From: a virus
Taxonomy: Duplodnaviria; Heunggongvirae; Uroviricota; Caudoviricetes
Direction: 5' to 3' (one strand)
IMG/VR virus record: IMGVR_UViG_2791355382_000001
Location: 1-64,000 of that record
DNA length: 64,000 bases
Shown: in pieces, positions 1 through 64,000 of the stretch
How the letters are laid out: the number at the start of each line of letters is the position of its first letter
Numbering within the stretch: position 1 is the stretch's first letter
Notes under the pieces: generated by a model
Database searches by the model: none
Told to the model about the DNA's origin: nothing
The model's input: only the letters and a program-made list of their open reading frames with translations
Program-made: the position numbers and the translations under genes

Positions 1-2
1 GG

Positions 3-110
3 GCAATGTCTACTGATTTGTACGGTATGGCTAAGACATTAACCCCACCAACACCGCCAACACCACCAACACTCCACTACCATCATACGAACGTTGCTTT
101 GCAACATTAA
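3..110 (+). CDS. 3' end of a surface/cell-wall protein gene (start lies outside the window); C-terminus reads ...TLTPPTPPTPPTLHYHHTNVALQH
   Basis: An open frame runs from the window edge to a TAA at 108-110. Its C-terminal TPPTPPT-HYHHTNVAL motif also ends the minus-strand fragment at 3852..4685. At DNA level, 50-110 is an inverted copy of 3890-3950. Confidence 0.4.
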   Translation, partial: AMSTDLYGMAKTLTPPTPPTPPTLHYHHTNVALQH

Positions 111-264
111 TAGCTTGAGCAAACCTTGATCTAAACGCATTTTAAAATTAATCACGAGTCACTTTTGGTAAAATAATGTTTGAAATTAGCCTTGATTTTT
201 GGCTTAAATGATAAGTTAAATCTATGTTAAAACATAAATTATAATTATAGGAAGGAATAAAAAA

Positions 265-1200
265 ATGACACAAAGAGTAAGCAAAAAGTTAGTACATAAG
301 TATTATAAAGAATGGATTGAATTGTATAAGAAAGGTGCGGTAAGACACTCTACTTACCTTAAGTACGAACTTGCATACCAACACTTAAAACGACTATGCC
401 CTAACCTGCACATGAATGAATTGAATAGAAAAAGATACCAACTGTTGCTAAACGAGTACGCTGAAGAACATGTTAGAGAAACTACTATGGACTTTCACCA
501 TCACCTAAAAGCAGCCTTCGTTGATGCCTATGAAGATGGTTTAATCAAACAAGACCCTACGAGAAAAGCTATCATTAAAGGTAAACCTAAGGTTGATAAA
601 AAGAAAAAGTTTTTGGACTTGTTTGAACTTAAGGCTTTGATGCAACAGTTAGACTTGCCTGAAGATCAAGTTAACTGGGACTGGTTTGTTTATCTAATTA
701 GCAAGACTGGGTTAAGGTTTGCTGAAGCTTTGGCTTTAACTCCAAACGACTTTGATTTTAAAGGTAAGCAAATAGTTGTCAACAAATCTTGGAACTACAA
801 GTTTGGTGGTGGCTTTCAACCTACTAAAAACGAAAGTTCCAACCGCAAAGTTATCGTTGATCCAAGCCTGTTGAAAAACTTTAAAAGACTGTTAAAAGGA
901 CTTGATCCAAACGCTCCAATCTTCGTTAAAGACAACCAAAAGATATTTAACTCAACAATCAACAGTCGTTTAAACACGCTATGCAAACGAGCTGGTATCT
1001 CCCCTATTACAATTCATGGACTAAGGCATACTCATGCGTCCCTATTGCTGTTTAGCGGAGTGTCAATTTTAAGCGTGTCTAAGAGGCTGGGTCATGCAAG
1101 CACCCTAACTACACAAAAAACTTATCTACATATTATTCAAGAATTAGAGAACAAGGATAATAATAAAGTGTTAAAACACCTTAGAGAACTAGAGAATTAA
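265..1200 (+). CDS. tyrosine site-specific recombinase (phage-integrase family)
   Basis: 311 aa with the C-terminal catalytic region HGLRHTHASLL...LGHASTLTTQKTYLH (RHR...Y pattern of tyrosine recombinases). An RBS precedes the start; a bidirectional terminator follows. Confidence 0.85.
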   Translation: MTQRVSKKLVHKYYKEWIELYKKGAVRHSTYLKYELAYQHLKRLCPNLHMNELNRKRYQLLLNEYAEEHVRETTMDFHHHLKAAFVDAYEDGLIKQDPTRKAIIKGKPKVDKKKKFLDLFELKALMQQLDLPEDQVNWDWFVYLISKTGLRFAEALALTPNDFDFKGKQIVVNKSWNYKFGGGFQPTKNESSNRKVIVDPSLLKNFKRLLKGLDPNAPIFVKDNQKIFNSTINSRLNTLCKRAGISPITIHGLRHTHASLLLFSGVSILSVSKRLGHASTLTTQKTYLHIIQELENKDNNKVLKHLRELEN

Positions 1201-1210
1201 CCTAAGAAAA

Positions 1211-1252
1211 GAGGCTAGGAAAACTAATTCCTAACCTCTTTTTTTGTTTCTA
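1211..1252. terminator. bidirectional rho-independent terminator between the integrase and wzx
   Basis: Hairpin AAGAGGCTAGG-loop-CCTAACCTCTT followed by a T7 run. On the other strand it is an A-run plus hairpin, so it serves the convergent genes on both sides. Confidence 0.6.
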
Positions 1253-2673
1253 ATCAGTTTTATCTTATCTAAAATTGTAGGTTTTAAGACTAAAAGTACT
1301 AAAATGTAAATTGCTATTCCTATTATCACTTCTAGCCCTGTATACATAATTCCTTGTAGGTTCATTTCTTTTGGCTTCCAAAGCAACTCTAGGTAGTAAA
1401 CAGGAACAAACATTACGAGGCCTGCTATTAGATATTTAATAAAGTTTTCAAACATCTTCTTTAAAGCAACACTGTATCTAACTACCCATAATTGATAAAC
1501 TGTAACAGCTAGTTCTGATAACACTGTTGCCCAAACAGCTCCATACAAGCCCCATAAATAGATAAATGGGAAGTTAAGTACAATATTAACAACTGCCCCA
1601 AATACTACTGATATTGTAAAAGACCTAACTTTATTTGTAGGTAAAAGATATTGAGTTCCTACAACATTGCTCCAACCAATTAGAACAATTACTATTGATT
1701 CAATCATTAAAGCCAAACCTACTGGGTCAAAACCTGGGCCATAAAACATTGTACCTAAATACTTTGATACAGCAGCTAAACCAAACATCATAGCAATAGC
1801 TAAACAGGACACGAAATCAAACGAATTATACAACAGTTCATTTACTTTCTTAGTTTCTCCTTTAGCAAAAGCATTAGATACATGAGGTAACATAACTGTT
1901 CCAGTTGCTGTTACTAGACCTAAAACAACCTTAACAAGAGCGTCAGATTGATTATAAAATCCAGCAGAAGTAGCTCCAGCAAAAATACCTAACATGTTTT
2001 TATTCAAAATCAAATAAATTTGTGTCGCAATTTGTGGAACAAACAATGATACAGTTGGAACAAAGTGCCTTAATGGGTGTAATTCTTTAATACTTATCTT
2101 GGTTAATAAAACTCTTAGATGGGGCCATAGGGTTAAATTACCACCAATTAAAGACAAAGCTAGAATTACAATGTATACACCTACATCACTAGCATCTCTA
2201 ACAAACATAAAAATCATTGCTAAAGACGCTAGTTTAACCATTGTATTTCTAATAACTGTTCGTTTGAAGTCTTCAATTCCCATATATAGCCAAGAAATAT
2301 CTATTGCAGCTGCGATAATGTTTAAAGATTGTAATATCATGTACCAGTAATACTTACGGTAAACTTGGATAAATAGTGCAAATAAGAAAAAAGCTACAAC
2401 CGTCATTATTACTTTAAGAATTTGGATTTCCCAAAAGGTCTGAGTCATTTTCTTTTTATCTTCACGCACATACGCTATCTCACGGTTACCATAATAAGAG
2501 ATACCAATACCAGCAATTAAAACAAACCATTGGATTAAAGAGTTCGTGTAAGAATTAATCCCAACTCCTTCAGGTTTTAAAACACGTCCAATATAAGGGC
2601 CTGTTATCAACGGTAAGATTAACGCTAAGATATTATATCCTGCATTGTAAAGATAATTTTTGATTACCCTCAT
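1231..2673 (-). CDS. wzx: polysaccharide/oligosaccharide flippase (Wzx-like, MOP superfamily)
   Basis: 480 aa with about 12-14 predicted TM helices and the hydrophobic profile typical of Wzx/polysaccharide-biosynthesis proteins. It sits immediately downstream of glf in the same orientation. Confidence 0.75.
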   Translation of the reverse strand: MRVIKNYLYNAGYNILALILPLITGPYIGRVLKPEGVGINSYTNSLIQWFVLIAGIGISYYGNREIAYVREDKKKMTQTFWEIQILKVIMTVVAFFLFALFIQVYRKYYWYMILQSLNIIAAAIDISWLYMGIEDFKRTVIRNTMVKLASLAMIFMFVRDASDVGVYIVILALSLIGGNLTLWPHLRVLLTKISIKELHPLRHFVPTVSLFVPQIATQIYLILNKNMLGIFAGATSAGFYNQSDALVKVVLGLVTATGTVMLPHVSNAFAKGETKKVNELLYNSFDFVSCLAIAMMFGLAAVSKYLGTMFYGPGFDPVGLALMIESIVIVLIGWSNVVGTQYLLPTNKVRSFTISVVFGAVVNIVLNFPFIYLWGLYGAVWATVLSELAVTVYQLWVVRYSVALKKMFENFIKYLIAGLVMFVPVYYLELLWKPKEMNLQGIMYTGLEVIIGIAIYILVLLVLKPTILDKIKLIRNKKRG

Positions 2674-2675
2674 AA

Positions 2676-3833
2676 CTATCCCTCAAATTCATTCTTAACA
2701 GTTATTAAAGCTGCTCCTATAACTTGATCCATGTTGTAGTAACGATATTGACCTAAACGTCCACCAAAGATTACATTTTCAGTTTCTTTACTTGCCAGTT
2801 CTTGATATCGCTTGTAAAGGCTGTTGTTTTTACTGTCATTCACTGGATAGTAAGGTTCATCGCCACGTTTCCAATCAGCTGGATATTCACGAGTGATAAC
2901 CGTCTTACCCTTTTCACCTTTACCAAATTCAAAATGCTTGTGTTCGATTATTCTAGTATAAGGTGTTTCAGCGTCTGTATAGTTCACTACAGCATTACCT
3001 TGATGATTATCTTCATCTAACACTTCTGTTTCAAAGCGTAAACTTCTATATTCTAATTCTCCAAGTTTGTAATCAAAGAATTGATCAATCATACCTGTAA
3101 AGACAACTTTATCGTATTCTTTTAGATATTCTTCTTTATGGTCAAAGAAATCTACCCCTGTTTCTACAGTAATATTGTCATGATCCAACATCTTTTCAAC
3201 AATTTGTGTGTAACCGCCAATTGGAATGCCTTGATATGTATCATTGAAATAGTTGTTATCATAAGTTAAACGCACTGGTAAGCGGCGAATGATAAAAGCT
3301 GGTAGCTCTGTAGCTTTACGTCCCCATTGTTTTTCTGTATAACCCTTGATTAATTTTTCATAAATGTCTGTTCCAATTAATGAAATAGCTTGTTCTTCAA
3401 GGTTTTCTGGTTTCTTACCATTAAGAACTGCACGTTGTTCTTCAATTTTAGCTATAGCTTCTTTAGGAGTTGCAACTCCCCAAAGTTTATTAAATGTGTT
3501 CATGTTAAAAGGCAAGTTATAAATTTCACCATTATAATTAGCTACTGGACTATTAGTATAACGATTAAATTCAGCAAATTGGTTTACATATTCCCAAATT
3601 TCTTTCTTAGAAGTATGAAAGATATGTGCGCCAAATTGATGAACTTGAATACCGTGTACTTCTTTTGTATAAATATTTCCAGCAACGTGTTCTCTTTTTT
3701 CAATAACTTTTACTTTATGTCCTCTTTGAGCAGCTTCGTGTGCAAATACTGCACCGAAAAGACCTGCACCTACTACTAAATAATTTGTCACTTTATAGTT
3801 CCTCCAAATTTTATATATTACTTTTACTAACAA
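2676..3833 (-). CDS. glf: UDP-galactopyranose mutase
   Basis: 385 aa. N-terminal FAD-binding GxGxxG (VVGAGLFGAVFAHEAA) plus family-specific motifs (HGIQVHQFGAHIFHT, YTEKQWG, GRLGQYRYYNMDQVI). Confidence 0.9.
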   Translation of the reverse strand: MLVKVIYKIWRNYKVTNYLVVGAGLFGAVFAHEAAQRGHKVKVIEKREHVAGNIYTKEVHGIQVHQFGAHIFHTSKKEIWEYVNQFAEFNRYTNSPVANYNGEIYNLPFNMNTFNKLWGVATPKEAIAKIEEQRAVLNGKKPENLEEQAISLIGTDIYEKLIKGYTEKQWGRKATELPAFIIRRLPVRLTYDNNYFNDTYQGIPIGGYTQIVEKMLDHDNITVETGVDFFDHKEEYLKEYDKVVFTGMIDQFFDYKLGELEYRSLRFETEVLDEDNHQGNAVVNYTDAETPYTRIIEHKHFEFGKGEKGKTVITREYPADWKRGDEPYYPVNDSKNNSLYKRYQELASKETENVIFGGRLGQYRYYNMDQVIGAALITVKNEFEG

Positions 3834-3851
3834 AATACATTAATTTTATCA

Positions 3852-4787
3852 TTAAAATTGGCCGATTGGTAGCTTATAACAGCTTTTTAGCAAAGCAACG
3901 TTTGTATGATGATAGTGGATTGTTGGTGGTGTTGGTGGTGTACTTTTAATAGGTAATGGAATGCCACCTAGATTCTGATGATAGAAACCCATAAATCCTG
4001 AACCATCAGGAGCGCCATTTCCCCAAGCTGGGTCAGCAGCACTAAATACATATGATACAGTGCTTGAGTTAGGTACTAAGAACCATGATTGATACTGTGT
4101 ATTCTTACCTTCAGAGAAGTCATCAACACCATTTGTATTAATAGATCCAAGATAACCATTTCCGCTATAATCTTTATTCTCAGAACCACGCAAAGCACTA
4201 ACAGCATTATAAACAGCAACTGATTGCGCAGCATCAACGTCACCTACACCAACTAGACTAGTTATATTAATTGGTGTATTAGTACCATGTTCTAAGAATG
4301 TAAGTCCATATTTAACAGCACCAATTCCAGCTACATCAGAACCGATATACTTTTCTCCAACCATAATCATTGAAGGCAGACCATACTTTCCACTGTAGTT
4401 TAAACCCAGTCCTTGTACGGTAACTTTAAGATCAATGCTTTTACCTGATTTAGTATCGGTAAAGGCATTATTATATTTCCAAGTTGTTCCTTGCGATAGC
4501 TTATATAAGCTACCGTAAGCTTTAGATGAAATATAACCTTTTAATCCTGGATCTACTTTAGGATTAGACAAGATAGAGTTGAGTTCATTTTGATTAAAAC
4601 TTTGTAAAGTTCCTTTATCGAAGGTCATATTGGCACCAGCACTAATATATGATACGTTAGGTAAGTTTTTACCTAGAAAGTCCAAAACTTGTTGAACAGA
4701 CCAACCTGTTTTAGCTGCTGCTTCCTCTAAAAATTTTTGATTATCTTTTTCCCAATTAGCATACGTATCTCTGTATTGTTGTACTTG
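3852..4787 (-). pseudogene. N-terminally truncated fragment of a surface/cell-wall-associated protein gene (TPPTPP-tailed family)
   Basis: The frame stays open upstream of the called TTG start (4685) for about 34 more codons, up to a stop at about 4788-4790, with no ATG/GTG/TTG. The C-terminus TPPTPPTIHYHHTNVALL duplicates the window-edge gene in inverted orientation. Confidence 0.45.
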
Positions 4788-4975
4788 AGTGTTATTTAGC
4801 CTTAACTTACACTAATTAGCATACCCTAATTCTAACAAATAACTCAACTATTTTATTAACTTTTAAGCAAAAAAAGAGCTAGGATTTCTCCTAACTCTGT
4901 CATCATCACAGGTTTTTCCGTTGCCTGCCAACCGACTAGCTCTTATGTCTAGCATTGTTTTAAGTCTATCATAGA

Positions 4976-5755
4976 CTAAGCACTCTGTCTAATTGTGTAA
5001 GCGTAATAGAACATATAATACTTCTTGAACAACGTTTTATCTAATGATACGTCAAAGTAGTCCTTACGGCGAAATACACTAGAGGCATAGTGTTTAAGCA
5101 CATCTTTATCAATGCCTTGGATAAACTCTTTTAACTCATCTTCACTGATTGGCTTTACGTGGTTTACTTTGCTAGCCAAAACAACACATTCATCGAAGTT
5201 TGGTGTAGCTTTATCTACGCTAATGTAATTGTTGTCACGAAACTCTTTGCTAGCGTCGTTTGTCATGCCAATAATTTTTAAGAAATTGGTATCGCTAATC
5301 ATCTTATCACGCTTTAGGAACTCGTTATAAATATACTTAGATTTAGCGTAGATTAAGGTATTTCCCATGATACGATTACCCTTGAGTATGTCATACATAT
5401 CGTAGTAATCAGACTTTTCGTGCAACTCCATCGCCAACTCTAACACATCGTCAAATGTACGAGCTTGTTTCAAAATCTTTTGATAGAGGCTACCCTTTTC
5501 TTTTAATATATCGTCGATTGAAGCGTAGAGTTCGCCTATTTTAGGGTAGCTATCAACCTTCTTTTTATAGCCTGGGTAAATTATGTTATTCCAAGCTCTT
5601 AAGAACTCAGGCGAAGGCTCTATCGTACCGTTTAAATAATTGATAACACTTTGCTTGTTTCTGTCTACGACATTAATGCTTTTAATAATCATTTTTTCGT
5701 TAATTCTAGGGTCTAATTCACGTAATTCTTCAAATTGTTTTTGTATTAAAGTCAT
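4976..5755 (-). CDS. hypothetical protein (259 aa), 3' gene of a two-gene operon
   Basis: Long ORF with the coding periodicity of its neighbours. Its start abuts the stop of the upstream ORF (5755/5757). No recognisable motif. Confidence 0.5.
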   Translation of the reverse strand: MTLIQKQFEELRELDPRINEKMIIKSINVVDRNKQSVINYLNGTIEPSPEFLRAWNNIIYPGYKKKVDSYPKIGELYASIDDILKEKGSLYQKILKQARTFDDVLELAMELHEKSDYYDMYDILKGNRIMGNTLIYAKSKYIYNEFLKRDKMISDTNFLKIIGMTNDASKEFRDNNYISVDKATPNFDECVVLASKVNHVKPISEDELKEFIQGIDKDVLKHYASSVFRRKDYFDVSLDKTLFKKYYMFYYAYTIRQSA

Positions 5756-5756
5756 G

Positions 5757-6473
5757 TTAAATCAACCCCATGTAAGTTGTGTCTTGGTCTTTACGCTTAG
5801 AGAAGTCAAACGAATAGTTAGGTAACAATCTATAGAGCGTATTAGCTATTTCATTGTAGATACGAGCGTCCTTACAAATCTTTTCAGGGTTATTAAACAA
5901 ATCTACATCGAAGTTCAATTTATTCGCTAGTTCAGCGTTAGATAAAACGTTAGACCCATCGCCTAATCTAACACGGAAAATAAGGTTGCGAATTTGACGG
6001 TAGTTTTGAAGTGTATTGGTAAAGTTATAATCCAACTTATAGGAAGGAATTAAGTCTAAGCGTAGCATTTCGTACACATCAATTGCATAAGCGTTAGGCT
6101 TAGCATTAGGATTACTGTTGTTTAAAATCTTGGATAAACTACCGTCACTTAAGTTTGCTAATACAGATAATTGTGACCTAGAAATATTCTTCTTGTACAA
6201 GTTGTATTCAGCGTAAGCGTCAACCACATCTTGCATGGTTAGATTGCTGTAGTCAATCAAGGACTCATCAAGGATTTTCAAAGCGTCAACTAAAGCGTCA
6301 TAAGTTCTTTCGTCATCAGGGTCTTTAGCCAGCCTTAAAAATGTCCCCATAGCTGAGGTTGAATAGTAGTTGAAAAAACCAAAGATTGAACTGAAATATT
6401 TTACAGTTATTCTAGGGTCTTTGGTTGTTACTCGTTCAAACAGTTTAATAATTTCTTTATTTGGTTTTGTCAT
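5757..6473 (-). CDS. hypothetical protein (238 aa), 5' gene of a two-gene operon
   Basis: ORF with an RBS, followed 1 nt later by the 259-aa ORF. No recognisable motif. Confidence 0.5.
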   Translation of the reverse strand: MTKPNKEIIKLFERVTTKDPRITVKYFSSIFGFFNYYSTSAMGTFLRLAKDPDDERTYDALVDALKILDESLIDYSNLTMQDVVDAYAEYNLYKKNISRSQLSVLANLSDGSLSKILNNSNPNAKPNAYAIDVYEMLRLDLIPSYKLDYNFTNTLQNYRQIRNLIFRVRLGDGSNVLSNAELANKLNFDVDLFNNPEKICKDARIYNEIANTLYRLLPNYSFDFSKRKDQDTTYMGLI

Positions 6474-6730
6474 ATATCTTACCTGTCCTTAACTCTTAAT
6501 TTTATTTTTTGCAAGAAACACATATTGCATTTCTTTCTTTACTCAACTAGTGTAAAGAAAAAATAAATTTAAAGCAAATAAAAATTAATTATTATTAGCC
6601 TATTCAAACGTTTTCTTTATTTTTTGTTGCATTAAAAAAGCCCTACAATTCAACAATTGTAAGGCTTTCATAATGAAGACAAATATTTTTGTTTACTTTT
6701 TTATTAAGGTTATTTAACCCCTTGTTACAG

Positions 6731-9565
6731 CTAAAGTTGACCCTTGTCGTTACCTTCAGTCACGTCTTTGACCTTATCGCTTGAACTTGCAACAATACTT
6801 CCAGTAGACCTATGAGAATCAACGGTTTCAGCGTCTTTTTGAGCTTTATACCACTCTTCAAGTTCTTTCAGGAAAGAATTGTAAGGTGAATTTGATTTAC
6901 GTATGCCATGAAACATATTTCTACCTTTATTTTTACTTTGATCTCCATCTTTATTTTCGTCATCAAGCTTAGGAAGTTCAGGGGCCTTTTTATTCGTGTT
7001 ATTTTCAATCAGTTCTTCACGGTGATTGTATAGGTAGAACCAGTACTTTTTATCTAAAGCTTTGAGCTTATCCAAAGTCCAATCTGGTGTTGGTTTAGGG
7101 TCTGGGATAGCAACGTCTTCTGTATCTATATAGTCAGTGTTGGTACCATCGCCGTCAGAAACCGTAGTTTCCATTTCTGCTAAAACTTCTTCACGACTGA
7201 TTACATAATCGTTTCTACCAAACTTCTTGGTTAAGCTGTCGTTCAAAGCGTTCATGGTATCTTCTGAAAGATATGGTGAGTTACCGTGTTCAAAGTTAGC
7301 AACACCGTTCATGATAGAGTAAAACTCACCAGGTTGTGAGATAAAGTGAGCCTTGATACCAGTGTCTGGCAAAGCAATGTCAGATTCAATAGCTTCACTA
7401 AGTCCTAACGATACACGACCTGTGATGTTAGCGGTAATGTTACCTCTAATCTTATCTTTACGAGCTGTTTGGTTAGCGAATAACAAGCGTATACCTGTAG
7501 AACGAGCCATCTTAGCTAAGTATTCAAACCTATCGGCTGTTCCTAGCTTGCTTACTTCAGTTGGTTTTAGATCGTTGTCTTTATCCATGATTGCAGAAAA
7601 TTCGTCAACGATTACTAAAAGTTCAGGCATCTTTTGGTCTGGGAATTTCTTATTAAATTCGGCCAACTTTTGCACTGAGTTTTCTTTAAAGATAGCAATT
7701 CTTCTTCTAACTTCGTTTTCAAGGTGCTTGATTAAAGCTCTAGCATATTCAATATCCCCTGACGCATCAGCTGGTTGAGCATAAACGTATGGATTAGGGT
7801 GTCCTTTATCATTACGCATAAATTCAAAGGAGTTACCTTTACCATCAATAAATACCATCTTAACTTGGCTAGGATCAACAGCTGACATAACTGAATAAAC
7901 AATAGTCATGATTGTAACTGTCTTACCTGTACCAGTCTTACCAAATAAGATAGCGTGAGGGTTGCTATCACCTAGTTCAAAGTAGATAGGATTACCTAAT
8001 TCATCAACACCTAACATACCTGAAATAAGGTTTGATACACCCTTTTTACGAGCTAGGATCATATCGCTAAATGAAGCTGGCACGTTTACACCATTATCAA
8101 TAGAAAGCTTTAAGATACCTGCTGATAAAGTAACGATTGGTGTTGCTTTAATACGTAGGTAGTTAGCAATTTGTTTTTGAATACGATCAAAGTTGTCAGG
8201 CAAGTTAGGGTCTTGCGGTAGTACATATTCGTAAATAGCGTTGTTACCGCCGACTTCAACCTTCTTGAATTGACCGTTGATCTTAACAGCGTTCAAAGCC
8301 ATTGTTACATCTGGAATACGAGCTTTGGCTTTACGCATAGCAATTGAGCGTTGGGTTTTTGCATCATTTTTAGTTTTAGGATCAATAGCAGGTGGAATCA
8401 CGCTTAGGTCAAGATTTTGTTGAACCTTGAAGTTAGCTACTTCTGCACTTTCATCAATCGCATATCTATATTCAGACAATTTGATAAAACGTCTGTAAAT
8501 AGCGTAAGGTGTTAAATGACCGATGTAATTAAGGATCGAACCAATTTTTTCAAAGTATGAAACTAAGTAACCTTTACCACCTTGACTAGTGCTATTGTCA
8601 GGGTTAAATGGATTAGTAAAAATATCCTTCCATGCACCTAGTTGTTCATCAGCTTCATAACTAACTGAAGAGTTAAAGGTATAACCCTTTAACTTAGAGT
8701 TGTATGTAGGGTCTGATGGAAAGAAGATTGAGTTGCCAGAAATACGATCGCCTAAGCCTTTAAGGGCATTTTCAATTGAGCGGTCGGTTTCAGTTTCTCT
8801 TGACTGTCTGATTAAGATTTGTGCTTCTCTGACTCCATTAGCCGTAGTTTTAATCTTAATCTTAGTTCTTCTCATCGCTACCGCCGTAGCTTTTTTAGTT
8901 TGTGTAGCAGCAGTTCCCCCTGCCCCATCTTTAAACGGTTGCCCATTGTCTTGATAGCCTTGTACCGCAGCTTCGTAACTGTCGTTTAGGTTTTCTTTGA
9001 TTTTAGCTCTAAGTTTACCAGCTAAAATAAAGTCTGCCATCGGTGTTTGTCTACCGACTAGGTATAAGAATACTCTAGGGAATGTTAGATAAGCTGGAAC
9101 AACTACGTTAGCTGTTCGTGGGAAAGATACTCTCCAAACTAAGGCAATGCTGTCGATAATCGCTCCAAAAAAGAAGGTAACAACAAATGCTTGCCAGTAG
9201 TACCAACGATAATCACCAATCTTAGTGCTAATCCAGTGCGAAACTAGTTCATACTTTTGATGAATGGATTGCATAAACGGTGATTGTAAGAATAATTCCC
9301 AAAAGGTATGAAACCTAGCTGCAAGCATAACCCAAATTGGTTGCTTCAATAGTATAGGGTGTAAAGTCCAATGCCAAAAAGCCCAAAGACCAGCAAAGCA
9401 CCCAACTATAATTGCGCCAGTGATAACCTTATCCCAAGCAATATCAATGTTGGCTTTAATCCATGCTCTAAAGCTAAATTCAATCAACCAAAACAACACA
9501 GCAAAGGCGATACCATAAGGTAAAACATAATGTAAGATAAACCAAATAATTGATTCAAAATTCAC
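6731..9565 (-). CDS. FtsK/SpoIIIE-family DNA translocase, putative type IV coupling protein (TcpA-like) with N-terminal TM segments and a long C-terminal extension
   Basis: 944 aa. Four N-terminal TM helices. Walker A FGKTGTGKTVTIMT and Walker B LLVIVDEFSAIM in an FtsK-like motor domain. Conjugation-gene context. Confidence 0.8.
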   Translation of the reverse strand: MNFESIIWFILHYVLPYGIAFAVLFWLIEFSFRAWIKANIDIAWDKVITGAIIVGCFAGLWAFWHWTLHPILLKQPIWVMLAARFHTFWELFLQSPFMQSIHQKYELVSHWISTKIGDYRWYYWQAFVVTFFFGAIIDSIALVWRVSFPRTANVVVPAYLTFPRVFLYLVGRQTPMADFILAGKLRAKIKENLNDSYEAAVQGYQDNGQPFKDGAGGTAATQTKKATAVAMRRTKIKIKTTANGVREAQILIRQSRETETDRSIENALKGLGDRISGNSIFFPSDPTYNSKLKGYTFNSSVSYEADEQLGAWKDIFTNPFNPDNSTSQGGKGYLVSYFEKIGSILNYIGHLTPYAIYRRFIKLSEYRYAIDESAEVANFKVQQNLDLSVIPPAIDPKTKNDAKTQRSIAMRKAKARIPDVTMALNAVKINGQFKKVEVGGNNAIYEYVLPQDPNLPDNFDRIQKQIANYLRIKATPIVTLSAGILKLSIDNGVNVPASFSDMILARKKGVSNLISGMLGVDELGNPIYFELGDSNPHAILFGKTGTGKTVTIMTIVYSVMSAVDPSQVKMVFIDGKGNSFEFMRNDKGHPNPYVYAQPADASGDIEYARALIKHLENEVRRRIAIFKENSVQKLAEFNKKFPDQKMPELLVIVDEFSAIMDKDNDLKPTEVSKLGTADRFEYLAKMARSTGIRLLFANQTARKDKIRGNITANITGRVSLGLSEAIESDIALPDTGIKAHFISQPGEFYSIMNGVANFEHGNSPYLSEDTMNALNDSLTKKFGRNDYVISREEVLAEMETTVSDGDGTNTDYIDTEDVAIPDPKPTPDWTLDKLKALDKKYWFYLYNHREELIENNTNKKAPELPKLDDENKDGDQSKNKGRNMFHGIRKSNSPYNSFLKELEEWYKAQKDAETVDSHRSTGSIVASSSDKVKDVTEGNDKGQL

Positions 9566-10308
9566 TTTACACCACCGCCCTTAACGATTTTGATAGCTTG
9601 ACTTGGTGAAACAACATCAGCCTTATCCTTGTTTATCATCAAGATACTAGGGTATCTGTCAACTGTGATAAGCAAGTCAGGCCTAGCTTTTTTAACCCTA
9701 GCCAATTGTTCTTCATTAAATAATTGGAACCATGTTTCATCTTTATACCTAGCTCCAACTAAATCTTTAGTTCGCTTGAAAGCCAAAAATGAACTTACAT
9801 CATTAATGGTTAAACTAGGCATTGGTAATTGCTCCTTAGCTCGCTTTTCTTTAAGCTTTGTTTGTTTCTTTTTCCAAGCCTCAAAGCTAGCTTTCTTTTT
9901 ACGGTAAGCTCTAATGCCTAGCGTAATGTAGATTATATATAAAATAATTAATGGAACCATTACGTACGATAGTAAAGCCGTTAATGGTAAAGCGTTCAAT
10001 GCAGCGTTAATTGCCTTGTTTACAAAATCAAATATCTTATGAAGAAAACTGTATTTAAGGAAGTACCACAAGCCAAAGACAAGGATAAATTCAACCAGTG
10101 TGATGGCTATATAAACAGCAATGATCTTAGCTTTATTTGATTTTTTAGTAAAAACCTTTTGAAAAAGTCCTTTAAGCCCACCGTCTAGGTTTACTGCTTC
10201 ATCACTACTAGGGCTTGTGTAAACCATTAAATTAATATTTGCGATTAACATTAAAGCAAACATTATCCAAGGCAATAAATAAATCCAGGGTACGTTAATA
10301 CTGTTCAT
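9562..10308 (-). CDS. membrane protein (conjugation-associated, unknown function)
   Basis: 248 aa with several TM helices. Its stop overlaps the start of the FtsK-like gene (operon). Confidence 0.5.
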   Translation of the reverse strand: MNSINVPWIYLLPWIMFALMLIANINLMVYTSPSSDEAVNLDGGLKGLFQKVFTKKSNKAKIIAVYIAITLVEFILVFGLWYFLKYSFLHKIFDFVNKAINAALNALPLTALLSYVMVPLIILYIIYITLGIRAYRKKKASFEAWKKKQTKLKEKRAKEQLPMPSLTINDVSSFLAFKRTKDLVGARYKDETWFQLFNEEQLARVKKARPDLLITVDRYPSILMINKDKADVVSPSQAIKIVKGGGVK

Positions 10309-10782
10309 TTATTTCAGCACCTCGCTTATGTTGGCTTTGGAGTTAGTGTTATCGAACTTAACTACCAACCAACGATTGCCTAAAGACTTAATCTTAGCTA
10401 CAGTTGGTGTTTTGATACGGTTTTGATCGACTAGTAAAACAGGGAAACTTTTAGCGATATATGATAATTGTTTTTTATCCATTTTAGCTAAATCTAAAAC
10501 ATACACTGTCTTACCTTGTTTTCTTAGTTGTTTAACCTTAGGCACAATTGTTGATTCCATTTGTTCACAATGCTTGCAACCAGTTCTTCTTAACACTAGA
10601 TAAGCCTCACCTTGATGCTTGTTTAGTTGACTTATGCTTAAATTAATCGGTGTATCAACTGTTTGATACGAACTTTTATTATTCCTATGTGTAATCCCTA
10701 AAATAGCCCCTACAATAATGGCAATGATTAAAATGCCAGTAATTGTGATAGCTATTGTTTGAAAGTATGACTTTGACTTCAA
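10309..10782 (-). CDS. membrane-anchored thioredoxin-like protein (CxxC)
   Basis: 157 aa. N-terminal TM anchor and a CKHC motif in a thioredoxin-like context (VLRRTGCKHCEQM). Confidence 0.45.
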   Translation of the reverse strand: MKSKSYFQTIAITITGILIIAIIVGAILGITHRNNKSSYQTVDTPINLSISQLNKHQGEAYLVLRRTGCKHCEQMESTIVPKVKQLRKQGKTVYVLDLAKMDKKQLSYIAKSFPVLLVDQNRIKTPTVAKIKSLGNRWLVVKFDNTNSKANISEVLK

Positions 10783-10799
10783 TCAAACCACTCCCTATC

Positions 10800-11636
10800 T
10801 TAGTACCAACCGTGACTTTGCCAGAATTGTTGTGCGCCAGTCCAAGAGCCATAACGACTAGTTACATATTGGTCGGCTACACGTTCTTGATTAGCTGGTG
10901 AGTAATCTCCATTTAAATAAGAAGATGAAAGTTGGTACTTACCAATGTATTGGCCGTTTCTTGCGTTGTAGTTATTGCTGGATTCACGTTGAGCAATCCA
11001 TGCTTTAGCAGCTTGGTCTGAGCCTGATACATTAGATGTGTAACCACTGTTAGCACTAGCTTGCACATTTGATTGCACGTTGTTTGCACTTTGCTTAGCT
11101 TGCCAGTTGTACAAGTTTTGACGATTCTGAATTTGTTGTTGTGTTTGTTGCACTTGCTGATATGGTGTTTGAGCTTGTGCTTGTGTAGAACCTTGTGCGT
11201 TGGCTTGTGCATCGCTTTGTGCTTGCACTTGAGTTTGCGTATCGTCTTGGCTTTGACCTTTTTCTAAATTCAAGACTTGCCCTACTAAAATTAAGTTACC
11301 AGTTAAATGATTGACTGACTTTAGTTCATCAACGCTTAAACCATTAGCTTGAGCAATCTTCCATAGTGAATCCCCAGCCTTAACCGTATAAGTCTTAACG
11401 CTAGATTGAGCGTTGTTATCAACCTTAAGTTCTTGACCTGGATAAATTTTATTTACATCTTGTAAGTTATTGTTAATCTTTAGGCTCTCAACCGTTGTTC
11501 CAGCTTTATTTGCGATTTGTGACAAAGTATCTCCACTTTTGACCGTAACTTGGTCGGCATTAGCCTTAGAACTTACTGAAATAGCAGCACCTACCATCGC
11601 ACTAGACATTAATAAACCTTTATAAATATTCTTCAT
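10800..11636 (-). CDS. secreted LysM-domain peptidoglycan-binding protein with C-terminal Apf/transglycosylase-like domain
   Basis: Signal peptide MKNIYKGLLMSSAMVGAAISVSSKANA (start trimmed to the ATG at 11636, which has a GGAGGG RBS). Two LysM repeats, a Q/A-rich linker, and the C-terminus ESSNNYNARNGQYIGKYQLSSSYLNGDYSPANQERVADQYVTSRYGSWTGAQQFWQSHGWY, paralogous to the C-terminus of the 58728..60269 product. Confidence 0.75.
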   Translation of the reverse strand: MKNIYKGLLMSSAMVGAAISVSSKANADQVTVKSGDTLSQIANKAGTTVESLKINNNLQDVNKIYPGQELKVDNNAQSSVKTYTVKAGDSLWKIAQANGLSVDELKSVNHLTGNLILVGQVLNLEKGQSQDDTQTQVQAQSDAQANAQGSTQAQAQTPYQQVQQTQQQIQNRQNLYNWQAKQSANNVQSNVQASANSGYTSNVSGSDQAAKAWIAQRESSNNYNARNGQYIGKYQLSSSYLNGDYSPANQERVADQYVTSRYGSWTGAQQFWQSHGWY

Positions 11637-11820
11637 AAAATCCCTCCATTGAATTATTGCAAAATATAGATAATAACTGTTGTGATAAGGATCTTGTCCC
11701 AACTTACGTCAATCGCCCCAAACAACCGTAAAAATATGATTAGTAAAATCGTTAGGTAAGCGATGATGTGACAAAGCTCCTTGATGAAATAAATCTTCTT
11801 ATTACTCATAGCAACGCAGC

Positions 11821-12060
11821 TTACTCTAAGTTTTCAGCTGGCACTTGAAGTTGTCTGTTGGTATAAAGCGGTACTACACCTTTCTTAGATAAAGTAAATG
11901 CCACTGCTCGAATATTGTGTGCTTCAATGTGTTGTACCATTTGAATACCTTGTTCTGTCTTAGGAGCTTCTGGATCAACAAAGTTAGAACCTAGGCTTGC
12001 TCCTTCTTCAGCTGTTAATAAGTATTCTCCATCGTTAATATCTCTTTTAAGTAAAATCAT
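11821..12060 (-). CDS. hypothetical protein (79 aa)
   Basis: ORF only. Confidence 0.3.
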   Translation of the reverse strand: MILLKRDINDGEYLLTAEEGASLGSNFVDPEAPKTEQGIQMVQHIEAHNIRAVAFTLSKKGVVPLYTNRQLQVPAENLE

Positions 12061-12121
12061 GTTTTATCCTTCTTTCTTGTTGTTATATTTTTGTTGATAA
12101 AGAAAATCAAAATACGATTAT

Positions 12122-12559
12122 TTAGGCTAATAAAATACCTTCACTTACTTGCTTACGATAGGCTTGGTCGTACCATGTTATCAGGTTGATTTGCATGTTT
12201 TCTTCATCGCTTACTTCTCTTAGATTTCCCTTGTATTTAACTTGTAGATAATAGATGAAAGTTTCACCATCTTCTACAAACTTCCAGCCTTGCATCTTTT
12301 CTAGCTTAGCTGTGTCTACTGCGTCCCACATTTTCTTAATGCGTTTGTCATTGTTTTGATTAATAAAGATATACAGTTTAGCTTGTGTTGACTCAGATTG
12401 ATCTTTTAAGTTCTTAACCAACGAATTTACAATCGTGGCATAATGCTTAGCTATTCTCAAATGGACTTCAACTGCTTTGGATTTTTGATAGTTATTTTCT
12501 TCCATGATTTTGTTGAACCAACGCTCGGTTGTCATGTAATAATAATCTGGTTTTTCCAT
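12122..12559 (-). CDS. hypothetical protein (145 aa)
   Basis: ORF with an RBS. No motif recognised. Confidence 0.4.
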   Translation of the reverse strand: MEKPDYYYMTTERWFNKIMEENNYQKSKAVEVHLRIAKHYATIVNSLVKNLKDQSESTQAKLYIFINQNNDKRIKKMWDAVDTAKLEKMQGWKFVEDGETFIYYLQVKYKGNLREVSDEENMQINLITWYDQAYRKQVSEGILLA

Positions 12560-12571
12560 TTTTTCTACCTA

Positions 12572-13042
12572 TTATATAGGATAGTTATTAAGCAATTTTC
12601 TAACGTCCTTTGGAGTGTTATTAACCAGCTCTTTTGAACCTAAATCAATCTTTTGACCTTTCTTGAAACCTTGCTTTTTGCTTAGGTTTCTTGCAGCGTC
12701 ATAATCAACCTTTTTAACTTTGCCTGTATCACTTTTTACAATAATGTTATCCTTATTAACTCCTTGCACGGTATACACAACTGGTTTACTGTAAGCTGAG
12801 GCAAACGCTGAACTTACTCCTAAATAAAAACCAGTCGCTAATCCTGCTAAAACCATAATAGTAACAGTGAGTACCTTCATTGGCTTTACCGTGTACTTAA
12901 CAATCGGTCTAGCTTTACGTCTATCGAACTTTTGAAAAAGCAATAACGCTATTGCTAGTACCAACAACCCACAAGATACGTAGGTCAAGATGTAAACTAA
13001 GCTATGTGCGCTAATTGCTAGGTTTGCTATACTGTTGGGCAT
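12572..13042 (-). CDS. membrane protein (156 aa, 2-3 TM)
   Basis: Hydrophobic N-terminal half. Confidence 0.45.
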   Translation of the reverse strand: MPNSIANLAISAHSLVYILTYVSCGLLVLAIALLLFQKFDRRKARPIVKYTVKPMKVLTVTIMVLAGLATGFYLGVSSAFASAYSKPVVYTVQGVNKDNIIVKSDTGKVKKVDYDAARNLSKKQGFKKGQKIDLGSKELVNNTPKDVRKLLNNYPI

Positions 13043-13045
13043 AAC

Positions 13046-13189
13046 TCACCACCACCTTTCTAAAACTTCTTGATGGAGTTCATCAAGTTTTTCGTTTAGC
13101 TCTTTCCAAGCTTGTTTTAGCTCAATGATTGCTTCTTTTAACTCTTGTAAGCTTTGTTTGAACAACGCTTTTGGATCTTGATCTGGCAT
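13046..13189 (-). CDS. small coiled-coil protein (47 aa; MPDQDPKALFKQSLQELKEAIIELKQAWKELNEKLDELHQEVLERWW)
   Basis: Not in the ORF track because it is under 60 aa. Tandem paralogue of the next small ORF; the two DNA copies align over about 130 bp. Confidence 0.4.
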   Translation of the reverse strand: MPDQDPKALFKQSLQELKEAIIELKQAWKELNEKLDELHQEVLERWW

Positions 13190-13193
13190 AAGT

Positions 13194-13331
13194 TCACCTG
13201 CTTTCTAAAATATGATTCAGCTCATCAAGCTGTTTATTCAGCCCTTTGATAGATTGTTTTAGCTCAACAGCTGCTTTTTCCGACTCTTTTAAGCCCTGTA
13301 TAAATTCTTCTCTTGGGTTTTGATCTGGCAT
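13194..13331 (-). CDS. small coiled-coil protein (45 aa; MPDQNPREEFIQGLKESEKAAVELKQSIKGLNKQLDELNHILESR)
   Basis: Internal ATG of the called ORF 13194..13406. The upstream part of that call overlaps the flotillin gene's 3' end. Paralogous to 13046..13189. Confidence 0.4.
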   Translation of the reverse strand: MPDQNPREEFIQGLKESEKAAVELKQSIKGLNKQLDELNHILESR

Positions 13332-13347
13332 AAATCCACGTTCTTTC

Positions 13348-14706
13348 TTACTCTTGACTTGGCTCTTCTGTAACTGGAACTTGACCTTCGATAGTTCTTG
13401 TTCCAACTGCTTGTTTTTGCATGTAATCAGCTAAGTCAATACCTGTTGCTTGCTTAACAAAACTTAGAGTTTCACTTAACCCAGCTACACTTTGACGACC
13501 AACACCGTCAGCACCGTCAAATACAGTTAGACTATCAATGTTAGCAACTGATTGAGCAAAGCTATCAGCAATCTGTGGTAAAGCGTCAATAATAGCCTTT
13601 TGCAATGCGTATTGTCCGTTCTTTTCCAAAGCTTCTGCCAAAGCTTTTTGAGCGTCAGCTTGAGCTTTACCTTCTTTAGTAATCTTTTCAGAATTAGCTT
13701 CAGCTAATACCTTAGTTTGATTGGCTTGAGCTTCAGTTTCAATCTGGATTTGTTCAGCTTTTGCTTTACTGTCGATAACCAATGCTTGAGCGTCTGCTTT
13801 TTGCTTAGTAATAATAGTAGCTTGGTATTGAGTTTCATTGGTTTTAACCAACTTTTCGTTAACGTATTGTTGTTGTTCTACTTCAGCAATTTTGTAAGCA
13901 TTGTCAGCTACAGCTTGTTGTTTCTTAACTTCAGCTGTATATTCAGCCTTAGCTAAATCGGTGTCACGTTGATTTTGAGCAATTAACTTGTCAGCTTCTA
14001 GTTTAGCCTTTTGTGCTTCTTGTGCGTTTTGGGCTTCGACCAAAGTAGCTTCCTTATCAGCTACAGCTTGAGCTTGACGTGCTTTAGACTTTTTATCAGC
14101 CACTTCTTGAGCAGATAACGATTCAAAATAACCTTCATCATCATTAATATCTTTGATTTGGAAAGCTGTAATCTCTAACCCCATATTAGAAAATGTTTCT
14201 TCAATACCAGCCACAACTTCTTCTCTAAACTTAGCTCTATCGTTAGCTTCTTGTGGAGTTAATCCTGAAAGTACTTCACGAACACCACCATAAACTACTT
14301 GTTTCATTTGATTTTCTCTTTCTTCTTCGTCTAAGCCTAAAATCTTTTCTGACGCTGTGGCAATCATGTCTGGTGTAGAACCAACTCTTAATACAGCATT
14401 GGCAGAAGCGTTAACCTTAACCATGCCTTTCGTCATCACGTTCCTCACATCAACATCAACATTAAATGTATCAAGACTTTGTACAAATCCTTGTTGAACA
14501 ACTGGAATGATGAACGTTCCGCCACCTTTAACAACTTTGATTCTGGTATTTGTATCTTTGTTTTCTTGGACATAAGGGCCTGTTAGTAACGCACCTGTTA
14601 CTAACAGAACCTCATTTGGAGCCACTTTTTTGTACGAATTAAGTAAAACAATAACTATTCCAACTACTAAAACAACTAATAATCCTAAACCTATCATATG
14701 TAACAT
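13348..14706 (-). CDS. flotillin-like SPFH/band-7 domain protein
   Basis: 452 aa. N-terminal TM, an SPFH-like core, then a long A/Q/E/K-rich coiled-coil, as in the FloT/YuaG family. Confidence 0.7.
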   Translation of the reverse strand: MLHMIGLGLLVVLVVGIVIVLLNSYKKVAPNEVLLVTGALLTGPYVQENKDTNTRIKVVKGGGTFIIPVVQQGFVQSLDTFNVDVDVRNVMTKGMVKVNASANAVLRVGSTPDMIATASEKILGLDEEERENQMKQVVYGGVREVLSGLTPQEANDRAKFREEVVAGIEETFSNMGLEITAFQIKDINDDEGYFESLSAQEVADKKSKARQAQAVADKEATLVEAQNAQEAQKAKLEADKLIAQNQRDTDLAKAEYTAEVKKQQAVADNAYKIAEVEQQQYVNEKLVKTNETQYQATIITKQKADAQALVIDSKAKAEQIQIETEAQANQTKVLAEANSEKITKEGKAQADAQKALAEALEKNGQYALQKAIIDALPQIADSFAQSVANIDSLTVFDGADGVGRQSVAGLSETLSFVKQATGIDLADYMQKQAVGTRTIEGQVPVTEEPSQE

Positions 14707-14722
14707 TTAACCAAATCCTTTC

Positions 14723-15037
14723 TTAGATAACCCTAATGCAATAGCCAACGCTTGTCCCAGCCCATTTGGCTTTTTCTAATAACTGCTTTTCAGATAATTG
14801 ACGCACGGAAGCAATAAAATACGAACCAATATGATAATCTGTCTTAGCAGATTTTGATAATTGTCGTACTAACCATCGGTATTTCCTAACAGTTAGTATT
14901 TCGTATCGCCAGTTAGTTACGTCCATACTATCGTCCACTCTTGGTTCAGGATCGACATAGTACTCTGTTTTCTTGGTTAGTCTATGCCTAGTACCAACGT
15001 ATAGATACTTGTTTCCTTTATAGGTAATTTCACCCAT
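14723..15037 (-). CDS. hypothetical protein (104 aa)
   Basis: ORF whose start overlaps the methylase gene's stop. Confidence 0.4.
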   Translation of the reverse strand: MGEITYKGNKYLYVGTRHRLTKKTEYYVDPEPRVDDSMDVTNWRYEILTVRKYRWLVRQLSKSAKTDYHIGSYFIASVRQLSEKQLLEKAKWAGTSVGYCIRVI

Positions 15038-15579
15038 TACATCACTTTCCTTTCAACTGTTACGATTGTATCGTTATGCCAACCTCCATGAGCCACCAGC
15101 AAGATCTCTTGTATTTCAAAGCCATGCTTTTTGCCTATTCCACCGCTATTCCAAGCGCAACTTATAACGTAGCCACCAACTTTGACAATACGTGCAATCT
15201 CTTGCTTTTGCTTACTCCAGTAACTGCTTTGAGTTGTGGCCATGTTAACGCTCATATCTAACAGCTTGTAGGACTCGCTTACCTGCCTTGGTGAGTACGG
15301 CGGATCGTATAAGACCAAATCTACAGAATTAGCTTTGAGTTGTTTGAGAAAATCTAATGCGTCTAAGTGATAGTCGGTATCGTACTGTGAATCCAAGTCG
15401 TTAGTAATAGTTGCTAACTTGTTTGCATTAGCAAATGGATCAACTATAACCTTATCTTCGCTTAGATACCTGTGTATCAGTTCGTTAATAGGCTTGATGG
15501 TAAATGTGTTCTTGTTAGGCATGGCCCATTTCCTTGTTATCTTCAGATCATCGCCTCCCTTATTTTTCCTTATCTTCAT
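15037..15579 (-). CDS. small orphan DNA methyltransferase (N6-adenine/N4-cytosine class, DPPY motif)
   Basis: 180 aa with motif IV VLYDPPYSP. Such small orphan MTases are common on conjugative plasmids and phages. Confidence 0.6.
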   Translation of the reverse strand: MKIRKNKGGDDLKITRKWAMPNKNTFTIKPINELIHRYLSEDKVIVDPFANANKLATITNDLDSQYDTDYHLDALDFLKQLKANSVDLVLYDPPYSPRQVSESYKLLDMSVNMATTQSSYWSKQKQEIARIVKVGGYVISCAWNSGGIGKKHGFEIQEILLVAHGGWHNDTIVTVERKVM

Positions 15580-15877
15580 CTTCGTAGTCTATATCTTCGT
15601 AAAAATATTCATCTTTATACTTACCTTTGTTGTGTGATTTTGAGTAGATTGTGTAAATTAACGATAGTATCACACCAAGTACAAACACACAAATAAACAT
15701 AGCAATGAAAAAGATAATACCTACAATAGTTTTAACCAAACCTATGCTAAATACCATTGTTGCAATCAACGAAACCAAAATTGCTAGAATAATAATGGGA
15801 AGAAGCACGAAAACAGTAAACACTTCCAAACACTCAAGATTAAACGCTTCACGAAGAAAGTTCTTTAATTTGTTCAT
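15560..15877 (-). CDS. small membrane protein with an acidic C-terminus
   Basis: 105 aa; two TM helices then the tail EDIDYEDEDKEK. Confidence 0.4.
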   Translation of the reverse strand: MNKLKNFLREAFNLECLEVFTVFVLLPIIILAILVSLIATMVFSIGLVKTIVGIIFFIAMFICVFVLGVILSLIYTIYSKSHNKGKYKDEYFYEDIDYEDEDKEK

Positions 15878-16050
15878 TTTGTCACCTGCTTTTCTATCTT
15901 TTACCCAGCGTCAAGCTAAACAATTCCATGCGCTTTTGATATTCTGCAATTTCACTTTCAGATAACACTTCATCAACGTCAGTTACTGGAATTGACTTAG
16001 GACATAGCTCGTACGTGCCATAACACTCCAGTAAATCCCTGTACGTTACT

Positions 16051-16320
16051 TTATTCATCAGTTTCAGCAACCTTTGCTAGAGTAATAAGAGCCGCAACCG
16101 TAGCAAAAAGTAAAAGTAACATTTTAGGTAAAAGCAAAGCTGGGCCGAAGATTAAAGCAAAAATGATTTTTCCTATATAATTCCATTCAACAGCGATGAA
16201 AGCTACAAATCCTGCTAGAATCCCAACTACTATTAACGCTTGGACTATCCTATCTTTCATTGTTAACCCCTTCTTTCTAATCATCTGTGTACCTAACTTC
16301 AACCAATTCATTATCTTCAA
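16051..16320 (-). CDS. small membrane protein
   Basis: 89 aa, two TM helices. Confidence 0.35.
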   Translation of the reverse strand: MKIMNWLKLGTQMIRKKGLTMKDRIVQALIVVGILAGFVAFIAVEWNYIGKIIFALIFGPALLLPKMLLLLFATVAALITLAKVAETDE

Positions 16321-16906
16321 CGCTAATGTCTAGGTTATCTTCATATTTTTTGATGTAACGGTAGAGTGGGTGTCTAACCACACTACTCTCATCAGTTGCA
16401 CCTTCAAAAAAGTCAAAGTGTAAGGTTACCGCAATTTCACCTTGATCGACTAAGGCAAAGTTGATGAACTCTTGGTTCAACTCATTAACCAGCTCTTGTC
16501 TATCCTTGTTTTTATCAGCCGTTTCCTTGATTTTCAAAGCTGGAACGAAAACACCAACCCTAACTAGTTCTTTAGGCTCTTTCCAGCTAACAACAAAGGT
16601 TTGCTTACCACCTACAAACGAACTTTGTGTAAAGCTCATAGTAAAACCTCTTGAAATAACTTCGTCATACAATGGTTCGACAAAAGAATCTAAGTCTAGT
16701 TCATACAAGTCTATTCTTTGTTTGCCTAAGCTGTAATCATCAATGCTAAACCAAAGTTTGTGATAGTTGATCTCGATTTCGTATAAACCTAACTCAGCAG
16801 CTAGTTTAGCTTGATCAGTAATTTTATTAGCTAATGTTTCAACAATGAAACGACTTCTAGCCACGTCTGAATTTTTTGTAATGTCATCTAAATTAAAAAT
16901 ACTCAT
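16277..16906 (-). CDS. hypothetical protein (209 aa)
   Basis: ORF in the operon between the replication genes and the membrane proteins. Confidence 0.4.
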   Translation of the reverse strand: MSIFNLDDITKNSDVARSRFIVETLANKITDQAKLAAELGLYEIEINYHKLWFSIDDYSLGKQRIDLYELDLDSFVEPLYDEVISRGFTMSFTQSSFVGGKQTFVVSWKEPKELVRVGVFVPALKIKETADKNKDRQELVNELNQEFINFALVDQGEIAVTLHFDFFEGATDESSVVRHPLYRYIKKYEDNLDISVEDNELVEVRYTDD

Positions 16907-16920
16907 CTAATCCCTCTTTC

Positions 16921-18153
16921 TTATTCAGCATCTACTTCTTTAAACAACATATATTGTCCGTCAAAATAGTAAGTAATATCTCCAAGTTGACCTTCACGGT
17001 TCTTTTTAATGGACAACTTAACCACTGACCTATCGTCTTCGTCAGGTCGATACAAGAAAGCAACCACGTTACTGTCTTGTTCAATTGAGCCTGATTCTCT
17101 AAGGTCAGACAACATTGGTTCTTTGACCTGTCTACTCTCGACTCCACGGTTTAATTGAGCCAAAGCCACAATTGGTATGTTATACTCGTTAGCCAAAATC
17201 TTAAGTTCTCGTGTAATTTGACCTACTTGAATCCAGCGATCCTGGCGACTATTAACTTTAACTAAACCGATATAATCAACGATTGCTACATATTTATTAG
17301 GCTTAGACTTAGCAGCGTTTTTCCTAATTACATTAACAATTCCGCTGAGGTTTAAGATACGGTCATAAATTCTTAGTTTGTGGTTTCTAACCCAGTTAAT
17401 GCCATCGCTTATAAGCCTAGTAATTGCTAAGGTTAGTTCATTTGAAGGGTTTTTCAATCTCATGCTTGATACTTTAGCTTGACGTGAAATGAAACGATTG
17501 AGCATCTCACGTTTGTTCATTTCTAGGGTAAAAAAGTCAACTTGGACTTCTGGATCTCGCTCTAGGATTTGGTAGGCAAGGTTCACTGCATAAGCTGTCT
17601 TACCAACGCTTGGTCTAGCACCGATTGTAAAGAGCATAGATCCATACAAACCACCAGCTAAAAGTTCGTCTAACTTAGGGTAACTCTTAACACCAACTGG
17701 TTGATTAGTAGTTAGGCGAACTTTTAACTCTTCAATGGCATCGTCTAACTCACCGTTGTCTTCTTCTTCGTCAACTCTAGTTAGCTCTGTAATCGCATTT
17801 GATAAATTGTCTAACTCTTGTTTAGTTTTTGAGTTTTGATAGGCTTGCATACCAAGTTCTAAGTTTCGTTCAGCATAAGCTTTATGTATAGACTTAAGAT
17901 CACTGCTTAGATTAGCGCTAGTAATAGACATTCCTTGTAGTTGAATCAAGTCAGAATATTTAATTGTGCTTTTGCTTTGAACTTCATTGAAAACATTAAT
18001 CAATGAGCGTTCGTTTGGGTCTAGCGTACATAAAGCGTCTATTACACACCTGACGTTAAAGCTTTCAAACCACTTAGGGTCAACGTAGTTTGCTTCTAAT
18101 AATTCAGGCCGATTTAATAGTACTGCTGCGACTCTTAGCTCTAGCTCTTTCAA
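16921..18153 (-). CDS. DnaB-like replicative helicase (RecA-fold C-terminal domain)
   Basis: Walker A GARPSVGKTAYAVNLA and the DnaB-C-like region FFTLEMNKREMLNRFISRQAKV...IVALAQLNRGVESR. Its start overlaps the upstream initiator gene by 50 nt. Confidence 0.75.
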   Translation of the reverse strand: MKELELRVAAVLLNRPELLEANYVDPKWFESFNVRCVIDALCTLDPNERSLINVFNEVQSKSTIKYSDLIQLQGMSITSANLSSDLKSIHKAYAERNLELGMQAYQNSKTKQELDNLSNAITELTRVDEEEDNGELDDAIEELKVRLTTNQPVGVKSYPKLDELLAGGLYGSMLFTIGARPSVGKTAYAVNLAYQILERDPEVQVDFFTLEMNKREMLNRFISRQAKVSSMRLKNPSNELTLAITRLISDGINWVRNHKLRIYDRILNLSGIVNVIRKNAAKSKPNKYVAIVDYIGLVKVNSRQDRWIQVGQITRELKILANEYNIPIVALAQLNRGVESRQVKEPMLSDLRESGSIEQDSNVVAFLYRPDEDDRSVVKLSIKKNREGQLGDITYYFDGQYMLFKEVDAE

Positions 18154-19081
18154 TACGCTCGACTTCCTTTCTTATTACTTCGTCTGTTTTAAGTACGTCT
18201 GGGTTTTCTTCAACGTAAGCCAAAATGCTACGATCGTCTTCACTAATCTCTGGCTCATCGTTTTTCTTAGGCTTTGGCTTAACCTTTTTTCTAGCTTGCT
18301 TTTTAGCTTGCTTTTCTTCCCATTCTTTAGCGTCTTGCAAATAGTTGTCAAAATGCTTAGGTATAAACAAGGTATCAGGTTTTAAATAACGCTTCATCTT
18401 ATCGTTATCCTTCCACTCATTTACCTTGAACCTAGTAATTAAGTAAAAGTCATCTTCTTTAAACCCTTCGTTTAACCTAGCTCTAATTAACTTGCGCTTA
18501 TCTTCTGTATTACGGAAGTTTTTGCCTGTAATCTCGTTAAACCAATCAATAAACTTAGCGTAATCGAAGTTATACTTATCTTTTACATTAGCGCTTGGCT
18601 CAGCTTTAGCTTTAGTTTCAGTTTTAGTTTTGGCCGAAGTTTCAACTTGACTAGCTTTAGTTTTGCTTTCGACCTTAGCTTGAACTTTAGCTTCGGCTTG
18701 AACTTTAGCCTCAGTGTTTGCATTAGCGTTAGTAGAAACTTCTGGCATAACGTTACTTAACTTGTTTAATTCTTCGTAGTTAATACGATACCAATTCGTT
18801 TTATCAAACTTCTTCTTATTATAGTTTCCGATTATAAGCAAGTTTTTGTCTTTGAGTTTCTTAAACTTTCGATCTAGGCTTCGTTTTGACAACCATGGAA
18901 ACTGTTTTTGCCATTCGTCCATGCTGTTATAAACCCAGCTATAACCGTCAACAACATTCATATTCTTTTGCGTCCAATAGTGAATTTGCTGTAAGATTGC
19001 AGCTTCATCTAAGTCGCCTAAAGCTACAGCTAACGATGGTAAAATCACTAAGGGACGTTCATCAAAAAGTAAATTGTTCAT
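18104..19081 (-). CDS. replication initiator / replisome-organiser (phage_rep_org_N-like wHTH), lysine-rich C-terminus
   Basis: N-terminal segment ILQQIHYWTQKN...WVYNSMDEWQKQFPWLSKRSLDRKFKKLKDKNLLI is typical of firmicute phage/plasmid replisome organisers. An internal A/K/E/V repeat stretch (EAKVQAEAKVQAKVESK) follows. The helicase gene lies immediately downstream. Confidence 0.6.
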   Translation of the reverse strand: MNNLLFDERPLVILPSLAVALGDLDEAAILQQIHYWTQKNMNVVDGYSWVYNSMDEWQKQFPWLSKRSLDRKFKKLKDKNLLIIGNYNKKKFDKTNWYRINYEELNKLSNVMPEVSTNANANTEAKVQAEAKVQAKVESKTKASQVETSAKTKTETKAKAEPSANVKDKYNFDYAKFIDWFNEITGKNFRNTEDKRKLIRARLNEGFKEDDFYLITRFKVNEWKDNDKMKRYLKPDTLFIPKHFDNYLQDAKEWEEKQAKKQARKKVKPKPKKNDEPEISEDDRSILAYVEENPDVLKTDEVIRKEVERIERARAKSRSSTIKSA

Positions 19082-19086
19082 TGCAT

Positions 19087-19356
19087 CTATTCTTCCCCCT
19101 TACGTTGACTAAGAGTTGCATTTTGTATTTCTTTTCTAAAATAAGGGGTTGCACTAATCCTTACTTTAGAGCCACTAGCAAGCTTTTTTAGTCTGAGTTT
19201 ACCTAACATTCCTAAATATACAATCTCGCCGTTTAGTACACCCTCTTGGATATGCTTGTCGTAAGATTGTAGGATTGTTGCGACAACATCAGGATCAAGC
19301 CCAGTATCTTGGCTGACGTCTTTGATTAACTTTTCTCGTGATAACAGTTGCACCAC
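19087..19356 (-). CDS. small DNA-binding-like protein (89 aa)
   Basis: Basic; shows the G-x-LGKLRLKK pattern. Located upstream of the replication genes. Function unassigned. Confidence 0.3.
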   Translation of the reverse strand: MVQLLSREKLIKDVSQDTGLDPDVVATILQSYDKHIQEGVLNGEIVYLGMLGKLRLKKLASGSKVRISATPYFRKEIQNATLSQRKGEE

Positions 19357-19608
19357 CTTCGTTCGTGAAGAAATCTATAATACAATTCTATCATGAAGAA
19401 GAGCCTAAGGGTTGTGAAATTTCATTAAAAATAGTTTACAAAAAGCATGGAAAAACAATTGCCTAACGGTTGGAGGCAACTTAGCTCCAAATGTTTTTGT
19501 GGCTTAATTCATTTAGATATGTATATAAAAAGTAGCATTTTATCGTTGTATCTCAAGACATAAGTTGCTAAAATGTATTGTAGAGAAAATAATTTTGAGG
19601 TAATTAAA

Positions 19609-20490
19609 ATGAACAAAAATGACAAGAAGTTATCAGCTTTAATTAAAAACCGCAAACAAGCTTTTAGCCTCACAATTGGTAACCAAAAAGGTGGAGTTGG
19701 TAAAACCGCTAGTTCCGTTATTTTAGCTTACCTATTAGCTAAAAAAGGTTTTAAAGTCTTAGTCGTTGACCTTGACCCTCAAGCTAATGCAACCAAAATG
19801 CTTATTAATACTGGTATGCGTCAAGCACAAGAACAAGGAGTTGAAAAAGACTTTAGCTTTAATAAGACCTTGCTTGATGCTATTTTAGAAAAAAACATTG
19901 ACAATACAATTATTAATATTATCGACAACCTTGATATTGTGCCTTCTGATGATTCGTTTGAAGACTTTGCTCGATATGTTTATTTAAACTCTGGAGCTAA
20001 AGATGATTATAGTTTCGATCATATCTTAGAACCATTATTTGCAGACATTAAACCAAAGTATGATTTCATCGTTTTAGATACTCCCCCTTCTAACAAGGAA
20101 ATTAGATCTAATGCGGTTGTAATGACTGACTACGTTTTAATCAGCTTACAAACTCAAGATGATTCACTAGCTGGGGCTAACCTTTATATCTCAGCTTTAG
20201 TCGACTTGAAACAAAAGTATGACCTACCTGTTGAAGTCGTTGGTGTACTCGCTACTTTAAACGATCCTAGAAACACGGTAGACAAGCTCGTGCTTAAACG
20301 TGCGATTGAACTCTTTAGCGATGAAGTTGTCTTTAAGCACGTCTTACCTAATATGTCACGTATGAAACGATTCCCTATTCAAGGGGTAGGTACATCAGAT
20401 CGTTTCGACAAGTACGTCTTAGATGAGTATGAAGTTGTGGCCAACGAATTGATTAGCAAAATTTTATTTTATGAAGAAGGGGAAGACTAA
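19609..20490 (+). CDS. parA: ParA/Soj-family partition ATPase
   Basis: Deviant Walker A GNQKGGVGKTASSV. Start trimmed to the ATG at 19609 (MNKNDKK...), which has a GAGG RBS. A putative sigma-A promoter (TTGCTA...TAATTT) lies around 19563-19598. Confidence 0.85.
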   Translation: MNKNDKKLSALIKNRKQAFSLTIGNQKGGVGKTASSVILAYLLAKKGFKVLVVDLDPQANATKMLINTGMRQAQEQGVEKDFSFNKTLLDAILEKNIDNTIINIIDNLDIVPSDDSFEDFARYVYLNSGAKDDYSFDHILEPLFADIKPKYDFIVLDTPPSNKEIRSNAVVMTDYVLISLQTQDDSLAGANLYISALVDLKQKYDLPVEVVGVLATLNDPRNTVDKLVLKRAIELFSDEVVFKHVLPNMSRMKRFPIQGVGTSDRFDKYVLDEYEVVANELISKILFYEEGED

Positions 20491-20492
20491 CT

Positions 20493-20753
20493 ATGGCTGG
20501 AATCCTAGAATCAAAGATTGGTAAAAACTACCAATCAAACAAAAGTAATATTGATGAAAAAATCGCTAAGTCCAAGGAAAAACAAAAGCTGATAAACACT
20601 AAAGTCAGCACTAGCACTCTAAGAGAAATTAAATTCTTGAAACAAATCTGGGGATTGAAGTTTAATTACGAAGTCCTAGATGAGCTAGTAAAAAGAGTTC
20701 AACTTAGCGATGAAGAAAAGAAAAAATACGAAATTTTAAAAGAACTATTATAA
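20493..20753 (+). CDS. small partition partner protein (ParB/ParG-like, 86 aa)
   Basis: Begins 3 nt after the parA stop. Basic N-terminus. Typical small CBP of type Ib par loci. Confidence 0.5.
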   Translation: MAGILESKIGKNYQSNKSNIDEKIAKSKEKQKLINTKVSTSTLREIKFLKQIWGLKFNYEVLDELVKRVQLSDEEKKKYEILKELL

Positions 20754-20761
20754 AAGAGTTT

Positions 20762-20798
20762 GAGCCACACCTAGATCAGATGTGGCTTTTAGTTTGGT
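20762..20798 (+). terminator. rho-independent terminator after the par operon
   Basis: Hairpin GCCACACCTAGATCAGATGTGGC followed by TTTT. Confidence 0.6.
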
Positions 20799-21017
20799 TA
20801 TTTGTTGTGGCAAGCTTTATTAATGCAAATAAAAAACACCTATCAACTAGGTGCCTCGTACATGTCGACATTGTACAGAGTAGACAGTGCATTTCTGCCT
20901 GCGATTATATTATTACTATTTTTTCATTCAATTGTCAATAAAAAAGCTTGATCCACAGCTAGATGTAGCTATGGTTTTAGGTTTTAATATTTATATTTAA
21001 ATAAACGAATATATGAC

Positions 21018-21328
21018 CTGTCTTTGCCTATGTCATTCTGGCTAAGTTCAAAACCTTTCTTTTAGGAGTCTTACACCTATATCACTCAGTTAGGTTCAGA
21101 ACACAACTTTATCTTGAGAAATACGTTTCTTTGGTCTTACACCTATGTCATTTAACTTAGGTTCAGAATAAAGAATGACTTAAAAGTCCCTTATTTAAAG
21201 TCTTGCACCTATGCCATTTAACCAAAGTCTTGCACCTATGCCATTTAACCTAGGTTCAGAACGTGGCGGTAGCGAAAGCAACTCATACCAAGGTCTTGCA
21301 CCTACATCAATTCAACTAGGCTCAGAAC
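21018..21328. CRISPR. CRISPR-type array 1: 5 repeats of GTCTT(A/G)CACCTATG(T/C)CATTTAAC(C/T)TAGGTTCAGAAC (one truncated at 21200-21226) plus a degenerate distal repeat at 21018-21053
   Basis: Read directly. Repeats at 21068-21102, 21134-21169, 21200-21226 (truncated), 21227-21262 and 21293-21328. Unique 30-31-nt spacers at 21103-21133, 21170-21199 and 21263-21292. The conserved element begins at 21329. Confidence 0.85.
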
Positions 21329-21467
21329 CATTGTTTCCTAACCTATATTTAATTGTGACATAAGCTTCTTGGGAACTCTTCGGACTTGCGACACCTTACT
21401 GTTAGATTAACTAACTGGTATTGTAGAGGTTAAAGATATTGGCCAAGCTGTCGAGAACAAGCGTCCT
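21329..21467 (-). ncRNA. conserved array-adjacent element, copy A (CRISPR leader or omegaRNA/tracr-like scaffold); the only complete copy with no tRNA-like module
   Basis: About 140 nt, roughly 80-90% identical to copies at 22367-22506, 24668-24806, 25542-25690, 32192-32318 and 33375-33500. All end ...CCAAGCTGTCGAGAACAAGCGTCCT. Orientation is assumed from the copy abutting the TnpB-like gene. Confidence 0.6.
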
Positions 21468-22132
21468 TCAAATTTTATTATCTAACGCTCAAATAACACT
21501 TCAAACATGAGCTTTCACTCTGCTTATATGTGCTACCGCTTATTATGCGAACGTTTCAAAAGGTCTGAGCAACAAGGAGCTACCTTGCTACTTCCTTTTG
21601 CCTTAAATAACGTGGCTACTATGATAAGTACCAACTTTCAGGCAATCATTCAGAACTTTGTTTTTATTTTAATCTTAATTGTTGTATGTGGATTTCAAGT
21701 CCAAGACAACAATTACTGTCTGTAATCTTGATGCCATTGCCCTACTTGTTCTTGTTTCCGTTGTTATAGCTCAGTTTCCTAAGCGTCAAGGCAAACACTG
21801 TCTTTGGTTATTCCCATCTCACCACCTAGCTACCACCCTAAGCTGCCAATGGGTTATTCTCACACCGTGAGCGTCTATTTTATCCAGTGCCAACGGTCAA
21901 CAAAGCACTAACGTCACACACTTCCACATACGCACCAAACGTCCTAGCTTTTACCAGGTTTGATAGTTATTGCTAATAATCTCTCGACTTATCTAAGCTA
22001 TCACTCAGACTACATCTACTACGAATTACAGGTACATATCCGACAAGATTTGACTAAAACCCTTATGCAATCGGTTATGCTTGAAGCGTTATTTGAACGG
22101 TAAATAATTTCTGATTCTGGATCCTCTATATA

Positions 22133-22366
22133 GCCTTACACCTATGTCATTTAACCTAGATTCAGAACTTTTAGCAACGATGTCATAATCAGTTTTCTGT
22201 CTTGTACCTATGTCATTTAACTTAGGTTCAGAACTATATTATCCAGGACTTGGAGTTCAAGTAGGTCTTACACCTATGCCATTTAACTTAGGTTCAGAAC
22301 TACTCTCCAAATACCTTATTTCCACTACAAGTCTTACACCTATGCCATTTAACTTAGGTTCAGAAC
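22133..22366. CRISPR. CRISPR-type array 2 (4 repeats, 3 spacers of 30 nt)
   Basis: Repeats at 22133-22168 (distal variant GCCTTACA...), 22199-22234, 22265-22300 and 22331-22366. Spacers at 22169-22198, 22235-22264 and 22301-22330. Confidence 0.9.
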
Positions 22367-22506
22367 CTTTGTTTTCTAACCTATATTTAATTGTGACACA
22401 AGTTTCTTGGGAACTCTTCAGACTTGCGATGTCTTACCGTTAAATTAACCATCGACACACCGTAGAGGTTAAAGATGTTTACCAAGCTGTCGAGAACAAG
22501 CGTCCT
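22367..22506 (-). ncRNA. conserved array-adjacent element, copy B. It lies directly downstream of the TnpB-like gene's 3' end, separated only by the tRNA-like module
   Basis: Conserved sequence. Its array-proximal roughly 35 nt (TTTTCTAACCTATATTTAATTGTGACACAAG) resemble a degenerate repeat. Together with 22511..22571 it forms an omegaRNA-like 3' unit of the TnpB-like gene. Confidence 0.6.
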
Positions 22507-22510
22507 CCTA

Positions 22511-22571
22511 TAACGATGGCAGGAGTTGAACCTGCATCTGTTACCTTGCCTTACCGTTAGGCTACATCGCT
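22511..22571 (-). ncRNA. tRNA-like minihelix lacking the anticodon arm; overlaps the last 15 nt of the TnpB-like CDS
   Basis: Minus-strand read: acceptor stem AGCGATG/CATCGTT, D-arm GCCT-AACGGTA-AGGC, a 13-nt linker in place of the anticodon stem-loop, a canonical T-arm GCAGG-TTCAACT-CCTGC, discriminator A, and no encoded CCA. Confidence 0.6.
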
Positions 22572-24044
22572 ACTTGTTTCTTCTTTAGGTGTGGTTTTAT
22601 TTTTAGCTCCACACTTAGTACATGTCCACTTTTCATCTTGTGTGATAACCGTACGTTCATGCCCACATTTCTTGCAAGTATCATTCATCTTATCAAGCAA
22701 GTCTAAACCTTCATCTAAGATGTTTTTAGCTGCGTTAATATCTTGATCGTGGTGTGAATTACAGATAGGACAAGTCCACTTACGGTCGCTTAATTTAAGG
22801 TTGTGCTTAATGTAACCACAAGTATGGCAACGCTTTGAAGTTGGTGACCAACGATCAATAAACACAATCTTTTTATCAGCCCAGTCCATCATGTAAGTGA
22901 GCGTATCTCTAATTTCACGAAAGTTTGATCTAGTGATTGCTCTAGCACGGTATTTGTTCTTTTCCATGTCTGAAACAGCTAGGTCTTCCATAACGATTAC
23001 ATCATATTCATTAGCAAGCTTTGAACATGTCTTTTTAATATAGTCTTTCTTTAAGTTTTTAATACGTAAATGTAACTTAGCAATCTTCTTTTTGTTCTTT
23101 TGGTAATTGCTACGTTCAGCCAATGTAGGAACATGCTTTGGAATTAAGGCTTTTTTATTGTCTTCTTCAATGATTGCAACCTCTTTTTTCCATTGTTCAT
23201 ACTTGCGACTACGCTTTACGTTTTCTTTTTCAATCTTTTGTTCTAATTTTCTGATTTTGTCATATGGCAATTGGTATCTAGTACCATCTTGTAAAACAAT
23301 ATGACTGTTACCTGTTACGTTTAAGTCAATACCAGCTGCTAAACCAGTTCTAGGACGTTTTACTGTATGCTCAGCTTGTTCAAACACAAATGATACATAC
23401 CAAGTATCGCTGGATTCATGCTTAATTGTTACTTTATACAAACGTCCGTCACTAGGATAGTGATTAGCCATCTCAATTAAGCCTAACTTAAATCTTTTCA
23501 ATTTACCTACTCTAAGGTGCTTGCCGTCTTCACTGATTTCACAAACATGAGCGCCTGAGGTATAACTACCTTGATTTTCAACGTCCATTGTTGTTTTAAA
23601 CCTAGGAATACCAAAGTGTCTAGGGTTTTTCAAATGGTTGCTCATCGCTGTTTTTAAAGTACGTAAAGTGTAACTATACATGCTAGTATCAGCGTCTTTT
23701 AAAGTCCAACCACTTTCAAACACAGTTTCATCAGCATCGTAAATAGCCTTAGTCGAAAGTCCACGTAAACCTTTGAACAAATCACGTTGCTCTTCCCATG
23801 ACATTCTTTCAATGCGTTTATAAACTTCTTTACTTTGTTTGTTCCTAGGTAAAGCTTGAACTTCATCTAACTCACTAACTGGCTTATAAACTTCAGCTAG
23901 TAATGCGTTCCACATCTTGATATTAGCAAACATATTAAACGTTAAATATGCTTGTTGATCCTTAGTAGGATAAATTCTAATTCTACGACTTTCTAAAACT
24001 TTTTCTTCCATTTTTCTACAACTCCTTTTAAAATACCAATGCAA
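22557..24044 (-). CDS. tnpB: TnpB/Cas12-like RuvC nuclease, enlarged (495 aa) with an extra C-terminal zinc ribbon
   Basis: N-terminal RIRIYPTKDQQAYL (TnpB WED/REC signature). RuvC-I AAGIDLN, RuvC-II VIVMEDLAVSDM, Zn finger CHTCGYIKHNLKLSDRKWTCPIC, RuvC-III HDQDINAAKNI, and an additional CKKCGH...CTKCG ribbon. The REC-like region before RuvC-I is about 245 aa, longer than canonical TnpB. Confidence 0.85.
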   Translation of the reverse strand: MHWYFKRSCRKMEEKVLESRRIRIYPTKDQQAYLTFNMFANIKMWNALLAEVYKPVSELDEVQALPRNKQSKEVYKRIERMSWEEQRDLFKGLRGLSTKAIYDADETVFESGWTLKDADTSMYSYTLRTLKTAMSNHLKNPRHFGIPRFKTTMDVENQGSYTSGAHVCEISEDGKHLRVGKLKRFKLGLIEMANHYPSDGRLYKVTIKHESSDTWYVSFVFEQAEHTVKRPRTGLAAGIDLNVTGNSHIVLQDGTRYQLPYDKIRKLEQKIEKENVKRSRKYEQWKKEVAIIEEDNKKALIPKHVPTLAERSNYQKNKKKIAKLHLRIKNLKKDYIKKTCSKLANEYDVIVMEDLAVSDMEKNKYRARAITRSNFREIRDTLTYMMDWADKKIVFIDRWSPTSKRCHTCGYIKHNLKLSDRKWTCPICNSHHDQDINAAKNILDEGLDLLDKMNDTCKKCGHERTVITQDEKWTCTKCGAKNKTTPKEETSSDVA

Positions 24045-24119
24045 TTTATGTATAATCTTTTGGCTGACTACACTACATTAACCTTCCACAACGGACGTCT
24101 TTATTTGTGCTATCAGCAC

Positions 24120-24215
24120 TTTTTTGGGAACTCTTCAACAAAGAAAAGCAACCTGCAATTCTTTGCTTGCGAAGATGTTTACCAAACTGTGAAGAGCAAG
24201 CACCCTCCTATAACG
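24120..24215 (-). ncRNA. partial copy C' of the conserved element (tRNA-proximal about 95 nt only), immediately upstream of the TnpB-like gene's 5' end
   Basis: Keeps GGGAACTCTTC...GATGTTTACCAAACTGTGAAGAGCAAGCACCCT but lacks the array-proximal repeat-like part. Confidence 0.45.
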
Positions 24216-24272
24216 ATGGTAGGAATCGAACCTACGTCGCCTCGCTTTGCTCTGCCATTGAGCTACATCGTT
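24211..24272 (-). ncRNA. tRNA-like minihelix lacking the anticodon arm (copy C)
   Basis: Minus-strand read: AACGATG-TA-GCTC-AATGGCA-GAGC-A-[13 nt AAGCGAGGCGAC...]-GTAGG-TTCGATT-CCTAC-CATCGTT-A. Canonical D- and T-arms with a 13-nt linker instead of the anticodon arm. Confidence 0.6.
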
Positions 24273-24302
24273 ATTTTGACTTTAATTAAGCCCATGATTT
24301 CA

Positions 24303-24667
24303 GTCTTACACCTATGTCATTTAACCTAGGTTCAGAACTGTGAATTATAATCACTCACATAAACGTGAGTCTTACACCTATGTCAATTCAACTAGGTTCA
24401 GAATCCAAGTCGGCTTGTGAGTGTATGGAAGATAGTCTTACACCTATGTCATTTAAACTAGGTTCAGAACGATCTCCCAAGCGAAGGAATCGAAGGCATG
24501 GTCTTACACCTATGTCATTTAAACTAGGTTCAGAACTATGCTCTAAAGCTCTGAATGTTTTTCTTGGTCTTACACCTATGTCATTTAACTTAGGTTAAGA
24601 ACGTAGGACTGTCATACCTATTCCCAATACGAGTCTTACACCTATGTCATTCAACTAGGTTCAGAAC
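24303..24667. CRISPR. CRISPR-type array 3 (6 repeats, 5 spacers of 30 nt)
   Basis: Repeats at 24303-24338, 24369-24404, 24435-24470, 24501-24536, 24567-24602 and 24633-24667 (the last is a 35-nt variant). All spacers are unique. Confidence 0.9.
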
Positions 24668-24806
24668 CATTGTTTCCTAAACTATATTTAATTGTGACAT
24701 AAGCTTCTTGGGAACTCTTCAGACTTGCGATGTCTTATTGCTAGATTAACTAACTGACAACGTAGAGGTTAAAGATGTTTACCAAGCTGTCGAGAACAAG
24801 CGTCCT
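24668..24806 (-). ncRNA. conserved array-adjacent element, copy D
   Basis: Sequence conservation with the other copies. A tRNA-like minihelix follows at 24811-24858. Confidence 0.6.
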
Positions 24807-24810
24807 CCTA

Positions 24811-25095
24811 TAGGCACTAGTGGAATTGAACCACTATTACAGTAACCATACGTGCCAACCTACAATAAATATAAAGGAGATGCAGGCATAAATTCCTGCG
24901 ATAGATACAATGTACGCAGGGGTTAAGGAGAAACCCCCTATTAGCACTGGTAGAATCGAACTACCACTAAGCAACCATGCGTGCTAACCTTGAGTAAATC
25001 ATTCAGTACAATCACACCGCCGCCACGAACCCTAGATGGCGGCAATAAGCATAGCTAGAATCGAACTAACTTTTATTCCAAAATGCTTAGATTTG
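24811..25095 (-). repeat. cluster of three tRNA-like minihelices (T-arm plus acceptor stem; 24811-24858, 24939-24990, 25045-25088) with GC hairpin GCCGCCACGAACCCTAGATGGCGGC at 25018-25042
   Basis: On the minus strand each reads GGCAC...[about 15 nt]...TGGTAG-TTCGATT-CTACCA...GTGCC, i.e. a T-loop consensus GTTCGATTC closed by a 5-7-bp acceptor-like stem. The 25045-25088 unit plus the GC hairpin is repeated at 33040-33120. Confidence 0.5.
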
Positions 25096-25109
25096 CTAAG
25101 TCATGATAA

Positions 25110-25541
25110 GTCTTACACCTATGCCAATTCAACTAGGTTCAGAACTAGTATATATGCAGATGAGCCGCTAGTACTGTCTTCAACCTATGTCATTTAGCCT
25201 AGGTTCAGAACAGGACTTCACCACCGTCTTCTAACTTTCGCGTCTTATACCTATGTCATTTAACCTAGGTTCAGAACAAAACTTGTTTACGATGCCCTCA
25301 CTACTAAGTCTTGCACCTATGTCATTTAACCTAGGTTCAGAACTATCAGCTCCAGGGAATTCAGCAGAGCCACGTCTTGCACCTATGTCATTTAACCTAG
25401 GTTCAGAACTAAAAACGATGAAAGCGATAGATGATTTCGGTCTTGCACCTATGTCATTTAACCTAGGTTCAGAACATAATATTATTGCCCAAAACGCTGC
25501 GTTCTGTCTTGCACCTATGTCATTTAACCTAGGTTCAGAAC
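25110..25541. CRISPR. CRISPR-type array 4 (7 repeats, 6 spacers of 30 nt)
   Basis: Repeats at 25110-25145, 25176-25211, 25242-25277, 25308-25343, 25374-25409, 25440-25475 and 25506-25541. Spacers are unique. Confidence 0.9.
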
Positions 25542-25690
25542 CGTTATTTTCTAACATATATTTAATTGTGACATAAGTTTCTTGGGAACTCTTCAGACTT
25601 GCATAATCGTAAACAAACTAATGCAATTTGCGATTATACAGAGGCCGAAGATATTAACCAAGCTGTCAAGAACAAGCGTCCTCCAAATAG
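25542..25690 (-). ncRNA. conserved array-adjacent element, copy E
   Basis: Sequence conservation; the central part diverges (CATAATCGTAAACAAACTAATGCAATTTGCGATTATACAGAGG, similar to copy F). Followed by a tRNA-like minihelix at about 25696-25744. Confidence 0.55.
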
Positions 25691-25695
25691 CGATG

Positions 25696-25744
25696 GCAGG
25701 AGTTGCACCTGCATTGATCTACCGTTTGGCATCGCTACACATAA
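25696..25744 (-). ncRNA. tRNA-like minihelix (copy E): acceptor AGCGATG/CATCGCT, a D-loop-like remnant, T-arm GCAGG-TGCAACT-CCTGC
   Basis: Minus-strand reading; no anticodon arm. Confidence 0.5.
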
Positions 25745-26476
25745 AATGTACATAAATGAATAAAGATAAAGTTAAGATTATAAGGCTTGTGCTAATGCTT
25801 ACAGGAACGATAGAGGCTTACATGTAGTTTACTGATGTCCCTGTAGGCTTAACCCTTTGCCTTACGTTTATTATAATACACTATCTCACACTCTAAGTCA
25901 AATGTTTTTGTATACTTTTTTAAAATAAAATTCGAAAAAGTTAAAAAATAAAAAAAGCCACAAGCCTAGGTAACCCTAGATGTGACTTTCTTAACTAGAG
26001 CGAAACAAACATTAAGGAGCCTCAACTGTTTTTCGCTAGTTCTATTTTAACATAAACACTAACGTTTACAATTATCCTAATGTTTGTTTTATCATCAGTT
26101 TCTTTAACCATCTTAAAACGCTTCCTTTAATTGTTTTTCTTTACTTTTGGATCCATGCCATGTATTATTGTATATGAAAAGAGGACAAACAGGTCGCAAC
26201 TGTTTGCCCTCGAGCGTGAATGTTTAAGGCTATTGTGTGTTGGCTAATTATGATTACTTAAAATCATGATTAGCTTTTTTTATTATCCAATACGCAACGG
26301 CAACGTCTATTGTAAATAATTATGCGTAAACCTAGAAAAAGCTTGAATATCATAAAAAAAGGCTATATACTGAAAGTGTGTCGTATCAGTATATAGCCTT
26401 GTTCCTAGCCTATTTTCTAGGAACTTTTTTTTATTTATAACCAAGCATCGCACAAACGAATATCTAGTCCTTCTTC

Positions 26477-26592
26477 CTACTTTTTTTCTTGCATTTTAGC
26501 AACTTTTGCTTCAGCTTCTTCGATGGAATTAGCATTAATAATTACATTTTCGTGGACTTTACCATCTACTATATCTATTTGATACCAAGACA
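26477..26592 (-). CDS. small ORF (38 aa; MSWYQIDIVDGKVHENVIINANSIEEAEAKVAKMQEKK)
   Basis: Has an RBS GGAAGGAG. A truncated paralogue (MGWYQIDVVDGKVQ...) with the same RBS sits at 28283-28345, so the two copies bracket iscB. Confidence 0.35.
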
Positions 26593-26711
26593 TATTTCTT
26601 CACTCCTTCCCAGTCGTGTTCAATAATAATTTGGTGAGAAGTAGGATAGCCTTAGCTTGCTTAAAACAAGCTGAACTCACCACACTTCTTTTTTTATATA
26701 ATATTATTAAT

Positions 26712-28031
26712 CTATCCCATAGCATATTGCTTTTCAGTAATTGCTTGTTTTTGCCAATTATTATGATGCGATAATCTATCTAACTTAGATAAAGCCACTT
26801 TCCTATATCTATCAGATGTTGTTAGATAATTACCAAATATATCTTTAATATAACAAGACGATTGACTAAATCCACTAATATAACCTTTCTTGTTACTATC
26901 CTTGATTCTGACATAATCATTAAGCCAAAAACCTTTGGCATATTTAGTATTTCTAGCGTTTCTTTTACTTGTTATATTAGGTGTCTTACGACCCTTACGT
27001 GCCGTAGCCTCATGTAAGGAACGCTTTTTCTTTCTAAATTGCTTAAACATCATAATGCTAGTTGGTTTTGCTTTGATTTTTTTAATGCCACTAATTGCTA
27101 CAGCGTCATTATAGTGGGACTTGGTTAATTCTAAATCGACTCGCTGTAATGTTGTCCATGCTCCATACTGAAATTTAGCTTGTGGGAAAGAAGTAAATAG
27201 TCTTCTTCTTAGAATGTTCATGAAAGTCGCACCTTTATAAGACTTGTTGACTTTCTTTTTATCCTTACACCACTTAGCTAAGATTCCACTTTGATGGTTT
27301 TTAGTTGTATGACACTTAGAACATACGGTAATTAGATTATCTATGGTATTAGTTCCACCTAAGGAGCGATAGATAATATGGTGGATTTTGAGTTTACCAC
27401 CCTTTTTTTTACATACTTGACAAGTATAGTTATCTCTAGCCAAAACAAATTGTTTAACAGTTTGATAACCGTATAAATCACCTTGCTGATAACCCTCACC
27501 ATTTATTGCTGGATTCTTCATTTTTTGCATATCAAACTTACCAACTTCGATATGTAAATCAGCTTTAGGTAGAACTGATAATAATCTTTTTATCCAGTTG
27601 ATATTATGGTTAACCTTACTTGCCACTGATGGTGGCAACCAGTTATCTTTTTTACTAGCTATACGGTTTAAAAACCTCGCTTTACGATAACGTGTCTTAC
27701 GATTACGTCGACTTCTACGGTATATTCTTCTAGTATCTATCAGTTTTTTAACATCTTGTCTTAACTCTACTTCGCCTTGAAATAAGACTTTATCTTGGCT
27801 TGTAACAGCTAAACCAATATGTCGTTGACCGCTATCAATTCCAATACTTACATCTTGTTTATAGCCAGTTGAACCATATAAGAGCTGAATGGTAAAAGGC
27901 TCTTTTTTTAAGACTTTTGCTTTACCATCTCTCAACAAAATTCTAGCTTTTCTAGGTTTACATGGCATTAGTGCTTTACCATGTTTATTAATGACAAAAA
28001 CTCGGTTTTGCATAGTTTGTACTCCTTCCAT
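26712..28031 (-). CDS. iscB: IscB (OMEGA RNA-guided nuclease; RuvC split by an HNH insert, N-terminal PLMP domain)
   Basis: PLMP motif KALMPCKPRKARILLRDGKAKV. RuvC-I SIGIDSGQRHIGLAV. HNH HHIIYRSLGGTNTIDNLITVCSKCH with flanking CQVC and CSKCH. RuvC-III KSHYNDAVAISGI. Confidence 0.85.
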   Translation of the reverse strand: MEGVQTMQNRVFVINKHGKALMPCKPRKARILLRDGKAKVLKKEPFTIQLLYGSTGYKQDVSIGIDSGQRHIGLAVTSQDKVLFQGEVELRQDVKKLIDTRRIYRRSRRNRKTRYRKARFLNRIASKKDNWLPPSVASKVNHNINWIKRLLSVLPKADLHIEVGKFDMQKMKNPAINGEGYQQGDLYGYQTVKQFVLARDNYTCQVCKKKGGKLKIHHIIYRSLGGTNTIDNLITVCSKCHTTKNHQSGILAKWCKDKKKVNKSYKGATFMNILRRRLFTSFPQAKFQYGAWTTLQRVDLELTKSHYNDAVAISGIKKIKAKPTSIMMFKQFRKKKRSLHEATARKGRKTPNITSKRNARNTKYAKGFWLNDYVRIKDSNKKGYISGFSQSSCYIKDIFGNYLTTSDRYRKVALSKLDRLSHHNNWQKQAITEKQYAMG

Positions 28032-28330
28032 TTTTTATAAGGTATCTATGACCTTATCACGTATTTATCAGAGTTAATAAATACATGTTCTTACCCTTCG
28101 ACAATGTTATCTCAGCTTATAAACAAGGTTGACTAGCACATTAACCTTATGCTTGTTTACAGAGCCTTCATAGAGCTAGAAACTAGGGTATCATTTCTAG
28201 GTATGATCACTGAAATAACGTAGTTACTTAAAACTTAGTCTAGACAACAAGGCTTGTAGTTTATTGCTACAAGTCACCTACTTTAGTAGGTGGTTACTGT
28301 TGACTGCACTTTTCCGTCTACCACGTCGAT
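28032..28330 (-). ncRNA. candidate IscB omegaRNA region (upstream of iscB, same strand)
   Basis: The position matches known IscB omegaRNAs (5' of iscB). Contains stable hairpins (CTAGAAACTAGGGTATCATTTCTAG; TAGGTGGTTACTGTTGACTGCACTTTTCCGTCTACCAC). Called from position and structure only. Confidence 0.3.
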
Positions 28331-29105
28331 TTGGTACCAACCCATATTTCTTCACTCCTTCCAAGCCGTTTTCAAAGTATTTAAAGCGTTCGTAATAGCT
28401 TAAGTATCGGCTCTTTTTAACTTCTAAATTTCTAGGGTTAACTTTTAGTTTAGCTACCCAATCACCCTTACGTTGATAGTTACTACAGATGTGTATGTTT
28501 TCTTGTGGATCATCATCTTTAACGTAAGGCATACCTACATGTTCAAGCGTAATGTCTTTTAAGCCAAACTTAGTAGCGTAGAATCCATGTTCAATTCGGC
28601 CACGATAAGTGCCTACCATCGCAGTAAAATGAATGGTATCACCAACTGAGATGTAAATAGTTTGATCATCGTTGCCTTCAAAGTTGGTAATATCAGAAAA
28701 TCTAATCCATAAATGAGTGGCTAGTTTTCTGAACATATCAACTCTAGTTGCACCTTGCGTGTACTTGTATTCACTGAAATACGATTGTTCAACCAACAGT
28801 TGGCTATTCCATGGATCTTCAGGATCAATTTTAATGTCAGACACGATTGCAAATACGTCTAATTTAGTGTTGACGTAATCTTGTAAAACAAAGCGACTAG
28901 AGCTTTTTTCAGGCTTTGTTTGTAGTAAGAGTGCAGCTGTAGCTATTCTAGCTTGATTAGCATTTTGCTTGACTTCCTTGTAACCACTTAGGATAAAACC
29001 AAACGGTGAATGGTGCTTATCAGCGGTTGGAATTTTAGGAACAGCTTGCTTTTGCTCTTGTTTTTTATCTTTCTTTAAGCGTTTAATATACTTCTTTTTG
29101 TCCAT
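28278..29105 (-). CDS. hypothetical protein (275 aa), downstream partner of the Panacea-domain gene; putative toxin
   Basis: ORF 22 nt downstream of the Panacea-domain gene in the same operon. No motif recognised. Confidence 0.4.
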   Translation of the reverse strand: MDKKKYIKRLKKDKKQEQKQAVPKIPTADKHHSPFGFILSGYKEVKQNANQARIATAALLLQTKPEKSSSRFVLQDYVNTKLDVFAIVSDIKIDPEDPWNSQLLVEQSYFSEYKYTQGATRVDMFRKLATHLWIRFSDITNFEGNDDQTIYISVGDTIHFTAMVGTYRGRIEHGFYATKFGLKDITLEHVGMPYVKDDDPQENIHICSNYQRKGDWVAKLKVNPRNLEVKKSRYLSYYERFKYFENGLEGVKKYGLVPNRRGRRKSAVNSNHLLK

Positions 29106-29127
29106 TAATCACCACTCCTTTTTTTAG

Positions 29128-29679
29128 TTAGTTTTCACTTGAATCAACCGTTAGTAGCCACTTTTGATTATCGGCAAAGCATTGCTCAATTTCAGAGTTT
29201 GTGTATTCTGCGTATTCGTATGTTCTTCTATGCCCTAATATTTCACTAAGTTCGTTTATAACAGGGTCTTTGTGAGTCCTATGGTTTATGATAACTTTGC
29301 CTAACTGCCAACTCGGCTTAGAAATCAAGGCTTGAGTGACCTTTTCTAATTCTTTTACTTGAGCTTCAGGCAAGCCTACTTTTGCTTGATAAGTCTTGAT
29401 TAGAGAAAAATGTGACAATTCAAGCACTATTTTAGGACTTGTGATGTTCCCTGGCCCATAAAATTTAAACTCCCTAATAATTTCTTCGTTGAGTACACCG
29501 TGGGGATAACTCTTAAACTCACAATCCATTAACGGTTGTTTGTGCTTATCTAAATAATATCCTTGCAAGAAAAACAGGACTTTACAAAGCTTGAGATAGC
29601 TTAGGTCTTGCTTTTGTTTTAACGCTAATTCGATAGCAAAGTTAGCTACAGCCATCGTAGTTTGAGTCTTTATTTCCAT
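29128..29679 (-). CDS. Panacea-domain (DUF4065) protein, putative antitoxin
   Basis: LSYLKLCKVLFFLQGYYLDKHKQPLMDCEFKSYPHGVLNEEI fits the Panacea/SocA-like pattern (KLQKLLYFAQ...GxPLF...WxxGPV). Confidence 0.55.
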   Translation of the reverse strand: MEIKTQTTMAVANFAIELALKQKQDLSYLKLCKVLFFLQGYYLDKHKQPLMDCEFKSYPHGVLNEEIIREFKFYGPGNITSPKIVLELSHFSLIKTYQAKVGLPEAQVKELEKVTQALISKPSWQLGKVIINHRTHKDPVINELSEILGHRRTYEYAEYTNSEIEQCFADNQKWLLTVDSSEN

Positions 29680-29687
29680 AAAACCAC

Positions 29688-29882
29688 CTACTTTGCTAAA
29701 TAGTCTTTTACGCTGTCACTAGCAGCTTGGTCTAACTTACGTCTGTGATATAGTCGATTACCCATGCACCAAGGACAAGTTCCATGGTTACGGCAAGTTT
29801 GGTCTACAGCTTTTGAGCCGTAATAAGGTTTGCGATGTTCTTTTCCATGTTTGATTGCTTTTTCTAGTCCCATATAAATCAC
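29688..29882 (-). CDS. small CxxC protein (64 aa)
   Basis: CRNHGTCPWC; in the operon just upstream of the Panacea-domain gene. Confidence 0.35.
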   Translation of the reverse strand: MIYMGLEKAIKHGKEHRKPYYGSKAVDQTCRNHGTCPWCMGNRLYHRRKLDQAASDSVKDYLAK

Positions 29883-29902
29883 CTCTTTTTGGCAACACTA
29901 AC

Positions 29903-30970
29903 CTAAGCCACAGCGTATTGTGGTTTAGTTCCAAAACTAGTTAAGCTATTGACTTCAATCAGTTCATCTTGAGCTAATTCAAAGTTGTCAGACAAGTATG
30001 TCTTAATGCTATTAGCGATGTTGTTACGAATGTAAGAATACATAAAGCTTTCAGTGTTTCTAACCTTTTCTTGACCTTTGTAAATAATTTCAGTCATTCT
30101 AATTAATGCAGACTCTAAACCTTTGATTAACAAACTGTTAGTTTCAAATCTTGTAGCTTCTTGACTTGCAGGATTGTATAACCAATTAGAACTAGATAAT
30201 AACTTATTAGTCACTTGGCTTTTAGCTTTAAAGATAGTGTTAACAATAAACTTAGCTTGCTTGTAATCACCTTGAGCTAAAACTTCAACTCTACCCCATA
30301 CAGCAGGAGTTAAAACGTTAGATATTCTGTTTTTCAAAGCTAACATAGCTGTTTTATTAACGTTGTAGTCTACCTTTGAGTCGATAGAAGAAGGAGATGG
30401 TTGATTACTAATTTTTTGTAAGTTAGGATTTGATTCATATGTTTCATTTGTATTATTATATATATCTCTCTTAGAGTCTTTCTCACTTATAGGATTATTT
30501 TTCATGCCTGTAGCTGAATTATCTTCACTCACGTACTGGCCAATTATTCTAACAAGGTCTTCATTAACGTTATTACTATCGTTGATACTATTACTTTTAT
30601 CAGTACTTTTAACCTTTTTTTGAACGCTTGCTTGTGGTTCATGCACATAGATTTTGTAATGCTTTAAGCCAAGTCTTTTTACACTGATTAAGCCATGGTT
30701 AACTAACTCTTTACGTAACTTAGATACAGTTCTGCTAGTTGTACGTACTTTTTCAGCTGCTTCTTCATTAGTGAAGATAATGTATGGATTACCTTTTTCA
30801 TCAACAAAATCTTTATTTCCATTTTTAGCGCTATTAATAGAGCAAGTTAAACGTCTTGCATAAAGTGAATATAACAAGATTGATAGACCGCTTAAGTCTT
30901 TGTATTTTTCATCTTCAATTAATGTATCTGATACTTTTGTAAATGTTCCTTCAACGTTAGTTTTAGTCAT
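29903..30970 (-). CDS. RepA_N-family replication initiator
   Basis: N-terminal LSILLYSLYARRLTCSINSAKNGNKDFVDEKGNPYIIFTNEEAAEKVRTTSRTVSKLRKELVNHGLI matches the firmicute plasmid RepA_N winged-helix pattern (LSAKNGW.DE.G.VYIIFT.EE...). Confidence 0.7.
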   Translation of the reverse strand: MTKTNVEGTFTKVSDTLIEDEKYKDLSGLSILLYSLYARRLTCSINSAKNGNKDFVDEKGNPYIIFTNEEAAEKVRTTSRTVSKLRKELVNHGLISVKRLGLKHYKIYVHEPQASVQKKVKSTDKSNSINDSNNVNEDLVRIIGQYVSEDNSATGMKNNPISEKDSKRDIYNNTNETYESNPNLQKISNQPSPSSIDSKVDYNVNKTAMLALKNRISNVLTPAVWGRVEVLAQGDYKQAKFIVNTIFKAKSQVTNKLLSSSNWLYNPASQEATRFETNSLLIKGLESALIRMTEIIYKGQEKVRNTESFMYSYIRNNIANSIKTYLSDNFELAQDELIEVNSLTSFGTKPQYAVA

Positions 30971-30985
30971 ATTAAAACTTCCTTT

Positions 30986-31258
30986 CTAGTATTCGTCATC
31001 GTCTTCTTCATCATCTTCATCAAACAAGTCATGAATGCCTAAATTATCAAGTAACAAACTTGCGATTAAGATTTTTACTTCTTCGTGTAATGGCTCAAAC
31101 AAAGATGTGATAACCCTAATAGTTGTTTCAGGGCTTAGTTGACCTTCCATCATAGTTCTTTCGCCTTTTCTAAGTACCATTAAAGTTTCTTCGTAGCCTG
31201 CGTCTTGGAGTAATTTAGTAGTTTCATCAGCAATTTTTTTAATTTCGCTTGAACTCAT
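30986..31258 (-). CDS. hypothetical acidic protein (90 aa)
   Basis: ORF with a poly-D/E C-terminus. Confidence 0.35.
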   Translation of the reverse strand: MSSSEIKKIADETTKLLQDAGYEETLMVLRKGERTMMEGQLSPETTIRVITSLFEPLHEEVKILIASLLLDNLGIHDLFDEDDEEDDDEY

Positions 31259-31274
31259 GTATAAACCTTCCTTC

Positions 31275-32030
31275 TTAATCTATGTTTTCTTGGTAAGAAT
31301 CGTATTTCCAAATGTAAGTCCAACGATCGTCTACCCATTCTCGTTCACGTAGAATCGTACCTTGGTTGTCTAGCATTGTGTACTTCCAATGTAAACCATC
31401 GTTTTCTCTCCAAACAAACGCTAACCAGATAATGTCTTGCTTGTTGGACATACGTAAGATATAAGTTTCAAACGTGTTCATTGGTGTACGGTTTAGCCAA
31501 CTGTCAAAATCAATAAGTAAACCCTTGTGCCTTTCAATGCCTGTAATCTGCGATGAAATTAAGTGTGTTCTATCAACGTGATTAGGGCTTAGGCTACCTG
31601 GAATCTTAGAGTTAGGATTTTCTGAATTTAAGTCAGCTACAATGTAGGACTCATGCTTAACTCTTTGGCTTTTAGTAGCGCTTTTTTCAATTGCAGGAAA
31701 ATGACCCCTAGCATTTTTACCATTCCTTTTTCGCCAAGCTTCTCTAAACTTTTCTTCACTGTCGATACCGTTAGCAATCAAGTCTAAATAATCTCGGTTA
31801 TAAGCAAAGCCTGTGTTTTGTTTTACGTACACACAAGCTACGTGATGCGTTGGTGTATGCTGCCACAAAACCGTGTTAGGATCTACTTGATTGATGTATT
31901 TTAAAGCCTTAGATAAGCTAAAAATATTGGCACTGGTTACTTCATATACGTCAGTGCCACCGTTATTAACATTGTTTAAAATTGCGTTGAATTTTTTGAT
32001 TGCATAATCTCGAGTAATGATTTTGCTCAC
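31275..32030 (-). CDS. DNA/RNA non-specific endonuclease (NucA/EndA-like, DRGH-type)
   Basis: HVDRTHLISSQITG resembles the DRGH active-site motif. 251 aa. Located immediately downstream (minus strand) of array 5 and element F. Confidence 0.5.
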   Translation of the reverse strand: MSKIITRDYAIKKFNAILNNVNNGGTDVYEVTSANIFSLSKALKYINQVDPNTVLWQHTPTHHVACVYVKQNTGFAYNRDYLDLIANGIDSEEKFREAWRKRNGKNARGHFPAIEKSATKSQRVKHESYIVADLNSENPNSKIPGSLSPNHVDRTHLISSQITGIERHKGLLIDFDSWLNRTPMNTFETYILRMSNKQDIIWLAFVWRENDGLHWKYTMLDNQGTILREREWVDDRWTYIWKYDSYQENID

Positions 32031-32058
32031 TTCCTTATCTAAGCTATCTATAATTACA

Positions 32059-32191
32059 GTCTAAGGCTTATGCCAGTTTAATTCTCTTTCAATCCTAGTC
32101 TTAGCACTTATGCCGTTCTAACTAGATTCAGAACTTTTTGAAAATAGATATTTTAGTCTTCAACCTACGTCATTTCAGCTAGGCTCAGAAC
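32059..32191. CRISPR. CRISPR-type array 5 (degenerate: about 3 decayed repeats, 1 short spacer)
   Basis: Repeat-like copies at 32059-32094, 32098-32134 and 32157-32191 with strong divergence. It abuts element F at 32192. Confidence 0.55.
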
Positions 32192-32318
32192 CTATATTAA
32201 ATTGTGACATAAGCTTCCTGGGAACTCTTTAGACTTACATAATTGCTAACTAACTAATGCAAGTTGCGATTATGCAGAGGTTAGAGATGTTTACCAAGCT
32301 GTCAAGAACAAGCGTCCT
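32192..32318 (-). ncRNA. conserved array-adjacent element, copy F (array-proximal part shortened)
   Basis: Sequence conservation; ends ...CCAAGCTGTCAAGAACAAGCGTCCT. Confidence 0.55.
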
Positions 32319-32322
32319 TCAA

Positions 32323-32383
32323 TAGCGATGACAGGAGTCGAACCTGTATCTCATGCCTTGCTCTACCGTTAAGCTACATCGCT
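32323..32383 (-). ncRNA. tRNA-like minihelix lacking the anticodon arm (copy F)
   Basis: Minus-strand read: AGCGATG-TA-GCTT-AACGGTA-GAGC-[14 nt]-ACAGG-TTCGACT-CCTGT-CATCGCT-A. Confidence 0.6.
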
Positions 32384-32394
32384 ACACACACACT

Positions 32395-33125
32395 TTTTAT
32401 TAAGGGAGGAAAAAGTGTTGTACATATACATTCCGATTAGTTGGTTCGCCCTTGCGTTGGCAAAGGCTATTGGCACTGGTAGAATCGAACTACCACAAAA
32501 GCAACCATGCGTGCCAACCTTAAAAAAATAAAAAAGGAAAGATATTTTTGTTGCCCCACTAGGGTTATTTTAGCCCTTGTTTTACCAAGGAAATTAGCAC
32601 CAGTGGAGTCGAACCACTGTAAAAGCAACCGTACGTGCCAACCAAATCATAAATATTAAATCAAGGAGTTATGTTAGTTAGGATAATTATTACTATCCTA
32701 AAGAGAAAAAGTTTTGAGTTTGTAGCTTAATGCTACAATTGGCACTAACAGAATCGAACTGTTACAAGACAACCATGCGTGCCAGCCGATAAGTAACTTT
32801 TAAAAAAGGAGTAATATACAACCATTTTAGGGTTTATTCAAGCCCTATTGGTGTTAGCGGAATCGAACCACTATACAGCAACCATGCACACCAACCAATA
32901 TCTTAAGAGTTTATATAATAAGGCATTTGAGCCTAAAATAAGAGGAAATAGTTTTAGGGTTGTTATACCCTATTGGTAGCCAAGGAATCGAACCTTGATA
33001 CAACCACTCTACCAACTTATAAGTAATAGTTTTAGTGCAAGTGCGTTGCCACTACGAAGCTTAGGTAGCGGCAATAAGCATAGCTAGAATCGAACTAGCT
33101 TTTATTCCAAAATGCTTGTTAGATA
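32395..33125 (-). repeat. tandem array of six degenerate 100-130-bp units, each with a tRNA-like T-arm/acceptor minihelix (GAATCGAAC on plus strand = GTTCGATTC T-loop on minus strand)
   Basis: Minihelices end at about 32517, 32645, 32770, 32895, 33018 and 33118. Each is preceded on the plus strand by an AT-rich stretch with AAGGAG-like motifs and a TAGGGTT...AACCCTA hairpin. Confidence 0.55.
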
Positions 33126-33138
33126 AACCTGTGATAAT

Positions 33139-33374
33139 GTCTTATCTTATGCTAGTTTCAATTAGGTTCAGAACCTTTACAGTTAATAATGAATACAGTA
33201 GTAGGTGTCTTCAATCTATGTCAATTCAACTAGGTTCAGAACATGTGATGGATATGTTAATCAATGGTTGTCGTCTTGCATCTATACCATGTCAGATAGG
33301 TTCAGAACTATGGTCAAGATTATATAAAATCTAGGCATGTCTTCAACCTACGTCAATTCAATTAGGATCAGAAC
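33139..33374. CRISPR. CRISPR-type array 6 (4 repeats with drift, 3 spacers of 30-32 nt)
   Basis: Repeats at 33139-33174, 33207-33242, 33273-33308 and 33339-33374. Spacers are unique. Confidence 0.75.
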
Positions 33375-33500
33375 CTATATTTAATTGTGACATAAGCTTC
33401 TTGGGAACTTTCCATGCTTGCAATGTTTTACCGTTAGATTAACCAACGTTACACCGTAGAGGCTAGAAATATTTACCAAGTTGTCAAGAACAAGCGTCCT
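33375..33500 (-). ncRNA. conserved array-adjacent element, copy G
   Basis: Sequence conservation. A tRNA-like minihelix follows at 33505-33558. Confidence 0.55.
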
Positions 33501-33504
33501 CCAA

Positions 33505-34040
33505 TTAGCACTAACGGAATTGAACCGTTATTACAGCAACCATGCGTGCCAACTCAATAATTACTATAGAAAGGTTTTACTATGGCAAAACACTAGCATT
33601 ACCATCTTTTAGGGTTTATCCAACCCTATTGGCACTAGCGGAGCCGAACCGCTATGAAAGTAACCGTACGTGCCAGCCGTAAGTCGAATCGAATATATAA
33701 AGGAGTAAAGAGATGCGAGTGTTCGCAATCTTTTAGGGTCTGTTTCAACCCTATTGGCAGCCAAGGACTTGAACCTTGATGCAACCATTCTGCCAACCAA
33801 TTTAATTAATTCAATAAAATAAAGGAGAATAGGGTCTATGGCAACCCTATTGGCACTAACGGAATCGAACCGTTATTATAGCAACCATGCGTGCCACACC
33901 CAGTTAGTAAGTAAAGTAACATATAAAACGAAAGGAGCGATGCAAACAATGTTTGCAACCTTGAGCCAAGCTTTAGCTTAGCTCTATTAGCAGTTAGAGA
34001 ATCGAACCCTAACAAAGCAACCATGCCTGCTATAAGATGG
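33505..34040 (-). repeat. second tandem array of five tRNA-like minihelix units (100-130-bp period)
   Basis: GAATTGAACC / GAGCCGAACC / GACTTGAACC / GAATCGAACC / GAATCGAACC cores, each closed by a GGCAC...GTGCC-type stem and preceded by an AACCCTATTGGC hairpin. The ORF-track calls here (33609..33800, 33836..34075) are translation artefacts of the repeat. Confidence 0.55.
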
Positions 34041-35102
34041 CTAGAATGGTAAGTCATCGTTACTGATAAAATCATCTTTTGGTTTATTGTCAGTATAGTT
34101 ATCTAAAAAGCTTGAATAATCTTCTTTTTTTGTTTCATTTTCTGTAGCTGTAGAATTAGTATCAACTACTGGTTGATCGTTTAGAACTGATACAATCTTG
34201 CTCCAGTCTTCTGGTTGACCTAAGAATTTAGTTAATGTTTTGTTATCAACTACTCCTAAATTGCCTAATCTTTTAATTGTATTTGCTTTTACCACATTAT
34301 GAGCAAGTAGTTTAGCTAACATTTGATCGTTTTCTTCAATTTCATTTTTATAATCAGCAATCAAATCAAGAATTTTCTTAGCTTTAACATTCATTCTCTC
34401 TTTTTTTTCTTCTGATAATTCTTTCAATGAAAATTTAGGAATAAAAGATCCACCGTTGGAATTAGGTGCAAAGTATTGTTCATCACTGTTTGAAGTAAAT
34501 TCTTCAACCTTTAATAACTTACCTTTAATAAGTTCAGGTGCATTTCTAAAATCAAGATGTAATTGATTTAATAATCCAAAATACTTTTTGGGTGTAAGTT
34601 CTAAATAAGCTAAAACAATATTATTATTGACTTTAGAAAAACTGGCTAAGTCTTCGTCTGTATTAATTAGTTTGTTATCTTTTTTAGTTAACAAACCAAA
34701 AATTCTACGTCGTTCTTTAACCTCTTCATTAGGGAAATTTTCCTTAAAGTTGTTACTACCACCTGGGTAAATACCTAAACTAGAACTTGTGCGTCCTTGA
34801 GCAGTATCTTTGTAGCGGTATAAATCATATACACCTAGCAAAGATGGATTTGAAGAAATTCCTTTATCGCTTTTAGCAACTTTAGTCATAAATAATGGAA
34901 TAAATTCATACGATTTAGCTTGAAGCATTTGTCCACGTTCTTTGTTATTTTCAGGAAATTGGATAGTTAACATACCTGATTGCCCATTATGGCGAAGATT
35001 TAAAATATCTACACCATTAGGTCTTAAAGGCACTCCTGTTCGTGTTCCTTCATCTACATTTACCATTAAAGAGTCTAGTGTGTTCATAATAAAGTCCTCC
35101 AA
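34041..35102 (-). CDS. hypothetical protein (353 aa)
   Basis: Long ORF with an RBS. A roughly 450-bp AT-rich regulatory region lies upstream. No motif recognised. Confidence 0.45.
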   Translation of the reverse strand: MEDFIMNTLDSLMVNVDEGTRTGVPLRPNGVDILNLRHNGQSGMLTIQFPENNKERGQMLQAKSYEFIPLFMTKVAKSDKGISSNPSLLGVYDLYRYKDTAQGRTSSSLGIYPGGSNNFKENFPNEEVKERRRIFGLLTKKDNKLINTDEDLASFSKVNNNIVLAYLELTPKKYFGLLNQLHLDFRNAPELIKGKLLKVEEFTSNSDEQYFAPNSNGGSFIPKFSLKELSEEKKERMNVKAKKILDLIADYKNEIEENDQMLAKLLAHNVVKANTIKRLGNLGVVDNKTLTKFLGQPEDWSKIVSVLNDQPVVDTNSTATENETKKEDYSSFLDNYTDNKPKDDFISNDDLPF

Positions 35103-35560
35103 ATTTTATATTAAATTGTTTAAAAAGTTTTTGTAGGTTTGAAATAAAGTGATTTAAATTGCAATTCTATAATAACACATTTCCTTATCTACGGTTATAA
35201 TAATACACCTATTTTTTATTAAAAGCAATACTTTTAATGAACTTTTTTAAAACAAATTAGTATACTTTTTATGCAATGAAAATTCTCTTCCTATATAAAA
35301 GTTAACAAAAAGTTCTTATTTTTATTAACTCTAAAATGAATTAAAAAGCCTATATCCTTGCTATTGTTGAGTTTTTATTGTAATTTAATTGCATTAAAAT
35401 TATGGTTTATCCTAACTATGATATTTTTTGTGAACTTTTATTATTTACAAATGTATATAAAAATGTTAGTATTACAGTATGAAATTATTTGAAACACATC
35501 TTAAGACTAAAAGCAATAGAAGAGTGTGTTTAATTTTTAATAAAGGAAGGTATCATAAAT

Positions 35561-36667
35561 ATGACTCAAAAGAAAAATCAACCAACAAACTTTTTCGCAT
35601 TAGATATTGGCAATAAACAAAGTAAACTTAAGAATAGTAAGGACAGTTATGTATTTCCTTCATCTTTAATTAACCAAAGAGATGTTGCATCAGTTTTCTC
35701 AACATCTAAGCCAGACGGTGTAATCGACTTGTCTTTAAATGGTGATACACAAAAGTATTACTGGGGAGCAGGCATCTTGAACTACTCTCAAGACAAAATT
35801 CAAGACTCACTTGGTTTTGAAGGTAGATACCAACGCAACATCTACCGTTTATTGAACGAGTTTGCTTTAGCATTTCTAGCTAAGGATTATATTGAAAGTG
35901 AACTAACAGCTGTATCAGTTATCGCTGGTGTTCCTACTGGTGATTACAACAAAGAAACTGTAGATGAAATCAAGAGTATTTTCTTAGAAAAAGACGGACA
36001 AGACTTTAAGCCACGTAGACACTTAGTTACAGTTGATGGTAAAGAAGTAATTGTACGTGTAGTTCAAGTCTTGGTAGTGCCACAGCCAATTGGAACATTC
36101 TATGACGTTGTGTTAAACGATGAATTAAAACCTAATAGTAACAACGTAGCCTTAAACCGTGTTGGTATCATTGATGTAGGCGGTGGAACATTGTTATTAG
36201 ACCAAATAATCAACGCTAACTTAGACCGTCAAGCACGTTTACAACTACCAACTGGAGCAGATACTTTATACAACTCAGTTAAATCTTTAATCGAGCTTGA
36301 ATTAGGCATCAGCCCAGACGTGCATAAAATTGAAGCTATGGTAAGAGATGGCTTGGAACGTGGCTTTGACAATGCTAAGTTTGTCTATAAGCAATCAGCT
36401 AATAACATCTTTGATATTACCGAGTTAGTTTTAGGTGAAATTGACCACTATACTTCAAACGTAATTGATAAGGTTTATGGAGCGTTTAAAAACATCGCTG
36501 AAATTGACACTTTGTTAGTTACTGGTGGCACATCTAACATCTTAAATCACGATATGTTTGAAAAAGCTTTTGCTAAACAAGCTGCAGTAGTGTTTGTTGA
36601 CAACGCTGAATACGCTAATGTTAACGGTTTTTTGAAGTATGACAAATACCTTAATAGTAATATGTAG
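35561..36667 (+). CDS. parM: actin-like plasmid segregation ATPase (ParM/Alp family)
   Basis: Actin-fold phosphate-1 ALDIGNKQSKL and phosphate-2 GIIDVGGGTLLLDQI; adenosine motif LLVTGGTSN. Confidence 0.7.
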   Translation: MTQKKNQPTNFFALDIGNKQSKLKNSKDSYVFPSSLINQRDVASVFSTSKPDGVIDLSLNGDTQKYYWGAGILNYSQDKIQDSLGFEGRYQRNIYRLLNEFALAFLAKDYIESELTAVSVIAGVPTGDYNKETVDEIKSIFLEKDGQDFKPRRHLVTVDGKEVIVRVVQVLVVPQPIGTFYDVVLNDELKPNSNNVALNRVGIIDVGGGTLLLDQIINANLDRQARLQLPTGADTLYNSVKSLIELELGISPDVHKIEAMVRDGLERGFDNAKFVYKQSANNIFDITELVLGEIDHYTSNVIDKVYGAFKNIAEIDTLLVTGGTSNILNHDMFEKAFAKQAAVVFVDNAEYANVNGFLKYDKYLNSNM

Positions 36668-36765
36668 CATAATAGCTTAAGCTACTAAGATACTAATGTT
36701 AGAATATACGAATATACTAAGGCATAAGTAAACAAATAGCTTTATGTTTTAGCAAACGAAAGGGT

Positions 36766-37206
36766 GTGAGGTGCTTGCCTGAGAAAAGAAAAGTTGGTCG
36801 TCCAGCTAAGAAAAACAAAAAGACTAAGCGTTTAGTAACTTTGATTGATCCGATCGAAGACGCTGATATTGTTGCTTTGTTGATTAAAGAAAAGAACAGA
36901 GGCGAAAACACATCTAATATCGTGCGTAGAGCCTTACGCTTTTACGCACATCAAGAGTTCTTAAATCAACATGAATACTTTGTTGAAAGACAAGCTAATT
37001 TAAACAATAATATGATTGCTAAAGATATAAGTGGATATAGCAATATAGATACTAGTGAACAGGAACATAAATCTACTAGTGAATTTGTAGCTAAAGATAC
37101 AAGTAGCACAAACAACAAAACAAAGCCTAAAATTACTAAAATTAAAGCAGAAAACAACGATGATAATGTCTTGGATATATTAAACCAAGGATTCAAGCCA
37201 CTCTAA
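36766..37206 (+). CDS. ribbon-helix-helix DNA-binding protein (ParR-like adaptor)
   Basis: Basic N-terminus, then the RHH-like segment NTSNIVRRALRFYAHQE. Immediately downstream of the parM-like gene, with iteron-like repeats on both flanks. Confidence 0.5.
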   Translation: MRCLPEKRKVGRPAKKNKKTKRLVTLIDPIEDADIVALLIKEKNRGENTSNIVRRALRFYAHQEFLNQHEYFVERQANLNNNMIAKDISGYSNIDTSEQEHKSTSEFVAKDTSSTNNKTKPKITKIKAENNDDNVLDILNQGFKPL

Positions 37207-37352
37207 CGTTTTCTTCTACGTTGCCACTGGTAGTCAATGCTACTGGTGGCTTTGTTAGTTTAGATATAAGTAAATTTGTAGCTTAGTATCTTAGTTAATA
37301 AATATCTTAAGTTATACGTGGCAAAAACATGTAAACAAAAGGAAGTGATAAT

Positions 37353-38600
37353 TTGAAAAAAGCAATCCATCTAACATCAAAAGAACGTCAAATCTACTTA
37401 GCATTATTATCGCCAGAACAGCGAAAAACACTGAATGAATACCGTAAATATAAGTATAATTCAGAAGTTCTAACAGAGTTCAGTCAAAGTGGTGGCGACT
37501 GGAAGTTCCTAGAAATGCAAATCAACTATAATTACGATCCATCGCACCCACAAGACTCAACATTAAAATGTAGTTGTGGCAAAGGTGTTAAGTACCTGTA
37601 TTATTGTCAGTCTAACATTACTGGTGAGGTCTTAGGTTTTGGTAGTGAGCATCTCAAACAAGAAGCAGGCATCAGTAACGCTGTAGTCAGAGAAATTCTT
37701 AACGGTCAACATAGAATAGATCGAGGGTTAGACGAAATCCTGTATTGGTACGCTAGAGGTTATACTTTTCCTAAGTTGATGTACGAGTTTGTCCAAGAGT
37801 TTGCTTATGATTGTGAAGTTGACGAATATTTCAAGGCTAAGGATCTGAAATTTCTAGCAGCGTTTGAAGAGCAAAATCTACCTATATACAACCGTGATTA
37901 TAAGAAGTTAGAAAAGCTAGTTCAAGACGTAAACTCACGTAAAAGCAGCGAAGAATATGAACGCAAGCTTGAAGAAGAAGAGAAACTTAGAAAAGAACGT
38001 GAGGAAAAAGAACGTCAAGAAAGGGAAAAACGTGAGCGAGAAGAGGCTGAAAGAAGAGCTGAAGAAGAACGTAAAGCAAGGATTGAAAAAGCTAAAAAAG
38101 AAGCCAAAATCAAAAGACTTAAAGAAAAGTTCAAGTACTATTTAGATGAGCAAGCTAACTGGGAAGAAAAGCATCAAACAAAGCTAGAAGAAAAAGCTAA
38201 TCAAATTGGTAGTTCCAAGCGAAAACAAACTCTACGCAAAGACTTTTCAGGACTTGCTAATAAACGAAAAGAAGTCACACGTAGAGCTAGACTATTGTTT
38301 GACAAGTTGTTTGATGAAGAAACAAGTGAAATGTATGCTTTAGATCCAGATAATTACGGCTTAATCCTTGTTTTGTATGGAATCTTAGGGCAAGGTAAAA
38401 CTAAAGCTAACGAAAGCGTCAATATCGCTAATGTGGCCGTAGGTTTTGTCACACGCTTAGCTAAGAAGTTTGAGTACCCAGTCGAGCAAACAGATCAAGA
38501 GTTGTACCAACTTTATGACAACCTTGTTGGTATTTTGTTGTCTAAGGGTGTACTTAGAAGGCAAGGCAATAGGGTCGTGTATGGTGTAAATATACGGTAG
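37353..38600 (+). CDS. hypothetical protein with a Cys cluster and a long E/K/R coiled-coil (415 aa)
   Basis: CSCGKGVKYLYYCQS and EEEKLRKEREEKERQEREKREREEAERRAEEERKARIEKAKKEAK. TTG start with a good RBS. Confidence 0.45.
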   Translation: MKKAIHLTSKERQIYLALLSPEQRKTLNEYRKYKYNSEVLTEFSQSGGDWKFLEMQINYNYDPSHPQDSTLKCSCGKGVKYLYYCQSNITGEVLGFGSEHLKQEAGISNAVVREILNGQHRIDRGLDEILYWYARGYTFPKLMYEFVQEFAYDCEVDEYFKAKDLKFLAAFEEQNLPIYNRDYKKLEKLVQDVNSRKSSEEYERKLEEEEKLRKEREEKERQEREKREREEAERRAEEERKARIEKAKKEAKIKRLKEKFKYYLDEQANWEEKHQTKLEEKANQIGSSKRKQTLRKDFSGLANKRKEVTRRARLLFDKLFDEETSEMYALDPDNYGLILVLYGILGQGKTKANESVNIANVAVGFVTRLAKKFEYPVEQTDQELYQLYDNLVGILLSKGVLRRQGNRVVYGVNIR

Positions 38601-38830
38601 AATAATATCCAAGTATATAAGTAGCTTAATATCTTAGTACATTATAGATATAAATATCTTAGTAGCTTATTTTCTACGAAAAATACACGATGTCGATAAG
38701 CCTTGTTATATCAGCGATATTTTATTTTCTCTGAAAAATACATTTCAATTTTTTATGTATTTTAGATATAAGTATACAAATAGCTTAATATCTTAGTGGC
38801 TTAAGACATAAAAATACAGTTAGAAAGGAC
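38598..38830. repeat. iteron-like direct repeats (motif about TATATAAGTAGCTTAATATCTTAGTA); further copies at 36668-36725, 37255-37320 and 40425-40470
   Basis: Read directly: AGTATATAAGTAGCTTAATATCTTAGTAC, TAGATATAAATATCTTAGTAGCTTA and TAGATATAAGTATACAAATAGCTTAATATCTTAGTGGCTTAAG recur in the intergenic regions around parR, the 415-aa ORF and the helicase. Confidence 0.55.
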
Positions 38831-38838
38831 GTGGTTAT

Positions 38839-40422
38839 TTGGCTTATGAATTATACGGTTATCAAAAAGAAATAATCTATAAGGTTTGGCATGAGTTTGC
38901 TCATGGGAAAAAGGCGGTTATGGTTGTTTCTCCAGCTGGATCAGGTAAATCAGTGATTATTTCTGATATTATCAAAACATTAACTGACGAGAAAAAATAT
39001 GTTTATTTTATGGTTCATCGAAAGGAATTAGTCGAACAAATACGAGCTGACTTAATTGCATCTGATGTTAACATGGATTACGTAACGGTAACATCAGTAA
39101 TTAAGCTTAAGAACAGGCTAGGCAAGTTACCAGAACCTTATATGATTGTAACCGATGAAACACATCATTCTAAGGCTAACTCCTACATGGAAATCTATAA
39201 ATACTATGATAAAGCGTTAAGATTAGGCTTTACCGCAACTCCAGTCAGACTTAGTGGCGAAGGCTTTAAAGACGTATATGATACGATGGTTGAGGGTAAG
39301 AGTGTCAAATGGTTGATTGAAAATCATTATCTAGCTCCATTCAAGTATTATTCATTGTCAGTTTTAAATAGAAAGAAACTTAAGAAAAATCGTGGTGAAT
39401 ACACGAATAAATCAATTTCATCAGCCTTAGATCAAGCCGATATTTTTGGTAAAGTAGTTGATACCTACCTTGATAAAGCTAAGGGTCAACAGGCTATTTT
39501 ATACGCTCATAGCGTGGAGTTTTCCAAGAAGTATGCTAAGGAGTTTCAAGACGCTGGTATTAGTGCTATTCATGTTGATAGCGAAACTCCAGCCGAAGAA
39601 CGAGAAAGAATTATGACTGGGTTTAAGAACAAGGAATATCAGATTTTGTGTAACGTTGACTTAGTGTCAGAAGGGTTCAATGTTCCAGACTGTAACACGG
39701 TTATTCTCATGCGCCCAACTGAGTCGCTAACAGTGTTTATCCAACAATCTATGCGAGGTATGCGATACCGTCCTAGCAAACAGTCAATTATTATAGACCA
39801 CGTTGGTAATTACCTAAAGCATGGCTTACCTACAACCGAGCATTTTTGGTCGTTAGAAAAAAGCAAAGACGAAGGTCAAGTCGAAAGCTGTTGTTGCAAA
39901 ATTTGCAAAGGAGTTTTTGAAAACTGGTTAACCAAAAAAGAAGATGGCATTGAGTATCGTGTTTGCCCTAACTGCGGTCATAGGTTCATGGTATTTGAAA
40001 AAGAAGTAGAACCAAACACAGATAAAGTTGAAGACAAAGACGCTAAACTAGAAGAAATTACAGCTGAAGATCAAGAGTATTTGGAACTCAGGAAACTAGC
40101 TAATTCCAGTGTTAACTTCAAATGGAACATCAAACGCATTGTGGCAATCTTTGTTGCAAAGCACAAATTAAGCTTAATGGAAGGGCAAGTTCCAAAGATT
40201 AAATCACCTATTTATTTTGCAATACGAAAGTTCCTAGAAATTAACGACTTGGAAACTTTGAATAAAGGCTGGTTATTTAATCAATTAAGAGAAATTTCAG
40301 ACCATTACAACGACGATTATAAGGTTAGTTATAGCTTTTTAGTACAATACACAGAAAAGCTAATCCCAGAGTACCTCAATAAGCAAAGACAGGCTAAAAG
40401 AAGATACGGTTACCGCCGTTAA
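38839..40422 (+). CDS. SF2 (DEAD/DEAH-like) helicase with a C-terminal Cys4 zinc ribbon
   Basis: Walker A VVSPAGSGKS, motif II VTDETHHS, motif VI QQSMRGMRY, and CCCKICKG...CPNCGH. Confidence 0.7.
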   Translation: MAYELYGYQKEIIYKVWHEFAHGKKAVMVVSPAGSGKSVIISDIIKTLTDEKKYVYFMVHRKELVEQIRADLIASDVNMDYVTVTSVIKLKNRLGKLPEPYMIVTDETHHSKANSYMEIYKYYDKALRLGFTATPVRLSGEGFKDVYDTMVEGKSVKWLIENHYLAPFKYYSLSVLNRKKLKKNRGEYTNKSISSALDQADIFGKVVDTYLDKAKGQQAILYAHSVEFSKKYAKEFQDAGISAIHVDSETPAEERERIMTGFKNKEYQILCNVDLVSEGFNVPDCNTVILMRPTESLTVFIQQSMRGMRYRPSKQSIIIDHVGNYLKHGLPTTEHFWSLEKSKDEGQVESCCCKICKGVFENWLTKKEDGIEYRVCPNCGHRFMVFEKEVEPNTDKVEDKDAKLEEITAEDQEYLELRKLANSSVNFKWNIKRIVAIFVAKHKLSLMEGQVPKIKSPIYFAIRKFLEINDLETLNKGWLFNQLREISDHYNDDYKVSYSFLVQYTEKLIPEYLNKQRQAKRRYGYRR

Positions 40423-40528
40423 TGTCTGAATATATAAGTAGCTTAAGAAACTAAGATACTAAGATATTAATAAACGTAGGCATAAAGCCATAAGCAACGC
40501 AAGCCACAAAGCTACAGATAACTGAATA

Positions 40529-40565
40529 AACAAATAGAAAGTCAATTCTTTTTGTAGACAAAGAA
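40529..40565 (+). mobile_element. perfect hairpin GTCAATTCTTT-TTGTAGAC-AAAGAATTGAC, candidate IS200/IS605-type left-end subterminal hairpin (or helicase terminator)
   Basis: 11-bp perfect inverted repeat about 150 nt upstream of the TnpB gene. Confidence 0.35.
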
Positions 40566-40712
40566 TTGACTTTTAGCGTACTTTAAGAACTAATTACGGT
40601 ATAATTAAAAATAAGAAATCTTTTTGTATCAAAGCATTTTATATGATAAACAAATCAACAATTTATTACACACGTTCTCAATAAGAATGTACTCAAGTAG
40701 AAGAAAAAGGAG

Positions 40713-42065
40713 GTGAAAACGATGGTCAGGAAACAAAAATCTAAGAAAGCTACCATACAAGCTTTTAGAGATATAAGAGATAAAAAGACAGAAATTCAGT
40801 ATGAATACTTGGTAGAAAAACATGTTATTAGAGCTAATGACAGTCGTTATTTAACCTTAGCTAAGTACGCTCACTTGGCTAATAATATCTATAACCAAGC
40901 TTTATATCGCTTTAGGCAATCTTTATTTAAAGGTAAATGGTTGAGTTATGGAGCATTAGATAGGTCATTTAAACAGTCATATCAACAAAAAGATTGTATG
41001 CTTTATCGTTCTATGAAAAGCGTTCATTTAGCTCAACAAATTTTAAAGTTAGTCATGCAAAATATGACTGTTTGGAATAAAGCTGTTAAAGCTTATCAGA
41101 AGAATCCTGGTAAATTTACTGGTAGACCTAAGCTGCCAAAATATAAAAACAAAGGCGGTAAAAGTATCGTTATCGTAGATAATCAAACCGCTAAATTACG
41201 TCCAAATGGCATTGTTGAAATACCTGTAATGAATAATCTAAAAATTAAGTTACAACATCAAGATACAACTAAAATTCAACAAGTTAGGATTGTTCCTAAA
41301 AATAATCAGTTTGTAGTTGAAATTGTTTATAAAACTAACAAGGTTATTGCTTATAAAAAAGATAACGGACGTTATCTTACAATAGATCCAGGACTTGATA
41401 ATGCTTTTACTTTGGCATCTAATGTTAAAGAGTTTCAACCTGTAATTGTTAATGGACGACCTTTAAAGGCAATTAACCAATACTATAACAAACAAAGAGC
41501 TAAATTAACTAAGTTATACGACTTTAATAAACAAAGTCGTAATACTAAACGTTTAAATAACTTAGATTTTTATCGTAATAAAAAAGTTTTAGGATTTGCT
41601 CATGAGGCAAGTAAACGCATTGTTGAAATAGCGTTAAACCATGAGTTAAATACGATTGTTATTGGTAAAAATAAAGGTCAAAAACACTTTATTAATCTAG
41701 GTAAAATTAACAATCAGAATTTTATTGGAATCCCACATCAAAAAATGGTAGAGATGATTGAATATAAAGCTAACTTAGCTGGAATTGTTGTTATTCAAGC
41801 CAATGAGGCTTATACCAGTCAAACATCATTTTTAGATAACGAAGAACCAATTAATCAAAATGGAGATAAAGCTCGTAAACGTAAAGGACTAAGTCCTACT
41901 AAAAGACGTATAAAACGTGGATTATTCAGGTCGAATAAAGGCTTTTTGATTAATGCTGATGTTAATGGAGCTTTACAGATATTAAGAAAAGTAGTACCGA
42001 ACGCTTTTGCTGACGGTATAGATGGAATCGGATTAGTTCCAGTTAAGCTAAACTTAAATTTCTAA
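40713..42065 (+). CDS. tnpB: TnpB (IS605/IS1341 OrfB family) with a degenerate zinc finger
   Basis: RuvC-II EAYTSQTS and RuvC-III NADVNGALQILRK. 450 aa. The C-terminal region lacks the usual CxxC pair. Confidence 0.75.
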   Translation: MKTMVRKQKSKKATIQAFRDIRDKKTEIQYEYLVEKHVIRANDSRYLTLAKYAHLANNIYNQALYRFRQSLFKGKWLSYGALDRSFKQSYQQKDCMLYRSMKSVHLAQQILKLVMQNMTVWNKAVKAYQKNPGKFTGRPKLPKYKNKGGKSIVIVDNQTAKLRPNGIVEIPVMNNLKIKLQHQDTTKIQQVRIVPKNNQFVVEIVYKTNKVIAYKKDNGRYLTIDPGLDNAFTLASNVKEFQPVIVNGRPLKAINQYYNKQRAKLTKLYDFNKQSRNTKRLNNLDFYRNKKVLGFAHEASKRIVEIALNHELNTIVIGKNKGQKHFINLGKINNQNFIGIPHQKMVEMIEYKANLAGIVVIQANEAYTSQTSFLDNEEPINQNGDKARKRKGLSPTKRRIKRGLFRSNKGFLINADVNGALQILRKVVPNAFADGIDGIGLVPVKLNLNF

Positions 42066-42240
42066 TTTAAGAGGCTTACAAACAATTTTTGAAACAAAGC
42101 ACGAATGCCAAACGAGTTGTAAAGTTGTCCACGAGAGCTTTTAGAATTAATTTTAAAAGTTTGTTGACTGGTTGACTCCATTAGGTTGAGTGAAGCGTCT
42201 TTTTAAAAAGACTAGAAAATTATTAATCTAAGTATACAGA
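42066..42240 (+). ncRNA. candidate omegaRNA/reRNA of the 40713..42065 TnpB
   Basis: Called from position only (3' of tnpB); contains structured segments. Confidence 0.25.
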
Positions 42241-42246
42241 AAGTAG

Positions 42247-42504
42247 GTGATTTTATTGTCAACTTTAGATAATTTGGCTAACGCAAGTTACGAGCGTAGA
42301 CAGCAACGCATTATGAAATTGCGTCGAGATTTTAACGACATGAAATATATAACGGTTGATAGTGTGGTTAAGCTAACTGGTTACACTGAAGCTACTGTTA
42401 TTAAGTGGGCAAAGGACGGCAATATACCATTGTTAATTGACAATGGAACAACGGTTGTACCAGTCACAGACGAAAACAGACCTACCTGGATGGGGGGATC
42501 TTAA
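42247..42504 (+). CDS. small HTH DNA-binding protein (excisionase/MerR-like)
   Basis: ITVDSVVKLTGYTEATVIKWAKDGNIP helix-turn-helix. Confidence 0.5.
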   Translation: MILLSTLDNLANASYERRQQRIMKLRRDFNDMKYITVDSVVKLTGYTEATVIKWAKDGNIPLLIDNGTTVVPVTDENRPTWMGGS

Positions 42505-43247
42505 TGCGAAAACTTCCAGACATCATGCTAACCGTAGGTGTTGTTTCTTTGATATTCTTTGGCGGTTATTACATCTATTCTGCAAACCTTTTTAACAGCA
42601 CTCAAGCTGTAGCTAGTTCCAGTCGTAAGCCTTTAGTCGTATCAGATTCTGAAGTTACGGATAGTCATGTTGAAACTATCCATCAAGATGCTATTAAAAA
42701 CGATCAAGCAAATTTAAATAGGGTTGGTACGGTAGCAATTCCAGATTTAGGTATTTTGCTTCCTATTTACAATAAGCCTTATGATGAACAAGCTTTATTA
42801 GTAGGTGCGCAACAACTAGAAGCAAAAGGAAAAGATGCAGATCAAGCAACGATAGGAAAAGGTAATTTTTTACTAGTGGCTCATAATTATACTGACGGTA
42901 AGAAGATGTTTAGTCCACTCCAACAAAACATGGGACTTAACGCTCCTTATTTAGTTAATCGACACGCACAAGATAATCATTGGCTAGATGGTAAAAAGAT
43001 TTATTTAGCTAATGACAAAGGTTTGTATGAATATACAATTGATGTTCAGCATACAATTCCTGAATATAAAACAGATATTCAAAACAACACTGATAAACCT
43101 GAAATTAACGTGATTACTTGTCTTGAACCTGACGATAGTTGGAGAATTGATACTCACGGTAATTTAAGTCAAAAATGGAGTTGGGATCAAGCTCCTAGCG
43201 ATATTATTAACTACTTTGACTTAAACAAGCAACAATTCAATAAGTAA
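42504..43247 (+). CDS. sortase-like transpeptidase
   Basis: N-terminal TM anchor. A His in LLVAHNYTDG (sortase LAGH-like) and a Cys motif INVITC resembling sortase L-T-L-I-T-C, with an Arg 9 residues downstream. An LPQTG substrate is encoded at 55536..55835. Confidence 0.5.
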   Translation: MRKLPDIMLTVGVVSLIFFGGYYIYSANLFNSTQAVASSSRKPLVVSDSEVTDSHVETIHQDAIKNDQANLNRVGTVAIPDLGILLPIYNKPYDEQALLVGAQQLEAKGKDADQATIGKGNFLLVAHNYTDGKKMFSPLQQNMGLNAPYLVNRHAQDNHWLDGKKIYLANDKGLYEYTIDVQHTIPEYKTDIQNNTDKPEINVITCLEPDDSWRIDTHGNLSQKWSWDQAPSDIINYFDLNKQQFNK

Positions 43248-43251
43248 GGAA

Positions 43252-44034
43252 GTGATTTGTGTGAAAGCCAAAAAAGATAAGCAGGAACGTTTAAACCTTG
43301 TTAAAAAGATTGCTAGAAACACTTTTTGGGGATTGATGGTAACGCTGGTTATAACTTTGATGATGGTAGTTGTTGCAACGATTACACAACCTAAATACTT
43401 ACCAGTAATGTCTAACAATATTTTTGAGTTGAAGTATGTTGCTGACTGGGTATTTTTGATAGGCATTGTTTTACTTATTGTTTTAGGCGGATTTATTTTG
43501 TATAAGACCGTAAAGAAACAAAGCGTATGGAATTTTGTTTTTAGTAACTTAGCTCTACTAATGACTTCCAGTGGCTTAGGCTTTATTGTTTTATCGTTTC
43601 TCTTACCTAAAAACAAACTTACAGTTAAAGCTGTTGGTCGAGCAGTTAAATTAGTTAACATCAGCTATTTTCTTACTTTTATTATCATTGCAATTACTAC
43701 TATGTTTGCTGTTTATATAAGTAGAAAATACGTTGATAAAAACAACTGGTACTTATACTTTGCACTACTACCATACATTATTTGGGCAGGTTGGACTTAT
43801 CAGCAATACCAACACTGGCAAAGCTTTTTATCAGCTAAGAATTTTAATATTCAAAGATTAACATCTATGTTTATCTACTATCAATCACATGGGACTAAGA
43901 TTGATATGAACTTAATGTTTGAAGGCTATAAGAGTTGCGCATTTGTGGTTTTAATAGCCTTCATTTATTTATTAACAGTAGGAGGGGTGCAACTTGTTTT
44001 TAAAGTCAAAGAAAAAATCCAAAGAAAAGCCTAA
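43252..44034 (+). CDS. polytopic membrane protein (260 aa)
   Basis: 6-7 TM helices. Confidence 0.5.
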   Translation: MICVKAKKDKQERLNLVKKIARNTFWGLMVTLVITLMMVVVATITQPKYLPVMSNNIFELKYVADWVFLIGIVLLIVLGGFILYKTVKKQSVWNFVFSNLALLMTSSGLGFIVLSFLLPKNKLTVKAVGRAVKLVNISYFLTFIIIAITTMFAVYISRKYVDKNNWYLYFALLPYIIWAGWTYQQYQHWQSFLSAKNFNIQRLTSMFIYYQSHGTKIDMNLMFEGYKSCAFVVLIAFIYLLTVGGVQLVFKVKEKIQRKA

Positions 44035-45121
44035 AAAAGAAAAGAAGAAAAAGAAAGATAAAAACGTTGAAAAGGTCGATAAGGTCAACCAAAAGGTAAA
44101 CGAAAAGGAACATACCTTTGCTGACGTAAAGATGTACCGTATCATGCCTTTAATCACACTGATTGGCTTTTTGATTGTTGGTTTAAGTTTTGGAACAATT
44201 TTTAAGAATAACCATGATTATAAGGTAATGCTATCACGTATCACTATGAAAAAAGGTACAAGCTTGCCATTGTTTCAAGGTGAGTCTAAAGGTGATTTAA
44301 CAGTTGGTAATGTTATTGTTTCTAAGGATAACAAGAACTTAGCAGCCGAAATTAAATATGATGATACAGCTCACCAACAATTATCTTCATTTGGTAAAAA
44401 GTACAAGTTATACATTGTTACTAGCAAGTCTTATCATATCGAAAACCTATCAGCTAAGTATGGGTTCTTTGGAACTGACGGTAACGGTGTTTTAACGGTT
44501 AAAAGTAAGGTTCCATTTCCAAATGAGGCTTTTGTTATCATGATTTACGATAAGGGACAGTTGATTTCAAGTTCTGACATTCAATCAGACAATGTTACAG
44601 ACGAAACCCTAGACAAATCTATTACACAACAGTTGGCTGGAGATGACTCTTCAAGTATGACTAGCACTCAAAGTCAAACTAATGAAGACACAAGACCACC
44701 AGTTTACTACATTCGTGTAAACCCAGCTTCATCTAAACGAGTAGACTACAACTGGGGTAACAATGAGCGTAAGTTAGTTGACAACTTGTTTGTAAAGCAA
44801 AACCTTGCTAAGTATCGTAAGCAAATCAAAGATGCCCACAAGAAAATCAAGATGGCACAAGCTACGCTCAAAGAATATGACAAGCGTTTAGCTGAAAACC
44901 CTGAAGATCAAACAGCGCTATCAGGTAAGCAACAAATGGAACAATCCATTTCAGCTTTAAAAGAAGATGTTGCAACCGCTGATAAGAACTATCAAAGAAT
45001 GGCAAATTATAGAATTAAAAAGGACGCTTTAGGTGTTGAACAAACTAACTTCAAACGTTTGCAAGCTAACAATATGCAAATGTTTAGTGGTACAGCTGAT
45101 GACGCTAAAGCTCAACAGTAA
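43994..45121 (+). CDS. conjugation-associated membrane-anchored protein (375 aa) with a lysine-rich N-terminus and coiled-coil C-terminus
   Basis: KKKSKEKPKKEKKKKKDK, then a TM helix, then an extracytoplasmic domain. Confidence 0.45.
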   Translation: MFLKSKKKSKEKPKKEKKKKKDKNVEKVDKVNQKVNEKEHTFADVKMYRIMPLITLIGFLIVGLSFGTIFKNNHDYKVMLSRITMKKGTSLPLFQGESKGDLTVGNVIVSKDNKNLAAEIKYDDTAHQQLSSFGKKYKLYIVTSKSYHIENLSAKYGFFGTDGNGVLTVKSKVPFPNEAFVIMIYDKGQLISSSDIQSDNVTDETLDKSITQQLAGDDSSSMTSTQSQTNEDTRPPVYYIRVNPASSKRVDYNWGNNERKLVDNLFVKQNLAKYRKQIKDAHKKIKMAQATLKEYDKRLAENPEDQTALSGKQQMEQSISALKEDVATADKNYQRMANYRIKKDALGVEQTNFKRLQANNMQMFSGTADDAKAQQ

Positions 45122-45136
45122 GAAAGGGTTGATATT

Positions 45137-45376
45137 ATGACAAGAACAGAACTTTTGTTAGCAGTAACTAGATACTGTGAACAATATCCAGAAACATCGC
45201 TAGAAAGCATTATTAAAGATGTTGCTGACACTTATCACGAAGTTCAAGCCAAGACGATCAAGCCTTATGATCCAGAAGAATTAACAGGGCTTGATTTAGA
45301 TAGGGCTGATAGTTACGAAACTAGCGTTTACAAGAATAACTATGATGGAACCGCTAGAGATGATGATTTAAGCTAA
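45137..45376 (+). CDS. hypothetical acidic protein (79 aa)
   Basis: ORF with an RBS. Confidence 0.35.
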   Translation: MTRTELLLAVTRYCEQYPETSLESIIKDVADTYHEVQAKTIKPYDPEELTGLDLDRADSYETSVYKNNYDGTARDDDLS

Positions 45377-45393
45377 GGAGGTATTTTATTTAG

Positions 45394-48261
45394 ATGTTAG
45401 GATTAAAAAATGATCTAAAACTAGTTATACCTGAAGATATTGCTAAAGAGTATAACTATTCTTTGGAAGAAATTAAAACTAACGATAAAGAAATCTTAGG
45501 TTACGACAAACAAATCAGTGATTTAAACGCAGTCTTGTATAACCCTAAAGCTCCAACTGGAATGTTGTTAGGTATGCAAGGTTCAGGTAAAACTTCCTTA
45601 GTTAGATACTGGGTTAAAACACGAGCTAAAACTTCTATTCCATTAATAGTAGTACAGTTAGACATTGAACGTTTAGGCGAACTTGGATCTGATGTTATGG
45701 TTTCAAGAATGCGTAAGCTTTTGACTAACATGCAAATAATTAAAGACGCTACTAAAGAAGCTAACCCTGGTATCAACTTCCAAATGGCTTTATTTATAGA
45801 TGAAATTCACAAGTTAAACAACTATGGTGAAGCTACTAAAGGGGTTGGTGAAAAGGCTGGTTCTAGCGGTGCGATGAACGCTTTTAAGGAAGAAACAGCT
45901 GAAGGTGTATTCCCAGTAATCGCTGCGACAACTGACTATGAATATCGCATTAACATCAAGCCTGATGGAGCGTTTGACAGACGTTTTGCTAAGATTTATA
46001 TTACACAGCCAGCTAAACCAATTGTTTTTAAGATCTTAAAGACTAGCTTAAACACTTGGTTAAATGCAGGTAAATTTGTACCAGAAATATCAGATAAAAC
46101 GTTAAGTGATTTAATTGATTACACTAACGCTTATATCTACAATCAAGCTAACCCTGGTAAGTCGCTTGATATTTTAGCCTCAGCCGTAGGTTTATGTACT
46201 AACAGACATTTAGAAAACCCTGATGATGGCTGGGAGATTACGCACGAAGTCTTAGAACAAGTCTTTTTAGCTAATGGTTTTAGGATTGGTGCATACGATG
46301 AACGAGATATTAACCTAGTTATTCCTCCAGATATTCAAAAGGATTATAACGACTCTTTATCTAAGATGGAAAAAGGCAAGAATACCTTAATAGGTTATAA
46401 AGAAGAAATCATGAAGCTTGATTCAACCATGTATCGACCAGAAAAACCTTCTGCTTTGCTTTTAGGTAAGCAAGGTATTGGTAAAACAGCTTTGGTTGAA
46501 CAATGGATCTACAATCGTTCACTGACAACACTGCCAGTAGTGGTAGTAGAGTTAAACGTTGAAAAGCTAGGTACTCTAAGTGAAAATGATATGATTTCTA
46601 AGATGAAAGACCTACTTCCAACTTTAAACGAAATCAAAAAAGCAACCGTTGAAGCAAACCCTGATAAAAAATTTCAGATGGTTTTGTTCATAGATGAAAT
46701 TCATAAGTTGTATAATTATGGTAAGCCAGATAGTAATAAAGCTGGATCTTCTGCTGCGATGAACGCTTTAAAGGAAGGGCTTGCTAGAGCTAAGTTTCCA
46801 TTAATTGGAGCTACAACTGACTATGAATACCGTGATTATATCGTTAATGATGCTGCTTTTGATAGACGTTTAGGCAAAGTTATTATGACTCCACCTAGCT
46901 TAGATACAACAGTTACAATCTTACGTAGACGTGTTGATTCATGGGAAGGTAAGTTAGACTTTGTTCCAGAATGTTCAGATGATATTTTACGTGAAATTGT
47001 AAAATACGCTGATGCCTTTATTCAAAACCAAGTTAACCCAGACAAGTCTTTAACAATTTTAGACAGTTGTGTAGGGATTGCTAGAAGGTTGCATGTTTTA
47101 GATGAAAATAAAGGTAATAAAATTACTCACGAAATTGTAAGACAAGCTTTCTTAGCTGAAGATTATGAGATTGACACAGACGTTCCTCCAGAACACATCA
47201 TTAAAGTTGTTAATGAGTCTGTTTTAGGTCAACCGTTGGCTTTATATCAACTAGCTGATGTTGTAAATACTGCCTTTTATTCTGAACGTAATTTTAAGAA
47301 ACCTTTATTTACAGCCTTTTTTGTAGGTTCAACTGGGGTAGGTAAATCAGAAACAGCTAAGGCTTTAGCTCAAGCGTTTTATGGACGTAGAGATGCTATC
47401 TTAACTCTTAACGGTGGTGATTATGCAACTCCTGAAAGTGCCATTAAAGCTCAACGTTTTATCGCAGATCAAATGACGGTAAACAAACGGCAAGTTATCT
47501 TGTTAGACGAAATTGAAAAGTCACATAAAACGGTTATGGACACCTATATGCGAATGATTGATGAAGGTATTGTTGTAGATAAATACGGCAATCAACGTTC
47601 GTTAAACTCAACCGTTATTATTGCTACATCTAACTTAGGGTCTGACATCTTTAGTGACTTGTCGCAAGTTATGCACTTAAACCAACAAGAAAATCCTAAT
47701 GAGTTAACTTCACAATTAGAAGAAGCATGGTGGAGGCGAGAGTCGTCCGTACGTAAAGCTTTGCAAAATGGTGACGCTGGATTGAACAATGGTATCAAGC
47801 CTGAGTTCTTGGAAAGATTTTCCTTGTTTGTACCATTCTTACCACTAGCTAGAAAGACCATGGCGATGATTGCAAGAATGCAGTTAGAGAGGTTTAAACA
47901 AAACATGACTCACGCTAGATATAGCATAGATATTATGTTGCCTAAGAAGATGAGTCATGCCTGGTGGCAAAACCAAATGTCATTTGCTGATACACCGTAT
48001 GGCGATGATGATCCAATTTCAGTAATGATTGCCGAAGACTTAGTTGGTAGTGAAGCTAAAACTTCAGGGGCAAGATCCATTACACGTTATATTGACGGTT
48101 CGATTAAAACTAAGGTTACACGTTTGTTAGCACAAAGATTAAGGCATAATCAACCGATTGATGGAGTGTTTAAGCTTGAAGCTAAAAATGCCAGCTTTAC
48201 AACTAATACTGGTGATAGACCAACAGTTGAAGTAAGCTATATTCCTGTTGAGGAACTGTAA
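45394..48261 (+). CDS. Clp/Hsp100-like AAA+ ATPase with three nucleotide-binding modules (two tandem D1-like, one D2-like)
   Basis: D1a GMQGSGKTSLV...LFIDEIHKLNNYG...AATTDYEYRINIKPDGAFDRRF. D1b GKQGIGKTALV...LFIDEIHKLYNYG...GATTDYEYRDYIVNDAAFDRRL. D2 VGSTGVGKSETAKALA...LLDEIEKSHKTVMDTYMRMIDEGIVVD...ATSNLGS (ClpB D2 signature). Confidence 0.7.
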   Translation: MLGLKNDLKLVIPEDIAKEYNYSLEEIKTNDKEILGYDKQISDLNAVLYNPKAPTGMLLGMQGSGKTSLVRYWVKTRAKTSIPLIVVQLDIERLGELGSDVMVSRMRKLLTNMQIIKDATKEANPGINFQMALFIDEIHKLNNYGEATKGVGEKAGSSGAMNAFKEETAEGVFPVIAATTDYEYRINIKPDGAFDRRFAKIYITQPAKPIVFKILKTSLNTWLNAGKFVPEISDKTLSDLIDYTNAYIYNQANPGKSLDILASAVGLCTNRHLENPDDGWEITHEVLEQVFLANGFRIGAYDERDINLVIPPDIQKDYNDSLSKMEKGKNTLIGYKEEIMKLDSTMYRPEKPSALLLGKQGIGKTALVEQWIYNRSLTTLPVVVVELNVEKLGTLSENDMISKMKDLLPTLNEIKKATVEANPDKKFQMVLFIDEIHKLYNYGKPDSNKAGSSAAMNALKEGLARAKFPLIGATTDYEYRDYIVNDAAFDRRLGKVIMTPPSLDTTVTILRRRVDSWEGKLDFVPECSDDILREIVKYADAFIQNQVNPDKSLTILDSCVGIARRLHVLDENKGNKITHEIVRQAFLAEDYEIDTDVPPEHIIKVVNESVLGQPLALYQLADVVNTAFYSERNFKKPLFTAFFVGSTGVGKSETAKALAQAFYGRRDAILTLNGGDYATPESAIKAQRFIADQMTVNKRQVILLDEIEKSHKTVMDTYMRMIDEGIVVDKYGNQRSLNSTVIIATSNLGSDIFSDLSQVMHLNQQENPNELTSQLEEAWWRRESSVRKALQNGDAGLNNGIKPEFLERFSLFVPFLPLARKTMAMIARMQLERFKQNMTHARYSIDIMLPKKMSHAWWQNQMSFADTPYGDDDPISVMIAEDLVGSEAKTSGARSITRYIDGSIKTKVTRLLAQRLRHNQPIDGVFKLEAKNASFTTNTGDRPTVEVSYIPVEEL

Positions 48262-48315
48262 TTGCAAATAATCGTAGTTTGCATTACTTACACAACGAAA
48301 ATAGAGGTGATTTTT

Positions 48316-51300
48316 TTGGATTATGTAAAAGGTGTTAGGACTTCGCTTAACAGACAAAGCTTACTTAGGTTTTTAAAAAGTAAGTTTGTTGTTTTAGGAG
48401 TGCTAATTCTAACGATTTTTGGTAGTTTTGGTGCGTTGACACAAACTACTAAAGCCGACGATAGCGACAACATCGCTACAGTTTATCAATACTTCCTATT
48501 AAAAAACCGTTCGTCAACAAGCAAACAAAGCTTTACAGATAAAATGATGAAAGGTATTTTAGGACAAACAGATAAAAGTGGTATTTTAGGTTCTGGTGGG
48601 GCTAGTGGTACTTTTGGTTATCAAGAATTAATTGATAACTCTAAGGATAAAGCACAAGCTAAGCGTTTTTCAGAATTGATGGCCACTTTATCCTACTATA
48701 ATTATATTTCTACACAAGGTAATGGTTTTGCTTTACTTTTATCGTATGTAGGTAGATTTTTTGTAGGGTTGATTTTAACGGTATTAGGGGCAGTCATGGA
48801 TATTATGATTAACTCTTGGTATCTAATTATCAACTTCTTTGCCAAATGGAATGTATTTAATTTAATTGGCGGAACATTAGCTAAGAATAAAGTTGCACTT
48901 GATATGGCATCAGCTTTAGGTTTGAAGAGTGATTCGGTTCAATGGTTCATTAATACCTTTATGGTACTTGGAATTACAACCTTGATTGGTACATTTTGTT
49001 GGGCAGTTACTAAACGTGGTATGCAAAATGCCGATTATTCTAAGGTTAAAGGTCGAATCATTGGTTTGTTAATGGTTCCAATTGCAATGATGGCAGGGTT
49101 TGAATTACTGTCAGATATTACTGAGTACACATCAAAAGATTCAGCATCAAACACACCTTTTGCCAGCTACTTAATGGACGTTAAGACATGGGCAGAAAAG
49201 TATAACTTTGACTTAACTGTCGCTAACGTTAAGACAAGTGGTAAAACTAAAGGTTTTGTTATGACTAAGTACAATCCATACTCAGGGTTTAACCCAGTTA
49301 CAGGTCAAAGTGCATCGGATTCGCTAACACAAACGATTTTTCATGCAAACGATATGTCTAAAGGATTGTTCCCTAACACTAACTTAGCGATTGATTATCT
49401 ATCAAGTAAAGTATTTGATGGCTATAGTTATATTAGTTACTTACAAGGAGATCAATCTAAAACTGACGGTGCTTATGGTTCTATTTCATCTTTAGTAGAC
49501 TCTAAAGGTGGTAAATGGATTTACGATTTTGATACACCTTATTCATCAACTGGAATTAAGTTAGATGATGACTACTTGAAACAAAATCCAATGAGTAAAG
49601 CCAAAGATGATTACGTAGGTAAGATTGACGGCGATGAAAAGAACGTCAAATCACTTGCATCAATTTGGACTGACCGTTACGTCTACGGTTACAAAAACGA
49701 AGGTTCTAAAATTGAAGACTACTATAAAGAAGGGCCTTCAGGAGAACAAATCTCAGCCGCATATGGACGTAATGATAAAGCAGACGGTACAGCTTTAAGT
49801 GTTCCTTCCATGTTTTATGTTTTAAACACACACTGGAACGATCAAGGTGGTACATTCTCAATTACTTCACCACCTACAGGAGCATTTAAAGACATCGCTA
49901 AATTCGCTGATGATAGAGCTGTTTACTACGATGTTTCCATGGTTGGTGTACCATTCTTTAGTGTTTGTGGTTTAATCGCTATTCCATTGTTTACAGTATT
50001 GGTATTCATCGCCGCTGTTGAAGCCTTTTTAGCAATGGGTATCTTAGACATGAACATGCGTCCACTTAGAGCCTGGATGCTGGCTATTATCAAAGGTGAT
50101 TATGAATACTCGGTTGCTGTTATCGTTTATGGTTTAGGTCTTGTAGGCTCAATCATTATGGCTACAGTCGTACCTAACATGTTAATCAAATTCTTTACAG
50201 GTTCATTAAGTGGTATCTTTAGTCGTTTGAGTTCTTCTGCTGACAATGGTTCAATGGCAGGTGGAATTGGACTATTCTTTACAGCCTTTTTAGCAATCGT
50301 ATTTTGGGTTGCTTACATCAAGAATGTATCAGGGCTTAGAGATAAGTTAACAGGCTTTATTATGTTACCTTGGACATGGGCTTCATCTACAGGTCAATCA
50401 TTAGAAGATCAAGCTAATGGTGGAGCTAGAAACCTTGTAGGTAGAGGTAGTGATTTACGTAATCAAAAACGTGAACAAAGCGCATTAAGAAATAGAAACA
50501 TGATTAACGCTGCTGAAAACTGGGCTTCAGGCGGTGGCATGAAGAAAACTAGATTTGGCAGAAAACTTGATGATTTAACTGGTAATCGTATCAGTGGAGC
50601 GCAAGGTAAGTTAAGCCGTGCTGCATTGTTAGCTCAACATATGATGGGCAATTACGCAGACGGTGTAACTGGTGATGACACTCATACAGCTGGTGAAAAT
50701 AACTTAGAACGTATCAAGCGTTTAGGTTTAGCTCAACGTCAAACTCAAAAACTAGCTCAGCTATCACGCAATGCTAAAAACGGTAAGTTAGGTGTTGATG
50801 ATAAGGCTAGTGAACAAATTGACAACAAGATTAGAAACAAGATTCACCCTAACGATCTATCTAACCTAGAAAACGGCAAGGCTTTAACTGACGCATACAA
50901 GCAAATTGATAAAGCTGATGAACAAATCGGTAAAGATGACGATCGTATCAACAACATTAAAAAGGCTATTGCGTTCCAAGACAGTATTGCTACTAACCCT
51001 AACAGCGATGCTAAGACCGTTGATAAAGCAATGGCTAAGAAACGCAAACTTATGCAAGAACTTGAAAAAGCTCAACAAGATAAGAAAGAACATCAAAATC
51101 AAAAAGCAAATCTTCAACAAGTTGCTGATGACACTGTTGGTAAGATTAAGTTCAACGATAATGTTGAAGGCTTAAGCAAGGCTGATACTAAGTATCGTCA
51201 AGACCTTAACAAAGAACTTGACCGTATCAACGCTAAACAAGATGATATTGACAACAGTAGAGCTATCATAAGCGATGCTTTGGCAGATCCTAATATAAGC

Positions 51301-53001
51301 GATGCTAATAAGGCTAAGTTGAAAGATCAACTCCAAGACTTAGATAGACAACAATCAAGCTTAGATAGTGCTAAGGCAGTTCATGCTAAGAAAGCTAAGA
51401 CTTACGCAAACAGTTCTATCAAGCGTGCTGAGAAGTTGAATAATCCAAAAGCTGTTAGAGAGAGTTTACAAAAACTTGCACAACAAGCTACTAACCAGCT
51501 TAATGAGTTCGTTGACAACCCAGACGAAAAGAAAGTTAAAGTTCTTAACGAAGACTTTAAGCACCTTAAGACACAAATGGATCGCTACGGTATTACTCCA
51601 GATGAAATTGGCTTTGACCCTCAAGCTGCTATGGACGACTTAGCACAAAATAGTGGCAACTTACCAGACAGTGTATTTGATGAAAATGCCTTAGCTATTG
51701 ATGAAAATGGCTTAACTGATTACGCTGCTGATTACGGACGTAGAAATATGATTCGCAGAAAGGGTAGCATTGACTCAATGGAAACTAAAGACGGTTCTAC
51801 TTTAGGCGATGTTATGAAGAATAAGGTAAGCTTTGAAACTAAAGCTCCAAAAGAGTTTAACAATGCTGATAAGTTAGCTCAACAAGTTCAACAAATGAGA
51901 AAAGCAAGTCCTACATCAGGTAGTGGAGTTGGTGGAAATGGTAGCAAGACTATCGTTCAAAACAACCCTGCTAATAACGATGGAACAAAGGTAGTTCAAC
52001 AAACAGTTGGTGGCGGAAATCCACAACAAACTGTAGAACAAACCGTAGTTCAAGGACAAGGTAATCCTGAACAAACTGTTATCAGACGTAATGCTAACGG
52101 TGGGCAAAGGACAATCCAACAAACAGTCAGTGGTAGTGGAAATCCACAACAAACTGTTATCAGACATAATGTTAACGGTGGGCAAAGGACAATCCAACAA
52201 ACAGTTAGTGGCAATAACCCACAACAAACTGTAGTTCAAAACCAAGGTAACCCTGAGAAAACTGTTATCAGACGTAATGCTAACAACGGTGAAACAAAGG
52301 TAGTTCAAGATACAGTTAGCGGAGGAACCAACCCTACACAAACTGTAGTTCAAGGGCAAAACAACCCAGAACAAACTATCATTAGACGTAATGCTAACAA
52401 CGGTGAAACAAAGGTAGTTCAAGATACAGTTAGCGGAGGAACCAACCCTACACAAACTGTAGTTCAAGGGCAAAACAACCCAGAACAAACTATCATTAGA
52501 CGTAATGCTAACAACGGTGAAACAAAGGTAGTTCAAGATACAGTTAGCGGAGGAAATAATCCTTCTCAAACAGTAGTTCAAGGACAAAACAACCCAGAAC
52601 AAACTATCGTTAGACACGTTAATAATGGTGGAACAAAGGTAGTTCAAGATACAGTTAGTGGAGGAACCAATCCTTCTCAAACCGTAGTTCAAGGACAAAA
52701 CAATCCAGAACAAACTATCGTTAGACACGTTAATAATGGTGGAACAAAGATAGTTCAAGAAACAGTTAGTGAAGGAAGTAATCCTACACAAACCGTAGTT
52801 CAAGAACAAAAAGCACCAGAACAAACCATTATTAAGCATAATGTTAATGCTGGGAAAGAAATTCAAAATGTAGTTGACAATAGTCCACAAACTAAGGCTG
52901 ACTATAGTGTTGATAATAATCCTAAGCAAAACTTAGATGGTCTTAACCAAAACAATCACGTAAACCTAGATAATAATCCAAGCGATGATCTAGGCAAATA
53001 A
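48316..53001 (+). CDS. giant polytopic membrane protein (VirB6/TcpH-like) with a long charged coiled-coil region and C-terminal tandem repeats
   Basis: Start moved to the TTG at 48316 (RBS AGAGGTGA). At least 8 TM helices in the first roughly 700 aa, then an A/K/D/Q-rich coiled-coil, then about 7 tandem 42-aa repeats. Confidence 0.6.
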   Translation: MDYVKGVRTSLNRQSLLRFLKSKFVVLGVLILTIFGSFGALTQTTKADDSDNIATVYQYFLLKNRSSTSKQSFTDKMMKGILGQTDKSGILGSGGASGTFGYQELIDNSKDKAQAKRFSELMATLSYYNYISTQGNGFALLLSYVGRFFVGLILTVLGAVMDIMINSWYLIINFFAKWNVFNLIGGTLAKNKVALDMASALGLKSDSVQWFINTFMVLGITTLIGTFCWAVTKRGMQNADYSKVKGRIIGLLMVPIAMMAGFELLSDITEYTSKDSASNTPFASYLMDVKTWAEKYNFDLTVANVKTSGKTKGFVMTKYNPYSGFNPVTGQSASDSLTQTIFHANDMSKGLFPNTNLAIDYLSSKVFDGYSYISYLQGDQSKTDGAYGSISSLVDSKGGKWIYDFDTPYSSTGIKLDDDYLKQNPMSKAKDDYVGKIDGDEKNVKSLASIWTDRYVYGYKNEGSKIEDYYKEGPSGEQISAAYGRNDKADGTALSVPSMFYVLNTHWNDQGGTFSITSPPTGAFKDIAKFADDRAVYYDVSMVGVPFFSVCGLIAIPLFTVLVFIAAVEAFLAMGILDMNMRPLRAWMLAIIKGDYEYSVAVIVYGLGLVGSIIMATVVPNMLIKFFTGSLSGIFSRLSSSADNGSMAGGIGLFFTAFLAIVFWVAYIKNVSGLRDKLTGFIMLPWTWASSTGQSLEDQANGGARNLVGRGSDLRNQKREQSALRNRNMINAAENWASGGGMKKTRFGRKLDDLTGNRISGAQGKLSRAALLAQHMMGNYADGVTGDDTHTAGENNLERIKRLGLAQRQTQKLAQLSRNAKNGKLGVDDKASEQIDNKIRNKIHPNDLSNLENGKALTDAYKQIDKADEQIGKDDDRINNIKKAIAFQDSIATNPNSDAKTVDKAMAKKRKLMQELEKAQQDKKEHQNQKANLQQVADDTVGKIKFNDNVEGLSKADTKYRQDLNKELDRINAKQDDIDNSRAIISDALADPNISDANKAKLKDQLQDLDRQQSSLDSAKAVHAKKAKTYANSSIKRAEKLNNPKAVRESLQKLAQQATNQLNEFVDNPDEKKVKVLNEDFKHLKTQMDRYGITPDEIGFDPQAAMDDLAQNSGNLPDSVFDENALAIDENGLTDYAADYGRRNMIRRKGSIDSMETKDGSTLGDVMKNKVSFETKAPKEFNNADKLAQQVQQMRKASPTSGSGVGGNGSKTIVQNNPANNDGTKVVQQTVGGGNPQQTVEQTVVQGQGNPEQTVIRRNANGGQRTIQQTVSGSGNPQQTVIRHNVNGGQRTIQQTVSGNNPQQTVVQNQGNPEKTVIRRNANNGETKVVQDTVSGGTNPTQTVVQGQNNPEQTIIRRNANNGETKVVQDTVSGGTNPTQTVVQGQNNPEQTIIRRNANNGETKVVQDTVSGGNNPSQTVVQGQNNPEQTIVRHVNNGGTKVVQDTVSGGTNPSQTVVQGQNNPEQTIVRHVNNGGTKIVQETVSEGSNPTQTVVQEQKAPEQTIIKHNVNAGKEIQNVVDNSPQTKADYSVDNNPKQNLDGLNQNNHVNLDNNPSDDLGK
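51990..52870 (+). repeat. in-frame tandem repeat, 126-bp period (42 aa: NPEQTIIRRNANNGETKVVQDTVSGGTNPTQTVVQGQN), about 7 copies with near-identical central copies
   Basis: Seen directly in the translation; the central copies are 100% identical at DNA level. Confidence 0.85.
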
Positions 53002-53138
53002 TCAAATTCTAAAATCGTCAAAGATTAGTTAATGCTAGTCTTCGACGATTTTTTGTAAACAAAGAATTATATTTTGCAACACTTCGCACACGTTTTAATA
53101 TATAATAAATGTATCCTTACTAATACTTTTCTTAGAAG

Positions 53139-53465
53139 GTGATACAAATGCAAGCTTGGTTATTAACACAGTTATTAACCATTAACAACGTAGTCTTTGG
53201 CGCTGGTGGTGAAAACACAAGAAACTGGGGACAAAATATTGTTAAAGCTGGAATCAACGTTATCTTAGGTGTTGGTGGATTAGTCTTAGTAGGACGTGGA
53301 GCTTTTGACATTGTTAAAGGCTGGTTCAACGACAACAAAGACTGGAAACGTATTGGCATGGGTGTGCTAACAGTAATCGTTGGCGGTGCATTAATTGCAT
53401 GGTCTGTTGTTAGCCTACAAAGCTTCGCTAATAACCTTGGTGGAGATTTCAACTTAACAAACTAG
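53139..53465 (+). CDS. small two-TM membrane protein (possible VirB2-like pilin / T4SS small subunit)
   Basis: 108 aa with two hydrophobic helices. T4SS gene context. Confidence 0.4.
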   Translation: MIQMQAWLLTQLLTINNVVFGAGGENTRNWGQNIVKAGINVILGVGGLVLVGRGAFDIVKGWFNDNKDWKRIGMGVLTVIVGGALIAWSVVSLQSFANNLGGDFNLTN

Positions 53466-53469
53466 TGGC

Positions 53470-53514
53470 TTTAAAAAGCCCACATAAGAGGGCGCTTCAA
53501 ACGTCCTCTTTTTT
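53470..53514 (+). terminator. rho-independent terminator (two hairpins, second followed by T6)
   Basis: GTGGCTTTAAAAAGCCCAC and AGAGGGCGCTTCAAACGTCCTCTTTTTT. Confidence 0.6.
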
Positions 53515-53534
53515 AATTAGAACGGAGGTTTTTT

Positions 53535-55520
53535 ATGAGAAACGAAATATCTTTTGCGTTAGGTTTTCAAGCAACGAACTTAAGCCAAGGAGCAATTGAT
53601 TTTTTTGAAAATAACAATGCTATCAAAACAGAAGATGGCTACGCTTTGGCTTATAGGGAGTCTGATCAAGATTTATATGGTGATTTACTTAACTTTGATG
53701 GAACGGTTAGTTTAGGGGTTATTAACGAACAAAATCAAATGTATTATCCAAGTGATACTTTAACTAAGATTTTTGCTGATGATAACTCTATGGAAGTTAG
53801 TGAATTAGATTTAACTTTGCCATATGCTTTGGAAGACTTTGTTAATAGTCATATGCCAGAAATTCAAGATGAAATCAAGCGCATTAAAGAACAATACTAT
53901 CCTAACGACAAAGCTAAGTTAGACCTAAACCCAGGTACTAATGTTCAAACACAAACGCAAGTACAAACACAAGCTCCAGCACAAGAACAAACTCCTGTAC
54001 AAACACAAACACAAGCTCCTGCTAATAAAGCAGTTGCAGTTATTCCAAGCGTTAATGGAGAAGATGATAATTCAGAGCTTTATGACTTGTCAGGCAAAAA
54101 CGATACTCAAACAAGTAATCAAGATTTAGATGCTAACTTAGACGTCAAGGCTGATGAAAGTGTAGATACAAATGATAATCTTCCAGCACAAACAGCTGTT
54201 GAAGCTAAGCCTGAAAATCACATTGCTCAAGGCACGGTAGATCCTTTATTAACTTTAGCTGCTGACATTTTTGAAAACAATGAAGCAATCAGTTTTCCTA
54301 AATATGATGAATACACACATAAGCAAATTCAGGCTCAAATTGTTAAGAGTGAATCAACTGTATTCATCGCAAGAGATGAAGCTATTTACACGATTTACAA
54401 CATCTTAAAAGCACATGCACCTAAGTTTGAACAAGAGTTTGAAGATGATTTTCTTAACTCTAAGCAAAAGCATGATCTTAGGTTAAAGAGCATTGAAACT
54501 TCTAAGAACAATCGAATAGAAAAAATGGAAGCTGCAATGCAAAAAGAATACATGAGTAATCGTGAAAAGTTTGTTGAAGCACAACGTACAATCCTAGAAA
54601 CAAATTATGATAACGATCATTTAGCTCAACAACAACAAAGAGTTAATCAAGAACGTCAACGTTACATTGATGAAGCTGAATTTGCAACAACTAAAGAGAA
54701 AAAGGATTATCAAGATCATTATAAAGAAGAAAGACAACGTTTCTTAGAAAGACGTTTCCGCCAAATTGATATTGCTCAAGTGCTTAACGATTTTGAACAA
54801 GTTGTTCATCAAGAAACAATGGCAATTGAACAAGAAGCAACACAATTTGCTAACCAAGTTGGTGTAGTTACAGAAAGCGTTAAGAAACAACAAGAAGCTG
54901 CTGAATTAAACGCTAAAAGCGCTCAAGAACAATTAAATATCTTCAATAAGACAATGCAAGAAAAGATTGAAGCTCGTGTTGAAAAAGAAGTACAAAAGCG
55001 TACATCTTCATTACAACAACAATTAATTGACTCTCAAAAACGTGTAACTGATGCTCAAAACAACATTGAAAGCTTACAAAAGAACAACAAGGCTTTAGTT
55101 GCAAGTAATGAGAAGTTACAAACAGCTAATGACGCTTTGAATAACATTAAAATTGACAGAGTTCCAGCACCAGCACCTACTCCAGCACCAGCAGTAGAAC
55201 CTGTTACAGAACCAGCTAAAAAGAAGAATGTTTGGGGATTGGTTGCAGGCTTTATCGTAGCTTTAGTTGCAGTAGTTATTATCACAGCTGGGGTAACAAC
55301 TTTAGTTACAAACCATAATAACCAAACACAAACAACTAGTGTATCAAGCTCTCAAGAGTCTGTTGTTTCTAGTTCCAGTGCTAAGGATTATCAAAAAGGT
55401 GATACTTGGACTTATTCCAAAGATGGCCACAAGTACAAAGTAACTATGGATAACAGTACGCAAGGACATTATACAGACCAAGATGGAAGACAACATCGTA
55501 TCACTTTAACAAATGAATAA
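53535..55520 (+). CDS. conjugation-associated coiled-coil protein with a C-terminal TM anchor and extracellular domain (TcpC/PrgL-like?)
   Basis: 661 aa. Q/T/A repeats, a long coiled-coil, a PAPAPTPAPA linker, a TM helix (WGLVAGFIVALVAVVIITAGV), then a roughly 90-aa C-terminal domain. Confidence 0.45.
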   Translation: MRNEISFALGFQATNLSQGAIDFFENNNAIKTEDGYALAYRESDQDLYGDLLNFDGTVSLGVINEQNQMYYPSDTLTKIFADDNSMEVSELDLTLPYALEDFVNSHMPEIQDEIKRIKEQYYPNDKAKLDLNPGTNVQTQTQVQTQAPAQEQTPVQTQTQAPANKAVAVIPSVNGEDDNSELYDLSGKNDTQTSNQDLDANLDVKADESVDTNDNLPAQTAVEAKPENHIAQGTVDPLLTLAADIFENNEAISFPKYDEYTHKQIQAQIVKSESTVFIARDEAIYTIYNILKAHAPKFEQEFEDDFLNSKQKHDLRLKSIETSKNNRIEKMEAAMQKEYMSNREKFVEAQRTILETNYDNDHLAQQQQRVNQERQRYIDEAEFATTKEKKDYQDHYKEERQRFLERRFRQIDIAQVLNDFEQVVHQETMAIEQEATQFANQVGVVTESVKKQQEAAELNAKSAQEQLNIFNKTMQEKIEARVEKEVQKRTSSLQQQLIDSQKRVTDAQNNIESLQKNNKALVASNEKLQTANDALNNIKIDRVPAPAPTPAPAVEPVTEPAKKKNVWGLVAGFIVALVAVVIITAGVTTLVTNHNNQTQTTSVSSSQESVVSSSSAKDYQKGDTWTYSKDGHKYKVTMDNSTQGHYTDQDGRQHRITLTNE

Positions 55521-55535
55521 GGTTGGTGAAATTTT

Positions 55536-55835
55536 ATGACAGATGCAGTTATTAAAGACACGGTTGTTCATGAAGATCAATCAAATCAAAATCAAAGTCA
55601 AGACAACGTGCAAAAAACAAGTTCACAAGATAGTGAACAACAAGGTGAAGTTGTAGCTCTTAAAGACTTAGGGAAAACAGCTCAACATACTGATACACAA
55701 AACCAAGAACAAGCGATTTTGCCACAAACAGGGGTAACTAGTCCAGTACCTTTATACGGTGTGATTAGCTCAGCTACTTTAGTTTTGTGTGCCTTAGCGT
55801 TAAAGTTCAGCGAATTTATCAAAGAAAGTAGGTAG
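55536..55835 (+). CDS. small LPxTG cell-wall-anchored protein (sortase substrate)
   Basis: C-terminal LPQTG, then a hydrophobic stretch, then a basic tail (KESR). Confidence 0.6.
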   Translation: MTDAVIKDTVVHEDQSNQNQSQDNVQKTSSQDSEQQGEVVALKDLGKTAQHTDTQNQEQAILPQTGVTSPVPLYGVISSATLVLCALALKFSEFIKESR

Positions 55836-55840
55836 GTACA

Positions 55841-56707
55841 ATGGCTCAATTTCAACCTGACTCTGGTAATAAGATGTCGCTTAGAAGTGAAGCTTTAGAT
55901 CAAATCAAGCGCATTGATTCTATTTCACGGTCGATGGGGAGTTTGGGCGACTTCTTAGTATCTACGTTGTTATCAATCTTAGCGTCTTTGGTTATATTTG
56001 CGATTTTTCCTTTGCTTGCATTAGGGCTTTCAACAACTGGTGCAGGCTTGCTTAAAAACAGTGTTCCGTTTGTTGGTGTAATTATAGGTTCGTTTTTAAT
56101 TGCTTTAAACGCATTGTTTGTTAATCCATCGCAAGGAAGCCAGTTGATAATTTCTATTAATTATCTGCTTAGCCAATTCGGTGATACCAACAAGCGTTAC
56201 TGGCGAAAAGACCGTTACTTCAAGTTCTCTAGTAGAACCCCTGATCGTACGGTGCTTGAAAGCAAGTATAAAGGTAGAACTCACTATACCTTAGTGTATA
56301 AAGTTCAAGGTATGGTATCTCAAACTTCTTTTGATGATGACTTACTTTATTTAAAAATAATTAACAAAAACGCTATTAACAGTTTAGAAAAAGATACGAT
56401 TAGAACAACGGTCAACTTTATTGGAATACCTAGAACAAAGCCTAAGACCCTAAACCCTAACGCTACTCGTGAGATGCAGTTAAGGCAAAGAACACTTTCA
56501 AGAATTGTTACTGGTTTACAAGATACTCAAGTCTTAGAAACTTACATCGTGCTTGATAACGAATCATATGACAGCTTGATGAAGAAAGCTAGAGCGCATG
56601 AAGTCTTCTTTAATCAAGGCATGGTTGTTACATATCATATGCTAAAAGGCGATGAGTTGAAGAAATTGATTAATAAGCTTTATGCAAACGACAATTTTAA
56701 CAAGTGA
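55841..56707 (+). CDS. membrane protein (288 aa), T4SS-associated
   Basis: Three to four TM helices in the N-terminal third. Confidence 0.4.
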   Translation: MAQFQPDSGNKMSLRSEALDQIKRIDSISRSMGSLGDFLVSTLLSILASLVIFAIFPLLALGLSTTGAGLLKNSVPFVGVIIGSFLIALNALFVNPSQGSQLIISINYLLSQFGDTNKRYWRKDRYFKFSSRTPDRTVLESKYKGRTHYTLVYKVQGMVSQTSFDDDLLYLKIINKNAINSLEKDTIRTTVNFIGIPRTKPKTLNPNATREMQLRQRTLSRIVTGLQDTQVLETYIVLDNESYDSLMKKARAHEVFFNQGMVVTYHMLKGDELKKLINKLYANDNFNK

Positions 56708-58679
56708 GAAGGACGGTGGTATTTTGTTTTGGAATAAAAAATCAAAGGCTAAAAAAGCTAAGAAGCCTGAAGTTCAATACAAGATGACTAAGGCTGAAAA
56801 GAAAAGGGCTAAGCAACGTAGAAAAATAGCTGAAGCTCGCAAAAAGAAATTTATCGGTCAACCTGGGTTTACATCAGATGAAGGCTACGTTGAATTTGAC
56901 GGTTATATCCACGAATACAACGGACGCTATGTTTCGGTGTTTGACGTATTAGTTCAATATGGTACTCACAACCCTGAAGTTATTGGTTGGTTAACAAAGT
57001 TAATTCCAACTCAACAACTTAAAGATGGGGACATTTATTTTGCCTATCGTGAAAAGGGTATGAGTAAAGGTACAGAAAATGAAATCTTTTCTAAAAAACT
57101 ACATTCAAGAAAAGTAACCATGTTAAATTCTGAAGAGTCAACAGACGAACGTGAAAACTCAAAGAAAAGACTTGAATTAGAAGATATTCAATTAACTAAT
57201 GAATTAGCTAAAAATGAACACATCGTTGATAGTGACATTTCACTTGTAGTTTGGGCTGATACTCCAGAACAGTTGAAAAAAACTGTTGATGAACTTAGAC
57301 AAAACTATAAAGACAGCGGTATTCCTGGCTTTATGATTGTACGTAAAATCTTTAAGCAAAAAGAAGAGCTTTTCAGTTTGTTTAATAAGATTTCGGCTAA
57401 CAAATGGCATAACGCTGATATGGAGTCGGTTGCGGCTAGTCGCTTGTTTTTACCAAGTTCAGGCTTTGTCGATCCACAAGGGGTTTACGTAGGCGAAGAC
57501 CTAGAGTCGCTTTTGTATAACAACTCCTCAATCATTGATTTTAATGGTATCAGACATGCAGTTGTTATTACTGGTGGTACAAGCGTTAGATATTCTTTGA
57601 ACGGACTTGAATATCCAATTGAAACAAACCGTTCAGGTAGTGCATGGGCGCATGTAATAGCCGAAGATAACTATTTAGTTAACGGTAAAAGAACGCATCA
57701 TATCAACCTAGTTCCGTTTGATTATCATGCACCTAATTCTAAGGTTTTAGACATGCAAAAATACACGCTTAATACTTTGGAAGTATACGGTACTAAAGAA
57801 AACGTTGAAGTCGACGCTAATGACAACTTTGAAAAAGTTACTGAAATTATCATGATGTTACTTGGTGAAAATGCTGTTTCTTCAGACCAATACGCTAACA
57901 TCAGGGGTATGTTAAAGGAACAGTTGATTGACTGGGTAATTAAACGTGCTGGTGGTAATGGTATTTATACCTTAGATCCACAAAATGAACCAACTAGAGC
58001 TTGGCGAATTTTAGCTACAGAACAACATCAAAACTATCCAACCATAGGGGACTTTGTTTTGGAATTAGACTCAGTTGTAGCTAGAGAAAGGAAAGTTGGT
58101 GAAAACGCTGGTGATAGAGCGCAACTCTTGTTACGAGCAGTAAAAACAGCCGTTAACCAATACCCTCAAGTATTCAATGCCAAGACCAACATACCTGATA
58201 AGTTCACATACTATGATCGCAACATTTATTACGATTTATCTAAACTATCTAATAACCGTGTTGTTAAAGGTGCAATGTTCTTGAACACTTTATCTTATGT
58301 TGCTAATAGAGCTATGCCAGGCGATATGATTGTCATTCATGGTTTAGATAGCGTCACAGTTTCTCCAAGGATTTTAAAACCTTATCGTGAAAAGATGGAC
58401 GAAAAAGGTATTGGTTTAATCACAACTTTGGAAGAACGAGATAACAAGGAAATGAATATCAAAACTCTAAACAGTTTTATTTACCCTCTCTCAACGCAAG
58501 ACTTAGTTGTTTTGGGTGGTTTAACTCCTGATAGTTTGAAAGATATTAACTATTCTTGGAACAAAGAATTATCTAAACGTGTTCGTGATGAATTATTAGC
58601 TAATGCAAACAGTCGCTTTTACGTGTATAGAGCTAGGGATTTATTAGGAACAGTTATTGATACTCATTTGATTTTGTAG
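56682..58679 (+). CDS. large conjugation-associated protein (665 aa), function unassigned
   Basis: Its size and position suggest a VirB4-like component, but no Walker A is found. Confidence 0.4.
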   Translation: MQTTILTSEKDGGILFWNKKSKAKKAKKPEVQYKMTKAEKKRAKQRRKIAEARKKKFIGQPGFTSDEGYVEFDGYIHEYNGRYVSVFDVLVQYGTHNPEVIGWLTKLIPTQQLKDGDIYFAYREKGMSKGTENEIFSKKLHSRKVTMLNSEESTDERENSKKRLELEDIQLTNELAKNEHIVDSDISLVVWADTPEQLKKTVDELRQNYKDSGIPGFMIVRKIFKQKEELFSLFNKISANKWHNADMESVAASRLFLPSSGFVDPQGVYVGEDLESLLYNNSSIIDFNGIRHAVVITGGTSVRYSLNGLEYPIETNRSGSAWAHVIAEDNYLVNGKRTHHINLVPFDYHAPNSKVLDMQKYTLNTLEVYGTKENVEVDANDNFEKVTEIIMMLLGENAVSSDQYANIRGMLKEQLIDWVIKRAGGNGIYTLDPQNEPTRAWRILATEQHQNYPTIGDFVLELDSVVARERKVGENAGDRAQLLLRAVKTAVNQYPQVFNAKTNIPDKFTYYDRNIYYDLSKLSNNRVVKGAMFLNTLSYVANRAMPGDMIVIHGLDSVTVSPRILKPYREKMDEKGIGLITTLEERDNKEMNIKTLNSFIYPLSTQDLVVLGGLTPDSLKDINYSWNKELSKRVRDELLANANSRFYVYRARDLLGTVIDTHLIL

Positions 58680-58727
58680 GGGATAGTTGATACTATTCCT
58701 TATTTTTTTACAAGAAGGTGATAAAAA

Positions 58728-60269
58728 GTGGACTTTACAAAGAAAATAAATATTTTAGCATCGCTATTAACACTTTCCTTACTAATTATTCAACTAATAT
58801 ATCCAGCAGTAGCTAGTGCCAACTCTATTTTTGACTCAGGCTTTCAAAACAACGGTTGTTATACAATAACTAGTGACTCAGGTGATGATGATGGCTCAGG
58901 CGGTAGCGAAGGTAGTGGTGGTGCTGACGCAAGCGGTGGTAAAAACGTTCATACAGATGTTTCTGTTGACTTTGACGAAAACACACCAGCTCCAATTGGA
59001 ACAAAGAATGGTAAAAAATTAGCACGAGCTGTTGCCAAAGCTGGCGAAAAGCTTTACAACATTAAGATTGACCCAGGTTTGATTTATGCTCAATGGGTAC
59101 AAGAATCAGGAGCTAATTTAAGTGCTAATCCACCTTTAAACAATGACGCTCATAACTTAGGTGGTTTGTCAGGACAACCTCCTGAATGGTTAGCTAAAAA
59201 AGGTGTAGTTTTAGGTTCAGGTCACGCTGAAGGTGACGGTAGTTATATGAACTTTCCTAGTTATAAAGTGTTCGGCGAAGCATATATTAGTGGGCTTTTC
59301 CCAGCCGTTCCAGAAGCATTAAAATCAGCTAGTGACAGCAACTCCGAAAAAGCTAGTGCTAAAGAAATGGAAGATTATTTAACCGTAATGCACAATCATG
59401 GTTACTTTACAGCTAACGTTGCTGATTACTTACCAGGATTTCAAGCTGGGTATGCACAATACTATAACGCTGATGACATCGCTGGTGATGTAGGTACAGC
59501 AACCACTGACTCTAAAGATGACGATACTGATTGTTCAAAAGATAGTAGTGCTTCTCCTGGTGGTTCATGGGGTTGGCCTTTCCCTGACGTTGGCGAAGGT
59601 TCATTTATGGACGCTCAATTGTTTGGTACTCACCCAGGCAATCAGAGACCTAATAGTTATCACGATGGCTTAGACTTTGGTTCAGTCGATCACCCAGGTA
59701 AAGAAGTTCACGCAATCCATGGTGGCAAGGTTGTCAAAGTAGATTATGCTGGTGGATTAGAGTGGTATGTTGTAACTAAAGGTGATGACAATTTATCTAT
59801 TGTTTATCAGGAATTTGCAAGTTCAAAGAGTAATATTAAGGTTAAAGTAGATGATGTTGTAAAAACAGGCGATGTAATTGGTATTCGTGATACAGAACAC
59901 GTTCATATTGGTATAACAAAGCTACCATTTGATCAAGCTGTTTCTCATTCGTGGGATTCAAGTGGTGGTTGGATTGATCCACTAGAAACAATCAAGAACG
60001 GCCTTAAAAAAAGTGGTTCAGACGATGCAACTGGTGGCTTAAGTTCAGACGAAGACAGTGCTAGAAAGTGGATTATCGCACACGAATCTGGTGGTCGTTA
60101 TAATGCTAGAAATGGTAAATATTACGGTGCTTATCAATTAGATTTATCCTACTTAAACGGTGACCTATCTAAAGAAAACCAAGATCGTGTAGCTCAAAGT
60201 TACATGAAGAATAGATATGGTACTTGGGTTAAAGCTAAGCAATTCTGGCAAGCACATAATTGGTGGTAA
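58728..60269 (+). CDS. secreted multidomain peptidoglycan hydrolase: lysozyme-like N-domain, M23 peptidase, C-terminal Apf/transglycosylase-like domain
   Basis: Signal peptide. AQWVQESG region. M23 motifs YHDGLDFG (HxxxD) and EHVHIGI (HxH). C-terminus ESGGRYNARNGKYYGAYQLDLSYLNGDLSKENQDRVAQSYMKNRYGTWVKAKQFWQAHNWW. Confidence 0.75.
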   Translation: MDFTKKINILASLLTLSLLIIQLIYPAVASANSIFDSGFQNNGCYTITSDSGDDDGSGGSEGSGGADASGGKNVHTDVSVDFDENTPAPIGTKNGKKLARAVAKAGEKLYNIKIDPGLIYAQWVQESGANLSANPPLNNDAHNLGGLSGQPPEWLAKKGVVLGSGHAEGDGSYMNFPSYKVFGEAYISGLFPAVPEALKSASDSNSEKASAKEMEDYLTVMHNHGYFTANVADYLPGFQAGYAQYYNADDIAGDVGTATTDSKDDDTDCSKDSSASPGGSWGWPFPDVGEGSFMDAQLFGTHPGNQRPNSYHDGLDFGSVDHPGKEVHAIHGGKVVKVDYAGGLEWYVVTKGDDNLSIVYQEFASSKSNIKVKVDDVVKTGDVIGIRDTEHVHIGITKLPFDQAVSHSWDSSGGWIDPLETIKNGLKKSGSDDATGGLSSDEDSARKWIIAHESGGRYNARNGKYYGAYQLDLSYLNGDLSKENQDRVAQSYMKNRYGTWVKAKQFWQAHNWW

Positions 60270-60910
60270 TTATAGGAGGAAGAAAAAACATGAAGAAAGT
60301 TTTAATGGTAATTCTAGGAGTAATCAACGTGTTCTTGTTGGTTCTTACGTTAGTTATATATCCACGTCAAATTAAAGCAACAAAGCAAGCTATTAGTGAA
60401 AACAACGCTAAGATAGAAAACTATCAAGCCAATACTAATAACTTAACGGTTAAAGGTTATCAAAAAGTTATCCGAAACAAAGTTAAAAACATTGATATAG
60501 ACAATATCGAAAACACTTTAAGAAACAATTACTCACAAGCTATCACTGAGGCTTACAACGCTAAGACTGAAGATGAATATAAGGCTAAAGAAAACGATAT
60601 TGCTACAAAGCTTGGTTCAAACCACTTAGCAAGCAAGGTTATGTTTCAAACTGTAATTCAAAAGATAAACGGTAAAGACTATCCTAAAAGCAATGGTTTA
60701 AATTCTGTAAGTGTATCGTTTGGCAAGTTTGATGTTGATAAGCATACACTACCAGTTAACATCTTAGTTGATTACAAGCCAGTAGTTGAAGATGAATCCG
60801 CAACACAACAAGTTTCTAGCAAGAAAGTTATGTACAGCTTTAATTACAACACTAAGACACAACTTGATGGAACTGTTACCTTTACCGAACTTGTATCAGT
60901 GGATAAGTAG
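60260..60910 (+). CDS. membrane-anchored hypothetical protein (216 aa)
   Basis: N-terminal TM anchor; start overlaps the hydrolase gene's stop. Confidence 0.4.
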   Translation: MVVIIGGRKNMKKVLMVILGVINVFLLVLTLVIYPRQIKATKQAISENNAKIENYQANTNNLTVKGYQKVIRNKVKNIDIDNIENTLRNNYSQAITEAYNAKTEDEYKAKENDIATKLGSNHLASKVMFQTVIQKINGKDYPKSNGLNSVSVSFGKFDVDKHTLPVNILVDYKPVVEDESATQQVSSKKVMYSFNYNTKTQLDGTVTFTELVSVDK

Positions 60911-60922
60911 GAGGGCTTTATT

Positions 60923-61537
60923 ATGAGTGACAAGAAACAAAATGTTATATTGATGGTACTAGGGGGAATTACAGTGTTATTGCTAATATTCTTTTTAGTA
61001 TTACGAGTTCAAAGCGTTAAAGCTCAGCATGAATTATCTAAAAGCGAAGATAAAATAGAAAAAGCACAAGACGCTTATAACAAGAAAAAAGGCGATGTTA
61101 GCAAGAAGGTTTACTATTATGTAAGTGAAAACGGTGATGCTAAAACTAAGCCTATCGGCAGACAATACGTTGGCACACAGACATTAAACGCACGAGCAAA
61201 CACTTTATTCAAGATTATTTATACCTACAGTAATTCTAACGATTACACTAACCGTAAAAGCAAGGCTAGTAATTTAGTAACAACAGACGTTTTGAATAAG
61301 CAAGATATATTTGGAAATAAAAAGAACGCTTCTGTTGTAGATAGTTTAGGCATAGAATCGTCCTTTGATAGTGCTAACGCTTATTTAAGCGAATATAAAG
61401 ACAATGAACTAAAGGGTATGGTTATCGTTAAATACAGCATTGTTAATATGGCTGGCACTAAAGAAGGAACAAAGACGTTTAACGTAACTTACGACATGAA
61501 CCAAAACAAGTTCACAGCAATTGATGTAATTAATTAG
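60923..61537 (+). CDS. membrane-anchored hypothetical protein (204 aa)
   Basis: N-terminal TM anchor. Confidence 0.4.
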   Translation: MSDKKQNVILMVLGGITVLLLIFFLVLRVQSVKAQHELSKSEDKIEKAQDAYNKKKGDVSKKVYYYVSENGDAKTKPIGRQYVGTQTLNARANTLFKIIYTYSNSNDYTNRKSKASNLVTTDVLNKQDIFGNKKNASVVDSLGIESSFDSANAYLSEYKDNELKGMVIVKYSIVNMAGTKEGTKTFNVTYDMNQNKFTAIDVIN

Positions 61538-61637
61538 TTATAAGCTTTGACCAATAGTCAACATTAAACTATAATAAAAGTAGATCAAACCCTCCCAGAC
61601 CACACATCGTGGCAGGTACGTCCTGAATTGGGAGCAT

Positions 61638-61682
61638 TTTATACGAACCTAGGCACAAGGATCCTTGCCTAGGTTTATTTTT
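61638..61682 (+). terminator. strong rho-independent terminator
   Basis: ACCTAGGCACAAGG-ATC-CTTGCCTAGGT, then TTTATTTTTTT. Confidence 0.7.
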
Positions 61683-61863
61683 TTGTATTTTATACGTATT
61701 TCCAATACTTTTGTGTTAGAATGTTAATAGATATAAGTATATAAAAAGTATCAGAAAGAGAGGTGGTAAATAACAGTTAATAAAAATATAGAATTATGTA
61801 GAATTAAATAAAATGAAATGCTGTAATAAAATCATAGAAAGAACAAATGTAGGTGATTTATAT

Positions 61864-62320
61864 TATGGCAATGTTAAAACCGAAAGAAATGGCTGAAAGA
61901 TTAGGTGTTACAGTTAGAACTTTACAAATTTGGGATAAAAAGGGAACTTTAAAAGTCTATCGTACTCCCACTAATCGAAGATATTATACAGAAGAATAAT
62001 ATTTAGAATATATCGGTCAACCAACAAGTAATAATCGCAATAATGTTGCTTATGCTAGAGTATCAACATATGGACAAAAAGATGATTTTAAAAATTAAAT
62101 TGATACAATCTTTATTACATATAAAGATAGATTTATCCATTTTGGTTATGATTGGTTTGAAAGATTATGTAAAATACACAATATAGAAATTATAGTTCTG
62201 AATAATATTGAAACTAGTCCTACTCAAGAAATGGTTGACGATATGCTAAGCATTGTACATGTATTTTCTTGTCGCTTATATGGTTTGCGTAAATATAAAA
62301 GTAAATTAAAAAATGACAAG
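61864..62320 (+). pseudogene. tnpA: IS607-family tnpA (MerR-HTH serine recombinase) remnant, disrupted
   Basis: MAMLKPKEMAERLGVTVRTLQIWDKKGTLKVYRTPTNRRYYTEE, then a stop; ...VAYARVSTYGQKDDFKN, then a second stop. It is shorter than a complete IS607 TnpA. Confidence 0.55.
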
Positions 62321-62330
62321 TCTTTGAGAG

Positions 62331-63497
62331 GTGGTGAAATTAATGATTCGAGTTCAGAAGGTAAGACTTTATCCAAACCAAACGATGAAAAAGGTTCTTG
62401 ATGATCTATGTGATTATCGTAGATATTGTTGGAATCAAGGTTTAGCTTTATGGAATGATATGTATGATAGTTCTTTAATTTTAGATGATAAAAAGTTAAA
62501 GCCAACAGCATATAAAATTCGGAAAGAAATGACAGTTAACAAAGAAGACTGGCAGTATCAGTTATCTTCCAGATGCTTATATAAAGCTGTTGAAGACTTA
62601 GGAAAAGCATGGGATAACTTCTTTAATAAAGCTATGCCAGACTGGGGTAAGCCAAAATTCAAATCTAAAAAAGCTCCTAGACAAGGGTTTAAAACTGATA
62701 GAGCTAAGATTATCAATGGTAAGCTAAGGCTTGACAAACCACACGGAATCAAAACTTGGTATGATATTAGTTTTAAAGGCGCTAAGAGTTTAGATGGTGA
62801 TTTAAAAGTTGTTTCAGTTTACCGTGAAAATGGTAAATACTGGGCTAGTCTACCGTTTGAAGTTGAAATAGCTAAGAAAATTAAAACTGGTAACAAAACA
62901 GCAATAGATGTTAATGTCGGTCATTTTAACTATACCGAAGGTAAAGTTAATACACTACCTAATCATTTAAGAAAACTCTATAAACGTATCAAACATTACC
63001 AACGTCAGTTAGCTAGAAAACGTGTCGTTAATGGAAGAAAAGCTACTCAATCGCATAATTATGTTAAAACGAGAGCCAAGTTACAACGTGATTATCGTAA
63101 AGTAGCTAATATCCAACATGATATTGTGCATAAATTTACGACTAAATTAGTAAGTGATTACGATAAGATAGCCATTGAGAATTTAGCTGTAAAGAAAATA
63201 CAGATGACGCACGTTGCATCTAAAGGCTTACAAAGATCATTATTTGGCTATTTTAGACAAGTATTGGTTTATAAAGCTGATTGGTATGGCAAGGAAATCG
63301 TCTTGGCAAATCAATTTTATCCAAGTACACAAAGATGTTCTGAATGTGGTCATATTAAGGCTGGCGAAGATAAAATTGGTCTTGATGGGAACCAAAAACA
63401 TAAGACTAAACATAATGAATATATTTGTTATGAATGTGGTGCGATTATGGATAGAGATGAAAATGCAGTAAAAAATCTTTTGGCTTTAATAGTTTAA
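62331..63497 (+). CDS. tnpB: TnpB (IS607/IS605 OrfB family) with intact zinc finger and RuvC-III
   Basis: N-terminal RVQKVRLYPNQ. RuvC-II IAIENLAVKKI. CSECGH...CYECG. RuvC-III DRDENAVKNL. Confidence 0.8.
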   Translation: MVKLMIRVQKVRLYPNQTMKKVLDDLCDYRRYCWNQGLALWNDMYDSSLILDDKKLKPTAYKIRKEMTVNKEDWQYQLSSRCLYKAVEDLGKAWDNFFNKAMPDWGKPKFKSKKAPRQGFKTDRAKIINGKLRLDKPHGIKTWYDISFKGAKSLDGDLKVVSVYRENGKYWASLPFEVEIAKKIKTGNKTAIDVNVGHFNYTEGKVNTLPNHLRKLYKRIKHYQRQLARKRVVNGRKATQSHNYVKTRAKLQRDYRKVANIQHDIVHKFTTKLVSDYDKIAIENLAVKKIQMTHVASKGLQRSLFGYFRQVLVYKADWYGKEIVLANQFYPSTQRCSECGHIKAGEDKIGLDGNQKHKTKHNEYICYECGAIMDRDENAVKNLLALIV

Positions 63498-63697
63498 AAA
63501 CATTTAAAAGGGGGGTGAGCTACACCCTTAAGCTATCAGAGTTAGTCAATGTCATTACCCTCTAGTTAGGATATGGGAATACTAGCGTTGACGGTAGTAA
63601 ATAAAATTCAGGAAAGGAAAAATATATTCTTTCTAATAATGTAGAAGGAACTACATATCTTTCTATATTATTCTACATTTTATATAGCTGTTAGCTG

Positions 63698-64000
63698 ATG
63701 CCAAGATATGATTTTAAGTATAAAGTTTCTTATAAGAATGCCGATGAGGTAGAAGTTAAAGAAATTGTTGAACCAGGTTCAGATCGAATGATTGAACTTT
63801 TTGGTGCAATTGATACTATGAAAATGACCGTAAAGAAAGTTAGTCCTAACTATAAGAATGGTATTTTAGGTAAAGCTAAGCTTTTCCCTATTAAACGTGG
63901 AAATAACAATTATAAAAAAATTCAAATCAACTATGAAGTCAACGATGATAACGTGAGGATTTTAGACTTTAAACCCTTTAAGTTACTAAACTATACAGTA
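63698..64000 (+). CDS. hypothetical protein, 3' end outside the window
   Basis: ORF MPRYDFKYKVSYKNADEVEVKEIV... runs to the window edge. Confidence 0.3.
   Translation, partial: MPRYDFKYKVSYKNADEVEVKEIVEPGSDRMIELFGAIDTMKMTVKKVSPNYKNGILGKAKLFPIKRGNNNYKKIQINYEVNDDNVRILDFKPFKLLNYTV

Follow-up and report, generated by a model that had tools for sequence, protein, structure and literature searches.

The DNA stretch analysed here (hereafter the window) comprises positions 1 to 64,000 of the IMG/VR record IMGVR_UViG_2791355382_000001. Its minus strand, on which the RNA features described below are also located, carries the gene of a TnpB-derived RuvC nuclease of 484 aa (22557..24011). The D-E-D triad of the protein is intact, and its TNB zinc finger is accompanied by a second zinc ribbon at the C-terminus. 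The first-pass annotation had described this gene as an open reading frame of 495 aa. While the frame is correct (22557..24044 if begun at TTG 24044), the length probably is not: ATG 24011 is the more likely start, because AAAGGAG is located 10 nt 5' of it, because the RefSeq homologue WP_284650758.1 (95% identical) is annotated with 484 aa and because every member of the nuclease family aligns from MEEK/RIYP. No Shine-Dalgarno sequence precedes TTG 24044. With ATG 24011 as start, 11 aa of the supposed N-terminal extension would be an ORF-calling artefact.

The nuclease gene within an RNA island

Structured scaffold RNAs of about 134 nt were detected in the window with the covariance model R1 (n = 6 full copies, A to F, 120–146 bits), each of which heads an array, its 3' end being joined to a mini-array made up of hairpin repeats (36 nt) and unique spacers (30 nt). 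Following the minus strand, a promoter-like site (TTGACT-17-TATTAT, 25873..25901, a consensus match only) lies 5' of unit D and is a candidate start of the transcript of the RNA island. Next come a tRNA-like element visible in the sequence at about 25687-25745, scaffold D (25555..25689; R1, 120.1 bits; repeat family D7) and array D (25110..25541), for which repeat/spacer analysis, as for all arrays below, gave 7 repeats and 6 spacers. Repeat decay is polarised and increases away from the scaffold, mismatches in array D rising from 0, 0, 0 and 0 to 2, 3 and 5. Scaffold C (24681..24813; R1, 141.9 bits) and array C follow (24303..24668; 6 repeats, 5 spacers), the distal spacer of the latter being common to the relative L001. 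Between array C and the nuclease gene, a tRNA-like element (24211..24272; Rfam tRNA, 49.5 bits) precedes a degenerate scaffold in the 5' UTR of the gene (24107..24213; R1, 49.8 bits, E 1.6e-10), which was also found in L001 and L014.

At the other end of the gene, a tRNA-like element of 61 nt without anticodon arm (22511..22571; Rfam tRNA, 48 bits) overlaps the stop codon and ends 2–4 nt short of scaffold B; we infer that it acts as a putative RNase P/Z processing signal. Scaffold B (22380..22513; R1, 145.6 bits; covarying helices) starts 44 nt past the stop codon and is fused to array B (22133..22366; four 36-nt repeats and three 30-nt spacers). Array units thus flank the gene on both sides, as had been reported before. 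A ROOL RNA gene (21490..22098; Rfam RF03087, 225 bits) is located between array B and scaffold A (21342..21474; R1, 134.6 bits), which lies directly 3' of it and heads array A (21027..21328; about 5–6 repeats), an array with an internal 27-nt duplication and a degenerate distal end. A terminator-like hairpin with a T-run (20833..20857, by consensus match only) is found 3' of array A. Away from this cluster, the window holds a tRNA-like element (32323-32383; Rfam tRNA model) 5' of scaffold E (32191..32325; R1) with a remnant array of 2 repeats (32099-32191), as well as scaffold F (33374..33507; R1) with array F (33207-33374; 3 repeats, 2 spacers). Five of the six scaffolds have tRNA-like elements or minihelices directly 5' of them; ARAGORN, run on the window, called none of its tRNA-like elements.

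The window encodes two further TnpBs and one IscB, none with an adjoining scaffold. Among its 46 ORFs of at least 120 aa, neither Cas1, Cas2 or Cas4 nor a TnpA (Y1 or serine) was found, and cas9 and tracrRNA are absent from the window. The nuclease gene is without IS ends, single-copy and conserved in its synteny, so that the earlier statement of a gene lacking both tnpA and IS605 ends holds.

Family placement of the nuclease

By its sequence the nuclease belongs to the TnpB family, and its catalytic triad is intact. The NCBIfam model NF040570 (guided_TnpB) gave 179 bits at a cut-off of 100, Pfam Cas12f1-like_TNB gave 77 bits and Pfam OrfB_IS605 was passed as well; the nuclease remained below the thresholds of two equivalog models, IS200_TnpB (208 of 425 bits required) and IS607_TnpB (134 of 350 bits required). 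The residues D229 (AAGIDLN), E342 (MEDL) and D424 (HDQDINAAKNI), numbered on the 484-aa protein, are invariant in 17 aligned sequences. In a HMMER alignment they correspond to the motifs AAGVDVG, GTEHL and HDRDENAALNI of ISDra2 TnpB (chain 8h1j), which we take to be the catalytic D191, E278 and D361 of that protein. The intact triad and the standard CxxC...CxxC finger of the first-pass annotation are both confirmed, the four cysteines of the finger (C395, C398, C414, C417) being invariant in the family.

The second C-terminal zinc ribbon (CKKCG...CTKCG) is likewise present as described and is kept in all 14 of the 14 aligned members of at least 64% identity. It is missing from more distant relatives of 48%, 48% and 36% identity in the family alignment. 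The 50% relative in L006 lacks it too although its gene adjoins an array, so that the ribbon is not the mark of array association; the aligned sequences point to a trait of one subclade.

Compared to ISDra2 TnpB (408 aa), the nuclease is longer by about 30 aa of N-terminal helices, by a helical hairpin of 26 aa between RuvC-I and RuvC-II and by about 15–20 aa at the C-terminus. The enlargement is real but modest. REC-lobe and C-terminal expansions had been taken as a sign of a Cas12f-like effector, a view that we abandon, as the insertions are modest and TnpB ranks first in both sequence and Foldseek comparison. Among PDB chains, the best sequence matches were ISDra2 TnpB (E 3e-28) and ISFba1 TnpB, followed by LaTranC (E 6e-16), the one solved TranC, with similarity confined to the RuvC/TNB region; Cas12f chains reached E values of about 1e-5 to 4e-4 over the TNB region only. 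Foldseek, which had been proposed as a check, placed TnpB (8h1j, 8iaz) on top of the list for the predicted fold, Fanzor2, LaTranC and Cas12p behind it and Cas12f last. A Cas12f-style REC/WED expansion was found neither in the sequence nor in the predicted fold of the nuclease. Transposon TnpB (ISDra2, ISFba1) is hence its nearest kin by sequence and predicted fold.

PADLOC models for Cas12u4 and Cas12f gave 115 and 110 bits for the nuclease. However, an ordinary 388-aa TnpB of the window (62331-63497) outscored it with 121 and 116 bits, and consequently these scores do not discriminate. With Cas12f (V-F) and Cas12n (V-U4) the locus shares a miniature effector and a scaffold or tracr-type RNA, here predicted to pair with the repeat, while the weak sequence match, the lack of an enlarged REC/WED and a fold nearer to TnpB separate the nuclease from Cas12f.

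Scaffold RNA and its conserved association with arrays

RNAalifold predicted 26 pairs for the scaffolds, 12 of them with compensatory changes. The covariance model R1, which was made without L007, recovers L007 8340-8481 (36.6 bits, E 5e-7), located 20 nt past the stop codon of P0023. This protein is a 47%-identical relative of the nuclease, and its scaffold occupies the canonical omegaRNA position. The scaffold is predicted to be omegaRNA-derived, homologous to the RNA 3' of P0023. A scaffold-like match upstream of P0024 (36% identity; 16 bits, E 0.004) was unconvincing. What recurs as a conserved 'unit' beside the arrays is this omegaRNA-derived scaffold, which the earlier reading had not recognised as such.

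The 3' region of the scaffold forms a duplex with the repeat of -17 to -26 kcal/mol. The scaffold tail paired more strongly with nucleotides 1 to 14 of the repeat than shuffled controls did, for all five repeat types (p 0.004–0.036), and when a scaffold was folded together with repeat 1, the tail-repeat stem appeared in 5/6 MFE structures. Part of this complementarity is automatic, because both partners are near-palindromic hairpins. Furthermore, cognate tail-repeat duplexes gained no stability over non-cognate ones (-9.2 vs -8.9 kcal/mol, five repeat types), which gives no sign of anti-repeat co-variation. Since the scaffold still contains the two strands of its closing helix (CUUGG:CCAAG), the omegaRNA is not 'split' in the manner reported for TranC. 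The terminal hairpin of the scaffold ('repeat 0') resembles an array repeat. Inspection by eye and with RNAduplex yielded neither a classical anti-repeat within the scaffold body nor a pairing of the repeat 5' end with the CUUGG strand. We also considered whether the 3' tail of the repeat could supply CAAG to the closing helix; the window, L002 and L094 types agree with this, the L006 and L097 types do not, and the idea was dropped.

Close relatives of the nuclease (50–96% protein identity) are encoded by one plasmid, by one contig from IMG/VR and by several metagenome contigs of phage-like character. Counting those relatives whose flanking DNA was readable, arrays adjoin the gene in all of them (L001, L014, L002, L004, L094/95, L096, L097, L010 and L006). 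Thus the suspicion that the nuclease is no ordinary IS-borne TnpB is supported, and the question raised with it, whether homologues neighbour arrays as well, can be answered positively for the close relatives: the adjacency of TnpB-like effector and array is evolutionarily conserved. The arrays of the relatives have 36-nt repeats and 30-nt spacers too. As the nuclease protein diverges, so does their repeat sequence, and the hairpin ACCTAT..ATAGGT recurs in 7/7 distinct repeat sequences. In L002 and L004, the order on one strand is tRNA/ROOL, scaffold, array, nuclease gene and tRNA(s); the scaffold-array-gene part of it is also found in L094/95, L097 and L006, the array-gene part in L010 and L096, and the order of ROOL and scaffold is kept in L001, L014, L002, L004 and L094/95. 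Spacers turn over between close relatives: with nucleases 95–96% identical, the elements have just 2–3 spacers in common.

Megablast of the region gave no match in the phage collection and only the syntenic record NZ_CP123973 of L. salivarius strain ZSA5 in the plasmid collection. An IMG/VR scan for homologues returned L014 as sole close relative, the others being TnpBs of about 30% identity, and GTDB representative genomes held no close relative, the best reaching 30–38% identity. These are TnpBs of about 370 aa in Enterococcus, Trichococcus and other genera, several with more than one copy per genome.

These distant relatives, together with transposon TnpBs being nearest by sequence and fold, would fit an ordinary selfish IS200/IS605-type TnpB, or a decaying relic of one, with arrays adjoining by coincidence. 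Indeed, the triad and the TNB finger are shared with ISDra2 and ISFba1 TnpB, and the scaffold is homologous to the RNA in the omegaRNA position of P0023. However, such TnpBs do not share the additional REC helices, the longer RuvC helical hairpin and the second zinc ribbon, and the nuclease gene is, in contrast to theirs, without TnpA and IS ends and not multi-copy. The omegaRNA of IS200/IS605 elements is single, lies at the gene 3' end and carries one fixed guide, whereas here the scaffold 44 nt past the stop codon heads an array, and six scaffold copies are each joined to several distinct spacers from a diverse set. Given also that the synteny of array and scaffold persists across 50–96% identity and unrelated replicons, and that ORF and catalytic residues are intact in every family member, we regard an ordinary or decaying TnpB as extremely improbable.

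Spacer targets and the role of the locus

Convincing targets were obtained for 3 of about 45 spacers tested, none of them in the phage collection. A spacer of array D (25212-25241) matches the L. salivarius megaplasmid NZ_CP117984 at 30/30 positions, in three repeated sites near parM (one at 199006-199035) with the 5' flank TTTTG; the target lies directly 3' of a TATAAT box, upstream of three small genes beside parM. A spacer of L014 matches seven small L. salivarius plasmids (30/30, 5' flank TTTTA) in an intergenic target, and a spacer of L002 matches ROOL genes, with 29/30 positions in L004 and 27/30 in its own ROOL. In all matches the target sites are without flanking repeats. These matches suggest that the spacers derive from foreign mobile elements, namely rival plasmids and a related phage. 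The putative PAM is drawn from the 5' flanks TTTTG, TTTTA and GTTGG of three protospacers, which belong to two effector types, and one of the T-runs is that of a terminator. T-rich 5' flanks are a further likeness to Cas12f, the PAM of which is T-rich and located on the 5' side.

Two other matches deserve mention. Matches to Mammaliicoccus phages in the phage spacer search (27/30, E 0.7) were set aside as chance, a second search being empty. One spacer matches GH70 genes of Lactiplantibacillus plasmids at 28/30 positions, with mismatches at positions 4 and 6 and the 5' flank GTTAA; at E 0.09 this match is uncertain.

The position of the targets allows for binding instead of cutting, i.e., an RNA-guided repressor or incompatibility device that acts on promoters, partition or replication regions of co-resident plasmids: the perfect megaplasmid match abuts the TATAAT box, thrice near parM, and the small-plasmid target is intergenic. 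Precedents are Cas12m and TldR, as described in PMC13565253 (see also PMC10442227). Against silencing, the RuvC triad of the nuclease is intact and invariant in the family, unlike in Cas12m and TldR, and the ROOL target of the phage spacer is not a promoter. We thus consider such a device unlikely.

Besides its targets, the repeat itself gives a hint toward the host. Read in nuclease sense, the window repeat equals the L. salivarius II-A repeat GTTTCAGAAGTATGTTAAATCAATAAGGTTAAGACC at 27/36 positions (PMC10715006; z 5.6 vs shuffles), and both systems comprise 36-nt repeats and 30-nt spacers. Involvement of the host Cas9 is therefore conceivable: orphan or hijacking arrays might serve the II-A Cas9, or use its adaptation proteins only, with the TnpB gene as a bystander, and the lack of adaptation genes among the window ORFs would agree with this. 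However, the repeats of the phage relatives L002, L004, L097 and L010 are unlike the II-A repeat (z < 1), while the association with nuclease and scaffold is kept. In addition, the RNA adjoining the arrays is an omegaRNA homologue and not a Cas9 tracrRNA, the conserved protospacer flank (TTTTG, TTTTA; II-A-like orientation) lies 5' of the target, opposite to the 3' position of a Cas9 PAM, and the window is devoid of cas9. Arrays working for the host II-A system are accordingly an improbable explanation.

The same resemblance could be turned around. Repeat mimics borne by mobile elements exist as a concept, and many copies of a repeat similar to that of the host II-A system, carried on a mobile element, might serve as decoys at the RNA level, in the manner of RNA anti-CRISPRs or solitary repeat mimics, that soak up II-A parts, the spacers being incidental. 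Yet the spacers are unique, all 30 nt long, turn over between close relatives and match rivals perfectly; phage relatives possess arrays without II-A likeness, and arrays are always tied to nuclease and scaffold. Decoys are consequently very unlikely.

Best reading and relation to known systems

What lies in the window looks like a miniature CRISPR system near its transposon origin. We consider it probable that the locus is a miniature CRISPR system that resembles type V, lacks an adaptation module and belongs to the intermediates between TnpB and Cas12 (TranC/V-U*). In our best reading, its carrier is a Ligilactobacillus megaplasmid of conjugative type, with a related form in large phages, and it plays a role in conflicts between mobile elements.

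The following mechanism could be envisioned. The RNA island would be transcribed from the minus strand, and host RNase P/Z would cut at the tRNA-like elements to generate the scaffold 5' ends. The scaffold 3' end, i.e., the degenerate 'repeat 0' and a UUAG-containing tail, would pair with the 5' two-thirds of the repeat: in cis with the first repeat, so that the two would make up a natural single guide, and in trans with later crRNAs, which we propose as explanation for the many scaffold copies. The ribonucleoprotein might then read a 5' T-rich PAM (TTTTR, seen twice) and cut competing plasmid or phage DNA. Spacers would be acquired in trans, possibly via the host type II-A Cas1-Cas2-Csn2, a system with the same 36/30 geometry and a repeat matching at 27/36 positions.

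Systems of this kind have been described. According to PMC13565253 and PMC10691335, TranC/V-U* comprise a RuvC effector of 300–600 aa, repeats of 32–38 nt and no Cas1/Cas2/Cas4; they reside on plasmids and phages, their arrays target mobile genetic elements and their guide RNA is omegaRNA-derived (Jin et al., Cell 2025, as cited in PMC13565253). The TranC class is also treated in a bioRxiv preprint (10.64898/2026.03.27.714800), and V-U* by Altae-Tran et al. (PNAS 2023, PMC10691335). Thus the existence of such a system is not new: its kind is already known, while its architecture is unusual. The window system agrees with TranC/V-U* in its TnpB-sized effector, its short arrays, the lack of Cas1/Cas2/Cas4, mobile elements as carriers and targets and an omegaRNA-derived guide RNA. 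For TranC clade 3, the description is that of a TnpB-like protein in which a helix within RuvC is the sole enlargement, and this resembles the 26-aa helical insertion found here. In contrast to TranC, the scaffold appears unsplit, with its own closing helix and 'repeat 0', and is joined directly to the array. The module of scaffold and array exists in six copies within 12.5 kb that are dispersed from the gene and set among tRNA-like elements and ROOL RNA, and likeness to LaTranC is restricted as outlined above. The phage relatives have the array upstream of the gene, whereas arrays are nearly always downstream in the account given in PMC10691335.

Short arrays with spacers against close competitors are also known as mini-CRISPR arrays of viruses and plasmids, which depend on a host effector. 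The phage spacer directed at the ROOL of a sister phage and the plasmid spacers directed at co-resident plasmid types resemble such inter-element arrays; here, in contrast, the mobile element supplies its own nuclease and scaffold.

New is the direct link between omegaRNA and array: the scaffold is found in omegaRNA position in the 47% relative and heads arrays in closer relatives. This bears on a question that PMC10691335 leaves open, namely whether omegaRNA segments were serially duplicated into arrays or a transposon inserted beside an array that already existed. Speculatively, the locus may even record the birth of a CRISPR system from omegaRNA, with an unsplit scaffold, the 'repeat 0' of which was duplicated into repeats. 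As an equally tentative part of this idea, tRNA-like elements without anticodon arm and host tRNA enzymes might free guide modules from a long transcript, in a natural parallel to the tRNA-gRNA arrays used in engineering. It is likewise possible, though doubtful, that the repeats were tuned to the host II-A geometry, so that a mobile element with only a nuclease could borrow host adaptation against rival plasmids and phages, also by way of their ROOL genes.

Multi-copy scaffold-array modules punctuated by tRNA-like elements are an unusual arrangement of guide RNAs and provide a testable model of biogenesis by host RNases. Its size of 484 aa and the short T-rich PAM that it probably requires also make the nuclease a candidate for compact genome editing. 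Finally, the spacers indicate conflicts of plasmid against plasmid and phage against phage in lactobacilli, in which ROOL RNA genes gain a place as spacer targets.

The nuclease and its relation to TnpB

The window comes from a megaplasmid of the Ligilactobacillus salivarius type. The sole syntenic public plasmid, NZ_CP123973, matches a third of the query at about 91% DNA identity, and other proteins encoded in the window include RepA_N, ParA, Alp7A-like, FtsK/SpoIIIE, sortase and M23 peptidase. None of Cas1, Cas2, Cas4 and TnpA was found among the window's 46 ORFs of at least 120 aa. The association of its TnpB-derived nuclease with repeat-spacer arrays is real.

The first-pass annotation described an enlarged protein of 495 aa. 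This ORF exists (22557-24044, minus strand, counted from TTG), but translation more likely starts at ATG 24011, which gives 484 aa. We prefer this start because AAAGGAG lies 10 nt upstream while the TTG has no SD-like sequence before it, because the RefSeq homologue WP_284650758.1 (95% identical) has 484 aa and because the alignment of all relatives begins at that methionine. The protein carries the Pfam domains OrfB_IS605 and Cas12f1-like_TNB. It scores 179 bits with the NCBIfam guided_TnpB subfamily model (cut-off 100), and the IS200_TnpB and IS607_TnpB models both stay under cut-off. A HMMER alignment pairs D229, E342 and D424 with the three RuvC motifs of ISDra2 TnpB, at residues which we take to be the catalytic D191, E278 and D361. 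Together with four TNB cysteines they are invariant across 17 family sequences; the RuvC triad is intact, as first described. The second C-terminal zinc ribbon (CKKCG...CTKCG) noticed in the same reading is likewise genuine, being kept in all 14 aligned members with at least 64% identity and missing in relatives of 48%, 48% and 36%. Compared with ISDra2 TnpB, this ribbon makes up the extra length at the C-terminus, besides about 30 aa of N-terminal helices and 26 aa in a helical hairpin between RuvC-I and RuvC-II.

Among natural proteins with solved structures, sequence comparison ranked ISDra2 TnpB first (E 3e-28), followed by ISFba1 TnpB (1.8e-25), LaTranC (6e-16), Cas12n (2.8e-12) and Cas12f chains (2e-5 or worse). 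The fold ranking runs in the same order: Foldseek placed the AlphaFold2 model (mean pLDDT 79.5) closest to TnpB (8h1j, 8iaz) in the PDB, then Fanzor2, LaTranC, Cas12p and, last, Cas12f. The structural argument for an expanded REC lobe finds no support. PADLOC models for Cas12u4 and Cas12f matched the nuclease with 115 and 110 bits. However, an ordinary 388-aa TnpB of the window (62331-63497, plus strand) scores 121 and 116 bits; therefore these matches speak for membership of the TnpB superfamily and not for Cas12f. The earlier structural reasoning was wrong, while the idea of an array-associated TnpB derivative was right.

The window also encodes an IscB and two further TnpB-family proteins. 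A complete IscB gene (26712-28031, minus strand; NCBIfam guided_IscB 382 bits; RRXRR and HNH domains) has its HEARO/omegaRNA directly upstream (28087-28304, minus strand; Rfam 118 bits) and lies some 2.7 kb from the TnpB-like gene as a second OMEGA nuclease independent of it. At locus L006, the 50% identical relative likewise has an IscB with HEARO, downstream. Another TnpB-family gene encodes 450 aa (40713-42065, plus strand). Behind the 388-aa TnpB gene lies a match to the Rfam 'Transposase-1 RNA' motif (63533-63591, plus strand; 70.5 bits), which would fit an ordinary omegaRNA.

Arrays and an omegaRNA-derived scaffold

The window repeat comprises 36 nt (GTTCTGAACCTAGGTTAAATGACATAGGTGCAAGAC, nuclease sense) and includes an ACCTA..TAGGT hairpin; we counted at least 25 repeats and 17 full spacers, the spacers being 30 nt long and each unique. 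Array A contains a perfect 27-nt tandem duplication (AAAGTCTTGCACCTATGCCATTTAACC, 21197-21250) that yields a truncated repeat, evidence of local slippage or recombination within arrays.

Protein search delivered a tight clade (P0001-P0023; 47-95% identity, 440-509 aa), under which identity drops sharply to ordinary TnpBs at about 30%. The family is missing from the GTDB representative genomes and all but missing from IMG/VR. Flanking DNA was obtained for members at 96, 95, 71, 70, 69, 65 and 50% identity, from a second plasmid, a 180-kb IMG/VR contig (L014) and phage-like contigs from metagenomes (124 kb at most) with SPbeta-YorH-like, DnaB, RecD2 and Pnkp/RNA-ligase genes. In every relative with upstream sequence, a 36/30 array on the same strand precedes the gene by no more than about 100-150 nt. 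Close homologues thus neighbour arrays wherever upstream DNA is readable, and this link across 50-96% identity bears out the array-associated TnpB derivative. The repeats differ by lineage (GGCTGATACCTGTACAGAATGTCATAGGTAGAAAGC, GGATGATACCTATATGAAACAACATAGGTACACAAC, GGTACTAACCTATGTTAAATGACATAGGTACGAGGC and others) yet keep the same hairpin, and have therefore diverged along with the protein.

Three relatives deserve separate mention. L014 carries a second mini-array type (8991-9236; repeats around CTACCCATGCGTACATGGGATAGAC, 61-nt period) downstream of its scaffold-array cluster, with no counterpart in the window. In the phage loci L002 (11433-12724) and L004 (11441-12815), a tRNA cluster with odd ARAGORN anticodons (Asp-ATC, Tyr-ATA, one of 4 nt) directly follows the nuclease gene; close by is a gene of the Pnkp/RNA-ligase type (AAA_33, Metallophos, RNA_lig_T4_1), and together they suggest tRNA-based counter-defence.

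Upstream of each array we found a block of about 134 nt, conserved across lineages, for which RNAalifold predicts 26 pairs, 12 of them with compensatory changes, and in which a long-range CUUGG:CCAAG helix is invariant. In the window, a covariance model (R1) made from ten scaffold copies, excluding locus L007, recovered six complete scaffolds (120-146 bits) and, in the nuclease 5' UTR, a degenerate one (49.8 bits); it found none near the 450-aa or 388-aa TnpB genes. It also matched L007 (8340-8481; 36.6 bits, E 5e-7), beginning 20 nt past the stop codon of P0023 (47% identical, 440 aa), which is the canonical omegaRNA position. This match extends through ...GTTCCCAAGAAC and diverges thereafter, as expected where a guide begins. 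The scaffold block conserved at the arrays is thus omegaRNA-derived. In array-associated relatives it runs on into a degenerate repeat-copy hairpin (repeat 0), behind which L004 has a true 30-nt spacer. An array born by serial duplication of the omegaRNA 3' end, one of two possible routes of array origin (PMC10691335), would be expected to show this pattern.

P0023 itself resides in a prophage (L007 3784-8757). Upstream of it, after a gap of 13 nt, is a SIR2-domain gene of 1066 aa whose N-terminus gives a weak Dsr1/ThsA-like PADLOC match, and the two may form a SIR2-TnpB defence module. Its omegaRNA-like scaffold is followed by an array of four repeats of a different, type I-E-like sequence (GTTAAGTCCACGCATGTGGGGAAGATTC, 61-nt period).

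The RNA island and a proposed processing model

The RNA-gene island occupies 20.8-25.9 kb on the minus strand. Read in that direction, it comprises a promoter-like site (25901-25873), a tRNA-like element with scaffold and array D, minihelix repeats, scaffold and array C, a tRNA-like element with the degenerate scaffold, the nuclease gene (22557-24011), a tRNA-like element with scaffold and array B, a ROOL RNA (21490-22098; Rfam 225 bits), scaffold and array A, and a terminator-like site (20857-20833). Two further scaffold-array units lie beyond it at 32.1-33.5 kb.

ROOL directly precedes a scaffold in the window, L001 (7300-7900), L014 (6045-6655), L002 (8743-9308), L004 (9072-9639) and L094/95 (3079-3644 and 2952-3517), that is in four of six lineages with readable upstream sequence. 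It is missing in L006 and L097 and is therefore a frequent neighbour, not an obligate part.

Repeat 0 and a UUAG-containing tail are complementary to the repeat over roughly its first 30 nt. RNAduplex gave -17 to -26 kcal/mol for the scaffold 3' region against the repeat, and in each of the five repeat types the tail paired with the repeat's first 14 nt more strongly than shuffled controls did (p 0.004-0.036), although some complementarity is automatic as both partners are near-palindromic; cognate tail-repeat pairs were no better than non-cognate ones. Minimum free energy folds of scaffold plus repeat 1 showed this pairing as a long imperfect stem in five of six cases, three also keeping the closing helix. 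The arrangement resembles an sgRNA, where tracr 3' end and repeat 5' end are joined. Repeat 0 and the tail may accordingly pair with the 5' part of the repeat and join scaffold to crRNA. One scaffold would then be required per loaded crRNA, and the pairing model would therefore explain the multiple scaffold copies.

Five of six scaffolds begin 2-4 nt past the acceptor 3' strand of a tRNA-like element or T-arm/acceptor minihelix, and processing by host RNase P/Z, setting the scaffold 5' ends, is therefore a natural hypothesis. The 61-nt elements (22511-22571, 24211-24272, 32323-32383 and about 25687-25745, minus strand), each ending 2-4 nt before a scaffold, possess acceptor, D and T arms with about 12 nt in place of the anticodon arm; one overlaps the nuclease stop codon. 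ARAGORN called no tRNA over the whole window. About a dozen tandem-like units with a tRNA acceptor/T-arm minihelix (e.g., GGTTGGCACGCATGGTTGC..GGTAGTTCGATTCTACCAGTGCCAAT) occur at 24810-25090 and 32430-34040 (minus strand), lacking D and anticodon arms and each followed by a short hairpin.

Spacer targets, known systems and the host

The window spacer at 25212-25241 matches the L. salivarius megaplasmid NZ_CP117984 in 30/30 positions (5' flank TTTTG). The target directly follows a TATAAT box, with three occurrences upstream of small genes beside parM and no repeats flanking the site. L014, which has the window's repeat and a 96% identical nuclease, carries a spacer with 30/30 matches in seven small L. 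salivarius plasmids and 28/30 matches in seven more (TTTTA). The last spacer of L002 matches the ROOL gene of the sister phage L004 with 29/30 (GTTGG), compared with only 27/30 for its own ROOL gene. These protospacers share a T-rich 5' flank, a trait also of type V and TnpB systems, and nothing on the 3' side. On many plasmids of Lactiplantibacillus, Loigolactobacillus and Weissella, the spacer at 25476-25505 finds a match in glycoside hydrolase family 70 genes (28/30, mismatches at positions 4 and 6, E 0.09), an uncertain protospacer.

Elements with 95-96% identical nucleases have only two to three spacers in common, and repeat degeneracy rises with distance from the scaffold, which suggests ongoing, polarised spacer turnover.

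CRISPR-associated TnpB derivatives that lack adaptation genes are already known: 40 V-U* branches have been described (PMC10691335), 'TranC' intermediates are defined by an omegaRNA split into tracrRNA and crRNA (PMC13565253), and phage-borne examples with arrays against phages have been reported (bioRxiv 10.64898/2026.03.27.714800). The window locus would work like these systems. In contrast to them, its scaffold appears unsplit and fused to the array, and its scaffold-array modules are multi-copy and punctuated by tRNA-like elements and ROOL RNA. Furthermore, the arrays in PMC10691335 are reported to lie downstream of the gene in almost all cases, whereas those of the phage relatives are upstream. 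The array association and the spacer targets are established here; the mechanism past these is what we infer.

The window repeat agrees with the L. salivarius type II-A repeat (sequence from PMC10715006) in 27/36 positions in the same orientation (z = 5.6), and both have the 36/30 geometry. No resemblance of this sort is seen in the repeats of L002, L004, L097 and L010. Three features do not fit Cas9 as effector of these arrays: the protospacer flank is 5', the scaffold is of omegaRNA type and the association with the nuclease is conserved. The shared repeat positions and geometry leave room for host II-A proteins, which would most plausibly act through adaptation in trans. The window repeat could be a mimicry that lets the plasmid use the adaptation proteins of its host.

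Follow-up and report, generated by a model that had tools for sequence, protein, structure and literature searches.

Short tRNA-like structures are known to mark the ends of RNAs in several settings. In plant mitochondria, t-elements are non-decoding tRNA-like structures with an acceptor and a T arm that are located at transcript borders, where RNase P and RNase Z cut them and so define the 5' and 3' ends of mRNAs (PMC1920247). Here we describe a tandemly repeated element, referred to in the following as the mimic, on a Ligilactobacillus salivarius-type plasmid. It is similar to t-elements and to mitochondrial tRNA punctuation in its minimal anatomy and in the logic that we propose for it. However, t-elements are organellar, occur singly and have no link to guide RNAs, whereas the mimics lie on a plasmid of a Firmicute in tandem runs of five to six. 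Cleavage has been demonstrated for t-elements; in the case of the mimics, we infer it.

Clustered units in which a non-decoding tRNA-like is followed by hairpins also exist in the TMERs of murine gammaherpesvirus 68, in which an RNase Z cut after the tRNA-like frees the hairpin RNA. These are eukaryotic pol III units with their own promoter inside the tRNA-like, with hairpins that are Dicer substrates and with the cloverleaf kept. The plasmid locus shares with them the clustering, the absence of decoding and the immediate hairpin, although the plasmid hairpins are 5-10 bp long and known from sequence. In mascRNA the anticodon arm is reduced; a long non-coding RNA receives its 3' end here by an RNase P cut, and the tRNA-like is next cleaved by RNase Z and supplied with a CCA tail. 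This small tRNA-like is located at the 3' end of MALAT1 (10.64898/2026.01.19.700226). In contrast to the mimics, which are multi-copy and lack the anticodon arm, mascRNA is single-copy, eukaryotic and keeps a short anticodon stem. Lastly, the ToxI-like repeats of type III toxin-antitoxin systems are plasmid-borne tandem RNA repeats, processed into units and adjoined by a protein gene. They are 34-48 nt long, nearly identical and not tRNA-like, and the enzyme that cuts them is their own toxin. Tandem RNA repeats beside a protein gene on a plasmid are found here as well, but no ToxN-type family was detected in the neighbouring proteins and the repeats are long and degenerate, so a type III toxin-antitoxin RNA was rejected.

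Regarding guide RNAs, engineered polycistronic tRNA-gRNA arrays and the t-element crRNAs of Haloferax use flanking tRNA or tRNA-like elements from which RNase P and RNase Z free the guides (PMC4326828). The order tRNA-like, scaffold with array, tRNA-like that we describe below is a natural counterpart of these man-made arrays, which have no equivalent of its nearly cargoless tandem runs. In the literature we found engineered systems only, with no natural tRNA-type processing of guide RNAs and no description of the present arrays. Finally, in phages and prophages the RNAs ROOL and GOLLD are known from the vicinity of tRNA islands (PMC12286853). Relatives of the plasmid locus are such islands, whereas on the plasmids the decoding tRNAs are gone and anticodon-less forms alone are left, multiplied into arrays.

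Detection and location of the element

The window, i.e. the whole stretch of 64 kb that was analysed, was searched with a covariance model. Because MAFFT misaligned two units with short linkers, the model was seeded with nine clean window copies. This search returned 14 copies of an element of about 50 nt with E-values from 6e-23 to 1.5e-4, all on the minus strand and in three clusters; no comparable match was found in the rest of the window. The 6 + 5 units and the short additional cluster of the initial annotation are matched by these hits, and the plus-strand consensus quoted there is the reverse complement of the minus-strand element, in which the GTTCGATTC T loop lies within a 6-bp stem. 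Tandem Repeats Finder did not detect the arrays, because the linkers are too diverged.

All features below are on the minus strand and are named in the direction of that strand, with cmsearch bit scores in brackets. The upstream cluster (33503-34034) contains five mimics. The first, 33985-34034, is the most divergent copy (47.2 bits, E 1.4e-12), followed by 33848-33898 (71.6 bits), the short-linker subtype 33752-33798 (35.6 bits, E 8e-9), 33627-33678 (73.0 bits) and 33503-33554 (73.5 bits), the last of which is joined to scaffold G (…GUGCUAAUU directly followed by GGAGGACGCUUG…). The downstream cluster (32468-33120) holds six. It opens with a variant at 33073-33120 (24.3 bits, E 3.8e-5), with the acceptor AAGCAU/AUGCUU and a GG linker that is unstructured in the fold prediction. 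Next come a second short-linker subtype at 32971-33017 (36.3 bits), the mimics 32846-32896 (70.1 bits), 32737-32787 (68.0 bits) and 32592-32643 (72.7 bits), and the final mimic at 32468-32519 (79.2 bits, E 6e-23). The short third cluster (24809-25091) has three copies, namely a variant at 25044-25091 (22.4 bits) and mimics at 24939-24989 (73.5 bits) and 24809-24860 (73.7 bits), the latter joined to scaffold D. The variant is duplicated together with a GC hairpin at 25018-25088 and 33040-33120, as had been noted before.

The spacing from unit to unit is 96-145 bp. With this spacing, interrelated linkers and a tRNA-like fold, the units were rejected as CRISPR repeats; the true repeats, of 36 nt with spacers of 30 nt, are present nearby as features of their own. 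A protospacer with a match at 30 of 30 positions is found in NZ_CP117984.1.

Fold and conservation of the mimic

Each unit has the fold of the top half of a tRNA, with an acceptor stem, a D-arm remnant and a T arm. In detail, an acceptor stem of 6-7 bp is stacked on a T stem of 6 bp (12-13 bp in total), the T loop is the canonical UUCRAUU, and the D-arm remnant consists of 3 bp with the GG kept. The anticodon arm is absent and the mimic can therefore not decode, so that each unit shares with a t-element a non-decoding mimicry of the acceptor and T arms. For the coaxial stack, a reading of 13 bp is possible against the canonical 12, and its outermost pair is missing in 10 of 47 copies, which makes the exact cleavage sites uncertain.

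This structure is far beyond chance. The element has 16 pairs, which are formed at a rate of 97-98%, and among the nine window copies 10 of them are changed on both sides. In 50 distinct copies from related plasmids, 97.2% of the cells are paired and 130 cells are changed on both sides, values that were reached by none of 500 shuffles. As a control, the pairing was slid by 1-3 columns in the same 50 copies, and only 22-55% remained paired. The pairs also speak for the minus strand: 44 G-U pairs there would turn into A-C mismatches if the plus strand were read. Thus, the small-RNA family suggested in the initial annotation is borne out as far as a conserved, strand-specific RNA fold is concerned.

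The invariant unpaired bases are the GGU of the D-like loop and U54, U55 and C56 of the T loop; the pair G53-C61 is also invariant, and A58 of the T loop is present in 48 of 50 copies. These are the bases that build the tRNA elbow. Since the 3-bp D-arm remnant carries an invariant GGU, the mimicry covers the whole elbow and goes beyond the acceptor and T arms. The term ‘minihelix’ used previously is therefore right for the acceptor/T-arm part and slightly too small for the whole.

Compared with a tRNA, the units possess the acceptor stem, the T arm, a UUCRAnn T loop and the elbow partners G18 and G19, and they lack the complete cloverleaf with its anticodon arm; ARAGORN called 0 tRNAs in the window. 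When the Rfam scan proposed earlier was run, the tRNA model (RF00005) gave no match to the 14 units even at E-values up to 10, whereas three larger tRNA-likes, described below, did score as tRNA.

Stems that covary could in principle be single-stranded DNA structures such as lagging-strand origins or the ends of IS200/IS605-type elements. The plasmid indeed has several TnpB genes, IS200/IS605-type elements use DNA hairpins, and the fold is strand-specific. However, the conserved loop is a tRNA T loop with its matching GG, in DNA the 44 G-U pairs would turn into G-T mismatches, the slot of the mimic can contain elements that score as tRNA in Rfam, and no TnpA was found by Pfam among the genes scanned. 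We consider a DNA structure very improbable. More improbable still is the translation, from the AAGGAG motifs, of plus-strand micro-ORFs or of a repeated LALTESNRYYSNHACQP-like peptide. One plus-strand frame is open through seven units and AAGGAG-like motifs do precede units, but starts, spacing and frames are inconsistent, the ORFs measure 0-47 aa and several motifs have no start codon. Moreover, the amino-acid changes are radical (Y/R/H/C, T/V/A) and follow the stem covariation, and plus-strand ORFs and peptides were rejected on these grounds.

The initial annotation had also proposed tandem attL/attR scars of repeated integration at tRNA 3' ends, and the T-arm and acceptor sequences do look like the segment of tRNA genes targeted by integrases. 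In each unit, however, both acceptor strands are present and covary, so that a unit does not correspond to a tRNA 3' half. The related expectation that the units would turn out to be 3' halves of tRNA genes is contradicted by the same two-stranded stems. In addition, Pfam detected no integrase in the nine genes scanned (26.7-38.6 kb), the units are joined to guide-RNA scaffolds and found before genes, and GTDB representative genomes contain no copy. On this evidence att scars, which would show only the 3' portion of a host tRNA gene and an integrase in the neighbourhood, were rejected; their probability is next to negligible.

Position relative to predicted RNA boundaries

The positions of the mimics follow the boundaries of other features. 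The mimic at 33985-34034 begins 6 nt past the stop codon of the 353-aa ORF (34041-35102). Scaffolds are directly joined to the mimics at 33503 and 24809, and the two variant mimics lie 18 nt past the final repeats of arrays G and E. In the case of array unit G, the scaffold (33375-33502) is tracr-like with an anti-repeat-like 3' part, and is followed downstream by CRISPR-like repeats (33139-33374), the final one degenerate.

Three larger tRNA-likes occur in comparable positions. They score 48-51 bits against the Rfam tRNA model, and in each of them the 17-nt anticodon arm is replaced by 7-8 nt. The one at 32323-32383 (50.7 bits) has a D arm and is joined to scaffold F (32192-32322); here the replacement is 7 nt and ARAGORN calls no tRNA. 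The second, at 24211-24272 (49.5 bits), is located 30 nt past the final repeat of array D and upstream of a scaffold variant and a TnpB-like gene. The third, at 22511-22571 (48 bits), is joined to the scaffold of array unit B and overlaps the stop codon of a 495-aa TnpB/Cas12-like ORF (22557-24044). Overall, three kinds of element are interchangeable in the slot before a scaffold, namely the mimic, ROOL and the larger anticodon-less tRNA-like.

Similar positions were seen in other loci. The element precedes TnpB genes in loci L003 and L005 and pnuC in the phage locus L013, and it is intergenic in locus L012; its strand is always that of the flanking genes. A further locus from the metagenome pattern scan (L007) was a chance match. 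As in the case of t-elements, the units lie on what would be the transcribed strand and at what appear, from sequence features, to be the borders of mature RNAs.

Inside the arrays no strong terminators were found. Some linkers contain weak terminator-like hairpins, and some units could therefore be separate transcripts. A promoter scan did not exceed shuffled controls, nor did it show a promoter recurring consistently from unit to unit, which is why we did not adopt the view that each unit is its own gene.

Junctions and linkers

At its 3' junction the mimic reads A-A-U-W-G, with the U in 62 and the G in 58 of 62 contexts, and in 0 of these 62 contexts is CCA encoded. Fold prediction places a hairpin of 5-10 bp at the start of every linker, 0-2 nt past the junction; the linkers are about 40-95 nt long. 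According to folds and k-mer enrichment, the four linkers of the upstream array (33899-33984, 33799-33847, 33679-33751 and 33555-33626) consist of this hairpin and an AU-rich single strand with CUCCUUU-like motifs. The six linkers of the downstream array (within 32387-33072) have the 5'-terminal hairpin, sometimes a second one, and then a pyrimidine/AU-rich tail; the GC hairpin 33045-33072 comes directly after the variant mimic 33073-33120. Between plasmids the hairpins are kept by compensatory changes or by wholesale replacement of the stem. The TAGGGTT-loop-AACCCTA hairpin that had been attributed to each unit is present after 6 of 11 units (7 with a TAGGGCT variant), and the remaining units have hairpins of other sequence in the same place.

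Of 19 non-redundant linkers, 10-13 contain each of the motifs CTCCT, TCCTT and CCTTT, where 1-2 would be expected; these counts are not independent because the linkers are paralogues. The AAGGAG-like motifs reported for the plus strand correspond to an enrichment of minus-strand CTCCT (10 of the 19 linkers against 0.9 expected), with several linkers lacking the motif. In the predicted folds the CUCCUUU motif is unpaired, and it occurs again about 21 nt upstream of a mimic in phage locus L013.

These observations would suit a model in which the linkers are the product: hairpin-capped small RNAs with a single-stranded CUCCUUU seed, which has the sequence of the 16S rRNA 3' tail and would pair with Shine-Dalgarno sequences or mimic the anti-Shine-Dalgarno. 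The mimics would then merely excise them, as in herpesvirus tRNA-miRNA units. The enrichment, the unpaired state of the motif and the preserved hairpins argue for this. On the other hand, the linkers are paralogous, the motif is missing from the variant units and from several other linkers, blastn-short gave no specific antisense target in the window beyond chance, and a generic anti-Shine-Dalgarno RNA has no obvious selective logic. We therefore regard linker RNAs as the main product to be improbable.

Relatives, distribution and neighbouring proteins

In metagenomic phages, relatives of the TnpB-like protein are encoded within true tRNA islands, where the order is tRNA-Arg, ROOL, scaffold, array, TnpB, tRNAs. 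The consensus pattern had 0 copies in 185,579 GTDB representative genomes, and a protein-based search of the same collection gave 0 matches. No DNA match was obtained in INPHARED phages, where the TnpBs reach only about 29% identity or less, and IMG/VR contained a single contig of the same plasmid lineage. One strain with a plasmid of this lineage is L. salivarius ZSA5 (NZ_CP123973.1). With one strand, three clusters, no copy in the GTDB genomes and one plasmid lineage only, MITE- or REP-like elements were rejected; the earlier suggestion of a mobile miniature element likewise does not agree with 14 copies on one strand.

The phage relatives, together with the lack of any functional tRNA in the window or in related plasmids (ARAGORN), would fit decaying remnants of a phage tRNA island without present function. 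But decay is hard to combine with a precise loss of the anticodon arm in 50 distinct copies whose stems are 97% paired, with compensatory changes, and whose elbow bases are invariant. It also fits poorly with a plasmid in which the array has 97% identity and the adjacent gene just 73%. We consider decay quite improbable.

The 251-, 275- and 353-aa neighbouring proteins had no match in Pfam, PHROG, NCBIfam or PADLOC, and no PDB sequence match. For the 251-aa protein a confident model (pLDDT 87.5) was obtained, with no Foldseek match in the PDB, and its Limosilactobacillus reuteri homologue has an unrelated gene context. Some genes of the plasmid are of toxin-antitoxin type, and a Panacea antitoxin domain was identified by Pfam at 29128-29679.

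These proteins are relevant to the possibility that the mimics themselves are the product and, once CCA-tailed, act as sponges or decoys that capture proteins recognising the acceptor/T-arm half of tRNAs, with tandem copies raising the dose. Candidate partners would be EF-Tu, the CCA-adding enzyme, or toxins and defence enzymes whose target for modification or cleavage is the tRNA 3' end. The fold and elbow bases are kept in each of the 50 distinct copies, as expected if every copy matters; the mimic cores change faster between plasmids than the linkers do, by divergence or exchange; and tandem dosage is better accounted for than by processing marks. The toxin-antitoxin-type genes also point in this direction. 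Yet no partner was found, as the three neighbours match no family or defence model and the 251-aa model no PDB fold. The acceptor sequence varies, so that no single tRNA identity is mimicked, and the clear placement at RNA boundaries would be needless for a pure decoy. Altogether, decoys as the main product seem unlikely.

Discussion

Our preferred explanation, to which we assign a probability of roughly 55%, is that the units are tRNA-derived processing marks, a form of punctuation cut by RNase P and RNase Z. Among the three candidates of the initial annotation, a processing site for these enzymes fits best, judging from the anatomy. Beyond cleavage itself, we infer co-transcription of the features and a protective role of the hairpins.

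In this model, the marks would lie inside two long minus-strand transcripts. One would contain the 353-aa gene, five marks, scaffold and array G, six marks, the tRNA-like, scaffold and array F, and the 251-aa gene. The other would run from about 25.9 to 20.8 kb and include ROOL, five arrays and the TnpB-like gene. With cuts by host RNase P on the 5' side of each mimic and by RNase Z past the discriminator A, the long RNA would fall apart into mRNAs, ROOL RNA, short linker RNAs and precursors of the guide RNAs, each consisting of a scaffold and its CRISPR-like array. These precursors would gain exact 5' and 3' ends, and the hairpin just past the junction would shield the newly formed 5' end from 5'-exonuclease. 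The tandem runs would be strings of marks with a hairpin-capped RNA of 41-95 nt as their sole cargo.

Published enzymology bears on this scheme. RNase P gauges the distance from the elbow to the cleavage site (PMC4919913). RNase Z contacts only the acceptor stem and the T arm (PMC7479834, citing a B. subtilis co-crystal), and it cuts CCA-less precursors directly past the discriminator, where a C blocks it (PMC7479834, PMC8549757). The absence of an encoded CCA and the invariant U after the discriminator A are compatible with these rules. In strain UCC118, the promoter of ROOL maps 225-450 nt upstream, and ROOL is therefore processed from a longer RNA (PMC5643018).

Some observations stand against punctuation alone. 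It leaves unaccounted for both the five to six tandem marks with tiny cargo and the CUCCUUU enrichment of the linkers, and an RNase P cut would end the 353-aa mRNA a few nucleotides past its stop codon, without a protective 3' hairpin. Some copies could also be kept by gene conversion among them, without selection on each copy. A wider hypothesis, which we put forward tentatively, is that of a natural tRNA-gRNA polycistron. A plasmid- and phage-borne TnpB/Cas12-like system would leave all guide-RNA end formation to host tRNA-processing enzymes by means of stripped tRNAs. The tandem runs would mass-produce CCA-tailed top halves, hairpin-capped anti-Shine-Dalgarno RNAs, or both, acting in trans as decoys or regulators in plasmid-plasmid conflict. 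The tandem amplification and the CUCCUUU tails hint at such a possible extra function in trans.

From a practical point of view, the consensus of about 50 nt is a compact, naturally optimised candidate processing module for Gram-positive expression systems. Provided that the cleavages take place, the plasmid would offer the first natural example found in our searches of RNase P and RNase Z excising CRISPR-like/TnpB guide RNAs at tRNA-like marks, a trick that genome engineers devised independently. It would explain how one transcript can serve for ROOL, guide RNAs and mRNAs, and it would mean that a phage tRNA island can turn into a pure RNA-processing scaffold when decoding ceases to be required.

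Fold and copies of the tRNA mimics

To describe the degenerate repeats, nine clean copies were aligned and a three-helix structure was then imposed on them, consisting of a 7-bp acceptor stem, a 3-bp hairpin (GCA-UGGU-UGC) and a 6-bp T stem closing UUCGAUU. In this alignment 97.9% of the stem cells were paired and 10 of 16 pairs showed changes on both sides. None of 500 shuffles matched the observed values, and pairing fell to 21-56% when the partners were shifted by 1-3 columns. A covariance model built from the alignment was run on the window and detected 14 matches, all on the minus strand, in clusters of five (33503-34034), six (32468-33120) and three copies (24809-25091); the best match below these was a larger tRNA-like element at 32321-32386 (E about 0.07). 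The 6 + 5 units, the short cluster and the duplicated variant with its GC hairpin, all described in the initial annotation, are therefore real, and the plus-strand consensus given there is the reverse complement of this minus-strand element.

Copies pooled from all sources numbered 62, of which 50 were distinct. Among the latter, 97.2% of cells were paired, double changes occurred in 130 cells, and up to five pair types were seen at one position. The 44 G-U pairs would be mismatches if read on the opposite strand. The fold is under selection, and it belongs to the minus strand. The invariant unpaired bases are GGU in the small hairpin loop and U54-U55-C56 in the T loop; additionally, A58 is present in 48 of 50 copies and the G53-C61 pair never varies. 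Because the invariant bases are the ones that form the tRNA elbow, the element imitates the entire top half of a tRNA. The mimic is such a top half, a coaxial stack of 12-13 bp without an anticodon arm, and neither ARAGORN nor the Rfam tRNA model called it as a tRNA.

Several other explanations were considered. It had been suggested that the units could be scars of repeated integration. A scar would contain nothing but a tRNA 3' half, yet the units hold both acceptor strands, which covary, and no integrase was found among the neighbouring genes scanned, so this idea fails. One plus-strand reading frame stays open across seven units; plus-strand coding was rejected, as the residue differences between copies are radical replacements that track stem covariation. 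Start codons downstream of the AAGGAG-like motifs show no consistent distance or frame. A mobile miniature element would be expected to be dispersed and in both orientations, whereas the copies cluster on one strand.

Placement around the array units

Between 20830 and 34040 the minus strand carries seven array units around a single TnpB/Cas12f-like gene (495 aa, 22557-24044, minus strand); no cas1 or cas2 was present among the genes scanned. Each unit has a scaffold of about 130 nt, starting with (U)GGAGGACGCUUG and carrying an anti-repeat-like segment close to the 3' end, and then a CRISPR-like array with 36-nt repeats and 30-nt spacers. Three kinds of occupant were identified in the slot directly 5' of the scaffold. 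Firstly, larger tRNA-like elements (32323-32383, 24211-24272, 22511-22571 and a degenerate copy near 25700; 48-51 bits as tRNA) have 7-8 nt in place of the anticodon arm. Secondly, small mimics lie at 33503-33554 and 24809-24860. Thirdly, a ROOL RNA (21490-22098, minus strand, 225 bits) lies between two array units, with its 3' end about 10 nt from a scaffold start.

The CRISPR-like arrays lack a terminal repeat at the 3' end. The last spacers of arrays G (33121-33138) and E (25092-25109) are 18 nt long and abut the variant mimics, that of array D (24273-24302, 30 nt) abuts a tRNA-like and that of array B (22099-22132, 34 nt) abuts ROOL. As the last spacer runs straight into these elements, its 3' end would be set by a cut there. 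Regarding the genes, the upstream array opens with a mimic that starts 6 nt past the 353-aa gene's stop codon, the TnpB-like gene overlaps one tRNA-like at its stop codon, and in two related loci (L003 and L005) a mimic with a hairpin lies upstream of the TnpB ribosome-binding site.

Of the two spacers at 25212-25241 and 25476-25505, one matches 30/30 non-coding bases beside parM on the L. salivarius megaplasmid NZ_CP117984.1 and the other shows a 28/30 match to many Lactiplantibacillus plasmids; no spacer matched cultured phages. These matches suggest plasmid-against-plasmid targeting.

Junction and proposed processing

Over 62 distinct contexts the 3' junction of the mimics reads A-A-U-W-G, with an invariant U, G in 58 of 62 and an encoded CCA in none; in every downstream RNA, be it a scaffold or a linker between consecutive mimics, a helix begins 0-2 nt past the junction. 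RNase Z cuts CCA-less precursors directly 3' of the discriminator, is inhibited by cytidines at this position, leaves a U at the 5' end of the trailer in a Streptococcus example, and makes contact with the acceptor stem and T arm alone (PMC7479834, PMC8549757). Judged by its sequence, the mimic junction matches these published rules. The elbow is what RNase P recognises, and the enzyme measures from there to the cleavage site (PMC4919913).

We propose that the mimics act as punctuation marks within long minus-strand transcripts, where each mark would be cut on both sides by RNase P and RNase Z. The products would be mRNAs, scaffold-plus-array precursors with exact ends, ROOL, and linker RNAs capped by hairpins. 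In Bacillus-type bacteria, a hairpin at the extreme 5' end shields an RNA from RNase J1. The evidence for co-transcription consists of the absence of strong terminators together with promoter-like sites upstream of 25.9 kb and upstream of the 353-aa gene. Overall, tRNA-like processing sites, one of the candidates in the initial annotation, are the best-supported reading, which we consider somewhat better than an even bet (roughly 0.55). The analysis establishes the fold with its strand and selection, the placement and the junction signature; co-transcription and the two cuts are inferred. The nearest established parallels are the t-elements of plant mitochondria (PMC1920247), murine herpesvirus tRNA-miRNA units, mascRNA and the man-made tRNA-guide RNA arrays; no natural guide-RNA example was found in the literature searched.

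Tandem runs and linkers

Punctuation leaves unaccounted for the tandem runs, in which five or six marks have a mere 41-95 nt of cargo, as well as the divergence of cores versus linkers and a CUCCUUU motif. From plasmid to plasmid, linkers are often identical and mimic cores differ by up to 20%, by paired changes or exchange between copies, with linker hairpins maintained by compensatory change or wholesale stem replacement. Most linkers have CUCCUUU in a stretch predicted to be unpaired, at a distance of 17-40 nt from the mimic that follows (minus strand, 32387-33984 and 24861-25043). The motif is identical to the 16S rRNA 3' tail and reads AAAGGAG on the plus strand. It is strongly enriched: 10-13 of the 19 non-redundant linkers contain motifs of this type, where 1-2 would be expected, and a phage relative shows the same arrangement. 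These observations keep alive two explanations in trans, namely that released mimics serve as decoys or that the linkers act as small RNAs. No partner protein was found, and the neighbouring proteins were without family matches.

In one contig the 353-aa gene is only 73% identical (DNA; 53% protein), and the downstream five-mimic array with its scaffold is 97% and parM 96% identical; the array therefore moves between diverged backbones as a conserved block. TnpB-type insertion elements lie inside the mimic arrays of two related loci (L001, 12814-14070 and ~15336-15394; L018, from ~9260), with units split or replaced, and thus the arrays tolerate or attract such insertions. Two array units absent from the window are present in related plasmids (L001 12116-12293, L002 10992-11170, L008 5030-5208); in one of them, two mimics are separated by a conserved linker of 178-179 nt, a candidate for a distinct small RNA.

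Carrier plasmid and neighbouring genes

The source of the window is a Ligilactobacillus salivarius-type plasmid. It encodes a RepA_N initiator (29903-30970, minus strand), an Alp7A/ParM-type partition protein (35561-36667), ParA and FtsK/VirB4-like transfer proteins. The nearest public record is the L. salivarius plasmid NZ_CP123973.1, with ~92% identity across half of 20.9-36 kb, and cultured phages contained nothing similar. A consensus-pattern search of 185,579 representative genomes returned no mimic copies; the same pattern matched one 180-kb IMG/VR contig and five metagenome contigs. Apart from one chance match (L007), these contigs belong to the same plasmid lineage, as they contain ROOL, HEARO and the same tRNA-likes.

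The 353-aa gene (34041-35102, minus strand) has only four homologues among 5.8 billion proteins and is hypervariable, with 53-74% protein identity between flanks that are both 96-97% identical in DNA. A 251-aa protein (31275-32030, minus strand) is conserved in lactobacilli with the invariant motif DRTHLISSQxTGIE, and has an unrelated gene context in another species; its confident predicted model (pLDDT 87.5) gave no Foldseek match in the PDB, and there was no family match. An IscB gene (RRXRR + HNH, 439 aa) adjoins its HEARO/omega RNA (118 bits) at 26712-28304 (minus strand), which gives this plasmid a second RNA-guided nuclease, independent of the first. Further elements are a 450-aa TnpB-type gene (40713-42065, plus strand) and a 388-aa ORF (62331-63497, plus strand) followed by a Transposase-1 RNA motif (63533-63591, plus strand, 70.5 bits). 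A Panacea (SocA) antitoxin-domain protein (29128-29679) and an adjoining unannotated 275-aa protein, both within 28278-29679 (minus strand), are possible partners in a toxin-antitoxin pair. A 1579-aa ORF (48262-53001) contains tandem repeats of 78 bp (2.2 copies) and 114 bp (5.5 copies) at 52062-52834 (plus strand) and probably codes for a repetitive surface or transfer protein.

Probable origin in phage tRNA islands

The TnpB-like proteins form a small, tight family (47-95% identity), set sharply apart from ordinary TnpBs (36% or less), with no members found outside this plasmid lineage and large metagenomic phages. The distant members lie in 95-124-kb metagenomic phages within true tRNA islands, in the order tRNA-Arg, ROOL, scaffold, small array, TnpB, a tRNA 7 nt past the stop codon, and further tRNAs. 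The proximity of ROOL to tRNA islands is already known (PMC12286853). T-arm elements other than tRNAs are likewise present on the coding strand of these phages: pure 12-bp minihelices (phage locus L012, near 719 and 8825), an anticodon-less tRNA-like with a hairpin after it (L012, near 2023) and a mimic with a hairpin before pnuC (L013, 5733-5787). The plasmid elements are best seen as descending from a phage-type tRNA island, with decoding lost and the top half kept.

An enzyme of the tRNA-repair type, in which kinase, phosphatase and RNA ligase are fused (AAA_33, Metallophos and RNA_lig_T4_1 domains; L012 6505-8640, L013 from 15343, L015 from 15165), is encoded by the phage relatives close to the tRNA/ROOL/TnpB island.

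Processing signals resembling tRNAs are already known; what is notable here is their bacterial plasmid setting, their tandem amplification and their link to guide RNAs.

Follow-up and report, generated by a model that had tools for sequence, protein, structure and literature searches.

The window analyzed here is a stretch of 64,000 nucleotides (positions 1 to 64,000 of IMG/VR record IMGVR_UViG_2791355382_000001), and the carrier of the gene under study is a gut Lactobacillus plasmid. The gene encodes a Clp/Hsp100-like AAA+ ATPase with three modules, here called the AAA+ protein, and stands among genes for membrane, coiled-coil, cell-wall and VirB4-fold proteins (Table 1). The complete L. salivarius plasmid NZ_CP123973.1 carries a copy with 97.5% identity, annotated as a single CDS, and 172 member sequences make up the cluster of the protein at 90% identity; together, these observations rule out a fusion or assembly artefact.

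Table 1. Features of the window discussed in the text
Feature	Position	Strand	Evidence or remarks
944-aa FtsK/SpoIIIE-family ATPase	6731..9565	-	PF01580 E 3e-20; intact GKTGTGKT, VIVDE
Sortase, 260-aa multi-TM protein and 375-aa single-TM coiled-coil protein	42504..45121	+	Sortase at 42504-43247, Pfam Sortase
79-aa acidic ORF directly upstream of the AAA+ gene	45137..45376	+	Position only; no family match
Shine-Dalgarno AAGGAGG of the AAA+ gene	45375-45381	+	12 nt 5' of ATG; sequence read
Three-module Clp/Hsp100-like AAA+ ATPase gene	45394..48261	+	955 aa; ORF list, Pfam, AF2, Foldseek
Module D1a (extra N-terminal ClpB-D1-type AAA+)	45415..46287	+	aa 8-298; self-BLAST, motif table
Module D1b (ClpB-D1-type AAA+, adjoins D2)	46309..47172	+	aa 306-593; carries AAA_lid_9
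Module D2 (ClpB-D2-type, HCLR clade)	47191..47943	+	aa 600-850; Pfam AAA_2, HMMER vs Hsp101 D2
C-terminal region	47944..48258	+	aa 851-955; D2 lid with sensor-2 GAR (892-894) and terminal beta-strand pair
1579-aa polytopic membrane protein, 38-aa C-terminal repeats	48262..53001	+	Directly 3' of the AAA+ gene
108-aa membrane, 661-aa coiled-coil (C-terminal TM), 99-aa LPQTG and 288-aa membrane proteins	53139..56707	+	Four genes
99-aa LPQTG protein	55536-55835	+	LPXTG-type small protein
665-aa VirB4-fold protein	56682..58679	+	NCBIfam VirB4_plasma E 1.9e-8; AF2 and Foldseek 4ag5 VirB4 E 9e-11, TMt 0.70
Cell-wall hydrolase and two ~200-aa single-TM proteins	58728..61537	+	M23 peptidase and aggregation-promoting-factor C-terminal-like domain

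A sequence-only reading of this DNA had proposed a duplicated D1 module followed by a D2 module. This D1-D1-D2 organization was borne out by self-BLAST, Pfam and an AF2 model and is no misread, and all the motifs quoted in that reading are present in the protein. When residues 1-305 were compared with 306-615 by BLASTP, the two D1 modules aligned over 291 aa at 47% identity, with gaps at 3 positions (E 5e-96), and the C-terminal third resembles neither of them (BLASTP, E > 5). Pfam placed PF00004 (AAA) in three stretches (E 1.1e-25), PF07724 (AAA_2) at residues 637-810 (E 1.6e-25) and AAA_lid_9 at residues 503-566, and the AF2 monomer model (pLDDT 87.9) contains three complete five-stranded AAA+ cores with a helical lid after each. 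The duplication is old, because the DNA of the two D1 halves, aligned in register, is only ~70% identical over 230 nt. An NJ tree likewise shows a single old duplication, and a recent tandem duplication is ruled out by these protein and DNA identities combined with the tree.

The residues expected at a nucleotide site occur in all three modules. In D1a, they comprise the P-loop GMQGSGKT (aa 60-67), Walker B FIDE (D136 E137), sensor-1 T179/T180 and the arginine fingers R196 and R197; in D1b, GKQGIGKT (aa 358-365), D434 E435, T474/T475 and R491 R492; and in D2, the P-loop GSTGVGKS (645-652), Walker B LLDE (D705 E706), sensor-1 N747 and the arginine finger R808. These residues are conserved at all three sites in 29 orthologues, and those of D1a (G63/G65/K66, D136/E137, T179/T180 and R196/R197) are invariant across sequences that are only 50-57% identical overall. 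Such invariance of all its catalytic residues rules out D1a as a degenerate regulatory pseudo-module. D1a is under constraint: mean pairwise identity is 49% for D1a, 56% for D1b and 60% for D2, the C-terminal region being the least conserved part at 46%.

The pore loops distinguish D2 from the two D1 modules. The short D2 loop AQRFIAD (686-692) aligns to GYVG, and HMMER pairs it with the GYV of Hsp101 D2. At this place the family motif is AQH(F/Y)IGD, with an aromatic residue in 63 of 78 sequences, I or V next to it in all 78, and Gly at the third position in 77. The protein of the window, which reads F-I-A, is the sole sequence of the 78 that lacks this Gly, and AF2 draws the stretch as a helix; the predicted secondary structure also includes a beta-hairpin at 726-736, where the pre-sensor-1 hairpin of the HCLR clade would be expected. 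The D1 pore-loop tyrosine (KYRGEFE) is absent from both D1 modules, where a variable small residue replaces it (the motif is aligned to LGSDVMV in module 1 and to LSENDMI in module 2), and across 120 modules this position is variable and non-aromatic. Thus, at the family level, only D2 keeps the aromatic-hydrophobic-Gly pore motif.

The AAA+ protein shares with ClpB/Hsp104 and ClpC/ClpA the succession of a D1 of the classical clade and a D2, the Walker A and B and sensor-1 motifs, the double arginine finger and the sensor-2 GAR, and its modules 2 and 3 superpose on hexamer-state ClpC/ClpB protomers with a TM of ~0.72. It differs from them in having a second complete D1 at the N-terminus, in lacking both Clp_N and the M-domain coiled coil, in the replacement of the D1 pore tyrosine, and in a D2 GYVG region that is ~8-12 residues shorter and reads (F/Y)IG in the family. 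Clp_N (PF02861) was not found among the matches listed (25 of 42 Pfam families at E<=1), and D1a begins at residue 8. Neither was an M-domain insertion found in the AF2 model, in which each D1 lid consists of no more than a short unit of four helices (aa 208-293 and aa 503-588); the HMMER alignment to Hsp101 stops at the D1 lid. Searches against the PDB returned Hsp101/ClpB with phmmer (E 7e-44) and ClpC/ClpB as the best Foldseek matches (TM 0.72 per target, 0.46 per query). There is no end-to-end alignment with ClpB: the PDB chains of ClpB, ClpC and Hsp101 cover only module 2 and D2. For ClpB, ClpV and ClpA, NCBIfam gives 210-254 bits, where the cut-offs stand at 885-1232, and with ClpG and ClpK included all these equivalogs score 198-254 bits against cut-offs of 885-1900. 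An ordinary ClpB, ClpL or ClpV identity is ruled out by the scores below cut-off, the absent N- and M-domains and the replaced D1 pore tyrosine.

The same comparisons bear on two further readings. The protein could work as an unfoldase together with a ClpP-type peptidase, as in ClpA- or ClpC-like proteases, given that ClpC-ClpP and ClpA-ClpP complexes are among the best structural matches and that some sources call homologues "ClpA". However, these matches merely mirror the common D1-D2 body, no conserved (I/L/V)-G-(F/L) docking tripeptide was seen by eye between aa 747 and aa 808 of D2 in the 29-sequence family consensus, and no clpP was found among the large window ORFs scanned, so that we find this reading scarcely credible. 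The second reading takes the gene for stress-tolerance cargo of the plasmid, a stand-alone disaggregase like ClpL, ClpK or ClpG that lies beside transfer genes by coincidence. ClpL-type genes are indeed frequent on Lactobacillus plasmids, with matches of 27-29% identity on L. plantarum and L. brevis plasmids, and NCBIfam returned partial matches to ClpG and ClpK (E 1e-64 to 1e-65). Nevertheless, these scores are far under the cut-offs (220 against 1900), the protein has none of the N-domain, M-domain and D1 pore tyrosine, and the gene keeps its position at the head of a gene cluster across genera, down to 29% identity, which is unexpected for cargo and makes this explanation improbable.

The family to which the AAA+ protein belongs is plasmid-borne, occurs mainly in lactic acid bacteria and includes members with two, three or four AAA+ modules. 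D1 was duplicated once in the clade of the window protein and again in a subclade, giving four modules, and the catalytic residues are likewise conserved in the extra modules of these four-module relatives. Proteins with three modules make up a clade that is both old and conserved. This form has been named so far only from Ligilactobacillus, apart from one "Campylobacter jejuni" entry that is probably mislabelled, a host range based on few named sequences (L. salivarius, L. murinus, L. agilis, Ligilactobacillus sp. and the C. jejuni entry). A scan of genome contigs with the family alignment, through P-loop and LFIDEIHK patterns that were too general, returned only generic Clp genes of unrelated phyla. 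The two-module relatives, of ~640-670 aa and with a single D1, are found on plasmids of Enterococcus, Listeria, Lactococcus and L. johnsonii. They are 43-51% identical to the AAA+ protein over modules 2 and 3 (28-34% for distant ones, including those of pELF-type plasmids), have the same truncated pore loops and occupy the same cluster-head position in the loci examined. Such homologues are common, but their annotations go no further than "AAA family ATPase" or "ClpA", and none is a known T4SS component.

The AAA+ gene stands first in a syntenic cluster in most of the loci examined; further products of this poorly known cluster are a giant polytopic protein, a small LPXTG protein, the VirB4-fold protein, a cell-wall hydrolase and an FtsK-like ATPase. 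The same gene order was found in L. salivarius, a pheromone-type plasmid of E. faecalis (NZ_CP141099.1-like), the linear E. faecium plasmid pZY2, with a cluster that matches that of pELF2, L. johnsonii and metagenomic contigs, at 29-57% protein identity; on the E. faecalis plasmid, traC/traB of the pheromone response and the gene of a surface adhesin immediately precede the cluster. The polytopic gene immediately follows the AAA+ gene in the window and in six related loci (L001, L002, L004, L007, L008 and L089); a 122-aa gene intervenes in L005, and the polytopic gene is absent in L003. Its product, without a Pfam or NCBIfam match like most of the cluster neighbours, is a candidate VirB6-like channel subunit. 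The order of the four genes that follow is conserved among related loci, and the upstream order of sortase, multi-TM and coiled-coil genes is repeated in L005 and L007. Matched by position alone, the slot directly upstream of the AAA+ gene holds an ORF of 65-91 aa in five related loci and a 261-aa gene in L007; the acidic product encoded there in the window is possibly an adaptor.

The identity of the VirB4-fold protein was revealed only by a weak match to the NCBIfam profile and by the predicted fold, and a single-sequence phmmer search against the PDB gave nothing meaningful. The protein has lost the Walker A lysine (SGSAWAH) and the Walker B acidic pair (IVIHGLD), and GK[ST] is absent throughout its length. 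Both losses extend across 29-34 aligned VirB4-like homologues, the pELF-type orthologue being outside these alignments, and the protein is presumed from its sequence to be a pseudo-ATPase scaffold. A distant VirB4-like locus (L090) has no AAA+ gene in the 10 kb upstream. The FtsK/SpoIIIE-family ATPase, a candidate coupling protein, is encoded ~36 kb from the cluster and on the opposite strand in the window, and in other loci (L002 and L089) its gene belongs to the same operon, where no large gene comes after it. Regarding the earlier description of the locus as a conjugation operon, we infer that it is reasonable from the VirB4-fold protein, the cell-wall hydrolase and the FtsK/SpoIIIE gene in the same operon in cleaner loci, but neither Pfam nor MOB-suite recognizes a T4SS in the cluster. 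No relaxase family was found among the window ORFs scanned.

The gene neighbourhood also bears on the suggestion, raised in the sequence-only reading, of a plasmid defence or anti-defence ATPase. PADLOC returned partial D2 matches (~150 aa) to DolB, PDC-M37B and mad8 (E 1e-15 to 1e-17), and a DEAD/ResIII helicase with restriction-enzyme-like matches lies 5 kb upstream. However, the PADLOC matches span the generic AAA_2 core only, the adjacent genes include no partners from those systems, the helicase lies on the far side of an IS element, and the AAA+ gene is syntenic with membrane, cell-wall and VirB4-like genes. The suggestion gained no support past these partial matches, and we regard it as very improbable.

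We found no description of a three-module Clp-like protein in the literature searched. A 2025 review describes Gram-positive T4SSs as lacking VirB11 and their VirB4s as retaining Walker motifs, and it never mentions Clp. The same review cites Trokter and Waksman (2018) for the need to unfold the protein substrates of T4SSs. In pELF2, experiments have shown only traC/traD/traG to be essential for transfer; these genes lie in another operon, and the 2026 tra paper that reports them does not mention the AAA+ gene. The homologous cluster there may consequently be accessory or have a different purpose. The paper on lactococcal conjugation by pNP40 contains no Clp or AAA gene and describes a cluster of the TraG/TraE (VirB4-like) type, and in the pLMP1046 genome paper there is no discussion of the AAA+ gene.

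Considering all of the above, we lean, by a little, toward the AAA+ protein being a cytoplasmic motor dedicated to a T4SS-like conjugation apparatus of atypical kind. Points against this reading are the non-mobilizable typing of most carrier plasmids, the failure to identify a relaxase, the location of the essential pELF2 transfer genes in another operon, the replaced D1 pore tyrosine, the F-I-A motif and modelled helix in D2, and locus L090 without an upstream AAA+ gene. It would act as a stand-alone machine, most likely a hexamer with three stacked ATPase rings (D1a, D1b and D2). Since D2 alone in the family keeps the aromatic-hydrophobic-Gly pore loop, its ring would grip and thread the polypeptide, and the two D1 rings, because the pore-loop aromatic is absent from both, may hydrolyze ATP for assembly, allostery or gating. 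Unfolding or translocation by the protein is plausible: the machine could unfold or remodel a protein that crosses the transfer channel or is built into it, for example a DNA-linked pilot or relaxase-like protein, and would thereby supply the ATPase work no longer available from the degenerate VirB4 homologue. As the usual adaptor-binding domains are missing, substrates might be chosen through operon partners, for example by way of the small acidic upstream ORF or if the machine docks to the VirB4-like protein or to the polytopic one. The proposed role resembles that of VirB4, VirD4 and VirB11, cytoplasmic hexameric ATPases that energize a conjugation channel, although the fold family is unrelated. 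There is also a likeness to EccC/EssC of type VII secretion, a secretion-associated motor with three tandem P-loop ATPase modules per chain; these modules are of FtsK/SpoIIIE type, not AAA+, and EccC/EssC is membrane-anchored.

ClpV/TssH offers another parallel, as a Clp-type double-ring ATPase turned into a dedicated part of one secretion machine and encoded in its cluster, and it is the best NCBIfam match of the AAA+ protein (E 3.7e-75). The AAA+ protein differs from it in lacking the ClpV N-domain, in its three predicted rings and in its T4SS-like Gram-positive setting, which is not type VI. An alternative is an assembly or disassembly factor, acting like ClpV/TssH or like NSF on SNAREs, that remodels or recycles a structural component (possibly the coiled-coil, LPXTG or giant repeat protein) and feeds no substrate into the channel. 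The synteny agrees with such a factor as it does with a motor, the operon encodes long coiled-coil and repeat proteins, and two of the three rings have weak pore-loop aromatics or none, which suits limited pulling better than processive threading. On the other hand, the ClpV match, at 254 bits where the cut-off is 885, is a generic one and comes without a ClpV-type N-domain, the D2 aromatic-hydrophobic-Gly motif is conserved, and nothing points to a specific structural client; we consider an assembly factor rather unlikely.

Returning to the motor reading, an apparently catalytically dead VirB4 in a conjugation-like cluster suggests that the AAA+ protein may power the transfer of DNA or protein in a manner not yet described. 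More speculatively, and with more doubt than conviction, these plasmids could carry an undescribed Gram-positive T4SS-like machine that forms a class of its own, in which the otherwise universally conserved VirB4 ATPase has turned into a dead scaffold and a stackable Clp/Hsp100 motor, raised to two, three or four tiers by the addition of one or two complete D1 rings, unfolds substrates and energizes transfer. To our knowledge, natural Clp/Hsp100 proteins have been described with one or two ATPase rings, and this family would, if the model holds, provide the first natural three- and four-tier Hsp100 machines. The pairing of a dead VirB4 with a Clp-type motor would also contradict the statements made in reviews that VirB4 always has Walker motifs and that VirB4 and VirD4 are the only such ATPases of Gram-positive systems, and it would offer a testable candidate for the ATPase that unfolds protein substrates of conjugation.

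For the mechanics of AAA+ machines, orthologues with two, three and four modules in the same genomic setting, with all nucleotide sites conserved, constitute a natural experiment, and their comparison could show whether an extra ring adds grip, processivity or gating. Most of the carrier plasmids are labelled non-mobilizable by current typing tools (MOB-suite in our analysis). The pELF-type linear plasmids are clinically important and spread vancomycin resistance. Homologous clusters are found on them and on the E. faecalis pheromone-type plasmid, and the role of the cluster is relevant to the movement of resistance plasmids.

The 955-aa AAA+ protein consists of three modules, D1a (aa 8-298), D1b (306-593) and D2 (600-850). 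Split at residue 305, its N-terminal halves are 47% identical over 291 residues with 3 gap positions (E 5e-96), which bears out the two paralogous segments of about 300 aa described in the sequence-only reading; in the same protein comparison, the last third resembled neither piece. At the DNA level an in-register stretch of 230 nt is only ~70% identical between the halves, so the D1 duplication is ancient, not recent. In Pfam, each N-terminal unit matches PF00004 (AAA), aa 503-566 match AAA_lid_9 and aa 637-810 match PF07724 (AAA_2, ClpB-D2 type). The AlphaFold2 model, built from an alignment of 29 orthologues (mean pLDDT 87.9), contains three complete AAA+ cores of five strands, with a helical lid behind each, and the third core carries a beta-hairpin (aa 726-736) at the site expected for the pre-sensor-1 hairpin of ClpB-D2-type modules. 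A strong ribosome-binding site (AAGGAGG) lies 12 nt upstream of the ATG. On NZ_CP123973.1, a complete 166-kb Ligilactobacillus salivarius plasmid with 97.5% identity to the window at this gene, the gene is one CDS annotated as "AAA family ATPase". The Pfam domains, the three modeled cores and this single CDS confirm the D1-D1-D2 order proposed earlier.

PDB sequence searches retrieved ClpB, Hsp101/Hsp104, ClpC and ClpA (E 1e-30 to 1e-44), always in two stretches, aa ~320-565 on D1 and ~605-850 on D2, with module 1 uncovered. Foldseek superposed ClpC/ClpB protomers from substrate-bound hexamers with a TM score of 0.72 per target against 0.46 per query, as expected if two of the three modules are matched. 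Thus, the protein does not align end to end with ordinary ClpB; such an alignment would have spoken against the three-module claim. Since the NCBIfam models for ClpV, ClpB, ClpG, ClpK and ClpA score 198-254 bits, far under curated cut-offs of 885-1900, it is Clp-like but outside every named Clp. It differs from these by its extra D1 and by the lack of three elements: a Clp_N domain (not found by Pfam or in the model, where the first D1 helix starts the chain), an M-domain insertion (not found by either; the D1 lids are short) and the D1 pore-loop tyrosine, as the Tyr of GTSYRGEFE falls opposite a Ser of module 2 in the HMMER alignment. A stress disaggregase is an unlikely identity, given these low scores and missing elements; a defence ATPase, also entertained in the earlier reading, is unlikely too, since PADLOC matched only ~150 aa of D2 to DolB, PDC-M37B and mad8 and no partner genes of those systems are adjacent. 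Partnership with ClpP, the protease that some Clp unfoldases feed, is likewise unlikely, because inspection by eye of the 29-orthologue consensus revealed no conserved docking tripeptide.

Each of the three ATP sites appears functional across 29 aligned three-module orthologues, which share 50-57% identity with the query. Invariant columns in D1a comprise the P-loop (G63, G65, K66), Walker B (D136, E137), sensor-1 (T179, T180) and arginine fingers (R196, R197); those of D1b are G361, G363, K364 and T365, D434 and E435, T474 and T475, and R491 and R492, respectively. In D2 they include the P-loop (G648, G650, K651), Walker B (D705, E706), sensor-1 N747, arginine finger R808 and sensor-2 (G892, A893, R894). 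The extra module of some relatives has Ala for the first P-loop glycine (AREGSGKT), which still matches [AG]xxxxGK[ST]. Mean pairwise identities of 49% (D1a), 56% (D1b) and 60% (D2) suggest that D1a is somewhat freer yet clearly constrained; this constraint and the invariant catalytic columns rule out a decaying pseudo-module. Across 120 D1-type modules of the family, the pore-loop tyrosine position is variable and non-aromatic. The D2 GYVG region is 8-12 residues shorter, with RFI aligned to GYV, and the family motif there is AQH-(F/Y)-(I/V)-G-D, aromatic in 63 of 78 members and with Gly in 77, the window protein (F-I-A) being the sole exception. AlphaFold2 draws this stretch of the window protein as a helix, and its pore-loop role is putative.

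Homologues fall into length classes whose architectures were assigned by phmmer module mapping. D1-D2 proteins (~640-670 aa) come from Enterococcus faecalis, Enterococcus faecium, Listeria booriae, Lactococcus lactis and Lactobacillus johnsonii, among named sources. D1-D1-D2 proteins (~940-970 aa) form roughly 45 clusters at 90% identity, with named members in L. salivarius, L. murinus, L. agilis and Ligilactobacillus sp.; a further entry is labelled Campylobacter jejuni, probably wrongly. D1-D1-D1-D2 proteins (P0002-P0005, 1213-1248 aa) occupy the same gene context (locus L005, 10001-13642), and one such cluster has 42 members from many independent assemblies. In intein-like variants (P0029, P0030; 1321 aa), a PF14528 insertion splits D2 at the P-loop; P0089 and several ~1000-aa relatives (P0210, P0211, P0220 and P0221) break at the same point (query residue ~650-660). 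A ~850-aa variant with a ~140-aa insertion within D1 is carried by the linear L. salivarius megaplasmid pLMP1046 (14206-16761 of its locus). On a neighbour-joining tree computed from 148 D1-type modules, one clade gathers almost every extra N-terminal module; the D2-proximal modules of the same proteins make up its sister clade, and single-D1 proteins surround both. Both extra modules of P0002-P0004 nest within the "extra" clade; P0005 has its first module on a deeper branch of that clade. Most simply read, this tree reflects a single old D1 duplication, after which the N-terminal module was duplicated at least once more. Among 1.84 billion representatives scanned, the close family is small, amounting to about a dozen clusters at 50% identity, of which three are multi-module; it lies within a broader group of Clp-like proteins (~600-700 aa, about 30% identity). 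P0109 (1233 aa, metagenome) is an unrelated Clp protein with Clp_N, three P-loops and a D1-D1-D2-like arrangement, so extra D1 modules may have arisen independently elsewhere.

The cluster genes around the AAA+ gene (sortase to single-TM proteins in the table) are all on the plus strand. Family profile searches gave no match for the 1579-aa polytopic protein, whose size varies from locus to locus (~1000-1624 aa) independently of the AAA+ module number. The same gene order recurs in several other loci at 29-57% identity: on an E. faecalis pheromone-type plasmid (NZ_CP141099.1), directly downstream of the traC/traB pheromone-response genes and an adhesin and ending with FtsK/SpoIIIE; on the E. 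faecium linear plasmid pZY2; in L. johnsonii; and on three- and four-module metagenomic contigs. A compact JGI contig holds the full set, AAA+ gene through FtsK/SpoIIIE. In pLMP1046 the order differs, with an FtsK-like gene and a 1411-aa protein upstream of the AAA+ variant, and a distant VirB4-like locus (L090) has no AAA+ gene within 10 kb upstream. NZ_CP141099.1 has two places matching both the AAA+ and VirB4-like genes, so the cluster may be present there twice.

Features of the window, with the genes from sortase to single-TM proteins in cluster order
Feature	Position	Strand	Remarks
FtsK/SpoIIIE-type gene	6731-9565	-	944 aa; candidate coupling protein; intact GKTGTGKT and VIVDE
ROOL RNA	21490-22098	-	full length, 225 bits; adjoins tRNA genes
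tRNA genes	22511-22571, 24211-24272, 32323-32383	-	
TnpB/IS605-OrfB-type ORF	22557-24044	-	
RRXRR+HNH ORF	26712-28304	-	439 aa; directly preceded by HEARO RNA (Rfam, 118 bits)
RepA_N gene	29903-30970		
ParM/Alp7A gene	35561-36667		
TnpB/IS605-OrfB-type ORF	40713-42065	+	
Sortase	42504-43247	+	dedicated; same cluster as LPQTG protein
Two membrane proteins		+	between sortase and 79-aa ORF
Acidic ORF		+	79 aa; directly before AAA+ gene
AAA+ gene	45394-48261	+	from ORF list
Polytopic protein	48262-53001	+	1579 aa; C-terminal repeats at 52062-52834 (5.5 copies of a 114-nt, 38-aa unit; 2.2 copies of a 78-nt unit)
Membrane protein		+	108 aa
Coiled-coil protein		+	661 aa; C-terminal TM
LPQTG protein	55536-55835	+	99 aa; Q/S/D-rich; ends in LPQTG, hydrophobic segment, basic tail; may be a wall-anchored part of the apparatus
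Membrane protein		+	288 aa
VirB4-fold protein	56682-58679	+	665 aa
M23 peptidase		+	aggregation-promoting-factor C-terminal-like domain
Two single-TM proteins		+	~200 aa each
TnpB/IS605-OrfB-type ORF	62331-63591	+	followed by Transposase-1 RNA motif

The earlier description of this set as a conjugation operon is a reasonable but inferential reading. VirB4-fold, cell-wall hydrolase and FtsK/SpoIIIE genes favour it; on the other side, Pfam recognises almost none of the cluster genes, MOB-suite calls the plasmid matching the window non-mobilizable, and no relaxase was found among the ORFs scanned in the window. The FtsK/SpoIIIE gene, which closes the same operon in other loci, lies ~36 kb away on the opposite strand, presumably split off by rearrangement, since IS200/IS605-type elements are scattered in the window. 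One TnpB-type ORF interrupts the stretch between a DEAD-box helicase and the sortase. The RRXRR+HNH ORF, which we take to be IscB-like, looks with its HEARO RNA like an OMEGA-type RNA-guided nuclease element. GC skew changes sign near 35 kb, beside the RepA_N and ParM/Alp7A genes.

The 665-aa protein matches the NCBIfam mycoplasma ICE VirB4 model (E 1.9e-8), and its AlphaFold2 model exceeds pLDDT 90 over much of residues 290-665. Among PDB structures, the model most resembles the Thermoanaerobacter pseudethanolicus VirB4 ATPase domain (4ag5; E 9e-11, TM 0.70 per target), with R388 TrwK/VirB4 and HerA ranking next. No Pfam domain was found in any of 56 homologues, and a motif search of the whole sequence found GK[ST] nowhere. 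By analogy with the VirB4 consensus, and not by residue-level alignment, we presume the Walker A site to lie at an invariant G-S-A-W-A (SGSAWAH), without the lysine; the strand presumed to carry Walker B closes with IVIHGLD, whose H, G and D are invariant, and lacks the acidic pair. These motifs were read from 29-34 aligned homologues, the pELF-type orthologue lying outside the alignments. The protein thus appears, from its motifs, to be a conserved VirB4 pseudo-ATPase, catalytically dead, which makes the Clp-like ATPase a candidate energiser. According to a December 2025 review, the VirB4s of Gram-positive systems keep every signature motif and VirB11 is absent from such systems; Clp proteins go unmentioned there.

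Linear vancomycin-resistance plasmids of the pELF type, pELF2 among them, carry a homologous cluster (AAA+ ~30%, VirB4-like ~22% identity; pZY2 and hits H7-H33 and H68-H96). In the pELF2 record (NZ_AP022343.1) the VirB4-like gene lies at ~41-43 kb, about 30-55 kb from the separate operon (71-78 kb) of traC, traD and traG, which a 2026 paper showed to be essential for transfer. That paper does not mention the AAA+/VirB4-like cluster, which could be accessory there, as the essential genes belong to another operon.

The mechanism towards which we lean, by a modest degree, is a predicted hexamer of three stacked rings. The D2 ring would grip a polypeptide, being the only one with a conserved aromatic-hydrophobic-Gly loop, and the D1 rings would spend ATP on assembly, allostery or gating. 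The machine would unfold or remodel a protein needed to enter or build the channel, replacing work done by VirB4 elsewhere, and operon partners would supply client choice, since the protein has neither N- nor M-domain. The nearest rival, a ClpV/NSF-like assembly or recycling factor within the same system, seems to us rather improbable. Full-text literature on Clp/AAA+ ATPases in Gram-positive conjugation, on three-AAA-domain Hsp100 proteins and on the carrier plasmids, with incomplete coverage, yielded no description of the protein. Judged by its residues, the protein is a Clp/Hsp100 to which a D1 ring, catalytically intact, has been added, and its family varies in ring number. More novel than this protein-level claim, and put forward tentatively, is the idea that a Clp motor may drive a T4SS-like machine whose VirB4 is dead.
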